From: Phoronis australis
Lineage: Eukaryota > Animalia > Phoronida
Assembly (NCBI GenBank): GCA_002633005.1
Contig: NMRA01000080.1
Span: forward strand, 1 to 64,000
DNA: 64,000 bases
Direction of reading: 5' to 3'
Shown here: positions 1 to 64,000 of the stretch, one piece after another
Numbering within the stretch: position 1 is the stretch's first letter
How the letters are laid out: the number at the start of each line of letters is the position of its first letter
Made by a program: the position numbers and the translations under genes
The notes under the pieces: model-generated
What the model was told of the DNA's origin: nothing
Seen by the model: only the letters and a program-made list of their open reading frames with translations
Database searches by the model: none

Positions 1-2198
1 GATCAGCACTGAACACCGAATGACCCGTAACAAATTGAACTCTGGAATGGGTCTCGCAGAAACCAAAAAAGCACCCTCCAAAAATAAGCCAGCTTATACA
101 TTCGAGGTACCACAAAAAATCCACGTGATTCAATACATGCCACTGGTCACTAAATGCCCTATGACAGACAAACTACACTCTGGATTGTGCCCGGCAGAAA
201 CCCTCAAAAATCTCAACCACGATATGCCATTTTTGAGATAGTTAAATCTTCAAGGTTTTGGTTTAAACTGATTTAAAACCAACAATCGTGCTGCACTGAA
301 CACTGAATGACTCGTGAAAGTCAAATTTTATTCTGGAAATGGTTAGCAAAAAACTAATAAAAGACCTTAAAAATGGAGCTACAATTGCCCATGCAGCATC
401 CCCCAGCTACGACAAGTACTCGGGTGGGAAACCCAAACAACTACACAACGAGATGTTAAAAACCACACCAGGGAACTCGAAGTGACAGTCAACTCTCGAA
501 TATGGACCTTGATTGTGATTTAGCCGTCTGGAAATTCTGACGAAAGGCACATCTGGGACACTTAATATGTTCTTCTTAGAGTTAACAAGCGTAGATGTCC
601 CAGACGAAAGAAAGTAACCAGAATTTATACGCATCCTATACGGAGTGAAGGGAGGAGTCAAAGATGTCAATGAAGCGAGATATCTGAAATTAATTGAGAG
701 TACCAGAACTGTAATTGATAAAATATAATTTATAAAAGCAATGCAACTAATTTCAAATGTTTTCATGGTATTAAACCAAAATACCCAGTCTCAGTTGATA
801 CTTAAAAGACCGTAAGTGGTGTTCAGGTTCTATGTTTTTGCTCGTCAGCTCTGAGCTGTTAGACAATTGGTCCCTCGTCAGTTAACTTTTCTCACTATTT
901 ATTTCAAGAGAAGCCGATGACCAAAATCAAGAAGATTGACTACGCATTGCTCCCTCCTTGCTGAAAGGCACTATTGAACAAGCTCAAACGAGCCCACTAT
1001 GTTGCCATGCAGATTCAGTCCATCTGGGAAACGGCTTGGATTCTCTTAACTACAGTTGGAAAACACAAGATGAATACGAAGCGTTGATTTTAAATGTCTG
1101 TGATTATGTTGCAAGTTTATGGGTTGCTGTTTGAAAGTGTTGTTCGGACTCTTTCTAGTTTAGTTTGGTTAAAGATTTTTAAAAACACGTTTTTTCAACA
1201 TATTGTTTAGTAGGCAATGGAATGAAAGGGCTCTTTGGAAATCATGTTCGAGGTTCCTCGATCTATCGCAAATTTAGGGGCCTTGTGTTGCCCCTGACGT
1301 ATCTTTCCTTCTGGCAGTTCCGATGCTCATTATACTACACACTGTTATTTTAAACATCACTTAATGGTTTGGTTTTAGACAGAACCAGGTATCCCAGTTT
1401 TACTGTTATCAGGTACTTTCCAAAATGATTACTTTCTGCCATCATCAATTTGACACTCAGTAGAAGAGCGTATTACACGCAAAGGTATTACGAGTATAAA
1501 AGAATTCGCCATGAGCCGAAGCACGTGATCACACCAGCATCTTTATCTTGTTGAAATTTCTGGGGATGGCGAACACAACCCACAGTGGGTTTTACCTGTA
1601 ATAGGGCATTTAGTACTAACCAGTAACATCTATTTGAATCACATGGAATTTTTATAGTGGTACGTCGAATGATGACCTAGCTCCTCTCAGGGTGTCATTG
1701 TGAGTTCTGGCGAACGCTTTCCTGAGCAGTTTGTCTGTCATAGATCATCTGGCGCTGCATGATTATTAGCTGAAAGCCAGTAGTACCTTGGGTATCTAAT
1801 ATACCTTGCAGTTTTAATGGCACTGTGGTTGAGATTTTTGAGGGTTTCTGCCGGACCCATTCCAGAGTGCAGTTTATCTGTTACGGGTCATTCGGTGTTC
1901 AGTGTGGTACTATTGTTCATTTAAAAACAGTTTTAGCCAGTACCTCGAAAATCTAGTCTAGCTCAAATGTTTTATGTAATACCGTGGTTGAGATTTTGGG
2001 GGTGATTCTGCTGGGCACAACCCAGTGTATTTTATCTGTAATAGGGCATTTAGTGACCTGTGACATGTATTGAATCGCATAGAATAGCTTTTTGTGGTAC
2101 CTAGAATGTATGTGCTAGCTCATTTTTGGGGGCCATTTATGGTTTCTGCCGGACCCATTCCAGAGTGCAAATTTGCCTGTCATGGGTCATTCGGTGTT
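1..2198 (+). mobile_element. Degraded DNA transposon, Academ(X)-like, with subterminal repeat units in inverted orientation at the two ends
   Basis: Fragments EFIRILYGVKGGVKDVNEARYLKL (621-690) and KIDYALLPPC*KALLNKLKRAHYVA (~930-1010, with stop) resemble the C-terminal part of XPG-nuclease-bearing Academ proteins. The unit GCACTGAACACCGAATGACCCGTAAC...TCTGGAATGGGT at 6-64 and ~295-345 recurs reverse-complemented at ~1840-1905 and ~2140-2198. Confidence 0.55.
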
Positions 2199-2199
2199 N

Positions 2200-3644
2200 C
2201 TCACTGTTCTTTTATCACGAACACAAGTTTTTTTCTCGAACTGTATTATTTCGTGTATCGAAACAAATTTTCTTTCTCGTAAACAAAAGTTTCATGATGA
2301 ACGAGTTGCGTTCGTGAGAACAGAAATTAGGTTCACGAGAGAAAACAGCTAGTGAGAACTTTAATACTTTAATGCATTCGTGAAAAAACTATCTGGAAGC
2401 ATTCGTGGGACTGTGATGGAAGACAACTGTCTACTCTGATGTTCTGGTGTAAAACATTATTTGTGTTTTTGTATTGGTTTTTTTCTGGTGTAAAATATTA
2501 TTTTTGTTTCGTATTGGAACTTTTTGGATTTATACATATATATCTATCTATCTCTATATCTAAGATACAAGCAAAAATAAAACATGTCTCTTTTGACGTC
2601 CAAGCTAGGGGTGTTGTTTTCATTAACTTTTTAATTCATACGAATAACAATTTTCAATTGTTTCGATTATCTAAAACTACAACACAACGAAATGTACTAA
2701 TTTTTGAGTAAATTGGTTGCATCAAGTCGTTTATAGGAAGAACACTAAAACAGTTATATAAGAATCTATACTGTATAAACATAATGCGATCGTTTTCGCA
2801 CAAAGTTTTTTGCCCGAGAATTTACATGTATAACAAACGACCGTTTCGCAAGAAATAACATATACTTACTGTTCGCCAGTTTCTGCTGCTGATCTGCAGA
2901 GAGTCGGCTAAGATGTTTGGAGGCGGAGGCAGGAATCAGTGATTACACAGGGTCAAGCAAAACACTTGGCGTAATGTTTCTCTCTCCCACACGTTACTGA
3001 CCATTCCACACTCGACTGTTTGCTTAGAACAACTCTTATTTATTCATTAGCGCAACACCAGCATCACTTTTAAAAAACATTTGGTAAGCATATGCTACCG
3101 TTAATCAATCTATAGCGGAAACAACCACATTGGTTACCAGATGTAGAAGGACATAATTGGCGTAAATGTAAAAGTGACGCAGGTGATGCTGGTGATCCAA
3201 TTCCAATCACTTTTTTCAGCCACACGTACAGTGACCAAATTTGAAATATTTTCAGATGTAAAAGTACAACGTTGTCTTACAATATCGGGTATCAAAAGCA
3301 ATACTGAATGACCATTGCTCCTTGGGGCTAATTGGCTTTCATTTGTCCCTTTCCCTTGCTCGTAAGTTGAAACAATCTTTGCCCGATTACCACACGATGT
3401 TTGGCAGACCTTGGTGAGCCGACGCGTGGTCGAACCAGTTGACCACCTGGTGGTTGACTCCTCATCCTCATGATTTTTTTAATTGTCACCGTTTGAACAG
3501 TTATATTTTGTGTAATACGTTAAAACACCTTCTCATTTGAAATGAGCTTTTCTCAAATAAATGAGCTTCGAAAAAATGACTTAAATTGAATACTTAATAA
3601 GGTATTGCCCAGACAATGCCACACTTGCATATTCATTAAACGGT

Positions 3645-3696
<52 letters not shown>

Positions 3697-3784
3697 ACCA
3701 CTCAAACGAATGACGCTAGTGGTATACCTTATATATATATATATATATATAAGGTATACCACTAGCGTCATTCGTTTGAGTGGT

Positions 3785-3836
<52 letters not shown>

Positions 3837-5281
3837 ACCGTTTAATGAATATGCAAGTGTGGCATTGTCTGGGCAATACCTTATTAAGTATTCAATTTAA
3901 GTCATTTTTTCGAAGCTCATTTATTTGAGAAAAGCTCATTTCAAATGAGAAGGTGTTTTAACGTATTACACAAAATATAACTGTTCAAACGGTGACAATT
4001 AAAAAAATCATGAGGATGAGGAGTCAACCACCAGGTGGTCAACTGGTTCGACCACGCGTCGGCTCACCAAGGTCTGCCAAACATCGTGTGGTAATCGGGC
4101 AAAGATTGTTTCAACTTACGAGCAAGGGAAAGGGACAAATGAAAGCCAATTAGCCCCAAGGAGCAATGGTCATTCAGTATTGCTTTTGATACCCGATATT
4201 GTAAGACAACGTTGTACTTTTACATCTGAAAATATTTCAAATTTGGTCACTGTACGTGTGGCTGAAAAAAGTGATTGGAATTGGATCACCAGCATCACCT
4301 GCGTCACTTTTACATTTACGCCAATTATGTCCTTCTACATCTGGTAACCAATGTGGTTGTTTCCGCTATAGATTGATTAACGGTAGCATATGCTTACCAA
4401 ATGTTTTTTAAAAGTGATGCTGGTGTTGCGCTAATGAATAAATAAGAGTTGTTCTAAGCAAACAGTCGAGTGTGGAATGGTCAGTAACGTGTGGGAGAGA
4501 GAAACATTACGCCAAGTGTTTTGCTTGACCCTGTGTAATCACTGATTCCTGCCTCCGCCTCCAAACATCTTAGCCGACTCTCTGCAGATCAGCAGCAGAA
4601 ACTGGCGAACAGTAAGTATATGTTATTTCTTGCGAAACGGTCGTTTGTTATACATGTAAATTCTCGGGCAAAAAACTTTGTGCGAAAACGATCGCATTAT
4701 GTTTATACAGTATAGATTCTTATATAACTGTTTTAGTGTTCTTCCTATAAACGACTTGATGCAACCAATTTACTCAAAAATTAGTACATTTCGTTGTGTT
4801 GTAGTTTTAGATAATCGAAACAATTGAAAATTGTTATTCGTATGAATTAAAAAGTTAATGAAAACAACACCCCTAGCTTGGACGTCAAAAGAGACATGTT
4901 TTATTTTTGCTTGTATCTTAGATATAGAGATAGATAGATATATATGTATAAATCCAAAAAGTTCCAATACGAAACAAAAATAATATTTTACACCAGAAAA
5001 AAACCAATACAAAAACACAAATAATGTTTTACACCAGAACATCAGAGTAGACAGTTGTCTTCCATCACAGTCCCACGAATGCTTCCAGATAGTTTTTTCA
5101 CGAATGCATTAAAGTATTAAAGTTCTCACTAGCTGTTTTCTCTCGTGAACCTAATTTCTGTTCTCACGAACGCAACTCGTTCATCATGAAACTTTTGTTT
5201 ACGAGAAAGAAAATTTGTTTCGATACACGAAATAATACAGTTCGAGAAAAAAACTTGTGTTCGTGATAAAAGAACAGTGAG
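2200..5281. repeat. Perfect 3082-bp palindrome centred on a (TA)n tract (centre 3740.5); probably an assembly fold-back
   Basis: Mirror ORFs 2439..2711/4770..5042 and 3553..3771/3710..3928 are identical, and their coordinates sum to 7481. The left arm begins exactly after the single N at 2199. Confidence 0.95.
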
Positions 5282-7230
5282 AATGACGTACGATCCATGT
5301 GGGCTGAAGGTTGTCTACCACGAGGTATCTTTTATAAATTTAGTATAATGAATTAATGTAACAAAACATTCGCCCACTTATCTCGTTTAAAAGTACGAAT
5401 TTTTTAAATTAGATTTCGAAGGTGCAATAAAATGTTTTGATCCTTTTTTGAAAAAAACACACGAAAGTTTAGAGCACTTAGGGCTACAAAAGTTGTCTCA
5501 ACGTGATTATTTATGGGCTTATATAAGTCTGGCAGTTCGTTTTCTTGAGACCATGCTTAGGGCAAAGAATGGCGGGACGAGTCTTCGAAGTCTGTCTTGA
5601 ATCTCGCCTTCCGTTCACGAGTACCCATCAACAACTAAAACGCAACTTTTTGAAAACACTTTTTAGTTCAACTAAGAGCAAAAAATGTCAAAAACGACGA
5701 AAACGTAACTTTGGCTCATAATCTTTTCATCCATAAGTTTTACCATAATGTTTGAGACAAAATTAAATATCAAAACTTAAGCCTTTCCTCTAAAAATTTT
5801 AAGCCAATAAACACTTTCAAAATTAGTTTTCAAAACTGGAAGCTTCAGGGTAAAAACGTGCAACCCAAAATAAGAATAGATGCGAATCGGAACCGTGGCC
5901 CTTTGAATACAGTATTAATATACTAACAAAACAATTTGTTTTGAAATGTATAATGCTTCATGTCAATTTTATTTCATTTGTGCTTTATTTAACCGTTTAA
6001 AATTTAGTCCAGAATCGCAATTTCATTGAAGTTTACTTTTTAACGCAATTTTTTTTGTCACTGTAACTGATCCGTGAAATATTAAAACGACTTCTCACAC
6101 AACTTATGCCGATGGAGAGTGGCTCCGAGACCATGAGCTGACCCCAGACAGTAATTAATATTTACCTATTCATATATTTAATATACGATTAGAAGACTGA
6201 CATAGTGGTATAAGTACTTCACTATGTAAATATTAAATAAATAAACCTGACACCTTAGAAAAATAATTAAATCGTTGCTACATGTCTTCAAAGTTTAGAA
6301 CATGATAAACAAGTTGATAGTGTTTAAGAAATGACTGCATGTACATATATATATGTGTAAATGTGTGCGTCTATGTTTGCAAAACTAGCAGTGTTTCTGT
6401 GTAATAGTGCAATATGTATATGGTTATTTACGGTGGACATAATTGTAAGAGAAACAGCTCCAGTCATTGCACGGTGAGAAAAATAAGAAATCTTGTTCCT
6501 GTCCAGCAAAAGAGGGTGTGTTTATCTTATCTAGAACTAAGACGGTATTTTGTTTGTAAAATGGAGTTTTCAGTATAGGGTTGCAGTCGCGATAAGTAAC
6601 ATTAAGTATCGTAAGAGATCTAGCGAACGATAATTTCTTATCGGTCTGTTGTTTCGGTTGTGATAGCAATTCTATCTCACTGCTAACTTCACTCCGAGAT
6701 TACGTGATATGCGCGCACAGATCTGATGAATCATTACCGTGTCGCGTCTGAAGCTGTTATGAAGTGCTTTTCTATCTCTTCGTTTTTTGATTTATTAATT
6801 GAATTGCGCGTTGTTTAGATGACAGAAGCATGAGGCAACTCGTGCGCTAACATTTGGCCTTTTGTCACCCCAATGTTGTAAGCGCGCCTTAGCCAGACTG
6901 TGTGCAGAGTAACCCGTCTATTCACAAAAGTTCATTAATGGGCGTCGCTCAGCAGCGCTGCTGAAGAAAACGTATTCGGTATAGTTTCTCTTGTAATGCA
7001 CCGATTTTAAAAAATCGAAGACGGCTAATGTTCATTTTGTGGCTATCATTATTTGTTGGTTTCGACTTTGAAACAGATACGCTAAACAAGCGCGTTGGTT
7101 ACGACCGCAAAGTGGTGGCACCGTAAAGTCTTTGAAAAGTCGATAATTTTGCTGGAGAGTGTGGGGTGTGGGATGCACGCATTCTCGTCCACTTTCCAGC
7201 AAATAGTGTAAGCGTTCGAGTTACCAAATG
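3950..7230 (+). repeat. Large dispersed repeat, copy 1 (probable non-autonomous TE)
   Basis: Colinear blocks are shared with 54950-57650, e.g. ACCACGCGTCGGCTCACCAAG, CTTGAGACCATGCT, CTGGAAGCTTCAGGGTAAAAAC and GCTGAAGAAAACGTATTC. Confidence 0.85.
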
Positions 7231-7403
7231 AGGCAGAACCCTCACCGGTTGAGACTGGGCAACTCGACCTTGGAATATGCCTGCAGTGATCAAAAACACC
7301 ATGCTATTGTAGTCAGTTACAGGCACGGATCCAGAATTTTGTACACGGGGAAGGGTCCGTTTGTGCCCATTCTCGGGAAACCTCAGTAGGCACCGCTACT
7401 GCA

Positions 7404-7410
7404 GTGTGTG

Positions 7411-7475
<65 letters not shown>

Positions 7476-7585
7476 NNNNNNNNNNNNNNNNNNNNNNNNN
7501 NNNNNNNNNNNNNNNNNNNNNNNNNNNNNNNNNNNNNNNNNNNNNNNNNNNNNNNNNNNNNNNNNNNNNNNNNNNNNNNNNNNNN

Positions 7586-7646
<61 letters not shown>
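7404..7646. repeat. (TG)n and (TA)n microsatellites flanking a 110-N gap (7476-7585)
   Basis: Directly visible in the sequence. Confidence 0.99.
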
Positions 7647-7651
<5 letters not shown>

Positions 7652-10600
7652 TCGACATATTCCGCGTATCGACCTGGCGAAATAATGTTTCATGGGATAT
7701 TACTTCGTCAACGCGATTCTCTGTACGTTTTGTGTATTTATTCAACATGTACACAAGCAAAAATCCAGAAATAAATACAACAAAACAGTGTTCTTATACG
7801 ACAACTGTAGCTCTTCAGTTTGGTAAAAACACTTATTTGAAATATGACCACTCGGATTACAGATGTCGCCAGTGAATTTCAATAACCAAAAAGACTCGTC
7901 GCTGGACGTACATGTAGTATACTAAAATAGTGAGTCCATCGCAAGCTATATCTTGGAAAACATCCAGGCCATTCCTGCAAAGCAAATTACTTCTCATACA
8001 ACACCGAAATCAGCCTACGAGGCCTCCTAGCAATCAACCTGTGACAAATATTTGCACAACGAATTCTTAAGTGCCAAAGCAATTCTCCAACACGAGGAAA
8101 CTCAATCGGCTTTCAGGAATCGTTGAACTCAACGTGTTTTTACTCGACAAACTGCCGAAAAGGACCTCTCACGAGAGTGTTCTTTGGTCGTACCCAAGAG
8201 CTATTATGCGATGGGCTTCGTAAGTGCGCTGAGAATCGCACAGACAGGCCACGGAAAAGCTATTCGTGCCCACTTGTTTGCCGTGGTAGCTCAAAACGTA
8301 CTAGATATTCACTTAACTGATGATGACTAAAACAGCATCATAAGTGAAGCCGGTGTTCCCAATAATTCGAATCCACCAAAGACATTGTTCGTGATTGTTG
8401 ATAACGAGTTATCCAATAAAAACGAAAGAACCGTTGAAGCAGATTTCCCAGCACTGCCCGTCTTACCATACTCGGTTTATCTTACAACTGACGTAACGCA
8501 GCATGAACATTTTCCAAGAAAACGTATACCCTGTGAATTTCAGGAATAAAATACCAAGCTCGTTCTCGAAACACATCAGCATGACAGTGTTCTCAAAGAA
8601 CTGCACCTTCTTCTGAAACATTACACGCCAGTGCCCATTGGCAAAACAATTCTAACCGCCTTCTTTGTCAAGGCTTATTACTGTTCGGCATTTGGTGCGA
8701 GCTACTGCGCTTAATTTCCACTATTAAGGGGCATGCGCTGTGGGCTTAGTACTGAGAATGGGTGCGACCTTTAGGACACTATATGTTCAAACCAGGTTAC
8801 AGGTTTTGACTATCACTTGCAGACTCAGTAGCGTGAACATTCATTTTCCAAGCAATTTCAGCCTATGTTTTTTGTCGTTTATGTTATTTTGTTCTCCATT
8901 TTAATTCAAACCAACGCCTATTTTGATTTCGGAACCATCCAAACGAGCACCACGAGCGAGTGCTTTTTCTGAAAATTGGTGATGGAAATAAGGGCATTCT
9001 TTCGTAAAAGTTATTTTTTCAACACTAGGCATACATGTAACTGAACTACATATGCAAGATATTAGAACAATTTTCCATTTAGGGTGAGAATATGTTTGGT
9101 CACTCCACAGCAATTGATATGAATAAAAATATTTTAATGAACATAACATTTTCATCGTCGCAAACGCGAAAGTTAGATTTCATTCTAAAAGTTCAAGTTG
9201 TTGGGTAAAACGCAGGAAGTTGAGTTCACAGTCTGACTTCATCCGCGGCTTTTTCCTAACTGTCCCAAAACACTTTCTAAAATCCAGTTCACACAAATTT
9301 CTTGTTTTGAAGAGGGGCTCTTTCGGGGAAGCCCTCTTAGTGACGCAGGCTTTGTAAATTTCCAAGACATTTTAACATAAGCCTACGATTTCCAACTGCG
9401 AAGCAAACGTAAGTTCTTAACTTATATGGACGTAAACTGATGAGGATGCACACTGTAGGTCAGGCGCACTGAAGGAACCTTGACAAAACTATTCACTGCG
9501 TTCCGCGAGCCAAACAGTAGCGCGTATTTTTTAATGTTGGGGTTCGTCAGAGCATCGACTACAAGGACTGTTTTACTCGCGTATAAGCGCAATCCCTCAG
9601 TTGATTCCGAATATAGGCGTAGCTTCGAATGTTGGGAAGATGCCTAAATACGACATTGACCGTAAAAACAATAAAGCTGTGATGGAATTTTGTAAGACAT
9701 TGTGGCATTTTAAACATGTGATAATGATTTACATTTTTGATACTTCAGTGAATTCCGCCTTTTATGAAAGACTAGTTAAATATCTTCATTCAGTTTTCAA
9801 TTAGTTAGCAATCTGGCATTCTGATGTCGAATATCGCAAGCTTCAATCCGTTGACAATTGAATTCACGAAGTTCTGAAAAGTTAATGTGATCCGGAGAGT
9901 CGCCACTCTCCGAAATATCGGCCCTTTGGACTATCAAACCAAACTACAAGAACATCAAATAAATATACGTGTAGCTCATCCAGTTACCCGTCGTCTGCCT
10001 GTATTCCCACAGTGAGGTCCAAAATACTACCCATAATGCTTTGCGTGACCGGAAGCGCCAGCCTAGCGAATGATTTATGAACTGCTACCAACAATAAGGT
10101 CTACTCCAACGAGGCCCTAGTTTCCATGAGTAGCAAGTCAACGTTAAGCACGTCACCGTCACTTTCGTCACTCAGAGATACAGCACCATCAACTGCATAT
10201 TTGAAAAAAAAATAAAAAAATCAGTATCGTTCTACAACATTTTAGATGTCACTCACGTGTACTACTTGGGCTATTATTTTTCCCACGGAGTACACCCGAG
10301 TGTGTAAATTCAGCTGTAGAGCATTTAATACGTAAAGTGAGCTCGAATTCAAAACATAGAGATGTCAAGATACCGTGCAAAAATTAAGAATAACATTTTT
10401 GTCGTAAAAACCAAAGATTAAATTAATACTGGCAGAAATAAAGTTTAACATTCACTTTTATTATACCACAGGAGTCCTCAGCTTCTGATCGTCCCCAATA
10501 CACTATATATAAATACTACAAGGTACGACACTCGGGACTAAAAATTCCACGGGTGTTTTAGTTCAGCCTTGCATATCAAACATAAAACTTAATAAATTTA

Positions 10601-13600
10601 CACAAAACAGGGGTTCAACAAACCATTAGCAATTGTTCTTTCTTCTAATACCATTTTAGGTGTCCTGCTCTGGCGAGTTCGTAACAAATTCGCGGTGAAA
10701 GCACAAAAATTTTCTTACTACTTTGTCACACGCTAGTGGGTTCATGGTCAAGTACCGTACGGAATTATCCGATGAGTTACGGACAGCCGGCAATTGACCT
10801 ATCGCCAGGATTATGACGGACGGCTTAATTGACCAATCAGAACAAAGCATTCTTGGCACACCTTCGTCTGCGTTTCCAAGCCGCCATTATACCCAACAAA
10901 CCACGCGTAGTCGAGTAAAACTTACTTTAGTCTATAGCTCAAGAAATTGTCCGCCAAGAATGGGGAAACGGTGTTGATATGGCGTGTGTAGCACCGACAG
11001 CCGTTTTGCTGCTCCAGAATAATATCCTGTCATATTTTGGCATGTTCTAAGCCGAAAAATGATGTTGAAAAGCGTAAACTATGGATCAAACTGTACGGCC
11101 ACACGAGCAGCTGAACTTAGCGATGTTACTTGATAACTCGAAGGTTATAATAAACACAAATATATTAGTTCCAAGATAAGCACTTTTCAGCTTGGTGGCT
11201 ATATGGTGAAGGGCTATCTCAGATTGTGACTCCCGAGTTTCCTACGTTCGGCCGCCTTTGTCTCGACACCTGCTGGATCTCAGCACTCTAGCGGTATAGT
11301 CCCCGGAAATTGTTGTTTTCAAGGACATTTTTATTTTATTTTTTTTATTTATTTCAACCTAACAGAGGTACGTTTTTTTATTCATAAACCCGTAGGCTGG
11401 CGTTCAGCTGAACTTCTCTCCCGGTCAAAATTCAGAGATTCGATCTGCACATGCAGGGAGGGGCACTGGATTACTGCCGGTAACTCAAAGCCTTGGTCGA
11501 GCTGTTGTCACTAAACATAAACTGTTGAATTACTTTTTGACGTGTACCTCAAGTATACACTATGTCTGTAGAGTTAGACAGAGCTCATTTTGAAGTTGGT
11601 CAGACATGATATTTAGATTTATGAAGCTTTAAAAAAGAATTTGAGTTATTTTTGTAAATAAATAGATTTTCTGAGCAGAAGGTCCAAAGGTCTGCATCCC
11701 AGGCCCCTGCAACTTTTGGGCCGCCTGTGTACATACAATTGCACTTTGCCCAATTCCACGAGACATGTTGGACCCCCCTTGTGGTATCCTAGATCCGCCA
11801 CTGAGTTCCAGACATTAACTTGACTGACTTAGACACAGCCCTAGACCTACCCCGCCGGAGCTAACTGTTTGCCTAAGACGAGATGAATGTGTACATGAGC
11901 TATGAACCTGAATTTTTTTTACCAAAATATTTCGTTACAAGATTAGAAAAGCGTAAACAGTGCTGTCTAGTCGACCTAGTCAGAGACTATAGTGCATGTG
12001 TCGTCTGTAATCTATGACCTACTTTACTCCAGGAGTCCCACCCGTTGTGACCTACTTTTTATTTGGCGAAATTTAGCAGACGACTGAATAAAAATATCGG
12101 TGAATCTTTACTGATTTTATTAGAAAGATCATGAAATCTATGGAATCGTACAGATAATTCGACTTGAAAGAACATACCCAGCTTTACATGAACACATCGT
12201 ACTCAGTAGCCTTGTCATTTGCTAGGTGAAGGTGGCCCCGAGGCAGAGGGGTACTTCGGATTTTCGCTGGCACCTCGAGCCATGTTATCATCGTCACCTT
12301 TACAAATTCCCATATCATGAACATACGATTCTCTGTTGAAAAGCATCGCCTCTTGTCTCTGTCGACGCGTTTTCAAATAGTGCAAAAACACTCATCCATT
12401 CCACCAGGAACGTCGTTTAGCGACAGTGTATTTGCCTCTGACATCTCGTTCGAATGTCGGGTATCACGTGACTTTTTGCATAGGGGCGGAGCTTGCGATA
12501 GGTCAATTGCCGGTTCATCACGGAAGGTTACGAAATGGTCTGCTAAGTGTGGAGTTATCGATGTCGTGACTTTCCGTGACAAATCGGCAATTTCCGTGTA
12601 AAAAAGAACTTAGTACGCATGAACTTCCTAACAACAACAAAGACGACACCCATTCTTTTCCTTTTTTAACGTCTAACTAGCACCTTTTTGTAATAAATAT
12701 TCTAATACCGAGGGTGACATATGTGGCTATTGTGTTCTCTACCTTTGTTGTTTAAGTCTTTCATTATATTTGTCATTTTTGCACTCATATTTTATTTGTA
12801 TTTTGTTAATATTTTATATGCTAATGTTTTCAACCATTTTTGTGTAATCATGTTCGGACCTTAATGGAAATAAGCCGTAATTCCTTCGCCATCCGAGATT
12901 CCCACTTGTACTTTTATTGAATTTCATTGGTCTTGAACCTTTTCTAGGATTTCCTGTAGTTATTTGGGACAAATCAAACAACAACAATAATATATATTTT
13001 AGGTTGTATTGGTAATTTCAGGGTCACAGCTCTACAACTGAATATTTCACATAAGGAACCCAGATCGGTTCCTTAATTACAAGAGACAACACACACATTT
13101 ACGATACCCAATGTGTAATTGAGTATCGGATACTAAGTGGCACAGGTTAGCATAGTACCAAATGGGTACATAATACCAAATGGGTATTGGCCGATTACCT
13201 ACCAACTTGGTCGAGCAAAACGGCAAATTCAATAACAAGTACCAAATGGGTACAACTGCCAAATGGGCAAATATCATATAATAAAGTACCAAGTGGGTAC
13301 ATCAAACAGCCAACTGGACTATAACAACCTGCAAAGCAGGTTCCGGACAAGCTGAGTGAGCAGACCAGCTGGAGCGATAAAAATATTGTAAGGAACGTGG
13401 TGTTGTGGCTCAGTATGTACCACATGGGCAGTGTTGTTCATAGATGAACAATCCACCGCCACAACCCGCGTTTGGGCTGTGACCCTGGTAGAGGAGTGGC
13501 AGAGAATGTGGGAAAAAGTTAGTCGCAACCAGTGGGAAATGGACCGATGCCTTTCTCGGATTTTCCTCCATATTTGTTGAAGCTCAACCCCCCTCCAGCG

Positions 13601-13999
13601 TGCAGACAAGACGTGTGGCTTGGGGCACATCACCCGAGGGACAGGTTGGATACCTCACGATGGGCAGTAAAGTACCGCTCCCACAAAGGTCACAACCCAG
13701 CCAAACCCTGGGCGACCATTGAGCCGAAGTTGTGGTCGCTGTATATGACAGGCCCCTCCACTGTCGCCCTACCGCATCCACCTACCAGTCGTAGCTATAC
13801 CTTAACTACAAAGGAAATTGCACTACATGGCAGTGCAGACACAAATATACCTGGAGGACCTGGGGGTAACTCCCACCCGTGCCTCTTATGTTACAGGGCC
13901 ACCCAGCACTCCCGGCCGCGCGCCTAGCCAAGATGTTTTGAGATGTGCTTGGAACTCTTGCGGCCATTTTCATAAAGGTGGTTAACATTGAATTTGAAT

Positions 14000-14770
14000 T
14001 AGAACACAACAGAACAGTGCTGAAAAGATGTGGCTAACGAAGTGGTCATTCCACAAGGCAAACCATGACAGAGACAGGCCTCAAAACACGCAGCCGGACA
14101 ATAGGGGAAACATCAGGGTAACATTGCCTTTTGTGCCAGGGATCGCTGATCAGATCAAATCACATATGAGGGGACATGACATTGCTGTTGTATTCAAACA
14201 TGTTAACACCATAAGGAGTCAATTGTTAAATGTGATAGACAAAACCAGCAAAGAGAAAACATCGAATGTGGTGTATGGCATTTCATGCTCGGAACTGGGG
14301 TGTGGAGCAACATATATTGGGGAAACCAAGCAAGCCCTGAAAAGTCGTTTCAACCAGCATCGGAGGTCCAGTTATGGGGACTTCTATGATTCTGCAGTTT
14401 TTACTCACATGGCTTCCACAGACCACTCTTTCGCCATGGAAGATGTGAAGATTCTGGATAGAGAAGAGAATTGGTTTCGGAGAGGGGTCAAAGAAGCTAT
14501 CTACGAGAGAATCGAGAATTCTAGCCTCAATAGACAGGGGGGCTGCGGTTTCACTTACCTAGGACATGGGATAGGTCGCTGAAGAGAATCCCGCGGAAAC
14601 TGTGCGACGGATCACATGACAAGTCACGTGACAACTCAGTGGCCTGATGAAGTCCTCAAGAGGAGGACGAATCGTAGCCATCTCTACATAGCGTAAGTCC
14701 AGTAGTAGATTTATTTATTGTTTCTTATACCGACCCAACTGGATGACTGAAAACATTCATAGTAGTAGTA
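14000..14770 (+). mobile_element. 5'-truncated Penelope-like retroelement: GIY-YIG endonuclease plus 3' pLTR
   Basis: ORF 14028..14582 has TLPFVPGI, NVVYGISCSELGCGATYIGETKQALKSRFNQHR, SAVFTHM, KILDREENWFRRGVKEAIY and SLNRQGG. The 3' end reads CTGGATGACTGAAAACATTCA followed by (TAG)n. Confidence 0.9.
14639..14681 (+). ncRNA. Minimal type I hammerhead ribozyme motif (variant core) in the Penelope pLTR
   Basis: GTGGC-CTGATGA-A-GTCCTC-AAGAG-GAGGAC-GAATCGTA-GCCAT. Stem I is TGGC/GCCA, the core is CUGAUGA, and stem II is GTCCTC/GAGGAC. GAAAC is changed to GAATC. Confidence 0.7.
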
Positions 14771-15098
14771 TCAGTGTGGACATTTGCAGGTGTGTCTGTT
14801 ACCAATAAAATTAGTCACAAATGTCTGAAAGATTTTTTCATGATCAAATGGTTTCCTAAAAGAACTAGATAGGGAATACATTAATGTTATAGAAAACGAG
14901 AAAACTGGCGGCAAATCAATGAGCGTAAGCAACAGGCTTGGAGAGGTAATGGTCCAGACTAGCTGCACAGTTCCCACATTCGGGGATTCTGAAATGAAGC
15001 AACAGACAGTTAAAGGGCAATTGGAAACACTTAAAAATGAAGGCCAGGTAGGAAATTACATTGGTGAAAAAGGTCGCGAAGAAAAACTTTGACGGACG

Positions 15099-15315
15099 CA
15101 GTGGCGGATCTAGGATATCATGAGGGGGACCAACGTTTTTCGTTATGTGGTACCTGTGCCTAACAAACGTACACAAACTAAAGAACACGCCGACGATAAG
15201 GCGCAACATAATGAATACCCTAATTTAATTCCGTATAGTTTTTACTATTCACTTTTTGCTGGCGGACAAAGGGGAGGGTAGAACCCCTGCCCGGTCGTCC
15301 TTAAATCCGCCACTG
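15099..15315. mobile_element. MITE with CAGTGGCGGAT terminal inverted repeats; related copies or ends at ~11790-11803, 42205-42391, 51068 and 53477-53800
   Basis: CAGTGGCGGATCTAGG at 15099 and AAATCCGCCACTG ending at 15315, with G/C-run subterminal segments. Confidence 0.7.
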
Positions 15316-15779
15316 GGACCAAAGGAGCTCGGGCAGAAGAATCAAAGATGATGCCGTCTTTAGGCTCGCCCGTAACACTCACGAATGTGACGCCTTGCTC
15401 GATCAGTCTTATTCTGTGAAACCAGTCCGAATGACAATCTGCAACACGTTTCGGTCTACGTTTGAGTCCGTGTCGTAGTAAACATGAAAAATGAAAATAA
15501 TACGTTCTCGCTCTAAATTAATTGCATCGGTGTCTTTCAGCTCCACGGTTGAGCACACTTTTATCGCACAAGTCAGACGTCAATTTAAGCGTGTCAAACC
15601 TGGGTCAGGCCAGCTCTTTTAAGAGCTGGCTTAAAAGTTTAACCTGCTTTGAGATCTTAATACAGTTCTAAGGAATGTAATTCTCGTTGGTGAAATGAAA
15701 ACCGGTGTAAACCAGGTCTCAAATTGGGTTAAACCAGGTTTTACAAGACCACTGGTAATGACGCTAAGACACCTTTATT

Positions 15780-17360
15780 ACGTGCCATCTGGTCTAAAGT
15801 TCCTTGAGGAAAAAGGCCTTCTATCGGAATCACAGTCTGGTTTCTGCATTCTACTCTTACTTTAAACAATCACGCTACTGACATTATTTTAACAATTTGG
15901 ATCAGAGGAGGCTTACCGGTGCTACTTGTGTCCACCTTAATAAAGCCTTTGACATTGTGGGTCATGTAATCCTATTACAGCAACTAGAGTCACATGGAGT
16001 TAACGATAACGAACTTCTTCGGTTTAAAACTGATACGACCGCAAACTGGCTACCAAATACGGTAGCTTTCTTTCCAATTACTCAACCGTTATCACTGGCG
16101 TATCTCAGGGTTCAATTCTGGGCCCTCTATTATTCACTTTTTTGCTAACGATCTCCCTACCGTCCTCCACAACAGTGTACTAGTTTTATACGCTGATGGC
16201 GTCGCAGTTATGTCCACAACTGGCTCAGTAAAAGAACTTGAAACTTCTCTCAATGATGAGATAGCCCTTATCTATGACTGGCTTTTAAAAATAAACTCAC
16301 TCTTAGCATTTTTGAAACCAAGTCTATGCTGTTGGGAACCCACCACAAATTAAAACAGCAGAAATTGTCTCTTTTTACCAACGGTTCCCCTAGTGAGTGT
16401 GTCGACAAGTTTAAGTTCTTGGGCCTTATTTTAGGTACCAAACTTATATTTAATTTGCATGCAGATCACATCACAAAAATTGTCTTGGTAAATCGGCGTA
16501 CTTAACGTCTAGGTAAATTTCTTAATGTCAGCACTGTTAAGACACATTACCGTTCTATTGTCCAGCCCCATATTGGTTACTGGTTTCCGGTTTGGGACAT
16601 ACGAGCGACAACCTCGTAAGCAAAGTCAAGGCAATCCATAACAGAGTCGCCAGGGCTACCCTGGGTACTAGAATTAGGGACAACCGGTTCAACGAATTGT
16701 ATTCCAAGCTTGGATTTTTGAAAGTAAGACAAAGAAGTAAATATCTCTCTGCCTGTTGCATGTACAGCTGTCTCAATGGCTTAGCTCCAGCATATCTCAG
16801 CTGCAAATTCAGTAGCAGTCAAACTTTATATTCTACAAGTTCTTCCGTTGTTGGTAATGTTTGCTTAAAAATCAAAACCAAGACGGGCAAGAGATGTTTT
16901 ATGTATGCTGCTACTGCAGTATGGAACTATCTTAGCCCAGAAATTAAACGGCCCAATTCAGTTAATGTCTTCAAATTTCATATTAAAAAGTGGCGGTAAT
17001 TTATTTTCCAATTCTTACATCTGTATCTGTCTTAATTATGCCATTTTTCCAAACTGTAAATACACTCAGTACTTATTACCAACTTTGCATTTAATTTCCT
17101 GTCTAGTTTATTCATCCTTCGTCATTTAGTTATTTATAATCTAAATTCCCAGCCTGTTTTGATTGACCTTATACTCCAGGCCTTAGGCACACAGTACATA
17201 TCTAATATATATACACACACTCATATATTGTTTTATCACTTTATTGTATCATATTGTACTGTATTGCATCTTGCTATTGAGGGCCCTCTTGGAAAGCAGT
17301 GCTGAGACTGAAGAGGCCACCCTCATTTTAAATGTATGTATTATAATAAATAAATAAATG
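15780..17360 (+). mobile_element. 5'-truncated, decayed L2/CR1-group LINE (reverse transcriptase pseudogene)
   Basis: Frameshifted RT motifs LLSESQSGF, LNKAFDIVGH, GVSQGSILGPLLF and LYADG, then KFKFLGL and the C-terminal GKRCFMYAATAVWNYL. The 3' stem-loop GAGGGCCCTCTT...GAAGAGGCCACCCTC is followed by an (AAAT)n tail. Confidence 0.9.
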
Positions 17361-17907
17361 AAACAAGTCCACTTTAAATCAGGTTTAATTTTAAGCCACC
17401 TTTATGAAATCGGCCGTTACAGTCCAAATCAACGACCAACAGAGAAACAAACAAGGAAAATCGCTGGCGAGTTACAAAAACATGCGGCATACCTCACAAT
17501 GAAATGAAAATGCGCTCCAACTTACATTGTATGTAAAATAAACCCTAAACAGAATAGAGCGAAAAAGAACCCAATTCACTTCCCTAGCGTCTTGTTAACA
17601 TTTTCTTTTCTTTGTTAGGATCTGATGTGGAACATATATGAGTAACAGCCCATGAGACTTATTCGGAAGCGCCTACCTCGACGACAAAACTCGTGTAGTT
17701 TTATTCTTTTGCACAAGACCTCCAGCAAAATCTTACACTGGCTAATCATGGAAAGATTTCCTTATCGTCAGTTGTGCTATGAGTCAGACGACATTTAATT
17801 TACTGTATGAATATTTCACAATTTCACCCCTCTGATTTTTCAAGCCCCAGTAGACCGAGCTAGGCGGCTCTGCAACATCAAGGAATACTTCAGTGAGTTT
17901 TCCGAAG

Positions 17908-17980
17908 GTACATGTATGTGATTTCTAATTTTTGCATTGGTTTTGAGACTATACTTCAAAGGACGTGTCATCTTTTTTAG
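17908..17980 (+). other. Probable short intron upstream of the giant NRPS exon
   Basis: Donor GAAG|GTACAT at 17907/8 and acceptor TCTTTTTTAG|GT ATG at 17980/1. The upstream open frame DRARRLCNIKEYFSEFSE joins in phase 1 to G-MTSDE. Confidence 0.55.
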
Positions 17981-17982
17981 GT

Positions 17983-20900
17983 ATGACCAGCGATGAAACA
18001 ACAAAATCTAAAGATGCTACTATTGTTGGTGAGGACGTCAATCATGAAGTCTTTACGATCAGCCAAAAACATTGCTCAGCAATATCTGACATTGTCTCAC
18101 CTGCTAGCTACAGCACAGTAGAAGCGTTGGTATGTATTGCGTATGCTGTGCTCATCCGTTATGAAGGCGCCGATAAACCCCCCTCCATTGTCTTGGCGTT
18201 TGCTAGTCCTCTGCAGGATGAACAAGAATCTGACACCTCTTTGCAGAATTACGACAAAAATACTTCTGACGGCGAATATTCAACAGCTCTATTTCCTTGT
18301 GATGTCAATGGTCATATTTTGAACCTGCTTTTGTCTCAGCGTCTTGAGCTTGAAAAATGGCCTGTAGCGCTTTCTTATTTTAGGCGCAGCAGCCCAAACG
18401 TATACATGGCGTTCGATCTTCCGCGCGAGTTCAACCGAAGCAGCCAAAGTAAGCAGTCTGCAATTAAGATCAGCATGGTCCTTCAAATAAATGGGGATTA
18501 TACATGTTCAGTGCATCAAAGCACAAGCTGCTGTAACAAACCGGTGACGAGATTTCAAGATCANNNNNNNNNNNNNNNNNNNNNNNNNNNNNNNNNNNNN
18601 NNNNNNNNNNNNNNNNNNNNNNNNNNNNNNNNNNNNNNNNNNNNNNNNNNNNNNNNNNNNNNNNNNNNNNNNNNNNNNNNNNNNNNNNNNNNNNNNNNNN
18701 NNNNNNNNNNNNNNNNNNNNNNNNNNNNNNNNNNNNNNNNNNNNNNNNNNNNNNNNNNNNNNNNNNNNNNNNNNNNNNNNNNNNNNNNNNNNNNNNNNNN
18801 NNNNNNNNNNNNNNNNNNNNNNNNNNNNNNNNNNNNNNNNNNNNNNNNNNNNNNNNNNNNNNNNNNNNNNNNNNNNNNNNNNNNNNNNNNNNNNNNNNNN
18901 NNNNNNNNNNNNNNNNNNNNNNNNNNNNNNNNNNNNNNNNNNNNNNNNNNNNNNNNNNNNNNNNNNNNNNNNNNNNNNNNNNNNNNNNNNNNNNNNNNNN
19001 NNNNNNNNNNNNNNNNNNNNNNNNNNNNNNNNNNNNNNGACCTACAACAGAAAATTGCTGTTCAACTTCCATCATATATGGTTCCAGCGTTTGTTGTATT
19101 CATGCATTCATTCCCCGTAACTGCTAATGGGAAAGTGGACCGCCGAGCGCTGTCTGAGGTAGACTTTGGTAAAAAAATCAACGACAATACAGACTCTCCT
19201 CTGCTTGAAAAGAGCTCAGGAACGAAAATAGCATCGTTTACAGAAAGGGAATCTCTTCTTGCTGAAACATGGAGCAAAACATTTAATGTAACGTTAGAAG
19301 AACTTTCACCTTCGTCATCTTTCTTTGAAATTGGCGGTGATTCCATTTCTGCTATGACTGTAGTCGCTGAGGTTCGGAAGAAAGGTTTTAGGATATCGGT
19401 GCAGCAGGTTTTGGGTAACCCTAGGCTTTGTCAACTTGCCATGATAGCAAAACCAGTCCGGAGTGTTCAAAATGGCGAGGTGCAACATCACTTAACACCG
19501 TTTGTTCAACTTACTCCAGCCCAGATTTGGTTCTTTGTACAAGAGTTCAAAAACCCACATTTCTGGAACCAGTCGTTCCTTCTTCAACCAAAGAAACAAA
19601 TTGAAGCATCCCAGCTGACTTCAGCCTTAACCAAACTGATTAGACAGCATGAAATGTTGAGGTGTACGTACACCCAAACATCTGAAGGTAAATGGATACA
19701 GAAAATAAAGGACACAAAGATGCCATTTCTCAGAACCAAAACATTAGAGAACTTGGACATGCTAAACGAAGAATTAGACAAGTTAAAATCGTCTCTTAAT
19801 ATACACGAAGGCCCTCTATTGGCAGCTGGTCTATTTAATGTCGGTAATGTGCAAAGAATCTTTTTAACAGTTCATCATCTGGTTGTTGACCTTGTTTCGT
19901 GGCGTATCATTCTCGAAGACCTTGAAAAAATGTATGAAGGACACCAAACTGAAATGCCAAGCATGTCATTTCAAAAGTGGTCTTTACGCTTACGACAAAT
20001 GGCTGAGCCCATTATGCGTGATGCATGGCCGAAAGAAACTGAAGCCATGCCACTACTGATAGATTTTGGAAGTAATTTAATTCCAACATCTAGCTACAGA
20101 AAGGCAATTATTTCTGAGCTTGATCACAGCGTAACCGCTGCTTTGGTATCCTCTGCAAATTCTTCATTCAAAACTAATACTGCAGACATTTTGCTTGCGT
20201 CTCTAATTCTTGCATACAACGAATCATTTGGGTTAAAGGATCTGCAAATTGACGTTGAAGCTCATGGTCGTGAGCCGGGGTGTGACACAGATGACATTTC
20301 AAGAACTGTTGGTTGGTTCATGACAATGTTTCCGCTGAAGTTAGAAATCTGCCAGGGTTCTTCACGCGACACCACCATGGAAAACACGCTAAAATTGGTA
20401 AAAGAAAAATTAAGAAATATACCGAATCGCGGGATGCCTTTTTGGCTTTTGAAGTTTTTGAAGAACTCCGATGAGACAAAAGTTCAAAAATCAGACGTAC
20501 TTTTCAATTACTATGGTCGATTCGATCAAATTCAAACCAAAAGTGCTTTGTGGGACCTTGCCGACGAGTATCCTTGTGGTGAGGATGAGTTCAGTGCAGA
20601 AGAAAAGCTGACACATAAAGTGGTCGTTGAATGTAGTCTGAAAGAAGAAAAACTCCACATGAAGATGTTTTACTGCACTGATATCCACCGAAAGACGACT
20701 ATAGAATCATGGATGGCGAAATGGAAAGAGAGTTTAACAAATCTTGTGTTACACTGCATAAGAGATGACGTCTTTGGATATACACCGTCAGACTTTCCGT
20801 TACTGAAACTTTCACAGCACCATTTAGATGAGCTATTGTCAACAAGACTTGCACAATTGGACCTTGAAGCTGAACACGTTTCCGACATGTATCCGTGCAC

Positions 20901-23900
20901 GCCCATGCAAGAAGGCTTTTTATTTAGTCTTTTGAAAGATACTGCTGCTTATGTGATACAGAGGTCATGTACTATCAACGGCTCAGTCGACCAGCACAAG
21001 CTACAAGTGAGCGTTTATAAAGTGATTTTAAGACACGACATTTTGCGAACACGCTTTATTGCGGACAGATTAAATGGCTGCATGCAGATAGTACGGAAAA
21101 CTTTCCAACCCCAGTGGACAATTGAGGACTGGTCTGATCTTGAAGAAAACGAACGTTCTAAAAAAGAGATGGAATTCTTACAACATGATCGCTGTTCAGG
21201 TTTTAATTTCTCAGAGCCAATGCTAAGGTTTGCACTGTTCAGGAATTGCAAAGAAACGTACCGCTTCATTATTTCCTCTCACCATAGTTTAGTGGACGGC
21301 CAAACGAGTTCATTGATTCTTCAGGAAATAATACTGGCCTACAATGACGCCGTACTGCCGGACTCACCCTCATTTAAGGAATACGTCAGAGAAATGATTG
21401 ATTATAACACGACTTGCTACAAAGCTGAAGGTTTTTGGAGAGAAGAAATGTATCAACTACCTGACCGTGGCAACCTTCGTTTCTTGCCCCCAGAAAGTCC
21501 ACAAACGGGGTATGCTGTTATTCACCACTCAACAATGTATGGAAAGGTGGGAGAAATTCAGAAGTATGCAGAGCACCATGAGGTTTCAGTTGCTACCATA
21601 ATCTGTGCTTCTTGGGCTTACGTAATCAACAAATATTCTTGTGATCCAAACGACGTCATTTTTGGTTTTGTCGTGTCTGGACGTGGGACCTCTCATATTG
21701 AAAATGTTAACAGATTAGTTGGTGTAACCACAAACACTTTGCCATTCAGAGTGAAGATTCAAGACCAACACGTTCCCGAGTGGCTACAATACATCCACGA
21801 AAAGTTAACAGCTATTCTTGAACAAGAAAAGTCGTCCATGTCAAATATACAAAAATTGTGTGGACTAACTCCAAACGACATACTTTTCGAAACTCTTGTA
21901 TCTTACAATACAAGGAACAGAGAAATGGAGTCTTCCTTAAAATCAGCATCTTTCGATGTCTGCTATGTCTATGATCATGAATTCACGGAATATCCTCTCG
22001 CACTAGACATTCTCAACAATGGTAATGCTATTGAAATCAAAGCAGTGTACGACAAAGATATTTTGGATGAGTCAGCAGTTGTGCAGATACTCAAACAACT
22101 AGAAAGAGCCATGTGGTGGATAGCAACAGCGTCAAACGAATCTCGCATAAGCGAGTTTGACATTGTGAGTCCTGAAGAACATTATGTATTGAAAAACTTC
22201 AATCCAGTCGATAACTATGATCGACAACTGGGGCACTTCAAAGGTGTGCATCAAGTATTTGAAATGATGGTGGAACGCTGTCCCAAAGAGCATAAGGCAC
22301 TGATCATGGACGATGCGTCATTAACCTACAGAGAACTCAACTCAAGTGCCAACGCTCTAGGTTTACGACTCCGATCTCTTGGCATTTCACGTGACGAGAA
22401 GCTTGGACTTCTCATTGATCGAGGAATAACTATGGTTATCGGAATGCTGGGAATCTGGAAAGCTGGAGGAGCCTTTGTTCCTATTGATGCTGCCCAGCCA
22501 TTGGACCGCGTGCAGTTCATATTGGAGGATTGTGGCTGCCAAATTGTTTTAAACTGCAGCTCCGTCGACATCAACTTATTACCACAGAAACAAACGCATA
22601 TTAGTTTAAATAGCCATACCCTTGCTACGTACAAAAATCAGAGTGTTTGTAATCTGGAATGTGTCAATGAAGCACGAGACCTTTCGTATATGGTTTATAC
22701 TTCTGGTACAACTGGGCGACCAAAAGGCGCCATGGTTGAACATCGTGGCATAATTAATAGCTTGATGTATAAGCCTGGGGGGCTTCTTGATGTGACCCTT
22801 CAAACTAACGTTATGCAGAACTATGCCGTCGGATTCGACGCTGCTGTCTTGGAAGTGTGGACAACACTTTGTCATGGTGGGTGCCTTTTTATTCCTTCTG
22901 GCGATTTTACGAAGATGATGAAGATAGTCGATGCTGTTGGGAACACACCGTCTACTCTTGCTATTCTCGACCCCATTGATTATTCTAATTTGAATCTTGT
23001 TCTTGTGGCTGGTGAACCGTGTTCGTCAGCAATGGTGAAAGTCTGGGGCAAAAGTGTAGTTCTAGTAAATGGCTACGGACCGACAGAATGCAGCGTAATG
23101 TCTCACAATAGTCGACTGTTGCCAGATAAACGAGTTTCAGTTGGCAAGCCTGTGCCAAATACCAAAAGCTACGTTCTAGACAGCTATCAGCGTCCTGTTC
23201 CACCTAATATGACAGGCGAACTTTATTTAGGCGGAGTTAACGTTGGACGAGGTTACCATAACAGACCGGATTTGACAGAAAACGCCTTTTTCGAAAACCC
23301 TTTTGATACTGGACGAATGTATAAAACTGGTGACTTGGCAAGATGGTTGGAAAACGGGGAAGTCCAAATCATTGGGCGAATTGATCATCAAATCAAAATA
23401 CGAGGCAAACGTGTAGAACTCGAAGAAATCAGGTCTGATATTGAATGTCTTCCGGGTGTAACACAAGCACACGTCCTTGTTCAAGACAAACATTACATCG
23501 TTGCGTATGTCATGACTTCTGCTGCACTCAATCAATCCAATCTTCTTTCACATTTAAAGAAGAAACTTCCAGGTTTTATGGTACCGACGGCAGTATTTTT
23601 CATGGAAAGTTTTCCACTTACAGCAAACAAAAAGATTGACCAAAAATCTTTACCAAAATTTGAGCCCCAAACAACGCATTATAAGGGTGCAACTCCGTCT
23701 AATAATTTTGAAAAAATGATTCTCAACGGTTATAGAGAGGTTGTGGACCCAGGTTTTAACATGGAAGATGATTTCTTTGACTTTGGAGGGCACTCCCTTT
23801 CAGCAATACGCCTAAAATCGCTGCTTTCAGAAAATACAGGAATCGACATTTCCATGGTCGATGTTATGCAATTCACCACGCCGGCTGACCTTTCCGCAGA

Positions 23901-26900
23901 ACTAAGCAACAGAATGCTGTTTCCAAAAAAGAAGCAACAAACGGCATTCATCATTCCAAAAACTTGTCCAATCGACGCCGAGAAGATTATTTCGGCCAAA
24001 GCATCCTGTCGACAAGAACAAATGTGTTTATTGTATGAACTAATTCCAAGTAGTCCAGTGTACAATGTTACTGTAATCCTCGCATGTCATGGATTATTAA
24101 AAGTGGATATTCTGACAAAAGCTCTTAGACACATAACGACAATGCATGCTTCGTTCCGCACCTCGTTTACGAGGTCTGCTGACAATTCTTTTTATCAAAC
24201 AATAACACCCGAAAAAGTCTACGATCTAGACTTCAGCTACTTTGACTACACAGGACAATCGGATAGTAGTCAACAGAAAGCACGTGAACTGCTGTATAAA
24301 GAAGCTGCAAAACCGTTCGAACTTTATTCTATTCCACTGGCCAGATTTGTACTGGTCAAACTATCAAACAAAGTTCATCATTTGGGAATATTTATGCACC
24401 ACTCCGTCACTGACGGAGCCTCAATTAAGATAATTATTGAACAGTTGGGTGAATGCTATTCTTCGTTACTGAATAATTATCAGTTAACTATTCCGCCACA
24501 AAGATTAAACTACATCGATTACAGCAATTGGGAGAGGAAGCTACTAGATGGTGGCGAAATGGAGAGACAACTAGAGTTTTGGAAAAACAATTTAGAAAAT
24601 GTTGCTACTATTATGGATTTACCGCGAGATCGTTCACGCCCCGCCATTCCATCCTATCGAGGCGCAACTGTCTTCTTTGATATTCCAGAGCTTGTTTCAG
24701 AAAAATTGATGAAATGTGCCCTTGAATGTGGGGCAACACTTTTCACATCTCTGGTATCTACGTTTGCATTACTCATTCGAGTGTATTGTCAAGCTGACGA
24801 CGTAGTTGTGGGTGCCTTCTTCTCTGGAAGGCACAACCCCGGTGTTGAAAGCCTAGTAGGTTACTTCGTGAACACTCTTCCTGTAAGAGTTCAGTTCGAG
24901 GAAAATACCACATTCAAATCCCTTTTGAAATATGTGAGGAATTTGATGCTTGACGTTCTTGATAACCAGGACGTTCCATTTCAGAAGATCCTAGAATGCT
25001 TGAATGTACCACGTGATACGTCTTATCACCCCATCATTCAAGCAGCAACTGTTCTTCAAGAAGGTTTTGCAAACATGCACTTTGGCGATGGACTTTCTAT
25101 CGACGTTCAGACCTTCGAGCAATTCACTGCAAAGTTTGACTTGAACTTGGAGTTTGTGAGACAAGAGAGTGGAAAGTTGAGTGGCCATTTCGTATACAAC
25201 ACTGATATATTCAACCGTTCTACCATACACAGAATGAGCCAGACTTTGTTACACTTGTTTGAAGTGCTAACAACAAACCAAGACACGCCTTTTAGCTCTT
25301 TAGACTTGCTACCACCATGTCAGTCAGCCCTTATTAAATCGTTTAACAGGACGGGAGATTTTTGCAAGCTTCGCATGCACCAGCAATTTGAACAACAAGC
25401 AGAACTTGTACCAGACAGTATTGCAGTTGAAGAAATTGACAGGCACATAACGTACAGAAGCTTAAACGCAGCTTGTAACAAATTGGCACGGAAATTGCGT
25501 TCTTTTGGGATCGTTCCAGACGCCATAGTCGGCGCTGTTTTTGACAGAAACTTAGAATTCGTTGCTTCTGTCTTAGGAATTATGAAATCTGGCGGCGCAG
25601 TCCTTTCAATTGAAGCGACTGTTCCGAAAAGTCGTGTCGATTTGATGCTCGAGGACGCCGGTTGTAAAGTGGTTGTTACTACAAGCAAAGTAAAATCAAC
25701 AGGAGTTCTCGATTCCTTTCAAGGGGAAATTGTGCTGGTTGATTTACAAAAGTATACTACACGCTATGAAAGTGATAAATTTGATGAGAATGACTACGCC
25801 AATTTGGAAAACGTTTCTGATGCAAGACATCTGGCATATATTGTATACACGTCAGGAACAACAGGGAAACCCAAAGGGGTTATGATTAATCATTGGGGCT
25901 GTGAGTGTCTGATTGCTCGATCATGCAAAGAGTACAGTATCACTCATGGAACAAGAGTAACTCACTTTTTCAACATAATGTTTGATGTCGCTTATCAAGA
26001 GATGCTAATGACTTTAACCAGTGGAGCGACACTGGTCCAACGAGAAAAGAACTTTCTTAATACTTTGAAGAAAGTCGACGTAGCGTTGATGTCGCCATCT
26101 GTTCTGGCTTCTCTGGAACCTAGTGATTTTCCAAATATCAAAAGGGTGATAGTTGCCGGCGAAATACTCCCAGAGTCTGTAGTCAATAAGTGGGAGAAAC
26201 ACGTAGAGCTCTACAACGAATATGGTCCGTCAGAAATAACGATTGTGTGTACTTGGGGGCTGACAAATGGAAACTCTAAAGTTACTGTTGGAAAACCTAT
26301 TACCAACTGCTCAGTGTACATTTTAGATAACAACTTAAGGCCAGTCCCCATCGGAGTGAAAGGTACAATGTACCTTGGCGGAACTGGGATTGCTAGAGGA
26401 TATGTAAAGCGGCCGGATTTGACACAACAGAAATTCATCGACAACCCCTTTAGCGAGGGAAAACTTTACAATTCGGGTGATTTAGGTTCTTGGACTGAAA
26501 ACGGAGAAATTATAGTAGCAGGTCGCAAAGATAGGCAAGTTAAATTAAGAGCTTTTCGTGTAGAACTCGATGAAGTCGAGCATGTTATGAGGATGCAGGA
26601 TGGAATTTCAAACGCAGCATCTGTCGTGAAAAATGACGTTCTTGTGGGATACGTCACACCAGACATAGGAAGTGCTGGCGTTTTTCAACTGAAGAAAAAT
26701 CTACAAGACAAACTCCCTCGCTATATGGTTCCATCAGTGATAGTTCCTTTGTCAGAATTTCCTATGTCAAGCTCAGAAAAGATTGACTATAAAAGCTTGC
26801 CTGAACCCAGTGTTGGTGACATCGAGATACTGACTAAAAAAGAAGAAATTTTGATCGAAATATGGAGTGAGGTTCTACAAATCGATCCATCAAAAATAAA

Positions 26901-29900
26901 GTCAAGCGACTCATTTTTTTTTCTGGGTGGTGATTCTATTTCTGCCATGAGAGTATTTTCTCAGGGAAGAAAACGCAGACTTCGTTTTACAGTACAACAA
27001 GTATTCCAGTCCAGGAGCCTGTCTCAGCTTGCACATTTAGCAAAGTTTGTCGGTGTTAAAAGATCTACAGTCAAGGAGAACAACAAGGAGATATCGGGCA
27101 ATGTGCCCTTGACCCCTATTCAAGAATGGTTTGTCAACTTAAACCTTCATAATCGCAATTGCTTCAACCAGTCACTACTACTAAGACCATTGCTGAACGT
27201 TAACCCAACAATCCTCCAAAATGCCATTCATGAACTTATCTCCCATCACGATATTTTGCGTGCTTCATTCACATTTAAAGAAGGTGGGAATGCAAATCAG
27301 GAAATCCAACCATGTGACAAAGCTCGAACGCCAAAGTTGATTCACAAGAAAATTGATGAAGACCGGCTGGACGATGAGCTTGGGAAACTTCAAAATTCAT
27401 TGGATTTAACATCTGGTCCCCTTCTGGCGATTGGTCTATTCGACATTGTTGGCCAGCGGCAGTATCTGTTCATAACTATCCATCACTTGGCTGTGGACCT
27501 TGTTTCTTGGCAAATCATTCTGGAAGATCTCGAAACACTATGTCGCGGAAGCTCCCTGCAACCAAAAACTTCTTCATTCAAAGAATGGTCAGAGCTTCTG
27601 ATTTCCGACTATACTCCAAGCCTCAATGCAGATGATTGGCCATCATTGGAACAAAGCAGTCCTTTAAAAACCGATTTTTCGAAAAGCATGGAAAGCATCG
27701 AAAGCGCAAGTCGGGTGCTTGAATCAATAGAGCTAGACAAAAATACAACAAACAAATTACTGAGTCTTAGAGGGACTCATGGGAACGATAGCCCTTCGAT
27801 TAACGACGTTCTTTTGACTGCTTTAATTGTTGCTTACTATGAGTGGACCGGGGAAACATCGTTGACTGTTGAACAAGAATGGCACGGGAGAGAACCTTGG
27901 ACTGACAAACTCGATCTTTCTCGAACTGTCGGTTGGTTCACTGCTATGTTTCCTGTCACATTGGCTTTGAAAAATCGTACAGACAACTTACTGGAACACC
28001 TTGAAGAAATAAAACGACGACTTCAAAGAATTCCTAATAACGGTATGCCGTACGGCGCTATGAGGTACTTGAAAAAGGACAATGATCCAAAGTTTAACCA
28101 ACACAGTGACGTTGTGTTCAATTACCACGGGAGTGCCACGATGTTCTCTAAGGAGAATAGCCTGTGGGATGTCTGCACAAACGGCAATTACACTTACAAC
28201 AACCAGTGCAAGTACGAAAAGATCACTCACATGTTGGCTATTGAGTGTTATATTTCTCATGGACGCCTTCAAGCCGTCTTCATTTTTAGCAAAGACCTTC
28301 ACAAGACTAAAACCATTCAATCATTGGCACAATCCTGGAAGAAAGTAACAGAAAATATCTTGGAGTCACTTCAGCTTAGCTGCAAAATTTCTGATATGCC
28401 TTCGAAAACTCATGATAACAAAGTGAAGACAATGGAAGATGCATTGAAAGTAGCGCATATCAGTTTGGACGACGTGGAAGATATTTACGCGTGTACACCT
28501 CTGCAAGAAGGGTTGATATTTTCTTTACTTCAAGACAAGTCGTCCTATTTAGTGCAGTTATGTTTAAACATAACAGGAAGGCTTGATGTTGAAAGATTCA
28601 AATATGCCTGGAGTGTCGTTATTAAACGTCACACAGCTTTGCGAACGAGCTTTATTATTGATTCCGGAAGCCATTCTTTGATTCAAATAGTAAGACGCCA
28701 GTCTGATCCTCAATGGGAAGTGGGATCCTGGATTGATTCTGAAGAAACGGAGAGTGGTTTTGTAAAGTTAGACAGGACGAAGGGATTCAGTGCAAACGGA
28801 ATTCTAATTAGATTTGCTTTAATGAAAACAAGCGAGTTCAGTCACAAGTTTATTTGGACCTTCCATCATTCAGTTGTTGATGGATGGTCTTCTCCGCTCG
28901 TCCTCAGAGACGTTTTGAAAGTTTATCACGCTCACGATCTTCCACCCGCCCCTTCGTTTCGTTTTTTTGTGGAAAATTGCAAATCCCGTGACATATCCGC
29001 TGCACAAACTTTCTGGTCACAGTACTTGTCAAATCTGAAACCAATGCGAATCTTGACGTTGTCGACAATTCAGGGATCCTCTGAATGTGACACCAAGCAG
29101 GTGTTGCGTACATTTTCTACAAAGCTGGAAGATCTGAAGAAATTTGCAAGGGAAAACAGTTTAACGACGACCTCTGTTATGTATGGGGCGTGGGCATTAG
29201 TTTTGGATCGGTATTGCAGTAGCCATAGGAGAGACGTAGTCGTGGCCGTTGTCGTCGCATCGCGAAGTGCCGACATTGAAGGAGTCGAAGACGTAGTTGG
29301 TCTACTGCTCAACACCTTGCCACTTCGCATAACTTTGCCTTCTGACGAAAGAGTAACTTTTATAGAATGGCTAAAGACCATCCACGAAAATCAAGCTGCA
29401 ATAATGGCTTATGATTATAGCAATTTAGCTGACATACGGAAATGGAGCGGTCTTCCAAGAAATCAGAATCTGCTTGATACTCTGGTTACATACGAAAATT
29501 ACCCAGCGTTTGAAAACTTCAAAGACCAAGAAATCGAATTTTCTGCAATCCATGGATATGAAGACATTGATTTGCCTTTGGGAGTTCTTTTCGGTGATGA
29601 CGGCGAATATCTCATGGCTAAGTTTATGTACGAAGCAAATAGTGTCAGCAATGAATTAGCCCACCAGATGTTGGCTCACTTGAACAATCTTTTAGATGAG
29701 ATACTCCTTTCTGATAGCTCAAAACCAGTGATTCATGCCGAAATTGACACTAAACATGCCAGTGTCGGAAGTGCACTAACTGACGACGTCACATACTCGC
29801 TCTGCATTAAAGATCAACGTGGTCGATCTTGTCCAAACGGTGTTATCGGGAAGTTGTATATACAAATCAACAAGGGTGATGACGTGGTTTACACTGGTGT

Positions 29901-31909
29901 TCTTGCAGCATCACAGATTAACGGTGACATAACAGTCGTTTTGGATAACGAAGTCAACTCAATACCAGAGGAAATCGATGGGATTGAAGGGTTGCGAGGC
30001 TGTTTTATTTCAGAAACTAATGAAGGTGTATTTGCCTTCATTAGCTCCGAGTATCCTATGCCCTCTGCGACATTGCAGGATCTCAAATCGATACTTGGAA
30101 GGGCACATGCACCATTGTGTGTTCTCCCAGTTCACTTCACCGTTGTCAGTAAAAACATTCTTAAAGAAGTAACCGAAGTACCGTCGGAGGTCCGGCAAAC
30201 GGAATACAAACAATCGTGGCAAGGTAGCAGTGACGTCATGGAAATGTTAACTGACAAGGAATTGATGCTTCGCGACATGTGGGCAAAACTCCTGAAAATG
30301 AACTTAGGCGACATAAAACTTGACCATTCTTACTTTGATCTCGGTGGCACCTCAATATCAGCAATTAGCTTGGTATCTATGGCTGAAAAGCGGGGGCTAC
30401 AGTTTAGCCTGTCGGATGTAGTGCAGCTCGAAACACTTGCAGAAATAGCCGCAGTTGCCGAATTAAAGGCGGACGAGGGCGACATCTTGGTTTGTTTAAG
30501 CAGCGGTCATCCCGGCAAAAAACCTATCATCTACATTCACGCCAGTGACGGTGGGGTATCGTCGTTTTCCTACGTTGTTGGTAAGTATAGTATTTTGCAG
30601 GGAGTGCACTTTTGAATGACTTTTAACGGGAAAGCCAATGTTTTAGTTAGTCTTACATGAGTTTAATCTGTCATTTAATTTCGTAAACACGGCGGTAACT
30701 CCAGTTACGATACTTTATTAATGTTGAATAGGCCTAGCTTGTTATGTAATGGTCAGGGGTACACTCGATTGTGAGCTACAATATGTCTTGAGGTAACTGA
30801 TGAGGTTTTTTAGTACAAATAACATCAGAATATTCATATGACTTTCCCTTCAGAGTCACTGCCCTAAAATTAGCACGTGAATTCAAATATCAATTAATAC
30901 GATCTAAATACATGAACAACAGTTATTTCGAGTGATTAGATAGTCGTAATTTAGAAGTGCTGTGTTCTCGAACGTGTTACAGCCATCGAACACAGGGAAG
31001 CTACATGATCTATGACTTCGTTCCAAAGTGTACTTCCTATATAACGAACACATTGTCACGGTAAAATGCTACACCATGGTGCAAAAAAATTAATCAAGCC
31101 CTACTTAAAATTTCGAATTCGTGTTTTGATTGGTGACCGCCAAAATTTTTCGAAGTTCTTTTGGACAATAATTCTTGCCCACTTTGAACTGTGACACGTG
31201 TTTGTGCCTATGCATTTTAGATATCTTATCGATGTATGTGTACCTCTTTAACGCAACTACGTGTCTTCCAGGCCAACTGAAGAAGCACCCGGTGTATGCT
31301 TTCCGTTTTCTGCTTGGAAGTACTCCATTCGAGTCAATTCCTCAACTTGCCTCGCTGTATGTAGAGCGAATGAAGCAGTTGGACTTCTTTTACACTGAAA
31401 CCCCGTATGTTCTAGTTGGATATTCGTCAGGCGGGGCTATAGCTTTTGAAATTGCGCTGCAGCTTCAAAAGATTGCCCGGAGACCGGAGACGCTAGTTAT
31501 TCTTGACGGAAGTCCGGATTTAATCGCAAAATCGTACACGAAAATCTTGAAGAGCTCCGAAAAGCAGATGGAGGCTCACGAGAAATGGCTTCAAAACACT
31601 TGGAATGAAAAAGGCCTGAACGAAGACGATTTGAAGGTTGGACTGTCACTGTTTCGAGAAACTCTGAATATTTACGCCTCCTACGTTCCTTCCACCATTT
31701 ACGACGGAGACGTCAAGCTGGTACTTGCAACTGATATACTAACAGAAGGACCGCTATCTGAAACTCTTGCTGAGCTTCAAAAACAAGAGCGCGACTACGG
31801 CACCCAACGTTTGTGCTCTAAACCAGTGCGAGTTGTTGACGTTGATGGCGACCATTACACCATGATGAGAGACGAAAAACAGATTATAGCGAAGACTGTT
31901 GTCGAATAG
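17983..31909 (+). CDS. Multimodular non-ribosomal peptide synthetase, spliced: join(17983..30580,31272..31909), possibly with extra 5' exons. Domains (C-like)-A-T-E-C-A-T-C-A-T-E-C-(degenerate A)-T-TE
   Basis: The 4216-aa ORF has two full sets of A-domain core motifs (YTSGTTGxPKG, NxYGP(T/S)E, Y(K/N)(T/S)GDL) plus the A1 C-terminus. It also has four carrier serines (GGDS, GGHS, GGDS, GGTS), three HHxxxDG C domains and two E domains. The TE starts in this ORF and continues in ORF 31175..31909 through a canonical in-frame GT-AG intron. The frame across the N-gap 18564-19038 cannot be verified. Confidence 0.95.
19039..19450 (+). other. NRPS module 1: C-terminal end of A1 and carrier domain T1
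   Basis: LPSYMVP (A9) and VTANGKVDRRAL (A10, catalytic Lys) follow directly after the gap. SFFEIGGDSISAM (Ser codon ~19342) is the GGDSI type usually found before E domains. Confidence 0.92.
19500..20760 (+). other. NRPS epimerisation domain E1
   Basis: LTPAQIWFF, HHLVVDLVSWRII (19873), EAHGRE, SRTVGWF, IPNRG and FNYYGRFD, followed by the typical E-C linker YTPSDFPL. Confidence 0.92.
20880..23910 (+). other. NRPS module 2: C (DCL-type)-A2-T2
   Basis: C domain: YPCTPMQEG, HHSLVDG (21280), FGFVVSGR. A2: LTYRELN, YTSGTTGRPKG (~22696), FDAAV, NGYGPTE, GELYLGG, YKTGDLARW, GRIDHQIKIRG, NKKID. T2: FFDFGGHSL (~23785). Confidence 0.93.
23995..27050 (+). other. NRPS module 3: C (LCL-type)-A3-T3
   Basis: C domain: SCRQEQM, VYNV, MHHSVTDGAS (24397), VGYFVNTLPVR, QDVPFQ, AKFDL. 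A3: YTSGTTGKPKG (~25846), FDVAYQE, NEYGPSE, YNSGDLG, LPRYMVPS, EKID. T3: FFFLGGDSISAM (~26926). Confidence 0.93.
27100..28380 (+). other. NRPS epimerisation domain E2
   Basis: PLTPIQEWF, FNQS, HHLAVDLVSWQII (27481), EWHGRE, SRTVGWFTAMFP, IPNNGMPYG, FNYHG. Confidence 0.92.
28480..30465 (+). other. NRPS terminal module: C (DCL-type)-vestigial A fragment-T4
   Basis: C domain: YACTPLQEG, FHHSVVDGWS (28864), VGLLLNTLP, YENYP. Only ~170 aa lie between C and T, with eroded A6/A7-like text (IKDQRGRSCPNGVIGKLYI; VYTGVLA). T4: YFDLGGTSISA (~30343). Confidence 0.85.
30581..31271 (+). other. Spliceosomal phase-1 intron inside the NRPS thioesterase
   Basis: Donor G|GTAAGT at 30580/30581 and acceptor GTCTTCCAG|GC at 31271/31272. 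Joining gives ...SFSYVV-G-QLKKHPVYAF... in frame. Confidence 0.9.
31272..31909 (+). CDS. Last NRPS exon: type I thioesterase core
   Basis: PYVLVGYSSGGAIAFEIA (GxSxG nucleophile), LVILDG (acid) and VDGDHYTM (His) complete the catalytic triad. Stop TAG at 31907-31909. Confidence 0.92.
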
Positions 31910-34619
31910 TCCGTGTAAAAAGCTACATTTCTTTTTCACTGGACCTACTATTGCTACTAGGTACATAAATATTTACAACGGACACTAACAGAACTGATCA
32001 TATATAATTTAATCTGAGAAATGGACTGTCGAACAATGTCGCGTAAGAATGTTTCGCACGGGCACGATTATGCGCTTTTGCCGAGGACAATGCGTGAGGT
32101 CCACCTGTGCCTACAACCGAAACTTTGGTACGTGCGCCTGTAGGCAAAACACCTGAGTAAACAACTTTCTTTGAAAAAATACGCTATTTCAGGCCTAGGG
32201 AAACTAGTGAGTACAAACATTGTCTAGCTTATATGCATACTGTTTCTGAAGTCCGCGAACTTCGTGCTGACAATGACGAATTAGTATCTGCATAAGTTTA
32301 GAGCAACCTAACATACCGCATCTCTTATATATGTACCAAATAGGGTCTATGGAAACAGCCCGTACCTAAAGCCTAGAAAACAACCGGGCAATACTGTTGA
32401 TCTGTTATAGACTGTGTATTTACGTTTACATTGTTTATCATTTCGAGTTAGGTGTAGTGTGTTGATTACGTTTGGTTTAGGTGCTTTATGTGTTCAAATT
32501 CGCAGCGATGACGTCGTTTGCAAAGGAGGCTTAGTTTGGGCAATGACAAAGCTAAACGACTGAAATATATGCGATGGAAAATTTCTGTTGCTTTTCATCA
32601 TGACGTTGGTTGTGTTGAATCCCGGGTGATGAGTACAGTAAGAGTCTATTTGTATCTGTAGATCAGCGCGTTTTGAACCAATCTGTACACATAGGCATGA
32701 ACTAGTTTGAGAATGCTTAACACACTAAAGATGTCATTTAAATGCGTTAACCAACAATTTGCCAATACATGTGCATTTACTGGATTAACCAAAAGTAGAG
32801 AAAAATGAATACTGAGAATAACGTAAAAATAAAGATGTCAGGTAAGGGAGGGTTGAGGACATAGTAAAAACAGGAGTCGCAAAGCACCATCCAATGCGAA
32901 AAACAAATGTAAGACAAAGAAACCACTTGACCTAATATAACATAGGCCTATAGATAAACACACAGATTGGTGCACTGACGTGACGTTAATATTAAGATGA
33001 GAAGCAAGTAGAGACATCATAACGAATATACTGTAACACTCAAGTCATATCTAAGTGCGCTAACTGGGAAGCGCTTCCGAAGCTCGTTTACAGTGGGCAG
33101 CAATTGTGTAGTTGAGATGTAAAGACACACGTCATGAAAAATGACATGACAAGTAACAGAGTTCATGTACAGATACACTATATACGCGAAAGTGTAAATG
33201 TGAGAGACAATCTGCCACAGCAAAAAAAAAGAAAAATCTGTTTCGGGCAATGATGGAAAAGGGGTGTTTCATTTCAGAACAATACTTGCGGCGCGTCTCA
33301 ACATAATATTTACACTTACGTTAAACAATAGACTGGATCGGCATAGTACCGGGACCGCCAAATCTGTATGTCCTAAATGGACAAAATCTGTGATCGTAAA
33401 CACAAAGCGCCACCAACAGTATCCAGGCCGAGAAGAGACAGTTCACTAACGGCGGCTTGTTTGAGTCACGGTTTTACTTCCCACAAATATGTCGTCTGCT
33501 CATTAATTGGAAAGTGGTGCCTCTTTTGACAATTCCACTCAAATGAAAATATCGGAGTTGCGAATCTGTTGTCTATGAACTATGGTTATAAGAGACATAA
33601 TCGACGACATATGAAGCATTAATAAAATGGATAAAATTACACACATTTATATCCCAAAATGCTTCAACAGTTGTTCAAAACTTTTTCTCAAAAATTATTC
33701 TATTCTGTTACGTGAACTGCTTTCTTTTGCTTTTATTTTTGCAAAAATCCTCGATTCCAGTGACCCTGGACTTCTCCTGCTCTTTTGTGAACCACACGAC
33801 TTCCGGGTACGCTGCCTTACTAGTCGCATGCACTCTTTGCCCTTGGTGTAATTTTAGAGTTCAAGCATGGCGTCCAAAACATAGCACTTTTGTACTAGTT
33901 GCCCCCAACACATTGCATTGGTTAGTAAGTAACTTTCAGATTGTCGGGTTTTGAAGGAGGATTTGGCCACTCGGGAATTAATAGGCGGATTTTGTAAAGT
34001 TATATGGACTAGTAAAGACCATTAGAAGATTTAGGACTCGGTGAGGGATTCATTCGGTTAACTGGTATAAGACTAAAACCATTACAAACTTTTCCAAAAC
34101 AATTTCAGGCTTAAGGTTAAAACTCTAGGACCAAATTCAAAATGTTAAGAGTAAAACAATTATACCTAAAAGCAAAGTATCCCGTAGCCGGACAAAAAGT
34201 CTAAATAGAAATGTCTTGTTTGGTTCATGACAGGCATCCAAACGGTGCCATGCAGATGCATTTACGTGTGTCTTTTAATCATGCCTCTTGGTTATTTGCT
34301 TTACCAATGTTCAGTTGAGGGTCGAACTTAGTTCAGAGAATACGATCGGAACGGAAGATTGCTAATAACGACAAATGTCGTGTATTCAACCAATGTTGTA
34401 TTTTCGGAACGAAAACGCATTAATTGTCGGATCGAAAGGTTTTACGCCTGCAAGTGCTTATAGGTAAAGTGAAATGGTACATCGCGTACTAAAATCTCCG
34501 GCGGTCGATCTTTCACACTTTTTGGCTTCTCATTGAATTCCCATAGAACTGAATTGGGTTATGACCAAGTTCACCCGAAGAAATAGGCCCCTGCACATAA
34601 AATTAACTTTGTAGAACCG

Positions 34620-35490
34620 GTCCAAAACATCGAGAGATTTTGAGAAGAATCACTAGATCCACCCAGAGTTAAAACTGTGTCGTTGGCATATTTCTTAATC
34701 TGATGAGGTCTGGTCCTCATGGAGATAATGTCACTTTCCTGATTTGCATAAACACTAAAGCCATTATTCTAGCACATAATGTGAAAAGACGTGGAGAGAT
34801 TGGGTCTCCATGTCGACATCCTCAACCAACTTCAAAATATTCGGATGTGAAATTATTCTGGATCATAGAAGGTCTCGATCCCTCATTCAGTTTAAAGACG
34901 AATCCACTTCACAAAGTTCTCTATAAAGTTAAACATACATTTCGATGAAATTGAATCGAACAGTTCTTCTAATTCTAATAGGACAAGAAGTCATACTGCA
35001 TCAGATCGTACACGTTTCAGGTGTTGTCGCCGATGTATCTACGTCACATTTGTTGAAAATACAAAGCAAAGTACAATAGACAAAGCAAACATACACACAA
35101 ACCACGCGTGCGCATAACAAAATTGAAACCTGTGCGTACTCAAATAACAAAAGAGCCAAAGAGGACCATCTATTTTCAGATACACCGTTTCTGAAAAGTA
35201 AATATTTCCCTTTGAATATACTTGAACGACCCCTTCTTGAAAATTGCGATTGAGGGATAAGCATTCCTGAGTCTTTATTTGGTGGTAGATGTGACATTTT
35301 CCAAGACAAAGGATCTACTTCAATAAAGCCTGTTTGATTTTCACACTGTATGGTACTAATTACCACATTTAAGTGATTTACAAGACAACCAGACAAAACC
35401 TTAAATCTACCATTTACGTGAATTAAAATGCGGCGCCAACTAAAATATTCTTCAGCCTTCTTGAACTCCGTTAAAATAGTTTTCAACGGT
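34620..35490 (-). mobile_element. Decayed L1/Tx1-clade LINE reverse transcriptase fragments
   Basis: Minus strand reads WRRILIHVNGRFKVLSGCLVNHLNVVISTIQCENQTGFI (RT domains 1-2), then FVKWIRL, SEYFEVG*GCRHGDPISPRLFTLCA and KYANDT (eroded RQGDPLSP and YADD). Confidence 0.8.
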
Positions 35491-38400
35491 TTCGTTTATA
35501 TCAACCGATAAACAGAGGGAGGACATAGTTTGGTTTCTTTGGTTTAGTTAGTACATGTACCAGTTAGCGGATTAACTACAACTGGGGCCCTCGTCTGTGC
35601 TCAGTTTTGTGCTTCCCACTTCTAAAATTTATGGATTGTTCCTACAGATTGGTTATAGAAGGACGTGCCCTTGAAAAGAGTCCTTTTTAGAGACACTCGT
35701 AGTAGAGAACTCCCTTCACCACCTGAGGGGATTGTGGGAGTGTTTTTTTTGCTGACAAGTCAAGCTAGATACCCTAAATCAAGGAGGCCTTAGGCAGTAA
35801 CGTGGAAATGAGGTAGCTGCATTTTTCAAGAAAATCGTAACCTTCCCCGATAGTTTTCCATGTAATGGAATACAGTGGATTGACGAGAAAACAGTATAAC
35901 TTTCTATCAAGCTGTAAAATCATTATGCTGATTGTTAGAACCAATGTAAGAAAATTTCAAATTAAGAGTGTAATTTTTTATTAAAAGCCATTCTCAACCA
36001 ATTGTTTATGTTAATAACAAACCCGACAATATTTCCCAACGCTACTAAATATTCAGCCAACGAAAATCAGAAATTTTATGTTTGATGACAAATTCTACTT
36101 AGCTCAGCAGGTAGGCAACCATACTCTAAGTATTTATTGAAATCATATATTGAAACTGAGACGGGTTGTCTCGCTGCCATGGTAAGCAGATATTTCGCCA
36201 GTCACTATCAGAAACTGGTGGAAATTTCACGTTAAAAGCAGGCTACGTTGCCAAAAATATTTGAGTTGACTCATTGGTGAAATTTAGAGTTATTGCAAAG
36301 CTGAACTGAACATCGTCACTATGGCAACAAGTTTTTTTACGAAGAACACCAATCTTAGGCTCGATTGTACTCATGTTAGAAGGCAGGCAGCCATGAACAA
36401 ATCCTTTTAATATACCTTCCTTAAAACGTAGGGCAGTTGCCAAACTTGGCAGTGCAACGTTGTCATGATAACCATGTATTTTGGAGTTACAAAATTATAG
36501 TAAGCTGCACACATAACATACCAAAAATAAAAATAATATAAACCTCCTCTAGCACAGACTGACTGTTCTACCAAACATATACCACATTGTAGGACACTTT
36601 TGAAAATCCAAAACTGGTTGTCAAGGTTTACCGGAAGCTCTCGCAGACAGGCTGTATCTTATCAACAATCATTGCAGTTTGCAAACCAGTCACTGCTTTA
36701 AAATATTCCTGAGGTACATTAATCTAATTTAATTTATGAATAAAGTCTATATCAGAAATCACATATTTGTTATTCTTTCACATTTTTCTAAAAAAGCGTT
36801 TTTCCAAAGTTAATTCCTATTGGCTAATGCACGCCTGACGTCAGTGAGGCTGTACCGTGGGTGAAGGCAATGAGATAAATTATAGTCCTTCTCTCACGCG
36901 TTGTTAACCCTTATTACATGGTTAGAGGATGTTATAAGGATCCAAGAAGTACCTACCCCATAACTAATACACGATCCGTACTCGAAATAAGTTTAAATGA
37001 ACGCGCCGCTCACGATTCGCACCCGAAGAACCACCGCCATTTTGAACTTGCTGCGAACCCGGAAGTACAATTCATTCAGGAACCCAGGCCGAGAAAACGC
37101 CGTCAGTGCGACTGGAGCAGTGCCTGTACTGTTACCAGCCAGCAAACGGGGATAAAATAATCGACAGCGCTTCTTAATTTTAATAAAATCAAAATACGAA
37201 CAATTTTATCGAATTTGCTGAAGGCGAATAAATTTTGACAGAAATTATTTTGCCAGACTCGGGACCGCAGCCTATCGGACCCGGTGCGGATCGAGACCAG
37301 ACACTGGAGAACGGTAAATGCATGCGGTTGCAAGCTGTTTGTCGAAGTAAAATGGTCAAATCATAAATGCTGCATATATTCAAGGGTAGTTTCAGACACT
37401 TGCATGAAATTACGGGCTGGTTAGTCCTGTGTCACACTGCCGCGGCAGACCTTAGTTAGCCACAGTCATCAGCTACCAGTGAAGACTATCGTCAAAATAC
37501 AGCTTGTTAGTAGGCCTATACAGCTTTGCGCCAAGGCTACCCTTAGGCCTAACTGGTCGCTAGCCACAGCGCTCGCTCAAACGAGGTTTATTTAGAACTT
37601 GGGTACTTCTGGCGAACTGTGCAAAGTTGTTGGCTTTCAATAGAAATTTTCCCAGACTTTGTATGAGCTCACCAAGCCTAAAAGAATGGAGAGGCTGGAA
37701 TTTTTGGGAATGTCTATCTTTTACTATAAGATTCAGTGGGTACGTTCAGAGCTATGAACTGCAGACTCTAAATTTTGGTACTTCCTGTCTTCTAGTGGAA
37801 TATTGTCTCATTTTCTACTTTTTTCGGAATTCGTGCTTCTGTGACTGAGGCAGATCTTTTTCCAGTTCTCCAAAAAGGGGGCTCGTTCGAGCACATTAAT
37901 ATGACAAGTCCAATACAGCATGTTATTATTTTTTATTCATTAACCCAAAATGATTCAAACTTTTAACATAATAAGTAACTTAAAATGCACAATACTTTAC
38001 AAAATTTAGCATTACAAACACTATTCAACAGCAACAGTTTCCATGATATGAAAGTGGACATACATGTAACTATTACCATGGTAACGGAATAGTGTTTTCT
38101 TACACCAGAATTTGACAAGCATCATTTAAAAAATATGAAGTTGCAAAGAACAAGAATTAGAGGCTTGAAGCTTCACAATCCAACATAGCTTATTTCTCAA
38201 ATTAAGATTATTCATATTGTTGACTTGATTAAGAAGCAATAAGTTACAAAACATGACTTGAAAGCAATTGAGACTTAAAATTTAGAAAAACATGAATCAT
38301 TTTGTGACACCGAATCAAGTCTTGAACAGCAGTTGACAGTCAATCAAAAAACCATTTCAAAATTATTTCAACTATTTTTTAGCTTAGTGTAAGATCACCT

Positions 38401-39664
38401 GAATTGGAAATTTACAGTAAAATAATACATCTTATATTTTTGCACAAAAACACGAAAATTGAACAAAGTTTCTTTTTTTTAGCAACGTTTGTCAAAATGT
38501 ATCAACGTTAAATCTTCACAAATTACAAAGTAACCGATTGAACATGCCTTTGAGTTCAGCAAAAGTAGCCATGTTGTCGGTGCCGCTAGAAATGAGACGA
38601 AGTCCAACGGGAATTGTGAGCACATTTATCACTTAATGAGTAACAACTGTGAGGCTGAAATTTGGTGAACACTGTTAAATCGTGCAGAATAGTAAGTAAA
38701 GATATGTCTAACTAAATTTCACCGTAATTTGTTGGCGAAAACAATTTACACAAACTTTCAAACTCGTAACTTATCCCGCTGTCCTCCAATATGGCCGACG
38801 CGACCCAAACAAAGTGACCCACATTCCGCCACAAAACTTGCAATAACTTTACACTGCTTGCCCCGATTTTGATACTTTTTCGATTTTTACTGAGTACAAT
38901 GCACTACCTTTCCGATGATAGCAAAGTACTTTTTCAAAACGAGAAAAAAATAAAACCGAAAAAAATAGGTTCGACCCATATTGGTTCCTAGGTTCGACCG
39001 GCCTACGTAAGGAACTAAACACCAAATGCTATTTTAACATACTACGTAAGTACGCGTAACATTCCAAAAAACATCAACGATCACTAACTACAAACTATAA
39101 ATACACTGCATATGCAAACGAATCACGAGATATTACTAACAAAACAAAATAATGAACACTTTTCGATCGAGCGATAGCACATTCAGTTACAAGGAAAAAA
39201 TGGCGGATTTCAGGACAAGTTCCTGAACTGATGAGCCGGAAATGTGGGTACGGAAATAACCGATGACAACCGGCAATCATACGCTCAGAGAGAAGGGTCA
39301 AATACTGTTCAAAAATCGCTTTCGGCAAGAAAGGCGAAAAGAATATAAAGAAAGGGTGTCGAAAATAAGATTTTATGTAGTAAGTATTTTCGGATACTGG
39401 AACCACATGGGCAGTTTTAGAGAAGGACTTTAAGCTTATTATGTATATAGCTCATTTGGTGAATGCCTCTCGGCTCCAGAACTGTGCTTAATGCGTATAA
39501 TTCGTCTGCGATCTGGTGGCTCTCAAAAGTTCTTAATACAAGTTTACTGCCGAGTAGCGTTAACTATTAGTGGAACGATGCCACTCTCGGCACGCCGGCT
39601 GCCGGCCTAGAAAGCAAAGGGCCCCGACTGCGTAGCCTTGCCTTGGTGCAAGCTGTATACTAAA

Positions 39665-40345
39665 TATACAGCGGCTGTTGCACCGACGTGGGTAAAAACT
39701 GTTCAAATAAAATCTGACACAAAATTAGAGTCATTAAAAATTACACACTTCCTTGAGTAAACTAACTTATTCACTGGCGATCTGCTGTTCATTCTGCTGC
39801 TAAGATTTAGGTATGCTCTTTAAGGTCGGCCTTCGGCGCCTTCACCTGTTGCCTTATTGGCCAGTTTCGTTCCCAGAGTTGTTCTTCTCCAAAGTATAAC
39901 AAGCGATCAAACTGTTCTTTGAAATTGTGCACGTGTCATAACGAATTATTAGAGTTGATTTCATTTCCTTCCAATTTTTTGGTATTTTAATACCAGGAAA
40001 CCGAATTTCATAAAAATTTTGCTCCGATGTCGCGAAATTTTAAGAAATTGCGCGTGTTGAGCGTACTGTTTTCTTTGTTATAAAAAGGTGAGAATTATGA
40101 GATAAAATAACGTTTACTAGATCGTTTTTCACTTAAACGGCTCCAGCGGGCAAGGAGAGTGTCGGTTGACACCCAGACATTTGCACGTTACCCTGCCGGT
40201 TGTTGATATAAGTTTCGCGACGAGGTGACGAGCACAACTGCTCGGGCTATGTGAAATTTCGGAGTCTAACGGAGTTCAACACACAGTGCTACTGGTACCT
40301 AGCTGTATTTGGAAGATAGTCTTCATACAGCTAGCTGGATGGCTA
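39665..40345 (+). repeat. Dispersed repeat family B, copy 1, ending in a hairpin
   Basis: Shares ATAAAATCTGACA...CTTCCTTGAGTAAACTAACTTATT, GAAATTGCGCGT and AGGTGACGAGCA with 60425-61008 and, reverse-complemented, with 61009-61725. Terminal hairpin TAGCTGTAT...ATACAGCTA. Confidence 0.85.
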
Positions 40346-41575
40346 GGCCCCGGGATGAATCAACGTCACAGGAAAGAAAAACGAAATAACTTGCGAGTAT
40401 GCACATGTTGATCTGTCGACTGGACTACTGCGTACTCGCTCGGCTAATGACCTATATCTCTTTGGGCTGTACAGCCTCAATGACGTCACGAAAAACAGCG
40501 CTTACAGTGGGGCTTTACGAAACTAATAAAGTTTTACTTTTCAAAGTAAAAAAGAAAAATACTGTGCACTATTAAGGAATTTGTGGATTCCAGTAACCAA
40601 CCTATATACAATCAAAATTCATATTAAAATGCTGAAACATATAGTTCAGGCCTCTTTTAATTATTACCATCAGCAATGCAACACGCCATTTGATTAACCC
40701 AGAAACTCAAGTGCACTCAGCCTCGGCCTCATTCTTTCCATCCTGGGTTTGTTGTACTCGCTCCACTCTATCAATTGGTGTACGAAGACGTGGGTAAAAT
40801 TTTGAGACCTTTTTTCCGGGAGATATATAGAATATATAGCTTTAGCAACTATATATGCCCCATTGGGTATATGCCCCGGAACAACATATAGCCCGCAACT
40901 ATATATATATATATCTCACTAGGTATATGCCCACAAGAATAGATGTCCCATTGGGTATGTACAATATATAACCAGCAACTATATATGTCCCACTAAATAT
41001 ATGCCCCATATATCCCGGTTTTCAATTGTTCATACATTCCTCGTAATAAACACGCCACACATCTTTATATATGTCACATTCGGTTAATGTGTTTATATGC
41101 CAAAAATACACTCATCCAAACAGCAGTGAACTATGTGTATATGTACACAACAGATTTTACCACTTTAAAATTCAAAAATGTATGATACTTTTATCTTTTT
41201 ATAATTCTGAAATGTTAGCCGATGACACTGTCTCCGTCAGGCTCTACGGTATATTTGGATACTTGTGCAGCAGAATTGTAAAAAATATACTTCTATAAAC
41301 ATGTTGAAACCATCCTAAATGACATTCTTGGTGAACTGTCAATAATAACTTTCAAAGATGAAAACTTATTCATTTATTGATCTGGACACCAAAAGTAGAA
41401 GATGCATACCATATACCACATACGAGAAAGATTACTGCCAAATTCTATTGATATATAGCATGTGTAAAGATTAATAATGTTTCCTTATTCGTAAAATTTT
41501 AACAATTTTTCCTTGTGAATTAACTTTGAACAGATTCCTGTAAAACTGGGACTTGTTACTGTGACACAGTCAGTT

Positions 41576-41693
<118 letters not shown>

Positions 41694-44600
41694 TCGCTAT
41701 ACCGGCGCCGACCGGCGGCCTCCATACTGGCTAGTGGCAGACGGGGCAGGTACGTCAAGATTCAGTCCAGTTACCACCAGGTTTGCGGAGGAACGATTTG
41801 GGGTTTGCGCCCCTGAATAGTACCGCCCGGCACCGGAAAGCGCCAGTGCTGATGATCGGCCGCGGGCCCGACGATCAGGAAGTTTCGGCGTGTTTCCCTC
41901 ACGAAACAAAATTTTTAAAATGCGCGTTTGTACTTTACTTTATATCGTGCCACTGTAGGGAGCATCTCAGTCCTTGCCCCGCGTTGACACCTCAAGTGGT
42001 GCCCCCATCCCCGATTTCGACCTGTGTAATCCCCCAGTTAACAGATACGTGGTGCCATCCTTGGACAACACCTATTTAGCCCCCCCCCCACTTTGACAGG
42101 CGCCCGACGGCATCTGAGTCCTTTTGGTACGCCACAGAGTCAGGGCACTCGGTATGTTTATACTATGAAGTTCAGACCCGTGTTGAACTGTTTACATGAT
42201 GTCACAGATACGGATCTACGTGGGGGGGGGGGTTCAGGGAGCTTAAACCACGGGACAGGACCAAAAATAAAAATTTGAAAAAACGTCACCAGGAAAACGA
42301 AATCGCCTACAAAAACAAATAAAATATTACGCGCCTCGGATTCTCGCTAACCCTAACCCCCTACCTTACTGAAAACGTAGATCTGCCACTGAACGTCACG
42401 AACCGAGTCATTAATAAAATTGTCTTTCGTGAGCTGTTTTCTCTTGACTTTGAATGTATGCCTTTTCATACCGTTAATGTTCGCACTGTCAGAAATATTC
42501 AACATTGGGATGGCCCGCGACTGGTGTGGAGATTAATATTCGTAGCAACCTGCAGGGACTTTACAATATGAACGCAAAATTACAATGAGTTTTGACCAAG
42601 TCGAAGATTTTTTTGCACTGAACAGGGGGCCATGATAACCCCCTTAGGTGCCTCCTTTCCCGGCTTTGTCAGTGGCACTCACAACGAAGATAAATAAATA
42701 CGAGCAAGGCAAATTCGGCTGGTAGTCGCGTCCGCCGTCTCCATGTAAACAAACAGCAACGCCATCTATCATTTAGACGAAGCACGCATGCCATTCACAA
42801 TTTCCATATTTTTGTAATAAGTAATAATCATCAGTAGTTTTGATGGAATGGTAATTAGTAATGCTGTCTGCTTTTTCTCTAATAAAGAAACTTTTTACGT
42901 TGTTTTTGCAAGGTAATTACACGTTTCAAGGGGCCCCCTATTGGTGGTTCAGGCAACTGAGAACAGACAAATAGGAAAAAGTGCAGTTTTTGAAAAGGTG
43001 CAATATGGCTGCTACAGAGTTCCAAATTTGGCCAAAAATGGCTTCGGTGGAAACCTGCAAATTAGCCCCCACTTTTTTCAGTTCTGCGCCGCCCATGAGA
43101 TTGCACCCGCAGTAACAATCGTTGTACAGGCCAACAAATCACAAATTACTGGAACGGCAATGGCAAAAGATGGCAATGACGACGAGTTACAGACAAATCG
43201 GACAATAGGTGTGGCCCCTGATATAGATTGTTTTTTACGTTTGCTTCTATAGTTTAGGCGATCGTTTTCATAAAATTTGGCAGATAGATATGTTTTGCAG
43301 AGGTGACGCCACCTTTTTCAATGCGAATGGGTTTGACCCATTATGCGGCATCTAATGGACATTCTTATAATAGTAAAAATACTCATAGAAGCACAGCGTT
43401 TGTGGTGCTATGGTGGGCGCATTTCAGCGCTCCGCGTTGCTCTTGTTGGCATCTGTGGTTGTATCAATCTAGTCCCTTGCAAGGTCACAATTTCGCATGT
43501 GTAGTTCTATTAACTTGACAACAGTTGGACCATCGATGTGCCTCTCAATGAAAATTTGCTTATTTTTTCTCAAAAAGTAAGTTATGCTTTTCTCTATCTT
43601 TGGAGTTCCCTTGCGGATTTTCATTCAATTTTGGCTGACAGTGTTGTGTTAGAGAGATGACGACGCCTTAATTTGGACAGGTTCAATGTATTCTGTGCTA
43701 TCTAATGGCCATTTTATGATATTAAAATACTACTGGAATTGCATTGCAGCCGTGGGTGCTTTTCAACGCTCCACGTAGCTCTTGTTTACAGAAAGCAAGC
43801 ATCGAAAAATTTTACACCATTTGAGCATTTGTTACAATACTTTATTTGTCCAAGATCACAATAAGTGTGTAGGGAAATAGGCTGTTTTGAAAACGAGAAT
43901 CATTCATTACAGAACACACATCCCATCAAATCTTCTCAGTATTGTCATAAAAAATTATGGTTACGTGTATCTTAATGCAGCAGAAATCTGTGCAAGTCGC
44001 GGTGTTGCGATGTTGGAAATTAAAGGTACATGCACCAAAAGATTTCAAAATATAATATAAAAACTTCCACAGAAGTCTTCAAGACTCTGCCGAAATTGGG
44101 TAAATTTGTTTCCAGAATAATGTGTCAGTTTAGACGATTTTTGTCAGACTTGAATGTGCATAGTGTCTAGTCGTTACTTACACAGTAACTTGCCGCAACT
44201 TCGACTGCACGAGAGGAGCAACACTTGCATAGATCTTGATGAGATTTAGCTAGAACTGAAATGCATTTGATTCTATTCGAAAGAAAACATATTTTTTAAT
44301 AGCCTCGTCAAAATTTGACATTGTCTATTTAATTTTGAAAACTACTGTGTGCTAGTCTTTGCACCTTTACACGGTATGTTTTATGCTATGTTGGAGAAAA
44401 TAAAAACTTAGACCTGTCCAAGCAGATATCTTAAGGAAAAGTTACATACGTATTTTTAATGTTTATTATTGTATCTACTAGCGGGTATGTCGAGCCCTGA
44501 CTCGAGACAGTTCATTGTATTCTGCAGATTTTGTCAATATCTCCGGCGTTCTAAGTTTCATATGTACGCAATGCGTAACACCGGCTAAAAAGTGCCTGGA

Positions 44601-47600
44601 CGGTAATTAAGTCTACGACAAACTCATGCTGAGTTTAATGGTTCGAAATATTCTTAACTGACTGCTGCCTACTTTGGTTCGAAATGTACTTAAGGATATG
44701 TAGGACCTTGCTTCTTTATTTTTTGCAACATTGCATATATGCGTGGGTGAATCGTTCATCTTCATTTCTACGAGTTAACTTTGAAATCGACATCTTGCCT
44801 TTATATGGTAGAAAGAAAACGATTACCCAGACACACTTCAAGAGAGTGTAAATTTGTTTGGTACTCATCACAGTTCGAAGGTTACACAGCTGTCACTCAA
44901 ATCAGATCTCCCGGCAAGCAAAGAGCAGTTACGTATGTACCCACAGTCCTTTCATTCAGAGAATCGCCATAATACTGAGTCATCGAGGTGTGAGTAGCAT
45001 AATACGCAATTTTGATCCTGCGGGAGTCATGCATCTGCCTGCCTTAGGACCGTTGAGAACGAATGCACCGAGTTCGAGTCGCCTCGATGGTCTGTGACTT
45101 CGTGTTCCAGAACACAGTAAGTTGTGGGAAAAGATTTATTGTAATCTATTTCGCCCGAGGTATGGAACGAGGTATGTTGCAGACTAAAACACGATAAGCG
45201 TAGTAGAATTATTTTAGTAACTAGTAAGTAGAAAAGCCAATGCAAGACTCTGCAAGGTGGGCATATGAAAACACACAGACTGAAGTGCACTTAGTGATAA
45301 AAGACAACTCATTGTAGTTTAATTTCAAAGTATCAGAAAATGTGTACTGTTCAGGAAAAACACTAAACCCGAGATCGACAGGAGTGTTACTGAGACACAG
45401 AGTAACAGGTCCACAAAAAGGTACACACTAGGTCAAGGTACACAGTGGCTAAACGAACAAGACCATCGTATACTGAACAAAAGAAATATGGTTTACCAAT
45501 GTGATGTTGAGTAGAGAGGTGCATAAATACAAAAGTAGTACCTGGATGGCATAAATATAAATAAGTAAAATAAGCCCTAAGGGTGGATATAAATCTAAAG
45601 AATGACAAATAGCATGATGATGACAGCAGTCACGTTACTTCCAATTCCATTATGACCTCGTTTTTCACTTCCTCCCGGTTTACTCACGACTTCCGGTTAC
45701 GCATGTGACCTTTGATTGAGGTCCGTCTTCAGAGCAAAGACACGATGTCAATTATGTGCCAAATTTGACCTATTTAACATTGACCTGTGACGTCATTGCT
45801 ACTTCCTACGGTTTACAGAAGACGTCATTTCCTGGTCCACATTTAAACTCTAACCTATAACCCTTGACCGACACACCTCTCACCTGACATACTACATACA
45901 CGGCAGGAAACTCCATCAGTAAAACCAAGCACAGGTGGTGAGTGTTATTTTGATCATGTGAGGAGAGTAGGTTTTGTAGTTTCAAGTTTTTGTTTGTTTG
46001 GTGAAAAATCGTCGATGTGGGCGGCTGCTTTTTACCGTTTTGTATTTGAACGGCATATTTCCTTTAGACGAAGGCAAAAACAAATTTATTGCGTCTGTGA
46101 AAAAGCGAATTTGAATTTTAACAGTGGACAGCCATAACCAACTTGGGACACTTGCGACATATATTGAAATATGTGTCTCAGGTTTTAAAGCAGCTTTTCG
46201 ATGAGAGATCGGGCTCAAAACTTGAAGTGCCGACGCCAGCCAAGTTTTATTGTACTCGACCGAGAGAAAGAAAGAGTGTGTTTGTGGAGACACTAGGCCA
46301 GTGTGCCACAGTAGGCCACTTTTACTTTTATTTGCTATTAATCATGAATACTCTTTTTCCTTTATAGTTTACTGGGTTATTTTATCGCCACGGCAGTGAA
46401 ATATGTGAAACATGTTTACTAGAAAATTTCAAAGGTCCAAACGATCCACAATTCCTAAACAAATGTATAAACGAGCCGATAAAACCTGGCGGGGGAATAA
46501 GACTATCGTCTATTGACTATACTGAAGTGAGTCTTGGATTCGCGCCCTTCACCTCAGGGCCTTAGCATAACTTAAACAGCTTGGAATAAATGTTTGTCAG
46601 GTAAATAAATAAATGATTTGAGAACACTAACACTTTCCAACGTATTTCTCTCCTCGACCCGTCCTCATAAACACCTGTTATCAAGCTTTTCACACAGATC
46701 CCACGTCACCAATGGTGACTTGTACATTAGCAACCATTGGTGTCACAAACTTACACGCAGACACAGCCTAAAAATGGTGTTACTGCAGACGCAATCATTC
46801 ATATTGCCTGTGTATATTAAGTATTGTTTCCTGTTGTACTCATTTTCAAGTAGCCCCAGATTGTGAACTTGTCACGTGGTACTGACATTTAAAAGCGTTC
46901 TACCCGCCAGTTCCATTTCGTATTTCGTATCTGTGTGCAGTGTATGCATGTCATTGGTTTCGTCGTTGAGATTGCAGGGTTTTCATGATGTAAGTATTGT
47001 TCTTTTGCTTATCGTTATATTCTGGTTTGTGCAATGCATTCTCTCGTGTCCTGCGTAGTTTCAGTATTTTCGCTTTATTTACTTCGCCGTATTTCGTCCT
47101 TTGTGGTTCGTGTCGAGGGATTTGGGCGTTGTTCGCTGCGACCTTGAGATTGCGATTCACAAACCAGTCTGTTTCTAGCTCATATTATCGTAATGGTTTA
47201 GCGTGACTTGATATCTAGTTTGCGTCACGGTCTCGCGGCAGAATTGTGTATGAATTAGGTTCGTTTTTGTATATAGTATTTCCATATAAGATTCAGTTGA
47301 TCTGATGTAGCCATTTCGTTACTTGTATATTTTCTTCGTTGATGTAAATAACGTTTTTTGTGTATATTGTCAATGCCTGTGCTTGTATTATATTTCGTAG
47401 TAGTGACTCAGGGTTTTGTTTATTTCAGTTTACGGGTTTGTCTATCTACTGACGGCACTCGAATAAAAGAATTAAGCTGTACGTAGAATCACCTGTGTTT
47501 CTCTCGATTGTTCGCTGACACTGCGCCAGAACAAATGGGGTGCTCGAATTTTTTGAGAATATGAACTTTTCACTAAGATTCACGGGGTACGTTCAGAGCT

Positions 47601-48367
47601 GTGAATTGGGCATTCGCAGAATTTTGATAGTTCTAAGACTTGCCTTTTTAGTGGACTTTTGTCTCGTTTTCTGAGGCGGACCTTTTTGCCGACTTCGCCA
47701 AATGGAGGGACTCGTTCGAGCCCCCCGAGCACCCACTGGGTGTGCGCATGTTTACAGTTGTCATGCATGTTGATGCTTCCTGCTTTCTAAACAGGTTCAG
47801 TAAAAATGGTAAAAAGGACAAGATTTACACAATCCGATGGCTTAGTGTGAACATATAACGAGTAAGAACGCCACCTGAATGGTGTGCTCACCTATGAAGG
47901 ACCCAGATTTGTATCAAGATTCGAGAGATCTCCGGGTGTAGCCTACTAACGACTTGGAAAGTTATAGATCGTCAGAGACATTTAGATATACCTGGGGGTT
48001 GTCATTTATTACCTATTTCATGTACACCCCAGCCAACCCGCGATCAAAAACGAAAACCTTACACCAAAGACGGCAGACGACAGTGAAATACCCGGTGGCT
48101 TTAACTGGTCTTAAATAGAGGCCACTTTGGTACCAATGCGACACACCGAAAAGCGCAAGAGCTTAGCCTTTGATGTGGACCTGAAATAATATTTGGCTTT
48201 TGATATTTTTTGACATAGAGACCGCAGAATGCAATGACTTTCGGTAAAATGCCTTGCGTCTCGTAAATTCGTCAATTTCTACTTGGTATTAACGTAGAAA
48301 ATATATCTGAAACTAAATAAGGCGATCCAGATCCTCCCAATGATACTATTGTTTCATGAAATGAAGA

Positions 48368-48663
48368 ATATAAATCGGTAAATAAAACAACAAGAATGGA
48401 TCAACTGAAATTTGAAATTTTCGGATGTAACAACTTCCTTTATCAACAAAAACAGAAATAAAGTAAAATCAAACACAAAATGACAATTGACATATAAGAT
48501 ATGGTGTATGTATCATTTTCATTACACCATATGTTATATGTCAATTGTCATTTTGTGTTTGATTTTACTTTATTTCTGTTTTTGTTGATAAAGGAAGTTG
48601 TTACATCCGAAAATTTCAAATTTCAGTTGATCCATTCTTGTTGTTTTATTTACCGATTTATAT
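48368..48663. repeat. Near-perfect fold-back hairpin with ~140-bp arms and a ~14-nt loop; MITE-like
   Basis: ATATAAATCGGTAAATAAAAC...ATGGTGTA is mirrored by TACACCAT...GTTTTATTTACCGATTTATAT, with one mismatch seen near the loop. Confidence 0.93.
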
Positions 48664-51600
48664 ACTTGGTATTAGAACTTCTTGGATTCTTCAGTAGAGA
48701 CTTCTGACGTTTATAGTTAAATCGTCCCTAGTGACACCTTTGTTAGTTATAATTTGTGAAACAAGTTGAGATATATACCGATGCAAGCAGGTCCTTGTGT
48801 GAGACGGCGATCGGGAACGAAGCTGTTAATTCTCCATGGCGATCGTGAACGCACTTTTTTTCTCTGCATTTTTCTCAATAATCGTTCAAGTTACGGTGTT
48901 ATATCAATAATTTTAGAATAATACGATCCTGAATTAGTTGATGGGTCGATTGTTTGTTATACTTTCACCGTTTTTTATGATTTCTATGTGAGATTTAGCT
49001 CCACTTAATATGATTAAATGCGTTTGATTTTTCAGTTGAACTGTAGCCACACGATGAGTGTTAACATACATGTACACGCCTTCAAAAAAGAGAAGCACAA
49101 CTGCTGCATGTGACAAAGGGCTGTGTATGCATATATTTTGTGGAGCTTCGTTCAGGAAGAAACCTTTTTTGTATAACCGGATGACAATAAAACACAGTGA
49201 CACTCAGCAGCAATCAAGACCTTTACCAGCCCCTTGATTGACGTGTTGCATTGGGGCAAGATTTTTTACCGACATAAGCAAACACAATATGAAGCGCAGT
49301 GCTCAGGAACCAAGTTGATTCAGTGCCCTGTCTGCGATCAATGTCAGGTTTCACGGAAAGAGTAAGCCTGAGGACACTCCTTGTTGTTGTGAATGTGTCA
49401 TGCAAAGAGTATGCCTCCTTCTACAGGCATGAGAACCAGAATCGCCATGAATAAAATCATTCAGTCCAATAGTGAAAGTTATTTCAATAAAAGTCACTAA
49501 ACTTTTTTCGTATTTAAAGAGTTTATGGTTGGTAGTTGTCTGATGTGATAGTATTTTGAAGTTTGGTTTGAACCATTTTCCTATTTATGTTATTTCAACA
49601 GCATCTTTAACAGAACCAGTGCATTTTTGTAGTGTTTAGTTAGATTTAAATGGCCACACTATGTATCACTGGGTGATACTTACATGCAATTGTTATGACC
49701 AATTAGTATTTTAAAAGAAAACTATATGCCTGCCATAATTGTAGAAATTGTTTTCATGTTGTTGTTGATTCCCTGTAAGAGAATTTTATAGTATGAACCG
49801 GTCCGAAATAGACTGCCTATGATTCAGTGATGATTTAGTCTAATACATTCCAAAAATAATTCGCAGGAAATGCAATGCTGATTTCTCTAAAGCAATATTT
49901 CACATTTTGTTTCTGTTGCTTTAATACTGTTGTTGATTTCCTGTGTAATCACTACATTGTGTTTTGAAGTGATGTTAAAGACAACATTTTACGTTTTGAA
50001 AAAAATCACAATATAGTAGGTGTATTATTACTCGTCTCAATCTTTTTCAATGTCACATTAAACTGGAGATCATGGACTGAAGATGCACTCAGGACCGAGA
50101 CTACAAAACAGAAGAGTCAATCAAAAGGTACTATATGTTGTATATCCAATCCACACCAGTGCCACAAGTCACTCTGTTTATCTCTGTATCGATAATATCA
50201 GTAAAACATCAAACAAATACCACCCGTTTTATCAGCAAAACAGTTAACACCATTTCTGGCAATTTTTAAATCCCAGACCTTCATGAGCGGTAATCTTTGA
50301 ATCACCTCACGAATGGTGTAGCCGCACTCTTCTCGCTCCCCACAGGCACGGTCATCATCATTCTTTGACTTCACTGGCGTATTTGTTTTTTTCCTTTTGC
50401 TGTCACAATCTTTCAAGAAGATTCGACTCTCACTTTCATATGCATCAGCAATTTGTTTACTCCTGGCTTACACGCCACATGGAACAATTGCTGGGTGAGT
50501 CTTAGTTCAGAACCCCTTGTTCCCCTTGGTTTCGTCTAAAAGTATAATTATATCTGTAATTCAAAACCCTGGTAGGGTGTAGTTTTACGCCCTGATTAAC
50601 CTGTTCGTAGAAGCTCGCCTCACAATAATAACAGTGAACTTGGTTCCTGAAATGAAAATAAATTCATTTGTGAAAATATCTGTGACTAAATTAGTGCTTG
50701 ATGTACATGTAGTCGCTCATTGTGATTTAATGGTAATGCCATGATGGTATTGTTCAGTTTTGACACAAAAGAAGAAGATTAATGACGAAAAATGTGATTA
50801 TCTCATTGCACCATACTTATTTTGTAACACTTTTCACGTTTTATAAGTAAAACGTTCACAATTTTTCGGCACACCACCATGCGTTCTCGATCGCATAACC
50901 AAACAAAAATTTGGGTTTCCGATCGCTAATCTTTGCGTTCTTGATCGCATCTTTCAACAGAAAGGTGTCGAAAAAATCAGAGATCCTGACAAAACTACGA
51001 AAAACAAGAGTTGTGTTGTATTTTCAAAAGTCATTTCTTCATAACTTCATGCTCAGTTTATTGATTTCAGTGGCGGATCAGCGTTTTCAGTAAGGGGGGG
51101 TGGTTAGGATTCCCGCAAAGGTCGAATCCGAGGCGCGTGGCGCCGAGCGGGTGAAGGGAGGTCGGGTTTACCCCCCTCCCGTGTAACACAACTTTTTGTT
51201 TTTGTAGCCAAACAGTGAAAGTTCCATGCATCCTGGTACGTTTCCTGCACTTAACATGTAAACTGGAGTTATTCATAAGATAATTAATAACCCTTCTCGA
51301 TTTCGTCACATGAACTTTGCTCATAAGTTTCGTGAATCTAGATTTGTGCACATCTGGGTATGAGTCGCACCACCAGCAAAAAAATTTGTTGGAAGATCTG
51401 CTTACACACACCTTTTTAGCATACGAAAAAGTGTGACGTATATACAGGGGCTTAGACAACTACCAAATATTCAAGAGCGTAAGGAGCACCGACGGGGCAT
51501 AAAAACTTGAATATCAGATGATCGCAACAGGCTCAAGCTGTTTAAGAACGAAGACCTGTACTGTTACATGTAGTACTGAAATAAACATGTGTTCTGTCTC

Positions 51601-52149
51601 GTTACGAGAAAGACTGGCGAACGATGGTGCTCTCAGCTCATAGTCTATTATTACAATAAACAATTAAGTATCACTTTATTAAGCTGAATCACGTTGACAA
51701 CAATTGAAAAACGTCAAATGTTTCAGGAAACAAATCATCTGAAAACAGTTTCACGAAACCAAAACATTTTGTACACCGTGGTGAAAAGATATATCGGGAG
51801 CAGTTCGCAGAGGGACCAGATGTACACTGAGAGTACACAAAATCTCTGGCCTGGTCCGTCATGAGACCAAAAGTACACCTGTACTCATTATCCCTATAAA
51901 AATAGTCGATCTGTCGCGGGACCAAACAGTACTGGCTTAGAAAAATAGTTTTACAAAGCACACTTTGGTAAAAAAACATCACAAGACTAGTTCACCGAGG
52001 GGCCAGAAGTACACTGAAACTCGATATCTACACAAATCAAGCTGGCGTGGTCCGTCGCGAGACCTAAAGCGTACTTTGCAAAAAATTTTGAATTGAAAAC
52101 TTCTCTCTAGACACTTTTTAATCCTCAGTGGTTGCTCATACGTGTAGTT

Positions 52150-52860
52150 TACACATCTGGTGGTCAACTGCTGCGAGAGGTTGTCTAGGAAGGGTTTTCG
52201 CACCGTTCTGTAGTACTCACTGGAAGAAACAAGTATTGAGTACAGATTTAACTACGCACTACATGTACGTGAAATAGATTTAGGATATGAAGCAGATAGA
52301 CTCAAGTGGAAATACAAACCAGAATCAGTTTCTGTGCGCCCGTAGACCCTCTGCTCTACTTGGTAAATTTGGCATGTCCAAAAATAATTTCTATTTCGTT
52401 TTCATTGTACACAAGCATAAAAAACCGACATCATTACAAACTGCGTAGAATTATAACTTATTACCTGGGTGTTTCTCCAGGAACGTTAGTCCTATCCTGC
52501 TGTTGTCTGGACTGCCGAGGAATCTGTATGTCGGATCCATTAGTTTGCTTGTCTTAGAACCATTCCACCCAGACATCTTCGATGTTTGTTCCCAACGCTT
52601 ACACTTCGTCAACTGCTGTGTCACTGAGCTTGTAAGCCTCTACAATGTCAGCATCTCGTTTCGCAGCTCAACTGGCACTAAGCCCCCTGATCCAAATCCA
52701 TTCAAAAGACTTAATGCGCAGCTAAATTTGATCCGTTCACCATGAACTACTTCAAACCTAAACGATGTATCCCAGGACCTATTTCCATCTCTTGCAATTT
52801 TCGAAATAAACGCCCGAATGTCTGAACGCTTGAAACCCGAAGTACTAACATCAAATAAAT
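52150..52860 (-). pseudogene. hAT transposase relic (P52rIPK/THAP12-like group)
   Basis: Minus-strand fragments RDADIVEAYKLSDTAVDEV, VWVEWF, DIQIPRQSRQQQDRTNVPGETP and SEYYRTVRKPFLDNLSQQLTTR match the hAT 'PR..Q.HR.NVP..TP..YYR...PFLD.L..QL..RF' segment. Stops and frameshifts are present. Confidence 0.7.
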
Positions 52861-54949
52861 GCCCATGGGCATGGGCGTTTCGTCGGGTGGGCTTTTTTGC
52901 GGAAATTCCCAGTATAGAAAACGGCAGTGGTGCTTATTGCGGGTAAATAGACGGTAGGTGTTGAGGTCGGCACCGTCTAGGGCTCCTTAGGAGGTCTATT
53001 GAACATCGCACGAGTCCCGCAAGACTTTGTTGTGAAAATACAGCCTCCCCGCAATTTCTGGTACTGTACACTGTTCGCGAATGCGGTCACTTTGTCAATG
53101 TGAGTGCCACCTTGGTCATTCCTTGTATAGACATAACTTGCTAGAGTGCATCTTCAAACAGACTCGCGACCAGATCACGGCGCCCGCCACAATAGCAATT
53201 CTTCGGAAAACGATTTTTTTCCAAAAGTATTACATGTACATGTACACTGTATGATATTGCGCAAGCCAACTTTACTATACATCAGTCAAATTCGAGTTAC
53301 AAACGTATGGGGTGTAACAGAATGACACGCCATGACAGATGAGGTATACACGTTGCACGTCAATTCGCCTCAATATCAGGGTTGCGGCACCACAGTATTT
53401 CCCCTAATCAAATCAAAACATACCTTAGAGTAAAGAAACTAGTTACCTAAAGAAATCAGCTATAGAGCTGTTCTTTCAGCGGTGGATCCATCTAAAATCT
53501 TGGCTACTTCAGAAGTGTCGACGGAAGGGCGCGCACAATTGATCTCCGAGGTTTTGCCGATGAGCCACGAAGACTCGAAATGCGTTGATTTTCATAACAG
53601 CAATTCACAATGCAAAAAAATATATTTTCAGAGTGAACCCCCCCCCCCCTTCTCATTTTTTCCAAGTTGGTTTACTTGGGGTTTGCACACAATGGCGGTG
53701 CCGTTTTTGTTTTGCTGGAGACGTTTTTTTTTTTTAATTTTTGGGTCCTGGCTCGAGGGGGGGGGTTAGACCCCCTGAACCCCCCGTAGATGCGCCACTG
53801 GATTTAGTGCCAAACATAACCGCAATTTGCCAAAATGACAGACAAATCACTTTTGACTCCAGCGATGCCTCGTTCAAGGTAACTTTTCTCCAATAATTGG
53901 AATAGACACTAGCCTAAACCTCTACCTGCCCTTCCTCAATGTGTTACGCCTTGAACTCATGTCTCTGTTTTCACATTGGAAGTAAAAACAACGTAAATTC
54001 ATCAAATTTACTCACCTTGCCTGACTTCGCTTCTCGCAACAAATTTCGTTCTCGATCGCCTTTCGGTCGTTCTCGATCCCGAGTTGGCCGGGGTGATGTA
54101 AGTGTCATGAACCTCTGAGAGGAATAAACAAATTAAAATGTTGATTCAGAAATCCGTAATTTGCGCAGTTGCAAATGATTTTGAAAGAATAAATTTTCGA
54201 GCCTGTCGACGCCACGTGGCTTTTATTGGTGTCGGTTGTCAGGTGGGTTAAGTGTGTGCAAACGAGGAAATGCACATTTTTTTCGGAGACCAAGAATTGT
54301 ACGAAGACACCTGCCTCCCGTTCAGTAACGCTAGGACCTCGCTAAAACGCAAGAATTCGCGAGATTATTTGAGATATTGCCGTGCATTTTAAATGAGAGC
54401 ACGTGACTTTCACCAGGTCTTAGCTAAGTCCTAGCGTAGGTCTTAGCGTCTACTGAACGTACGCCTGGCTTACCTCATCCAACTTTGCCCGGTGGTTTGG
54501 TAATTGGCCCATTATGTTGCACACCCAGAGGAACATATTATGGCAACATTTTAAAACTTTTAAAACGAAAATTAAAAAAAAAACAATACTACTGTCGCCT
54601 CTAATGCGGTTATGATCGTCTCATTATTTAGGGAACGATAACATCTGCAGCCTGAGTCAATTTAAATAATTACAACAGCATGGTGTCTCTGATCTGAACC
54701 GACAAATTCTGGGTGCGCAAACCGGTCGGTTTGCTCAATTTCGACCTGTTCTACGTGGGATTCTTTTCACGTTTCTGTGATATTGCCGAGGCGACAGTGT
54801 TCGCCTCTGACAAACGTCATACCCGTCTTCTCCCTGTTAGAATTCTGTTTACGTTGCTTGGCTGTGTAGCTAAAAATACTCTCAGAAGACTCGCCTAGAA
54901 GGGGTTCCATTGAAGCTGGGGCAGAATTTTTTACATTATTAATTTCAAA

Positions 54950-57650
54950 TTGATTTAGTAATCTCAAATAGGAGCCATTCATTAGAAAAATGATAATTAA
55001 TGTATCACAGAGGTTATAACTGTTCAAAAGGTGATAATTCACAAAAATCATGAGAGTGAAAGGTGATTCGTTGCTTACGTCATTGTATTAATTCATCTTG
55101 GTAGATAATTGGCGTTTGCGTCGTGACATCGAACATACAACTGAGCATAGCGATTAAAAAAACATTTAATGTTTTACATCAGGCCTCAGTCTGAAATCGG
55201 TCTGGAATACGGACTAAACGGGGGTTAGTTGTAACTCCAACTACTAGTTCGAGGTTATAATAAATCTCAAATAGAAGTAATTTATAGTAAAATTATCACA
55301 ATTGATAAATTACAAAAAATTATAACTCTTCTAAGGGTGGCTTTTCACAAAATTCATGAGAATGAGGAGTCAGTCACCAGTTGGCGAAAGTGGCTCGACC
55401 ACGCGTCGGCTCACCAAGATTCACTTTTAAGTGGATCTTGGTGAGCCGACGATATATTGTTAAAACAATATATTTGTATTGTTAAAACAATATATCGTGG
55501 AAATCGGCTAAGATCGATACAGCAGAAAAATGAAAGCCAGTTATCCGAAGCAGCAATGGTTACTTGGCATTGCTTTTGATGCCCGATATCAATGTCGTGC
55601 TTTTTCAGCTGAATATACTGCATGTGTGGTGTTAGTGTGATTGGAATATGAAAGCCGGCATCTCTGCCAATTTTGCTCAGTTTCACATCTGCTATTCATC
55701 GAGGCAATCAATTTCTTTGTGTCCGCAAATTACTTTTTACGCAACGATATGAAACATAACGGCTAGGAGGACTGATGCTGGTGTCCCGCTAATGAATAAA
55801 TAGGCGGTTGTTCGAAGCAGAGTCGTGCGTGGAAAGGTCGGTAACGTATGAGTGAGAGAAACATTTCGTCAAGTGTTATGCTTGACCCTGTGTAATCACT
55901 GATTCCTGCCTCCGCCTCCAAACATCTTAGCCGACTCTGTGTAGATCAGCAGCAGAAACTGGCTAACAGTAAGTAAACGCTTCTTCTCAGGAAACGGCAG
56001 TTTATTGTTCATGTATTTTTTCATAAATTTGCTCTATTGAATTAATGTTACAGAACTTTTGCCCACTTGTCTCGTTTGAAAGTTTAATTTTCATCATTTA
56101 AATTTGCAAAAAAGCGATTCAAAATTTAGATCACTTACGGCTACAAAAGTTGCCTCAGCGTGTCTTTACTCAGATTAAAAAAAGAATAGTGGTGGGCTTA
56201 GAAATCTAGCATTTCATTTGCTTGAGACCATGCTCAGGGTAAATGGTGACCCGACGAGTCAGGTTAGCGTCTAGAGTCTCGCCTTCCGTCCACGCGTATT
56301 CAGTCGAAGCGACTTCTAAAATGCAAGTTTTTACAGCGCTCTCTAGTTCGACTAAGACTTTTTCAGAAAGCGACGAAAACGTAACTTTGATTCATAATTT
56401 TTCAATCCGTAATGTTTGAGCTGAAGTTAAGTCACAAAGTTTAAACCTTTCCATTAAATTCAAGTCAACACAGGCTCCCAAAGAGTTTTTAAAACTGGAA
56501 GCTTCAGGGTAAAAACAAGCATCCTAAAACAAGAAACAAATTGAATCAGAACTGTGGACATTTAAATATTGTGTTAATGATATCATGCGCGCACCCAGGG
56601 AGGGGGTGCTCGGGGGGGGGGGGCGAAGTAGGCCAAAAGGAAACAAAAAGTCCGAGAAAACGAGACAAAAGTCCACAAAAAGGCACGAATGCACAATTCA
56701 TAGCTCTGAACGTGGTACACCGTTCTTTTTCTTTTTAGTCCCCCGTTTTTTGTTTGTAAAAGGTCCACATTGTCAAAAATTCGAGCCCCCTATATTTTAG
56801 GCTGGATGCGCGCATGGATATTAAAACTAAGCAAATTGTTTTGGTGATGAAAATGCTTCATGTCAATTTTACTAAATGTGTGCATTATATAAGCATTTTA
56901 AATTTATCCATGAACCGCGATTTCAGTGATAATAACTTTTTACCCGTTTTACTGCAACTAACACGTGAAATATTAAAACCACTTTTCATACAAATGTCGA
57001 CGGAGACTCGCTTTGAGACCATCTGCTGGCCTTTAGACGTCTGAACTTTCAGACACGTGAGTGATATACCTTACACGGCATCTTGTATTTTCCTCACAAA
57101 GTCTGTGGCTCCGAGTTAGTTGTCGTCTTCAAAGGGCAACTAAAATGATCCATATTTTAGGTTAAAGTTATATTAAGCGCTACATATTTAGTTTAACTGA
57201 TATGATTAAATAAGGTGGAAGCATTAGGCAGTTCGTACGCTAACATTTGGTCTTCAGTCACCCGATCAACGCTATAAGCGCACCCAAGCCAGACTGTGCG
57301 CGGAATTTCATAAAAGTTAATAAATGCGTTGCTGAAGAAAACGTATTCACTATATTTTCTCTTATAATGCATCGACTTTCAAAATTCGAAGACGACTAAT
57401 ATTTAATTTTTAATCTTAAAAGCAGTCTTTTTGGTCGTTTGTCTTACTAATTATTCGTTTTACTTATATTAGTATCCTATACAGGCGCATTTTTACGCAG
57501 TTATCGGCCAAGCCCATGAATAGCGATCACTTCAACGGGTGATGGTGCCGTGAAGTGATAGTCTTTGATGTGCCGAAAAATTCTATGGAGACTGTGCACG
57601 GATTCTCGTGCACTTGCGTGCAAATAGTGTTAGCGCACGAGTTGCCTAAT
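54950..57650 (+). repeat. Large dispersed repeat, copy 2
   Basis: Same block order as 3950-7230, with substitutions and indels. Carries an extra MITE at 56584-56816. Confidence 0.85.
56584..56816. mobile_element. MITE with CATGCGCGCA(C/T)CCAG TIRs and a 5-bp target duplication GATAT; partial reverse copies at ~47535-47749 and ~37700-37890
   Basis: GATAT|CATGCGCGCACCCAG ... CTGGATGCGCGCATG|GATAT. It is absent from the homologous site (~5915) in repeat copy 1. Confidence 0.8.
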
Positions 57651-59689
57651 GATTAGTTGGAGACTTTTGTGGGCAAAACCATAAGAGTAAATAATGCAAA
57701 CTACCCCTGTTTTATGGCTGCCTTTCAACATGACCTCATCATACTATCACCCGGATAGGGACACTAAACGGTATAATCTACTGCGTTGTATTTATTATAA
57801 GAATTCCCTAACTAACAACTAAAGAGTGTAGTCATGATTGGTTTAACTATGAATGACTGTGTTAAGCAGCTATATAACACCATTTTGTGAATGGGTGACT
57901 TTCTTACAAGTACTGTGCGTTAGAAAGTTTATTGTTCATGATCTCTCGATGGCATTTGGACAACATAGAGAATCACGTATTGAGACACCAATGTTTGGTG
58001 ACCGTCCTTTCGGCCTGCCGCCAGGGCCTTATCGATTTTAGTAGATTGCCGTACAGGGAGAATAACGTACTACAAGCGCTCATTGTTGAAAAGGGGATGT
58101 TTCACCATAATCTTTGTTTCAATGTTTATTATCATATGTCAAATATAGTTACATTCCACAATTTGTACACACACGCGCACACACATACACCGTGGTCATC
58201 AACTGTCATTAAACTTCAAAGAGAAGGGAGAATAGCTCACCATCAGTTTAAGAATTCGTGAATTCTGGGTTCTTGCAATGAATGTATTTTTCAATTTTGT
58301 TTTAATTTAGTAATTGTGTCTGTAATACTGAAAAACTGGTAAACGGTTGTAATAGCGACATAGGTAAATATGGTATCCGTATGGGCATTTCACTCGCTAA
58401 GCGTTACCAACTGACCTTGGGTCAGAGATTACATAGGCATGCGAGATGGCATAATTGCCTGGTGCCAATAAGAAAAACGGCTGACGACCTTAAAGAAAAT
58501 TTTTAGGCTCACATGAACAATACAAGTGATTTTTCATGAAATATTCCGATTTGTGAAATACAAAAATGAAAAAATTATCAAAATAGCATGATGTATTCAA
58601 AAGTTTTTGCTACTTATGTGTCAAAATTTGATTCTATTTCGGTAGGGTCGGCAATTTTGCGATGTCAGTAGCAAAGGTTACGGATTTTAAGTGCTTAAAT
58701 ATTATTTTCACAAACATTCTAGAAGTAAAACTTAGTACCACGTGTATTTACCTACCATTGTGTACAATCCAAGAGGTTACACCAAAATTTAATCACGCAG
58801 GTGTAACTTACAAGAATACAAGTGACTGAATGTGAAGCAATATTCTACTAAACAAGTCTTGCGTGACAAAAAACGACAGGATATGTATGAATATACACAA
58901 AAGTGCCTGATCTAATTTCAGAAGAGATGACGTGTCGGCTACAGGAATGATGATGACGTAATTCACGTAAATAGGCCTTCTATACAACTTATAGTTGATG
59001 GAGGCTAATGACCACAAGACGTTTATACATTAAAATTTTACTTTTGATTGCAGTCGTTGCATTTACTTCATTCTGTGAATCGGACTGGGGTCTCAGGTTT
59101 TCGACATTCTTGACATGAAAACTCTTGTCTACTAAGTGTTTGTATTTTCTCGTTGACTTTAAAGCTACCCATAGTTGTACATGCGCTCCACCAGCAGCTG
59201 ATTTCCGTCTATGTCATCAGCAGCTAATTTCCGTCAATATTAGCGCATTTTCTCGAAGATCAATTTTCCGGGTAGCGTACTACTCCTGGAATAAAGTAGT
59301 TCGACATGCACTGGGCTATAAGCGATTTCTTAAAAGCTATAATTTGGCCATCGTGTTTTGCTTATGGATGTTGTAACGTACATGTAGCTTAGCTGTATAG
59401 ACCTACTAAAAGAACAATCCATACAATAATGTTCATAATGATCAGCGTATGTAAATCCTATGGGTATATTAATAAGCACGCTCGTTCATTTTCAATCTTA
59501 ACCAATGTTTGTAGTTTTTAGGCTACTACTTCATTGCTCTTTAAAAAACGAAAACCGTTCTTATCGTTGCTGTTTTTTGAGCTGAATACCGCCATGACGT
59601 TTATTTTTAACGAAAATTATTGAGTTATACAATTTCGCCAATATATACATGCACAGATGTTTGCTACGGTGTATGCCTGGGTAACTTAG

Positions 59690-60110
59690 GAATTGCTCGC
59701 ACCGGCTGTCATAACCACTGTGTCCGACTCGGGGCGGCGCTCTCAAGTGGCCCAGAAGGACCAGCGGTGAAAATTCCCGCATATCATTAGAAATACACTT
59801 TTCCCGTATTATTGACGGCATCTGGAATGATAAGCTTGAGAGACACGTCGGAATTGTAAAATAATCTCGCTGTCATGGCTAATTTCCGTAATCATCTATT
59901 ACGTCATCGGGGAATGCTACTTCCATGAATATTGCATTAATCCGGCATGTCAATCAAGCTATTAATCCCGGTAAATCGTGAAGTGAGCAATTACTTGTAG
60001 CTGCCACCGTCCTGCATCTTTAAGGCCTTTACCACACCTAAGCTTCGGTCAATGGGAACACTTAACTTCGGTCTTGAGTTGAAGTTACAGCGCGAGTTAA
60101 GTCCGAAGTA
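59690..60110 (-). mobile_element. Possible heavily decayed PIF/Harbinger transposase relic
   Basis: Minus strand AFPDDVIDD and VGHSGY resemble FPxVIGAIDG and LGDSGY. The similarity is weak. Confidence 0.3.
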
Positions 60111-60424
60111 AAGAAGTGTATTTAAAAGATGACGGTAGTAAAAATAATGCAGCGGTTAACGGATTCTAACATACAAATAAAACTCACATTAATATTTATT
60201 GTCCAAATACTGATTGGCTGATATGTCAGTGACGTGTTGGTTGGGCATCGCTGCTTATCACATATTGCTGTGCCATATTGTGACACTGTTTGAAATAGTG
60301 TTGTAAAATGTTCGGTATGCCTTTTGTATGGCACTTGGTTGCTCGAAAAGGTGTCTTCCAAGGGGAGGGACATCGCATGCTATCGGTTACCCTAACCTTG
60401 GCGCAAAAATTGTATACTAAATAC

Positions 60425-61725
60425 CGAATAAAATCTGACAAAATTTTAGTGTCATTAAAATCTACTTCCTTGAGTAAACTAACTTATTTACCAGCGATAT
60501 AAAAATTGGGGCTTTGTCGTTATTCTGCTGCAAAAATTTAGGTGCGTTCTTTTGGGTCGGCTTTCGGCGATGGCGTCACCTGACCTTGATCAGTTTCTTT
60601 TCCCCCGATTCTTTTATCAAACTATTCTTCGCTCACACTACGTTGCGTACATGTCACAACAGATTAACAGAACTGGTTTCATTTCGTTACACGTGTTTAG
60701 TTTTATAATACCAGCAAAACGAATTTCAGAACGAAGTTTACTGCTGCAAAGCTGTCGTTATTTCCCAAGAGCTGTTGCATTATTTTAGGAAATTGCGCGT
60801 AGGCGTGTCACGATCGAGCGTACTGTTTTCAAAACGACGACATACTTTTCTTTGCTACAAAAGGAAGGGAATTAATGCAAGGAAACGATGTTTATTAGAT
60901 TTTTTTTCACTTCAATGGCCGGTCTACAAGTTGATATAAGTTTCTCGACAAGGTGACGAGCAGAACTCCCCAGGCAGTCCGCGGCTGAGTGAAATTCCGA
61001 GGTCTAACGTAGCCAGCCACCTAGCTGTATGAGGACTGTCGTCAAAATACAGCTAGGTACCACTGTGTGTATTTCTTCCGTAGATCCCGAAATTGCACAC
61101 AGCCAGGGTAGTTCTGCTCGTCACCTCGCCGTGAAACTTTAATTGTTTCAACATGTAAAACTAAAAACCGGACGGGGTGCATGCAAAATCTGGGAATTAA
61201 CCGACACTCACCTTGCCTGTTACAACCGTTTAAGTGAAAATCAATGCAATAAATGTCATTTTCTTGCGTAACTCTCCGCCTTTTCTAACAAAACAGTACG
61301 CTCGTGTTACGCGCATGCGCCATTTCCTAAATTTTTGCGGGAGATGATGATAGCTAGGCAGCAGCAAAATTTCTTCTGAAATTCGGTTTTTCGATATCAA
61401 AATTCTAAAAACTTATAATGAAGTGAAACCAGTTCCGATAATTTGTTGTGACGTGTGCGCAACCTCGTGAAAGAAGAACAGCTGATTGAAGAAACAGCGA
61501 AAAAAGAAACTGGCCAATAGGTGACGCAATATTTCAATGTGCCGAAAGCCGTCGCTAAAGATCACTCCACAACTTTAGCAGCAGAATAACGGTAGAACGC
61601 CATTTTTTCCAACACCGTTAAATAATTTAGTTTACTCAAATAAGATTGTAGTTTTTAATGACACTATTTTATATCACATTTTATCTTACCACTTTTTTAC
61701 CCACATCGGTGCAAAGCTGCGGCTA
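60425..61725. repeat. Two diverged copies of repeat family B joined tail-to-tail (60425-61008 +, 61009-61725 -)
   Basis: CTTCCTTGAGTAAACTAACTTATT at ~60466 is mirrored by AATAATTTAGTTTACTCAAATAAG at ~61621. GGTGACGAGCAGAACT at ~60952 is mirrored by AGTTCTGCTCGTCACC at ~61110. Confidence 0.8.
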
Positions 61726-63524
61726 TAGCTAGCTGGCTAGAGTCCGCACTGCCCACAATCATGCACACCAGTGTAAATTGTTGATACGGGTTGGTTGCAC
61801 CGGCATATTTTCGTCTGACGATGACGACGAGTGGGTAATACTTTGCGTTGCTTCGGGCTCTTAGAGGTATTCCTGGCGACCCGACATTTCGCACTAAAAT
61901 TTCTTATTCCGACATTCACTTGAATGAAAAAGACCACTATACGTCTGCCTCCAACAAAACCTAGTCTCTTAGTGAGTGATTATGTTATTTACACCACTTG
62001 ACTGCACGCTAAAATATTACGCTGACTTCCGCCCCACCAATTTCGTCACTAGAAGCAGCGCTCCAAGCGGGTGATTATGGAACTATTTGAACCAATTTTT
62101 TGAGTTTCGTTAAGAAAATATACATTAATTTTTGCTGCTTAATCATGGTTGAAATTAATCAACAACTCAATGAAAACTATGCAAACTTTACTCAGAATAA
62201 AATACAGTTCCTTTTAAAGGAGAATGCCACCCAAAAACAACCTATTTTGTATCAATTTAGATCGAGTAGTTCTACTCGATAATGGCACATTCGGTTACGT
62301 TACCTGACACCTGACGGCAGACGGAGGTTTTGAAATTATCCAATGACGTCATTGGTTTCACACGCAGTCTGCTCAGCAGTTCACAACACGGGTTACTGGT
62401 GTCAGCTTATCGCTTGAATTCATCGTTTAACACCAATAAAAACCCTGAAAATACACCGAGTTCTTATAAAAACGTGTTGTTATATTTCGTTGTTACGGAT
62501 TTATTGGTGTTTGGACCCAGCGTAGCCTACAAAATTTGGCAGGCCAATTTACCAAGGTCCGTAGTAGGAGTTTGGAGTGTTCGGAGATAATTTCGAAGTA
62601 TTCTTCCGTGAAATACAGACAAGAGAACCTAGATCTGTGTTGCTTAGACTTGTGATTTTTTGACTTCTAAACACACAAAACGCTTGTTATTTCGGCCAGT
62701 GGCTCGGAACCCGATCAGGCCCGTCGCGGTCGCCGGGACTGTCACGAACATAAACCAGCTTGAATTGGAAACTAAACTTCCATTCACGAAAAGATTATAA
62801 CAGTCAGTGCTGTAGTGGTAAAAGTAGAGGTAAGTAGGCGTCGAAAACCCACCGCATCACCTTGAGCACTGAACGTAACTTACGGTGCGTAGGCGCTACG
62901 TTCAAATGTCAAAAGGTGGTTGGCTGCGCCTACGTGCGCCTACGCTTCACTACAACACTGATAATAGTGTACCAAAGAAATAATGTGCACGTGATTATTT
63001 ACGTGAATTAGCCACGAAACTGAAAAACAACTTACTTGTCGGGGGCCTCGAAGTCGGGTTCACCCGCTTCCACAGACCGTCAGGGCAAAGGTTGTAGGCT
63101 ACAATAACAATGATTTGAATAATGTATTTGTATTTCTAAATTATGATTCCCCTAACGTGTGACCATACCATATAAAGTTTAGTAATTGTTTCACAACAGC
63201 TTTCTGTCAGCAAGCACTAAATTAGCATGCGCTCACACGACCTCGGTTCCCGGTCAATTATTTTTATTCATTGCCGGCATCAAAAGCCGGTAACGCGGCG
63301 GTTTATTTATTGCTGGCTTCTCAACATTTGCACTCACGAATACTGCAAAGGCATTACAAATTGTATCTAACGAAGCAGACTTTTTTTCAATTTTATATAC
63401 ATGTAAGCATTGGCTAGCATGAGAATAATTCATTTTTAAACAGAACGCTGAATACATGGCAACTCGCCCGGCGCCAATCCGACGAAGACTTCACGGGTCG
63501 GATCGTTACACGTTTCACAGGTTA

Positions 63525-63833
63525 TCAGTTCGAACCGTAATACCCTGATAAAGAAATACTAGAGAGGTGCCGTGAATATGCACAGACAACGGAACGTATG
63601 GATAGTTCTTTGGTAAGCCGGAATTCTTCAGAGAAATCAATGTCGATAAAATGGCGGCCACAGACACGGAGATGTTTCACGGCCTCATACTTGCTATTAA
63701 CAGCGTACCTTACCTTCTTCACTACCGCGAGCCACTTCCTGAGCATTTCGAGCTCTCGAGGAAGTCGAAAAAACGATATCCCTGCTTTCTTCGCAGCTTC
63801 GTAGTTCGGACAAGCGGGAACGATGCACCGCAA
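63525..63833 (-). CDS. THAP (C2CH) zinc-finger domain, probably the DNA-binding ORF or exon of a DNA transposon (intact or relic)
   Basis: RCIVPACPN...GISFFRLP....RKWL.....RVCGRHF..DF carries the Cx4C, P, W and Cx2HF signature. The ORF starts at TTG and lacks a clear AVPTIF box. Confidence 0.75.
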   Translation of the reverse strand: MRCIVPACPNYEAAKKAGISFFRLPRELEMLRKWLAVVKKVRYAVNSKYEAVKHLRVCGRHFIDIDFSEEFRLTKELSIRSVVCAYSRHLSSISLSGYYGSN

Positions 63834-64000
63834 TGTAGCAACATGACTTAACCATATTCGCTATTTCAACATTCACTCACAATTTCAACTGAATTTTCAA
63901 TGAGTAATTAACTTAATTATCACGTTTTAACTTTGCACGTGGGTTTTCATATATCTCGTGTCAACTAGGTCAGAAGGCGCCGGAGCCAGCGGTAAGTAGA

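Follow-up and report, generated by a model that had tools for sequence, protein, structure and literature searches.

We studied a 64,000-nucleotide stretch of the Phoronis australis genome (contig NMRA01000080.1, positions 1 to 64,000; hereafter the window) and found that it carries, in repeat-rich DNA, a gene of ~14 kb for a bacterial-type multimodular nonribosomal peptide synthetase (NRPS), running on the + strand from an ATG at 17983 to a stop codon at 31907-31909. The reading that we regard as probable is that an animal nuclear gene, transcribed and GT..AG-spliced, encodes this synthetase, which is predicted to build a peptide of three or four residues, the first and third of them D-configured. 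The open reading frame 17965-30615 is uninterrupted save for 475 N at 18564-19038, and a second open reading frame of the gene spans 31175-31909. Together they give a protein of 4,252 visible residues with no stops. The initial annotation had placed the start (ATG 17983) and the stop (31909) correctly and had rightly described the frame as stop-free after the gap, since a single frame is open to 30615 and the visible codons hold no stop. Its length of more than 4,400 aa is reached (4,411) only when the gap N are counted in, and its description of the gene as complete is not supported, since A1 falls within an unbridged gap and module 4 is without a working A domain.

As is shown in Table 1, the domain order of the NRPS is N-terminal 193 aa-gap-A1 tail-T1-E1-C2-A2-T2-C3-A3-T3-E2-C4-(A remnant)-T4-TE, so that the four T, three C, two E and one TE domains tallied in the initial annotation are all present. 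Pfam identified Condensation in five stretches, AMP-binding in two, PP-binding in four and AMP-binding_C in two, as well as Thioesterase (2.4e-19). The catalytic motifs are intact in all 12 visible domains: HH...D occurs in 5/5 condensation-fold domains, HHxxxDG in 3/3 C domains, and the phosphopantetheine serine motif GG(D/H/T)S(I/L) in 4/4 PP-binding carriers. Two of the five condensation-fold domains, E1 and E2, are epimerases, both with HHL(V/A)VDLVSW; on TIGR01720 (cut-off 74.2 bits) E1 scored above the cut-off at 113.5 bits and E2 slightly below it at 72.7 bits. C2 obtained 307 bits on a profile built from C4 matches versus 127 on a C3-type profile and thus groups with C4, while C3 obtained 436 bits on the profile of its own type versus 250 on the C4-type profile. 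C3 is, by context, LCL-type, and C2 and C4, each after an E domain, are DCL-type.

Table 1. Features of the NRPS locus and its flanks (positions in the window).
Feature	Position	Strand	Evidence
3′ end of non-coding first exon	4582..4611	+	RNA loose ends; donor GTAAGT at 4612
Intron 1, 13.4 kb, GT..AG, inferred	4612..17980	+	Donor GTAAGT, acceptor ttttttAG at 17979-17980
5′-truncated Penelope-like retroelement relic in intron 1	13851..14602	+	tblastn, ORF matches
Giant coding exon	17981..30580	+	Open frame, sense RNA cover, 3′ edge set by spliced reads
N-terminal 193 aa	17983..18563	+	No family matches
Assembly gap, 475 N, expected site of A1	18564..19038	.	Sequence
A1 tail and carrier T1	19039..19437	+	A9-A10 motifs LPSYMVP...NGKVDR; Ser of GGDSI at 19333
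Epimerisation domain E1	19504..20835	+	Condensation fold; TIGR01720; HHLVVD at 19873
Condensation domain C2	20881..22182	+	HHSLVDG at 21280; after E1
Adenylation domain A2	22270..23634	+	AMP-binding, TIGR01733, motifs A3-A10
Carrier T2	23758..23901	+	GGHSL
Condensation domain C3	24010..25326	+	HHSVTDG at 24397
Adenylation domain A3	25387..26808	+	AMP-binding, TIGR01733, motifs A3-A10
Carrier T3	26848..27039	+	GGDSI
Epimerisation domain E2	27097..28416	+	Condensation fold; HHLAVD at 27481
Condensation domain C4	28474..29706	+	HHSVVDG at 28864; after E2
Adenylation-domain remnant, C-terminal subdomain only, without A1-A7 core	29707..30258	+	AusA model, weak A profile
Carrier T4	30268..30453	+	GGTSI
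Intron 2, 691 nt, GT..AG, phase 1, divides thioesterase domain	30581..31271	+	Spliced reads
Last coding exon: thioesterase domain and stop	31272..31909	+	PF00975; GYSSGG, GDH
3′ UTR, end approximate	31910..32833	+	RNA cover; AATAAA at 32828-32833
THAP ORF in flank	63528-63860	minus	Pfam scan of flank ORFs

Motifs A3-A10 are present in both A2 and A3. A2 scored 225.6 bits on AMP-binding and 361.5 bits on TIGR01733 (cut-off 317.4), on which A3 scored 307.5 bits. The specificity codes read DALGLAGVMK for A2 and DVQLIAEIVK for A3, each starting with D and ending with K, the Asp235/Lys517 pair of type I multimodular NRPSs, and the columns used for them give back the TycC codes. From its code, the substrate of A3 is predicted to be proline-like. 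The terminal TE carries GYSSGG and GDH, which provide a Ser/Asp/His triad, with the Asp assigned by eye. Colinearity, with one A domain per carrier, fails in this protein, as there are four carriers, two intact A domains and one A tail at the gap. The identity between E1 and E2 (36%), A2 and A3 (39%), and C2 and C4 (31%) indicates that there was no recent internal duplication.

The irregular parts of the gene lie at the N-terminus, at the gap with A1, and in module 4. The N-terminal 193 aa matched no Pfam or NCBIfam family and nothing significant on custom C or A profiles, and BLASTP of this piece against the rest of the NRPS protein gave no significant match. In a protein atlas, 16 of its 30 nearest clusters were in the PF00668 set (score 0.93) with few features in common, which serves as a lead only. 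The piece may represent the C-terminal lobe of a condensation domain that was truncated, and a gene that begins with what may be half a C domain has the appearance of part of a larger ancestor. At the gap, DNA contigs extend into it by at most 167 letters from the left side and 115 from the right, and none bridges it; RNA reads enter it too. A1 is seen only as its last ~40 residues after the gap (DltA model positions 463-500 on residues 3-40), in which the A9-A10 motifs are canonical. The nominal 475 nt is too short for a whole A domain (~1.4 kb), and the nominal spacing from the C-domain end to A9 is ~168 aa in module 1 versus ~150 aa in the degenerate module 4. Since these two spacings are close, module 1 may likewise be without a working A domain. 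In module 4, Pfam gave no AMP-binding match for the A domain. The AusA model spans the A remnant and T4 (tile residues 139-311, model positions 1829-1993, E 1.5e-8), and the remnant matched the custom A profile weakly (E 5e-4, 8.4 bits) and none of 120 NRPSs by BLAST. When the remnant, T4 and the start of TE were compared with proteins of 540-2000 aa, 0 of 5,251 candidates scored, which is weak evidence. As predicted from its sequence, module 4 is unable to activate an amino acid itself.

The spliced transcript on which the initial annotation had made its proposal depend was found, as GT..AG splicing is seen in stranded RNA reads, and almost all RNA depth over the NRPS lies on the sense strand. 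Splicing of intron 2 was supported by 13 reads in X6 (9 starts), 5 reads in X7 (5 starts) and one X5 contig; RNA depth is 0 over 30675-31241 within this intron, which is kept in DNA contigs. Four X7 reads with loose ends before 17981 match the end of the first exon with one mismatch, where 0.00 chance matches are expected, and we infer the joint between exon 1 and 17981 from these loose ends beside a GTAAGT donor. Exon 1 contains an in-frame stop at 4536-4538 and no ATG ahead of the junction (read by eye). At the other end, RNA depth over the 3′ UTR is ~18 up to 32375 in X6 and X7, and one X5 contig reaches 32833. The NRPS transcript is present in RNA runs that bear the same species label, and X8 is nearly silent. 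In X6 and X7, RNA depth is ~0-6 over 17634-25004 versus 17-36 over 26139-32375; few reads thus speak for a full-length mRNA, and a shorter 3′ transcript may exist.

We then considered polymorphism. Among 40 of the 409 differences, 25 are synonymous and 15 non-synonymous, where 22% synonymous is expected at random, which suggests that the NRPS is under purifying selection. One coding indel alone is well supported, a deletion of 3 nt at 28417 that keeps the frame. Single-nucleotide indels in A-runs occur as minorities, at 30516 in 2/22 RNA reads of X6 and 3/26 of X7, and at 26791 in one contig from one of the four DNA runs of one sample; these are probably errors, with frameshift alleles as the alternative. 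Such data bear on the view that the gene is an expressed but decaying relic, that is, a fragment of a larger NRPS losing modules that makes no peptide, or one of which only the 3′ half is transcribed with another role or none. We consider this view unlikely. It draws on the unmatched N-terminal 193 aa, the A remnant in module 4, a nominal gap too short for an A domain, RNA cover of the 5′ half that is 5 to 30 times below that of the 3′ half, and the lack of a close relative in the protein collections searched. However, the 4,252 visible codons are stop-free, the motifs are intact in 12/12 visible domains including canonical A9-A10 motifs of A1, the synonymous bias of 25:15 stands against the 22% expected, and the well-supported coding indel stays in frame.

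For a functional enzyme, D-residues at positions 1 and 3 of the product are a fair prediction, because E1 and E2 are intact, and so are C2 and C4, the DCL-type C domains behind them. The initial annotation had proposed a D,L,D peptide; the D-residues at 1 and 3 are retained, whereas a tripeptide is ill-suited to four carriers with a C domain before the last. In the assembly that we propose, A1, if whole in the gap, would load residue 1 onto T1, and E1 would epimerise it. C2 would couple residue 1 to the A2 substrate, and C3 would add the proline-like substrate of A3, which E2 would epimerise. C4 would require aminoacyl-T4, which module 4 cannot load itself, so T4 would depend for its loading on another A domain, within the same enzyme or separate from it, and TE would free the tetrapeptide through hydrolysis or cyclisation. 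We put forward, tentatively, that the animal itself makes an alternating D/L nonribosomal peptide including a D-proline-like residue, by means of an anciently acquired bacterial-type synthetase that has no close public relative and whose last module, being A-less, relies on another A domain for its charging, and that this product is a tetrapeptide which TE may cyclise. That it serves in defence or signalling would be pure speculation.

It is distinctly unlikely that the enzyme is functional and makes something else, for example a tripeptide freed after T3 while module 4 stays idle, a dipeptide built by A2 and A3 only, or a product of iterative module use as in fungal siderophore synthetases. 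A-less modules need loading by another A domain, as in yersiniabactin HMWP1 and fungal SidC-type synthetases; this precedent of loading from elsewhere, and the two certainly intact A domains against four carriers, would agree with such products. However, C4, T4 and TE keep their catalytic motifs, which is unexpected for an idle module 4, and the intact E1 and T1 indicate that position 1 is in use.

The relatives of the NRPS were sought by a database protein search with residues 600-1650, for which 120 matches were listed. All NRPS domains are at most 38% identical to these best 120 database NRPSs, the best match of the TE exon reached 43% over part of it, and no close relative was found in the protein collections searched. 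Brevibacillus tyrocidine/gramicidin-type NRPSs had the top summed scores in this search, and among solved structures A2 is closest to LgrA (1.6e-152), TycA and GrsA. Early-diverging fungi account for 6 of the 120 matches listed, with Basidiobolus among the top 10 TE matches, and animal proteins for one insect entry only among the 120 matches listed and the 10 named TE clusters. With TycC, LgrA and GrsA of Brevibacillus, the present gene has a common logic of A-T-E followed by a D-donor C domain, elongation by A-T-C and a type I thioesterase at the end, but its C-A-T module is only 26-31% identical to theirs; it also has spliceosomal introns and host composition, is truncated at the N-terminus and lacks a working A domain in its last module. 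A FastTree analysis of 73 rows (E domains of 69 relatives, E1 and E2, and two C domains of the window as outgroup) placed E1, E2 and a long-branched chytrid E domain together with SH-like support of 96, a grouping that we do not trust given its long branches, biased sample and lack of bootstrap. The TE ending, the pairing of E domains with DCL-type C domains, and A domains closest to Bacillales suggest a probable ancient transfer of the gene from a bacterium, after which it gained introns and host base composition.

The NRPS is a eukaryotic nuclear gene of the host animal, not contamination, and it is expressed. Its GC3 is 0.40, and the GC of introns and flanks is 0.37-0.40. In X1, DNA depth is 14.8-37.6 over the gene, 17.4-20.7 over the unique 3′ flank and up to 1026 over repeats; the check for chimeric or aberrant coverage suggested in the initial annotation thus found the NRPS at a depth like that of the unique flank. 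The X1 DNA contigs fall into two identity classes (254/533 at least 99% alike, 279/533 95-99% alike), from which we infer two haplotypes of one diploid. Within intron 1, tblastn aligned the Penelope relic with residues 550-768 of a 780-aa Lytechinus protein at 40% identity. Its 194-aa ORF matched 6 of 236 candidates at E<=0.001, and the named ones are echinoderm proteins (2/2). The relic is decayed, with 37-47% identity to relatives; its GIY-YIG signal is weak (20.2 bits, cut-off 22.6), and the protein atlas puts the ORF with GIY-YIG/HTH_animal clusters. The initial annotation was right about host-genome location, as judged from the spliced introns, the Penelope element in intron 1, flank-like composition and depth, and synonymous-biased polymorphism. 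Its list of surrounding element relics held in part. Penelope and THAP were recovered, with 2 of the 123 flank ORFs of at least 70 aa showing any Pfam match, whereas L2, L1/Tx1 and hAT domains were found neither in these 123 ORFs nor in the 150 scanned of 272 ORFs of 48-69 aa. Outside the gene, tblastn of seven NRPS relatives revealed no other NRPS-like sequence in the window, a profile search of six frames of 5300-18563 revealed no NRPS-like relic in intron 1, and no tailoring genes were seen in the window. Gaps interrupt the scaffold, which also contains a perfect palindrome resembling an assembly error.

That the stretch comes from a non-animal eukaryote, such as a fungal or protist associate of the animal, or that the NRPS is a microbial contig misjoined to animal DNA, is highly improbable: the early-diverging fungi among the best matches and the scaffold gaps with the palindrome would fit, but splicing in the transcripts connects the coding exon with one that lies 13.4 kb upstream, on the far side of an echinoderm-like Penelope relic, the GT..AG splicing excludes a bacterium, DNA depth equals that of the unique flank with both haplotype classes present, GC3 equals flank GC, a THAP ORF lies in the flank, and the transcript is present in RNA runs labelled as the same species.

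Compared with known animal NRPSs, the novelty claimed in the initial annotation is reduced, because a 2023 survey already has antiSMASH NRPS clusters in assemblies of three echinoderms (Ophiothrix spiculata, Patiria miniata and Patiriella regularis) and two molluscs (Lottia gigantea and Modiolus philippinarum), for which contamination was judged unlikely (Suring et al. 2023, PMC10531068). The sections of that survey describing these clusters place them on short scaffolds and are silent on their domain order, splicing, expression and selection, and our literature search on echinoderm NRPSs found nothing besides it. ACV synthetase contains three A domains and a single E domain in the order A-T-C-A-T-C-A-T-E-TE (PMC10531068, Figure 6 legend). 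Horizontally acquired in springtails and Plectus, it is likewise an animal-encoded multimodular NRPS with E and TE; the present gene differs in having two E domains, each with a C domain behind it, and four carriers, and in its order, ...T-E-C-A-T-C-A-T-E-C-(A remnant)-T-TE, so the earlier distinction from ACV synthetase is upheld. The distinction from Ebony also stands: Ebony and Sm-NRPS consist of one A-T module and lack regular C domains, and the present gene, with five condensation-fold domains and four carriers, agrees with neither feature. PKS-NRPS hybrids of the nemamide type carry KS, AT or KR, whereas no such domain, and hence no PKS domain, was found among the Pfam matches of our NRPS. 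The NRPS/PKS genes of bdelloid rotifers are horizontally acquired and reach dozens of copies per genome (PMC11258130; PMC10531068 Table 1); as described there, they too are bacterial-type megasynthases resident and expressed in an animal genome, in a different phylum. FmtATR of the mollusc bursatellin pathway is a bacteria-like NRPS with animal introns, argued to be animal-encoded (PMC11869996); as presented there, it is monomodular (Fmt-A-T-R) and clustered with tailoring genes, while the present gene is multimodular.

The present work moves from survey-level clusters on short scaffolds to a gene model in which the introns, the order of domains and the expected stereochemistry are set out. 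With truncated modules at both ends, the gene is also a naturally occurring example of the remodelling of a transferred assembly line in an animal genome. D-amino-acid peptides of marine invertebrates are usually credited to microbial symbionts, and an expressed, spliced multimodular NRPS is a concrete host gene to compare with metabolite data. If our proposal is true, its product would belong to a host-made class of small molecules that is normally credited to symbionts.

The gene with its stop codon at 31907-31909 encodes a real, host-encoded, spliced and expressed nonribosomal peptide synthetase (NRPS) of bacterial type. An ORF scan of the window identified a very long plus-strand open frame at 17965-30615, whose sole break is a gap of 475 N at 18564-19038, and a second plus-strand frame at 31175-31909. 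On the 3,858 residues after this gap, Pfam matched Condensation in five stretches (1054 bits), AMP-binding in two, AMP-binding_C in two and PP-binding in four, while a Thioesterase match (2.4e-19) was found on the second frame. Domain order was then read from overlapping tiles of 500 residues each. The epimerisation-domain signature TIGR01720 of NCBIfam matched the first and fourth condensation-fold domains (113.5 and 72.7 bits, respectively; cut-off 74.2), and a scripted motif scan found HH...D in all five such domains and the E-type HHL(V/A)VDLVSW in these two. The same scan identified GG.S(I/L) in all four carriers, motifs A3, A4, A5, A7, A8 and A10 in both adenylation (A) domains, and GYSSGG and GDH in the thioesterase (TE). 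The tally of four carrier (T), three condensation (C), two epimerisation (E) and one TE domain in the initial annotation is therefore correct.

Domain order of the NRPS after the gap (residues counted in the 3,858-residue stretch)
Feature	Residues	Strand	Source
A-domain tail, then T1	T1 73-133	+	tiled Pfam
Condensation-fold domain (first)	156-~573	+	tiled Pfam
C	615-1048	+	tiled Pfam
A	1078-1532	+	tiled Pfam
T	1574-1621	+	tiled Pfam
C	1658-2096	+	tiled Pfam
A	2117-~2590	+	tiled Pfam
T	2604-2667	+	tiled Pfam
Condensation-fold domain (fourth)	2687-3126	+	tiled Pfam
C	3146-3556	+	tiled Pfam
Stretch without Pfam match	~185 residues, after C 3146-3556	+	tiled Pfam
T, then TE start	T 3744-3805	+	tiled Pfam

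Three public raw RNA-seq runs (X6, X7 and X8) and one small public contig set (X5), all labelled as one organism, were aligned to 16500-33500, yielding 1,085, 1,129 and 27 reads for X6, X7 and X8, respectively. In X6 and X7, the first mate lay on the minus strand in almost all reads, indicating sense RNA for a plus-strand gene. A splice joint 30579->31271 (GT..AG, cut +1) was carried by 13 X6 reads (9 starts), 5 X7 reads (5 starts) and one X5 contig, and RNA depth was 0 over 30675-31241 against 22-36 in the adjoining bins. By sequence, this intron 2 spans 30581-31271 (donor G/GTAAGT, acceptor cttccAG/G, phase 1), and the reading frame runs on across it into the TE exon. One DNA contig of set X3 skips three stretches within intron 2 (60, 142 and 283 nt; region 30656-31277), and therefore the intron of the second haplotype seems much shorter or rearranged.

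At the 5′ side, position 17981 is preceded by ttttttAG, and four X7 reads there bear letters absent from the aligned stretch. These letters match 4582-4611 on the plus strand with one mismatch (0.00 matches expected by chance), and GTAAGT directly follows 4611, so that a non-coding exon lying 13.4 kb upstream is very probably joined to the coding exon by splicing. Because the frame upstream contains a stop codon at 4536-4538 and lacks an ATG ahead of the junction, ATG 17983, the start chosen in the initial annotation, is the likely one. The first exon lies in a perfect palindrome at 2199-5281 (arms 2200-3740 and 3741-5281, 100% complementary, no spacer). This palindrome adjoins a lone N at 2199 and is probably an assembly artefact of the fold-back kind; the letters of the first exon consequently recur at 2870-2899 on the minus strand. 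In X6 and X7, RNA can be followed to ~32375 or beyond, and the X5 contig extends to 32833, where AATAAA is present. Depth was uneven, ~0-6 over 17634-25004 versus 17-36 over 26139-32375, and either a shorter transcript or 3′ bias along a 14-kb mRNA could explain this.

The spliced transcript rules out a bacterial contig as the source of the gene, and several further observations agree with a host origin. Intron 1 harbours a 5′-truncated Penelope-like element (13851-14602), whose 194-aa ORF falls with GIY-YIG / HTH_animal clusters in a protein atlas and was matched by 6 of 236 candidates; the two named, from Lytechinus variegatus (40% identity) and Amphiura filiformis (41%), are both echinoderm. 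At the window edge, an open minus-strand frame of 111 aa (63528-63860) encodes a THAP zinc finger (7.4e-12) and may belong to the relic of a P-element-like or THAP9-like transposase. Coding-sequence GC3 is 0.40, the same level as the GC of introns and flanks (0.37-0.40). DNA depth from four contig sets of one sample, a coarse measure, was similar over the gene (14.8-37.6 in X1, 10.1-33.8 in X3) and over the unique 3′ flank 33592-34900 (17.4-20.7 and 28.6-32, respectively). In X1, the repeats at 16992-17655 and 32928-33591 had depths of up to 1026 and 161. More broadly, the high-copy repeats 16328-17655 and 32928-33591 showed contig depth 10 to 50 times that of neighbouring sequence. A short piece within the former, 16732-16764, is transcribed in X6, X7 and X8, the last being a run in which the NRPS is silent; these reads have a 33-letter replacement of 16765-16929 and thus derive from other repeat copies. 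Among 533 aligned X1 contigs, 254 were at least 99% alike and 279 were 95-99% alike, two classes that we infer to be the haplotypes of a heterozygous diploid.

RNA reads differed from the reference by a few percent, 409 differences in all. The 40 of these that were listed all lay in the coding frame, 25 synonymous and 15 non-synonymous, where 22% synonymous is expected for random single changes. The gene is under purifying selection. Within the coding sequence, only one indel has good support, a 3-nt deletion at 28417 that keeps the frame and lies between E2 and C4 (24/34 reads in X6, 21/42 in X7, and the X5 contig), and fully supported non-triplet indels lie in the 3′ UTR. Minority 1-nt indels in A-runs, at 30516 (RNA reads, 2/22 in X6 and 3/26 in X7) and 26791 (one contig, confined to one of the sample's four DNA runs), are probably errors.

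The two end modules are remodelled, and the gap falls at module 1. DNA contigs reach into the gap by up to 167 letters on the left and 115 on the right, and none bridges it. Directly past 18563 the frame stays open through DHFLLLAEEV, which resembles a C-domain end; on the far side of the gap, A1 is visible only as its final ~40 residues (LPSYMVP...NGKVDR). A complete A domain takes up ~1.4 kb. If the gap had its nominal length of 475 nt, ~168 residues would separate DHFLLLAEEV from the A9 motif, close to the ~150 of degenerate module 4, and module 1 might therefore be equally truncated, although its canonical A9-A10 motifs argue against this. In module 4, residues 3557-3740 gave no AMP-binding match in Pfam and no BLAST match to 120 NRPSs, the AusA model aligned through them into T4 (E 1.5e-8), and a purpose-built A profile matched weakly (E 5e-4); the sequence is that of an A-domain C-terminal subdomain without the catalytic core. 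The N-terminal 193 residues matched no family in Pfam, NCBIfam or purpose-built C/A profiles, and the 199 residues before the gap (open frame from 17965) had no Pfam match. In the protein atlas, 16 of the 30 clusters nearest to the 193 residues pointed toward Condensation (score 0.93, few shared features), which we take as a lead only. No further NRPS relic was found upstream by a window search with NRPS proteins or a profile search of the upstream stretch.

When the C-A-T module (residues 600-1650) was searched, 1,862 of 1,867 scored candidates matched. The 120 listed, ranked by summed score and limited to lengths of 2,121-6,752 aa, so that shorter, moderately similar orthologues could be missed, were 26-31% identical and mostly bacterial, with seven eukaryotes (one gall midge and six early-diverging fungi); single domains were at most 38% identical to them. 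The gall midge protein (P0003; Contarinia nasturtii, 6,605 aa, NRPS-like), third by summed score at 28% identity, could be a contaminant or a further multimodular NRPS resident in an animal. With the TE exon as query, an exhaustive HMMER search of 1.84 billion representatives returned 1,071 matches at E<=0.001; 11 of these reached E<=1e-10, none reached E<=1e-30, and the top match scored 74.8 bits, with 43% identity across part of the domain. The ten top-scoring matches belong to clusters with metagenome, Basidiobolus, Picocystis and Izhakiella entries; animal entries were absent from them. The best solved-structure relatives of A2 were LgrA, TycA and GrsA. A bacterial-type line fits, because the gene has a terminal TE rather than the fungal-type terminal C domain, together with E/DCL pairs.

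Animal NRPSs are already known as a kind, and this gene adds one. A screen of 1,059 animal genomes (Suring et al. 2023, PMC10531068) lists NRPS clusters in Ophiothrix spiculata, Patiria miniata, Patiriella regularis, Lottia gigantea and Modiolus philippinarum, judged unlikely to be contamination though on short scaffolds. The survey reports no domain order, splicing or expression for these clusters. Literature searches turned up nothing more on echinoderm NRPSs. The architecture also differs from that of mollusc FmtATR (PMC11869996). It is likewise unlike those of ACVS, Ebony, nemamide and rotifer genes.

Modules 1 and 3 each end in an E domain, and by our own profiles the C domains behind these two are of the same subtype. 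Specificity-code columns were read from an alignment including six TycC A domains, which yield the established codes for Asn, Gln, Tyr, Val, Orn and Leu. A2 reads DALGLAGVMK and A3 DVQLIAEIVK, the latter agreeing at 7/10 positions with the proline code DVQFIAHVVK. The E positions with their paired C domains, and the codes, suggest a chain of D-aa1, L-aa2 and a D-Pro-like residue. C4 would need an acceptor on T4, which would have to be loaded by another A domain, as occurs in yersiniabactin HMWP1 and fungal siderophore synthetases, and hydrolysis or cyclisation by the TE would set a tetrapeptide free. The small D,L,D-configured peptide proposed initially left the fourth carrier out of account. 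Altogether, the gene is a good target for product discovery.
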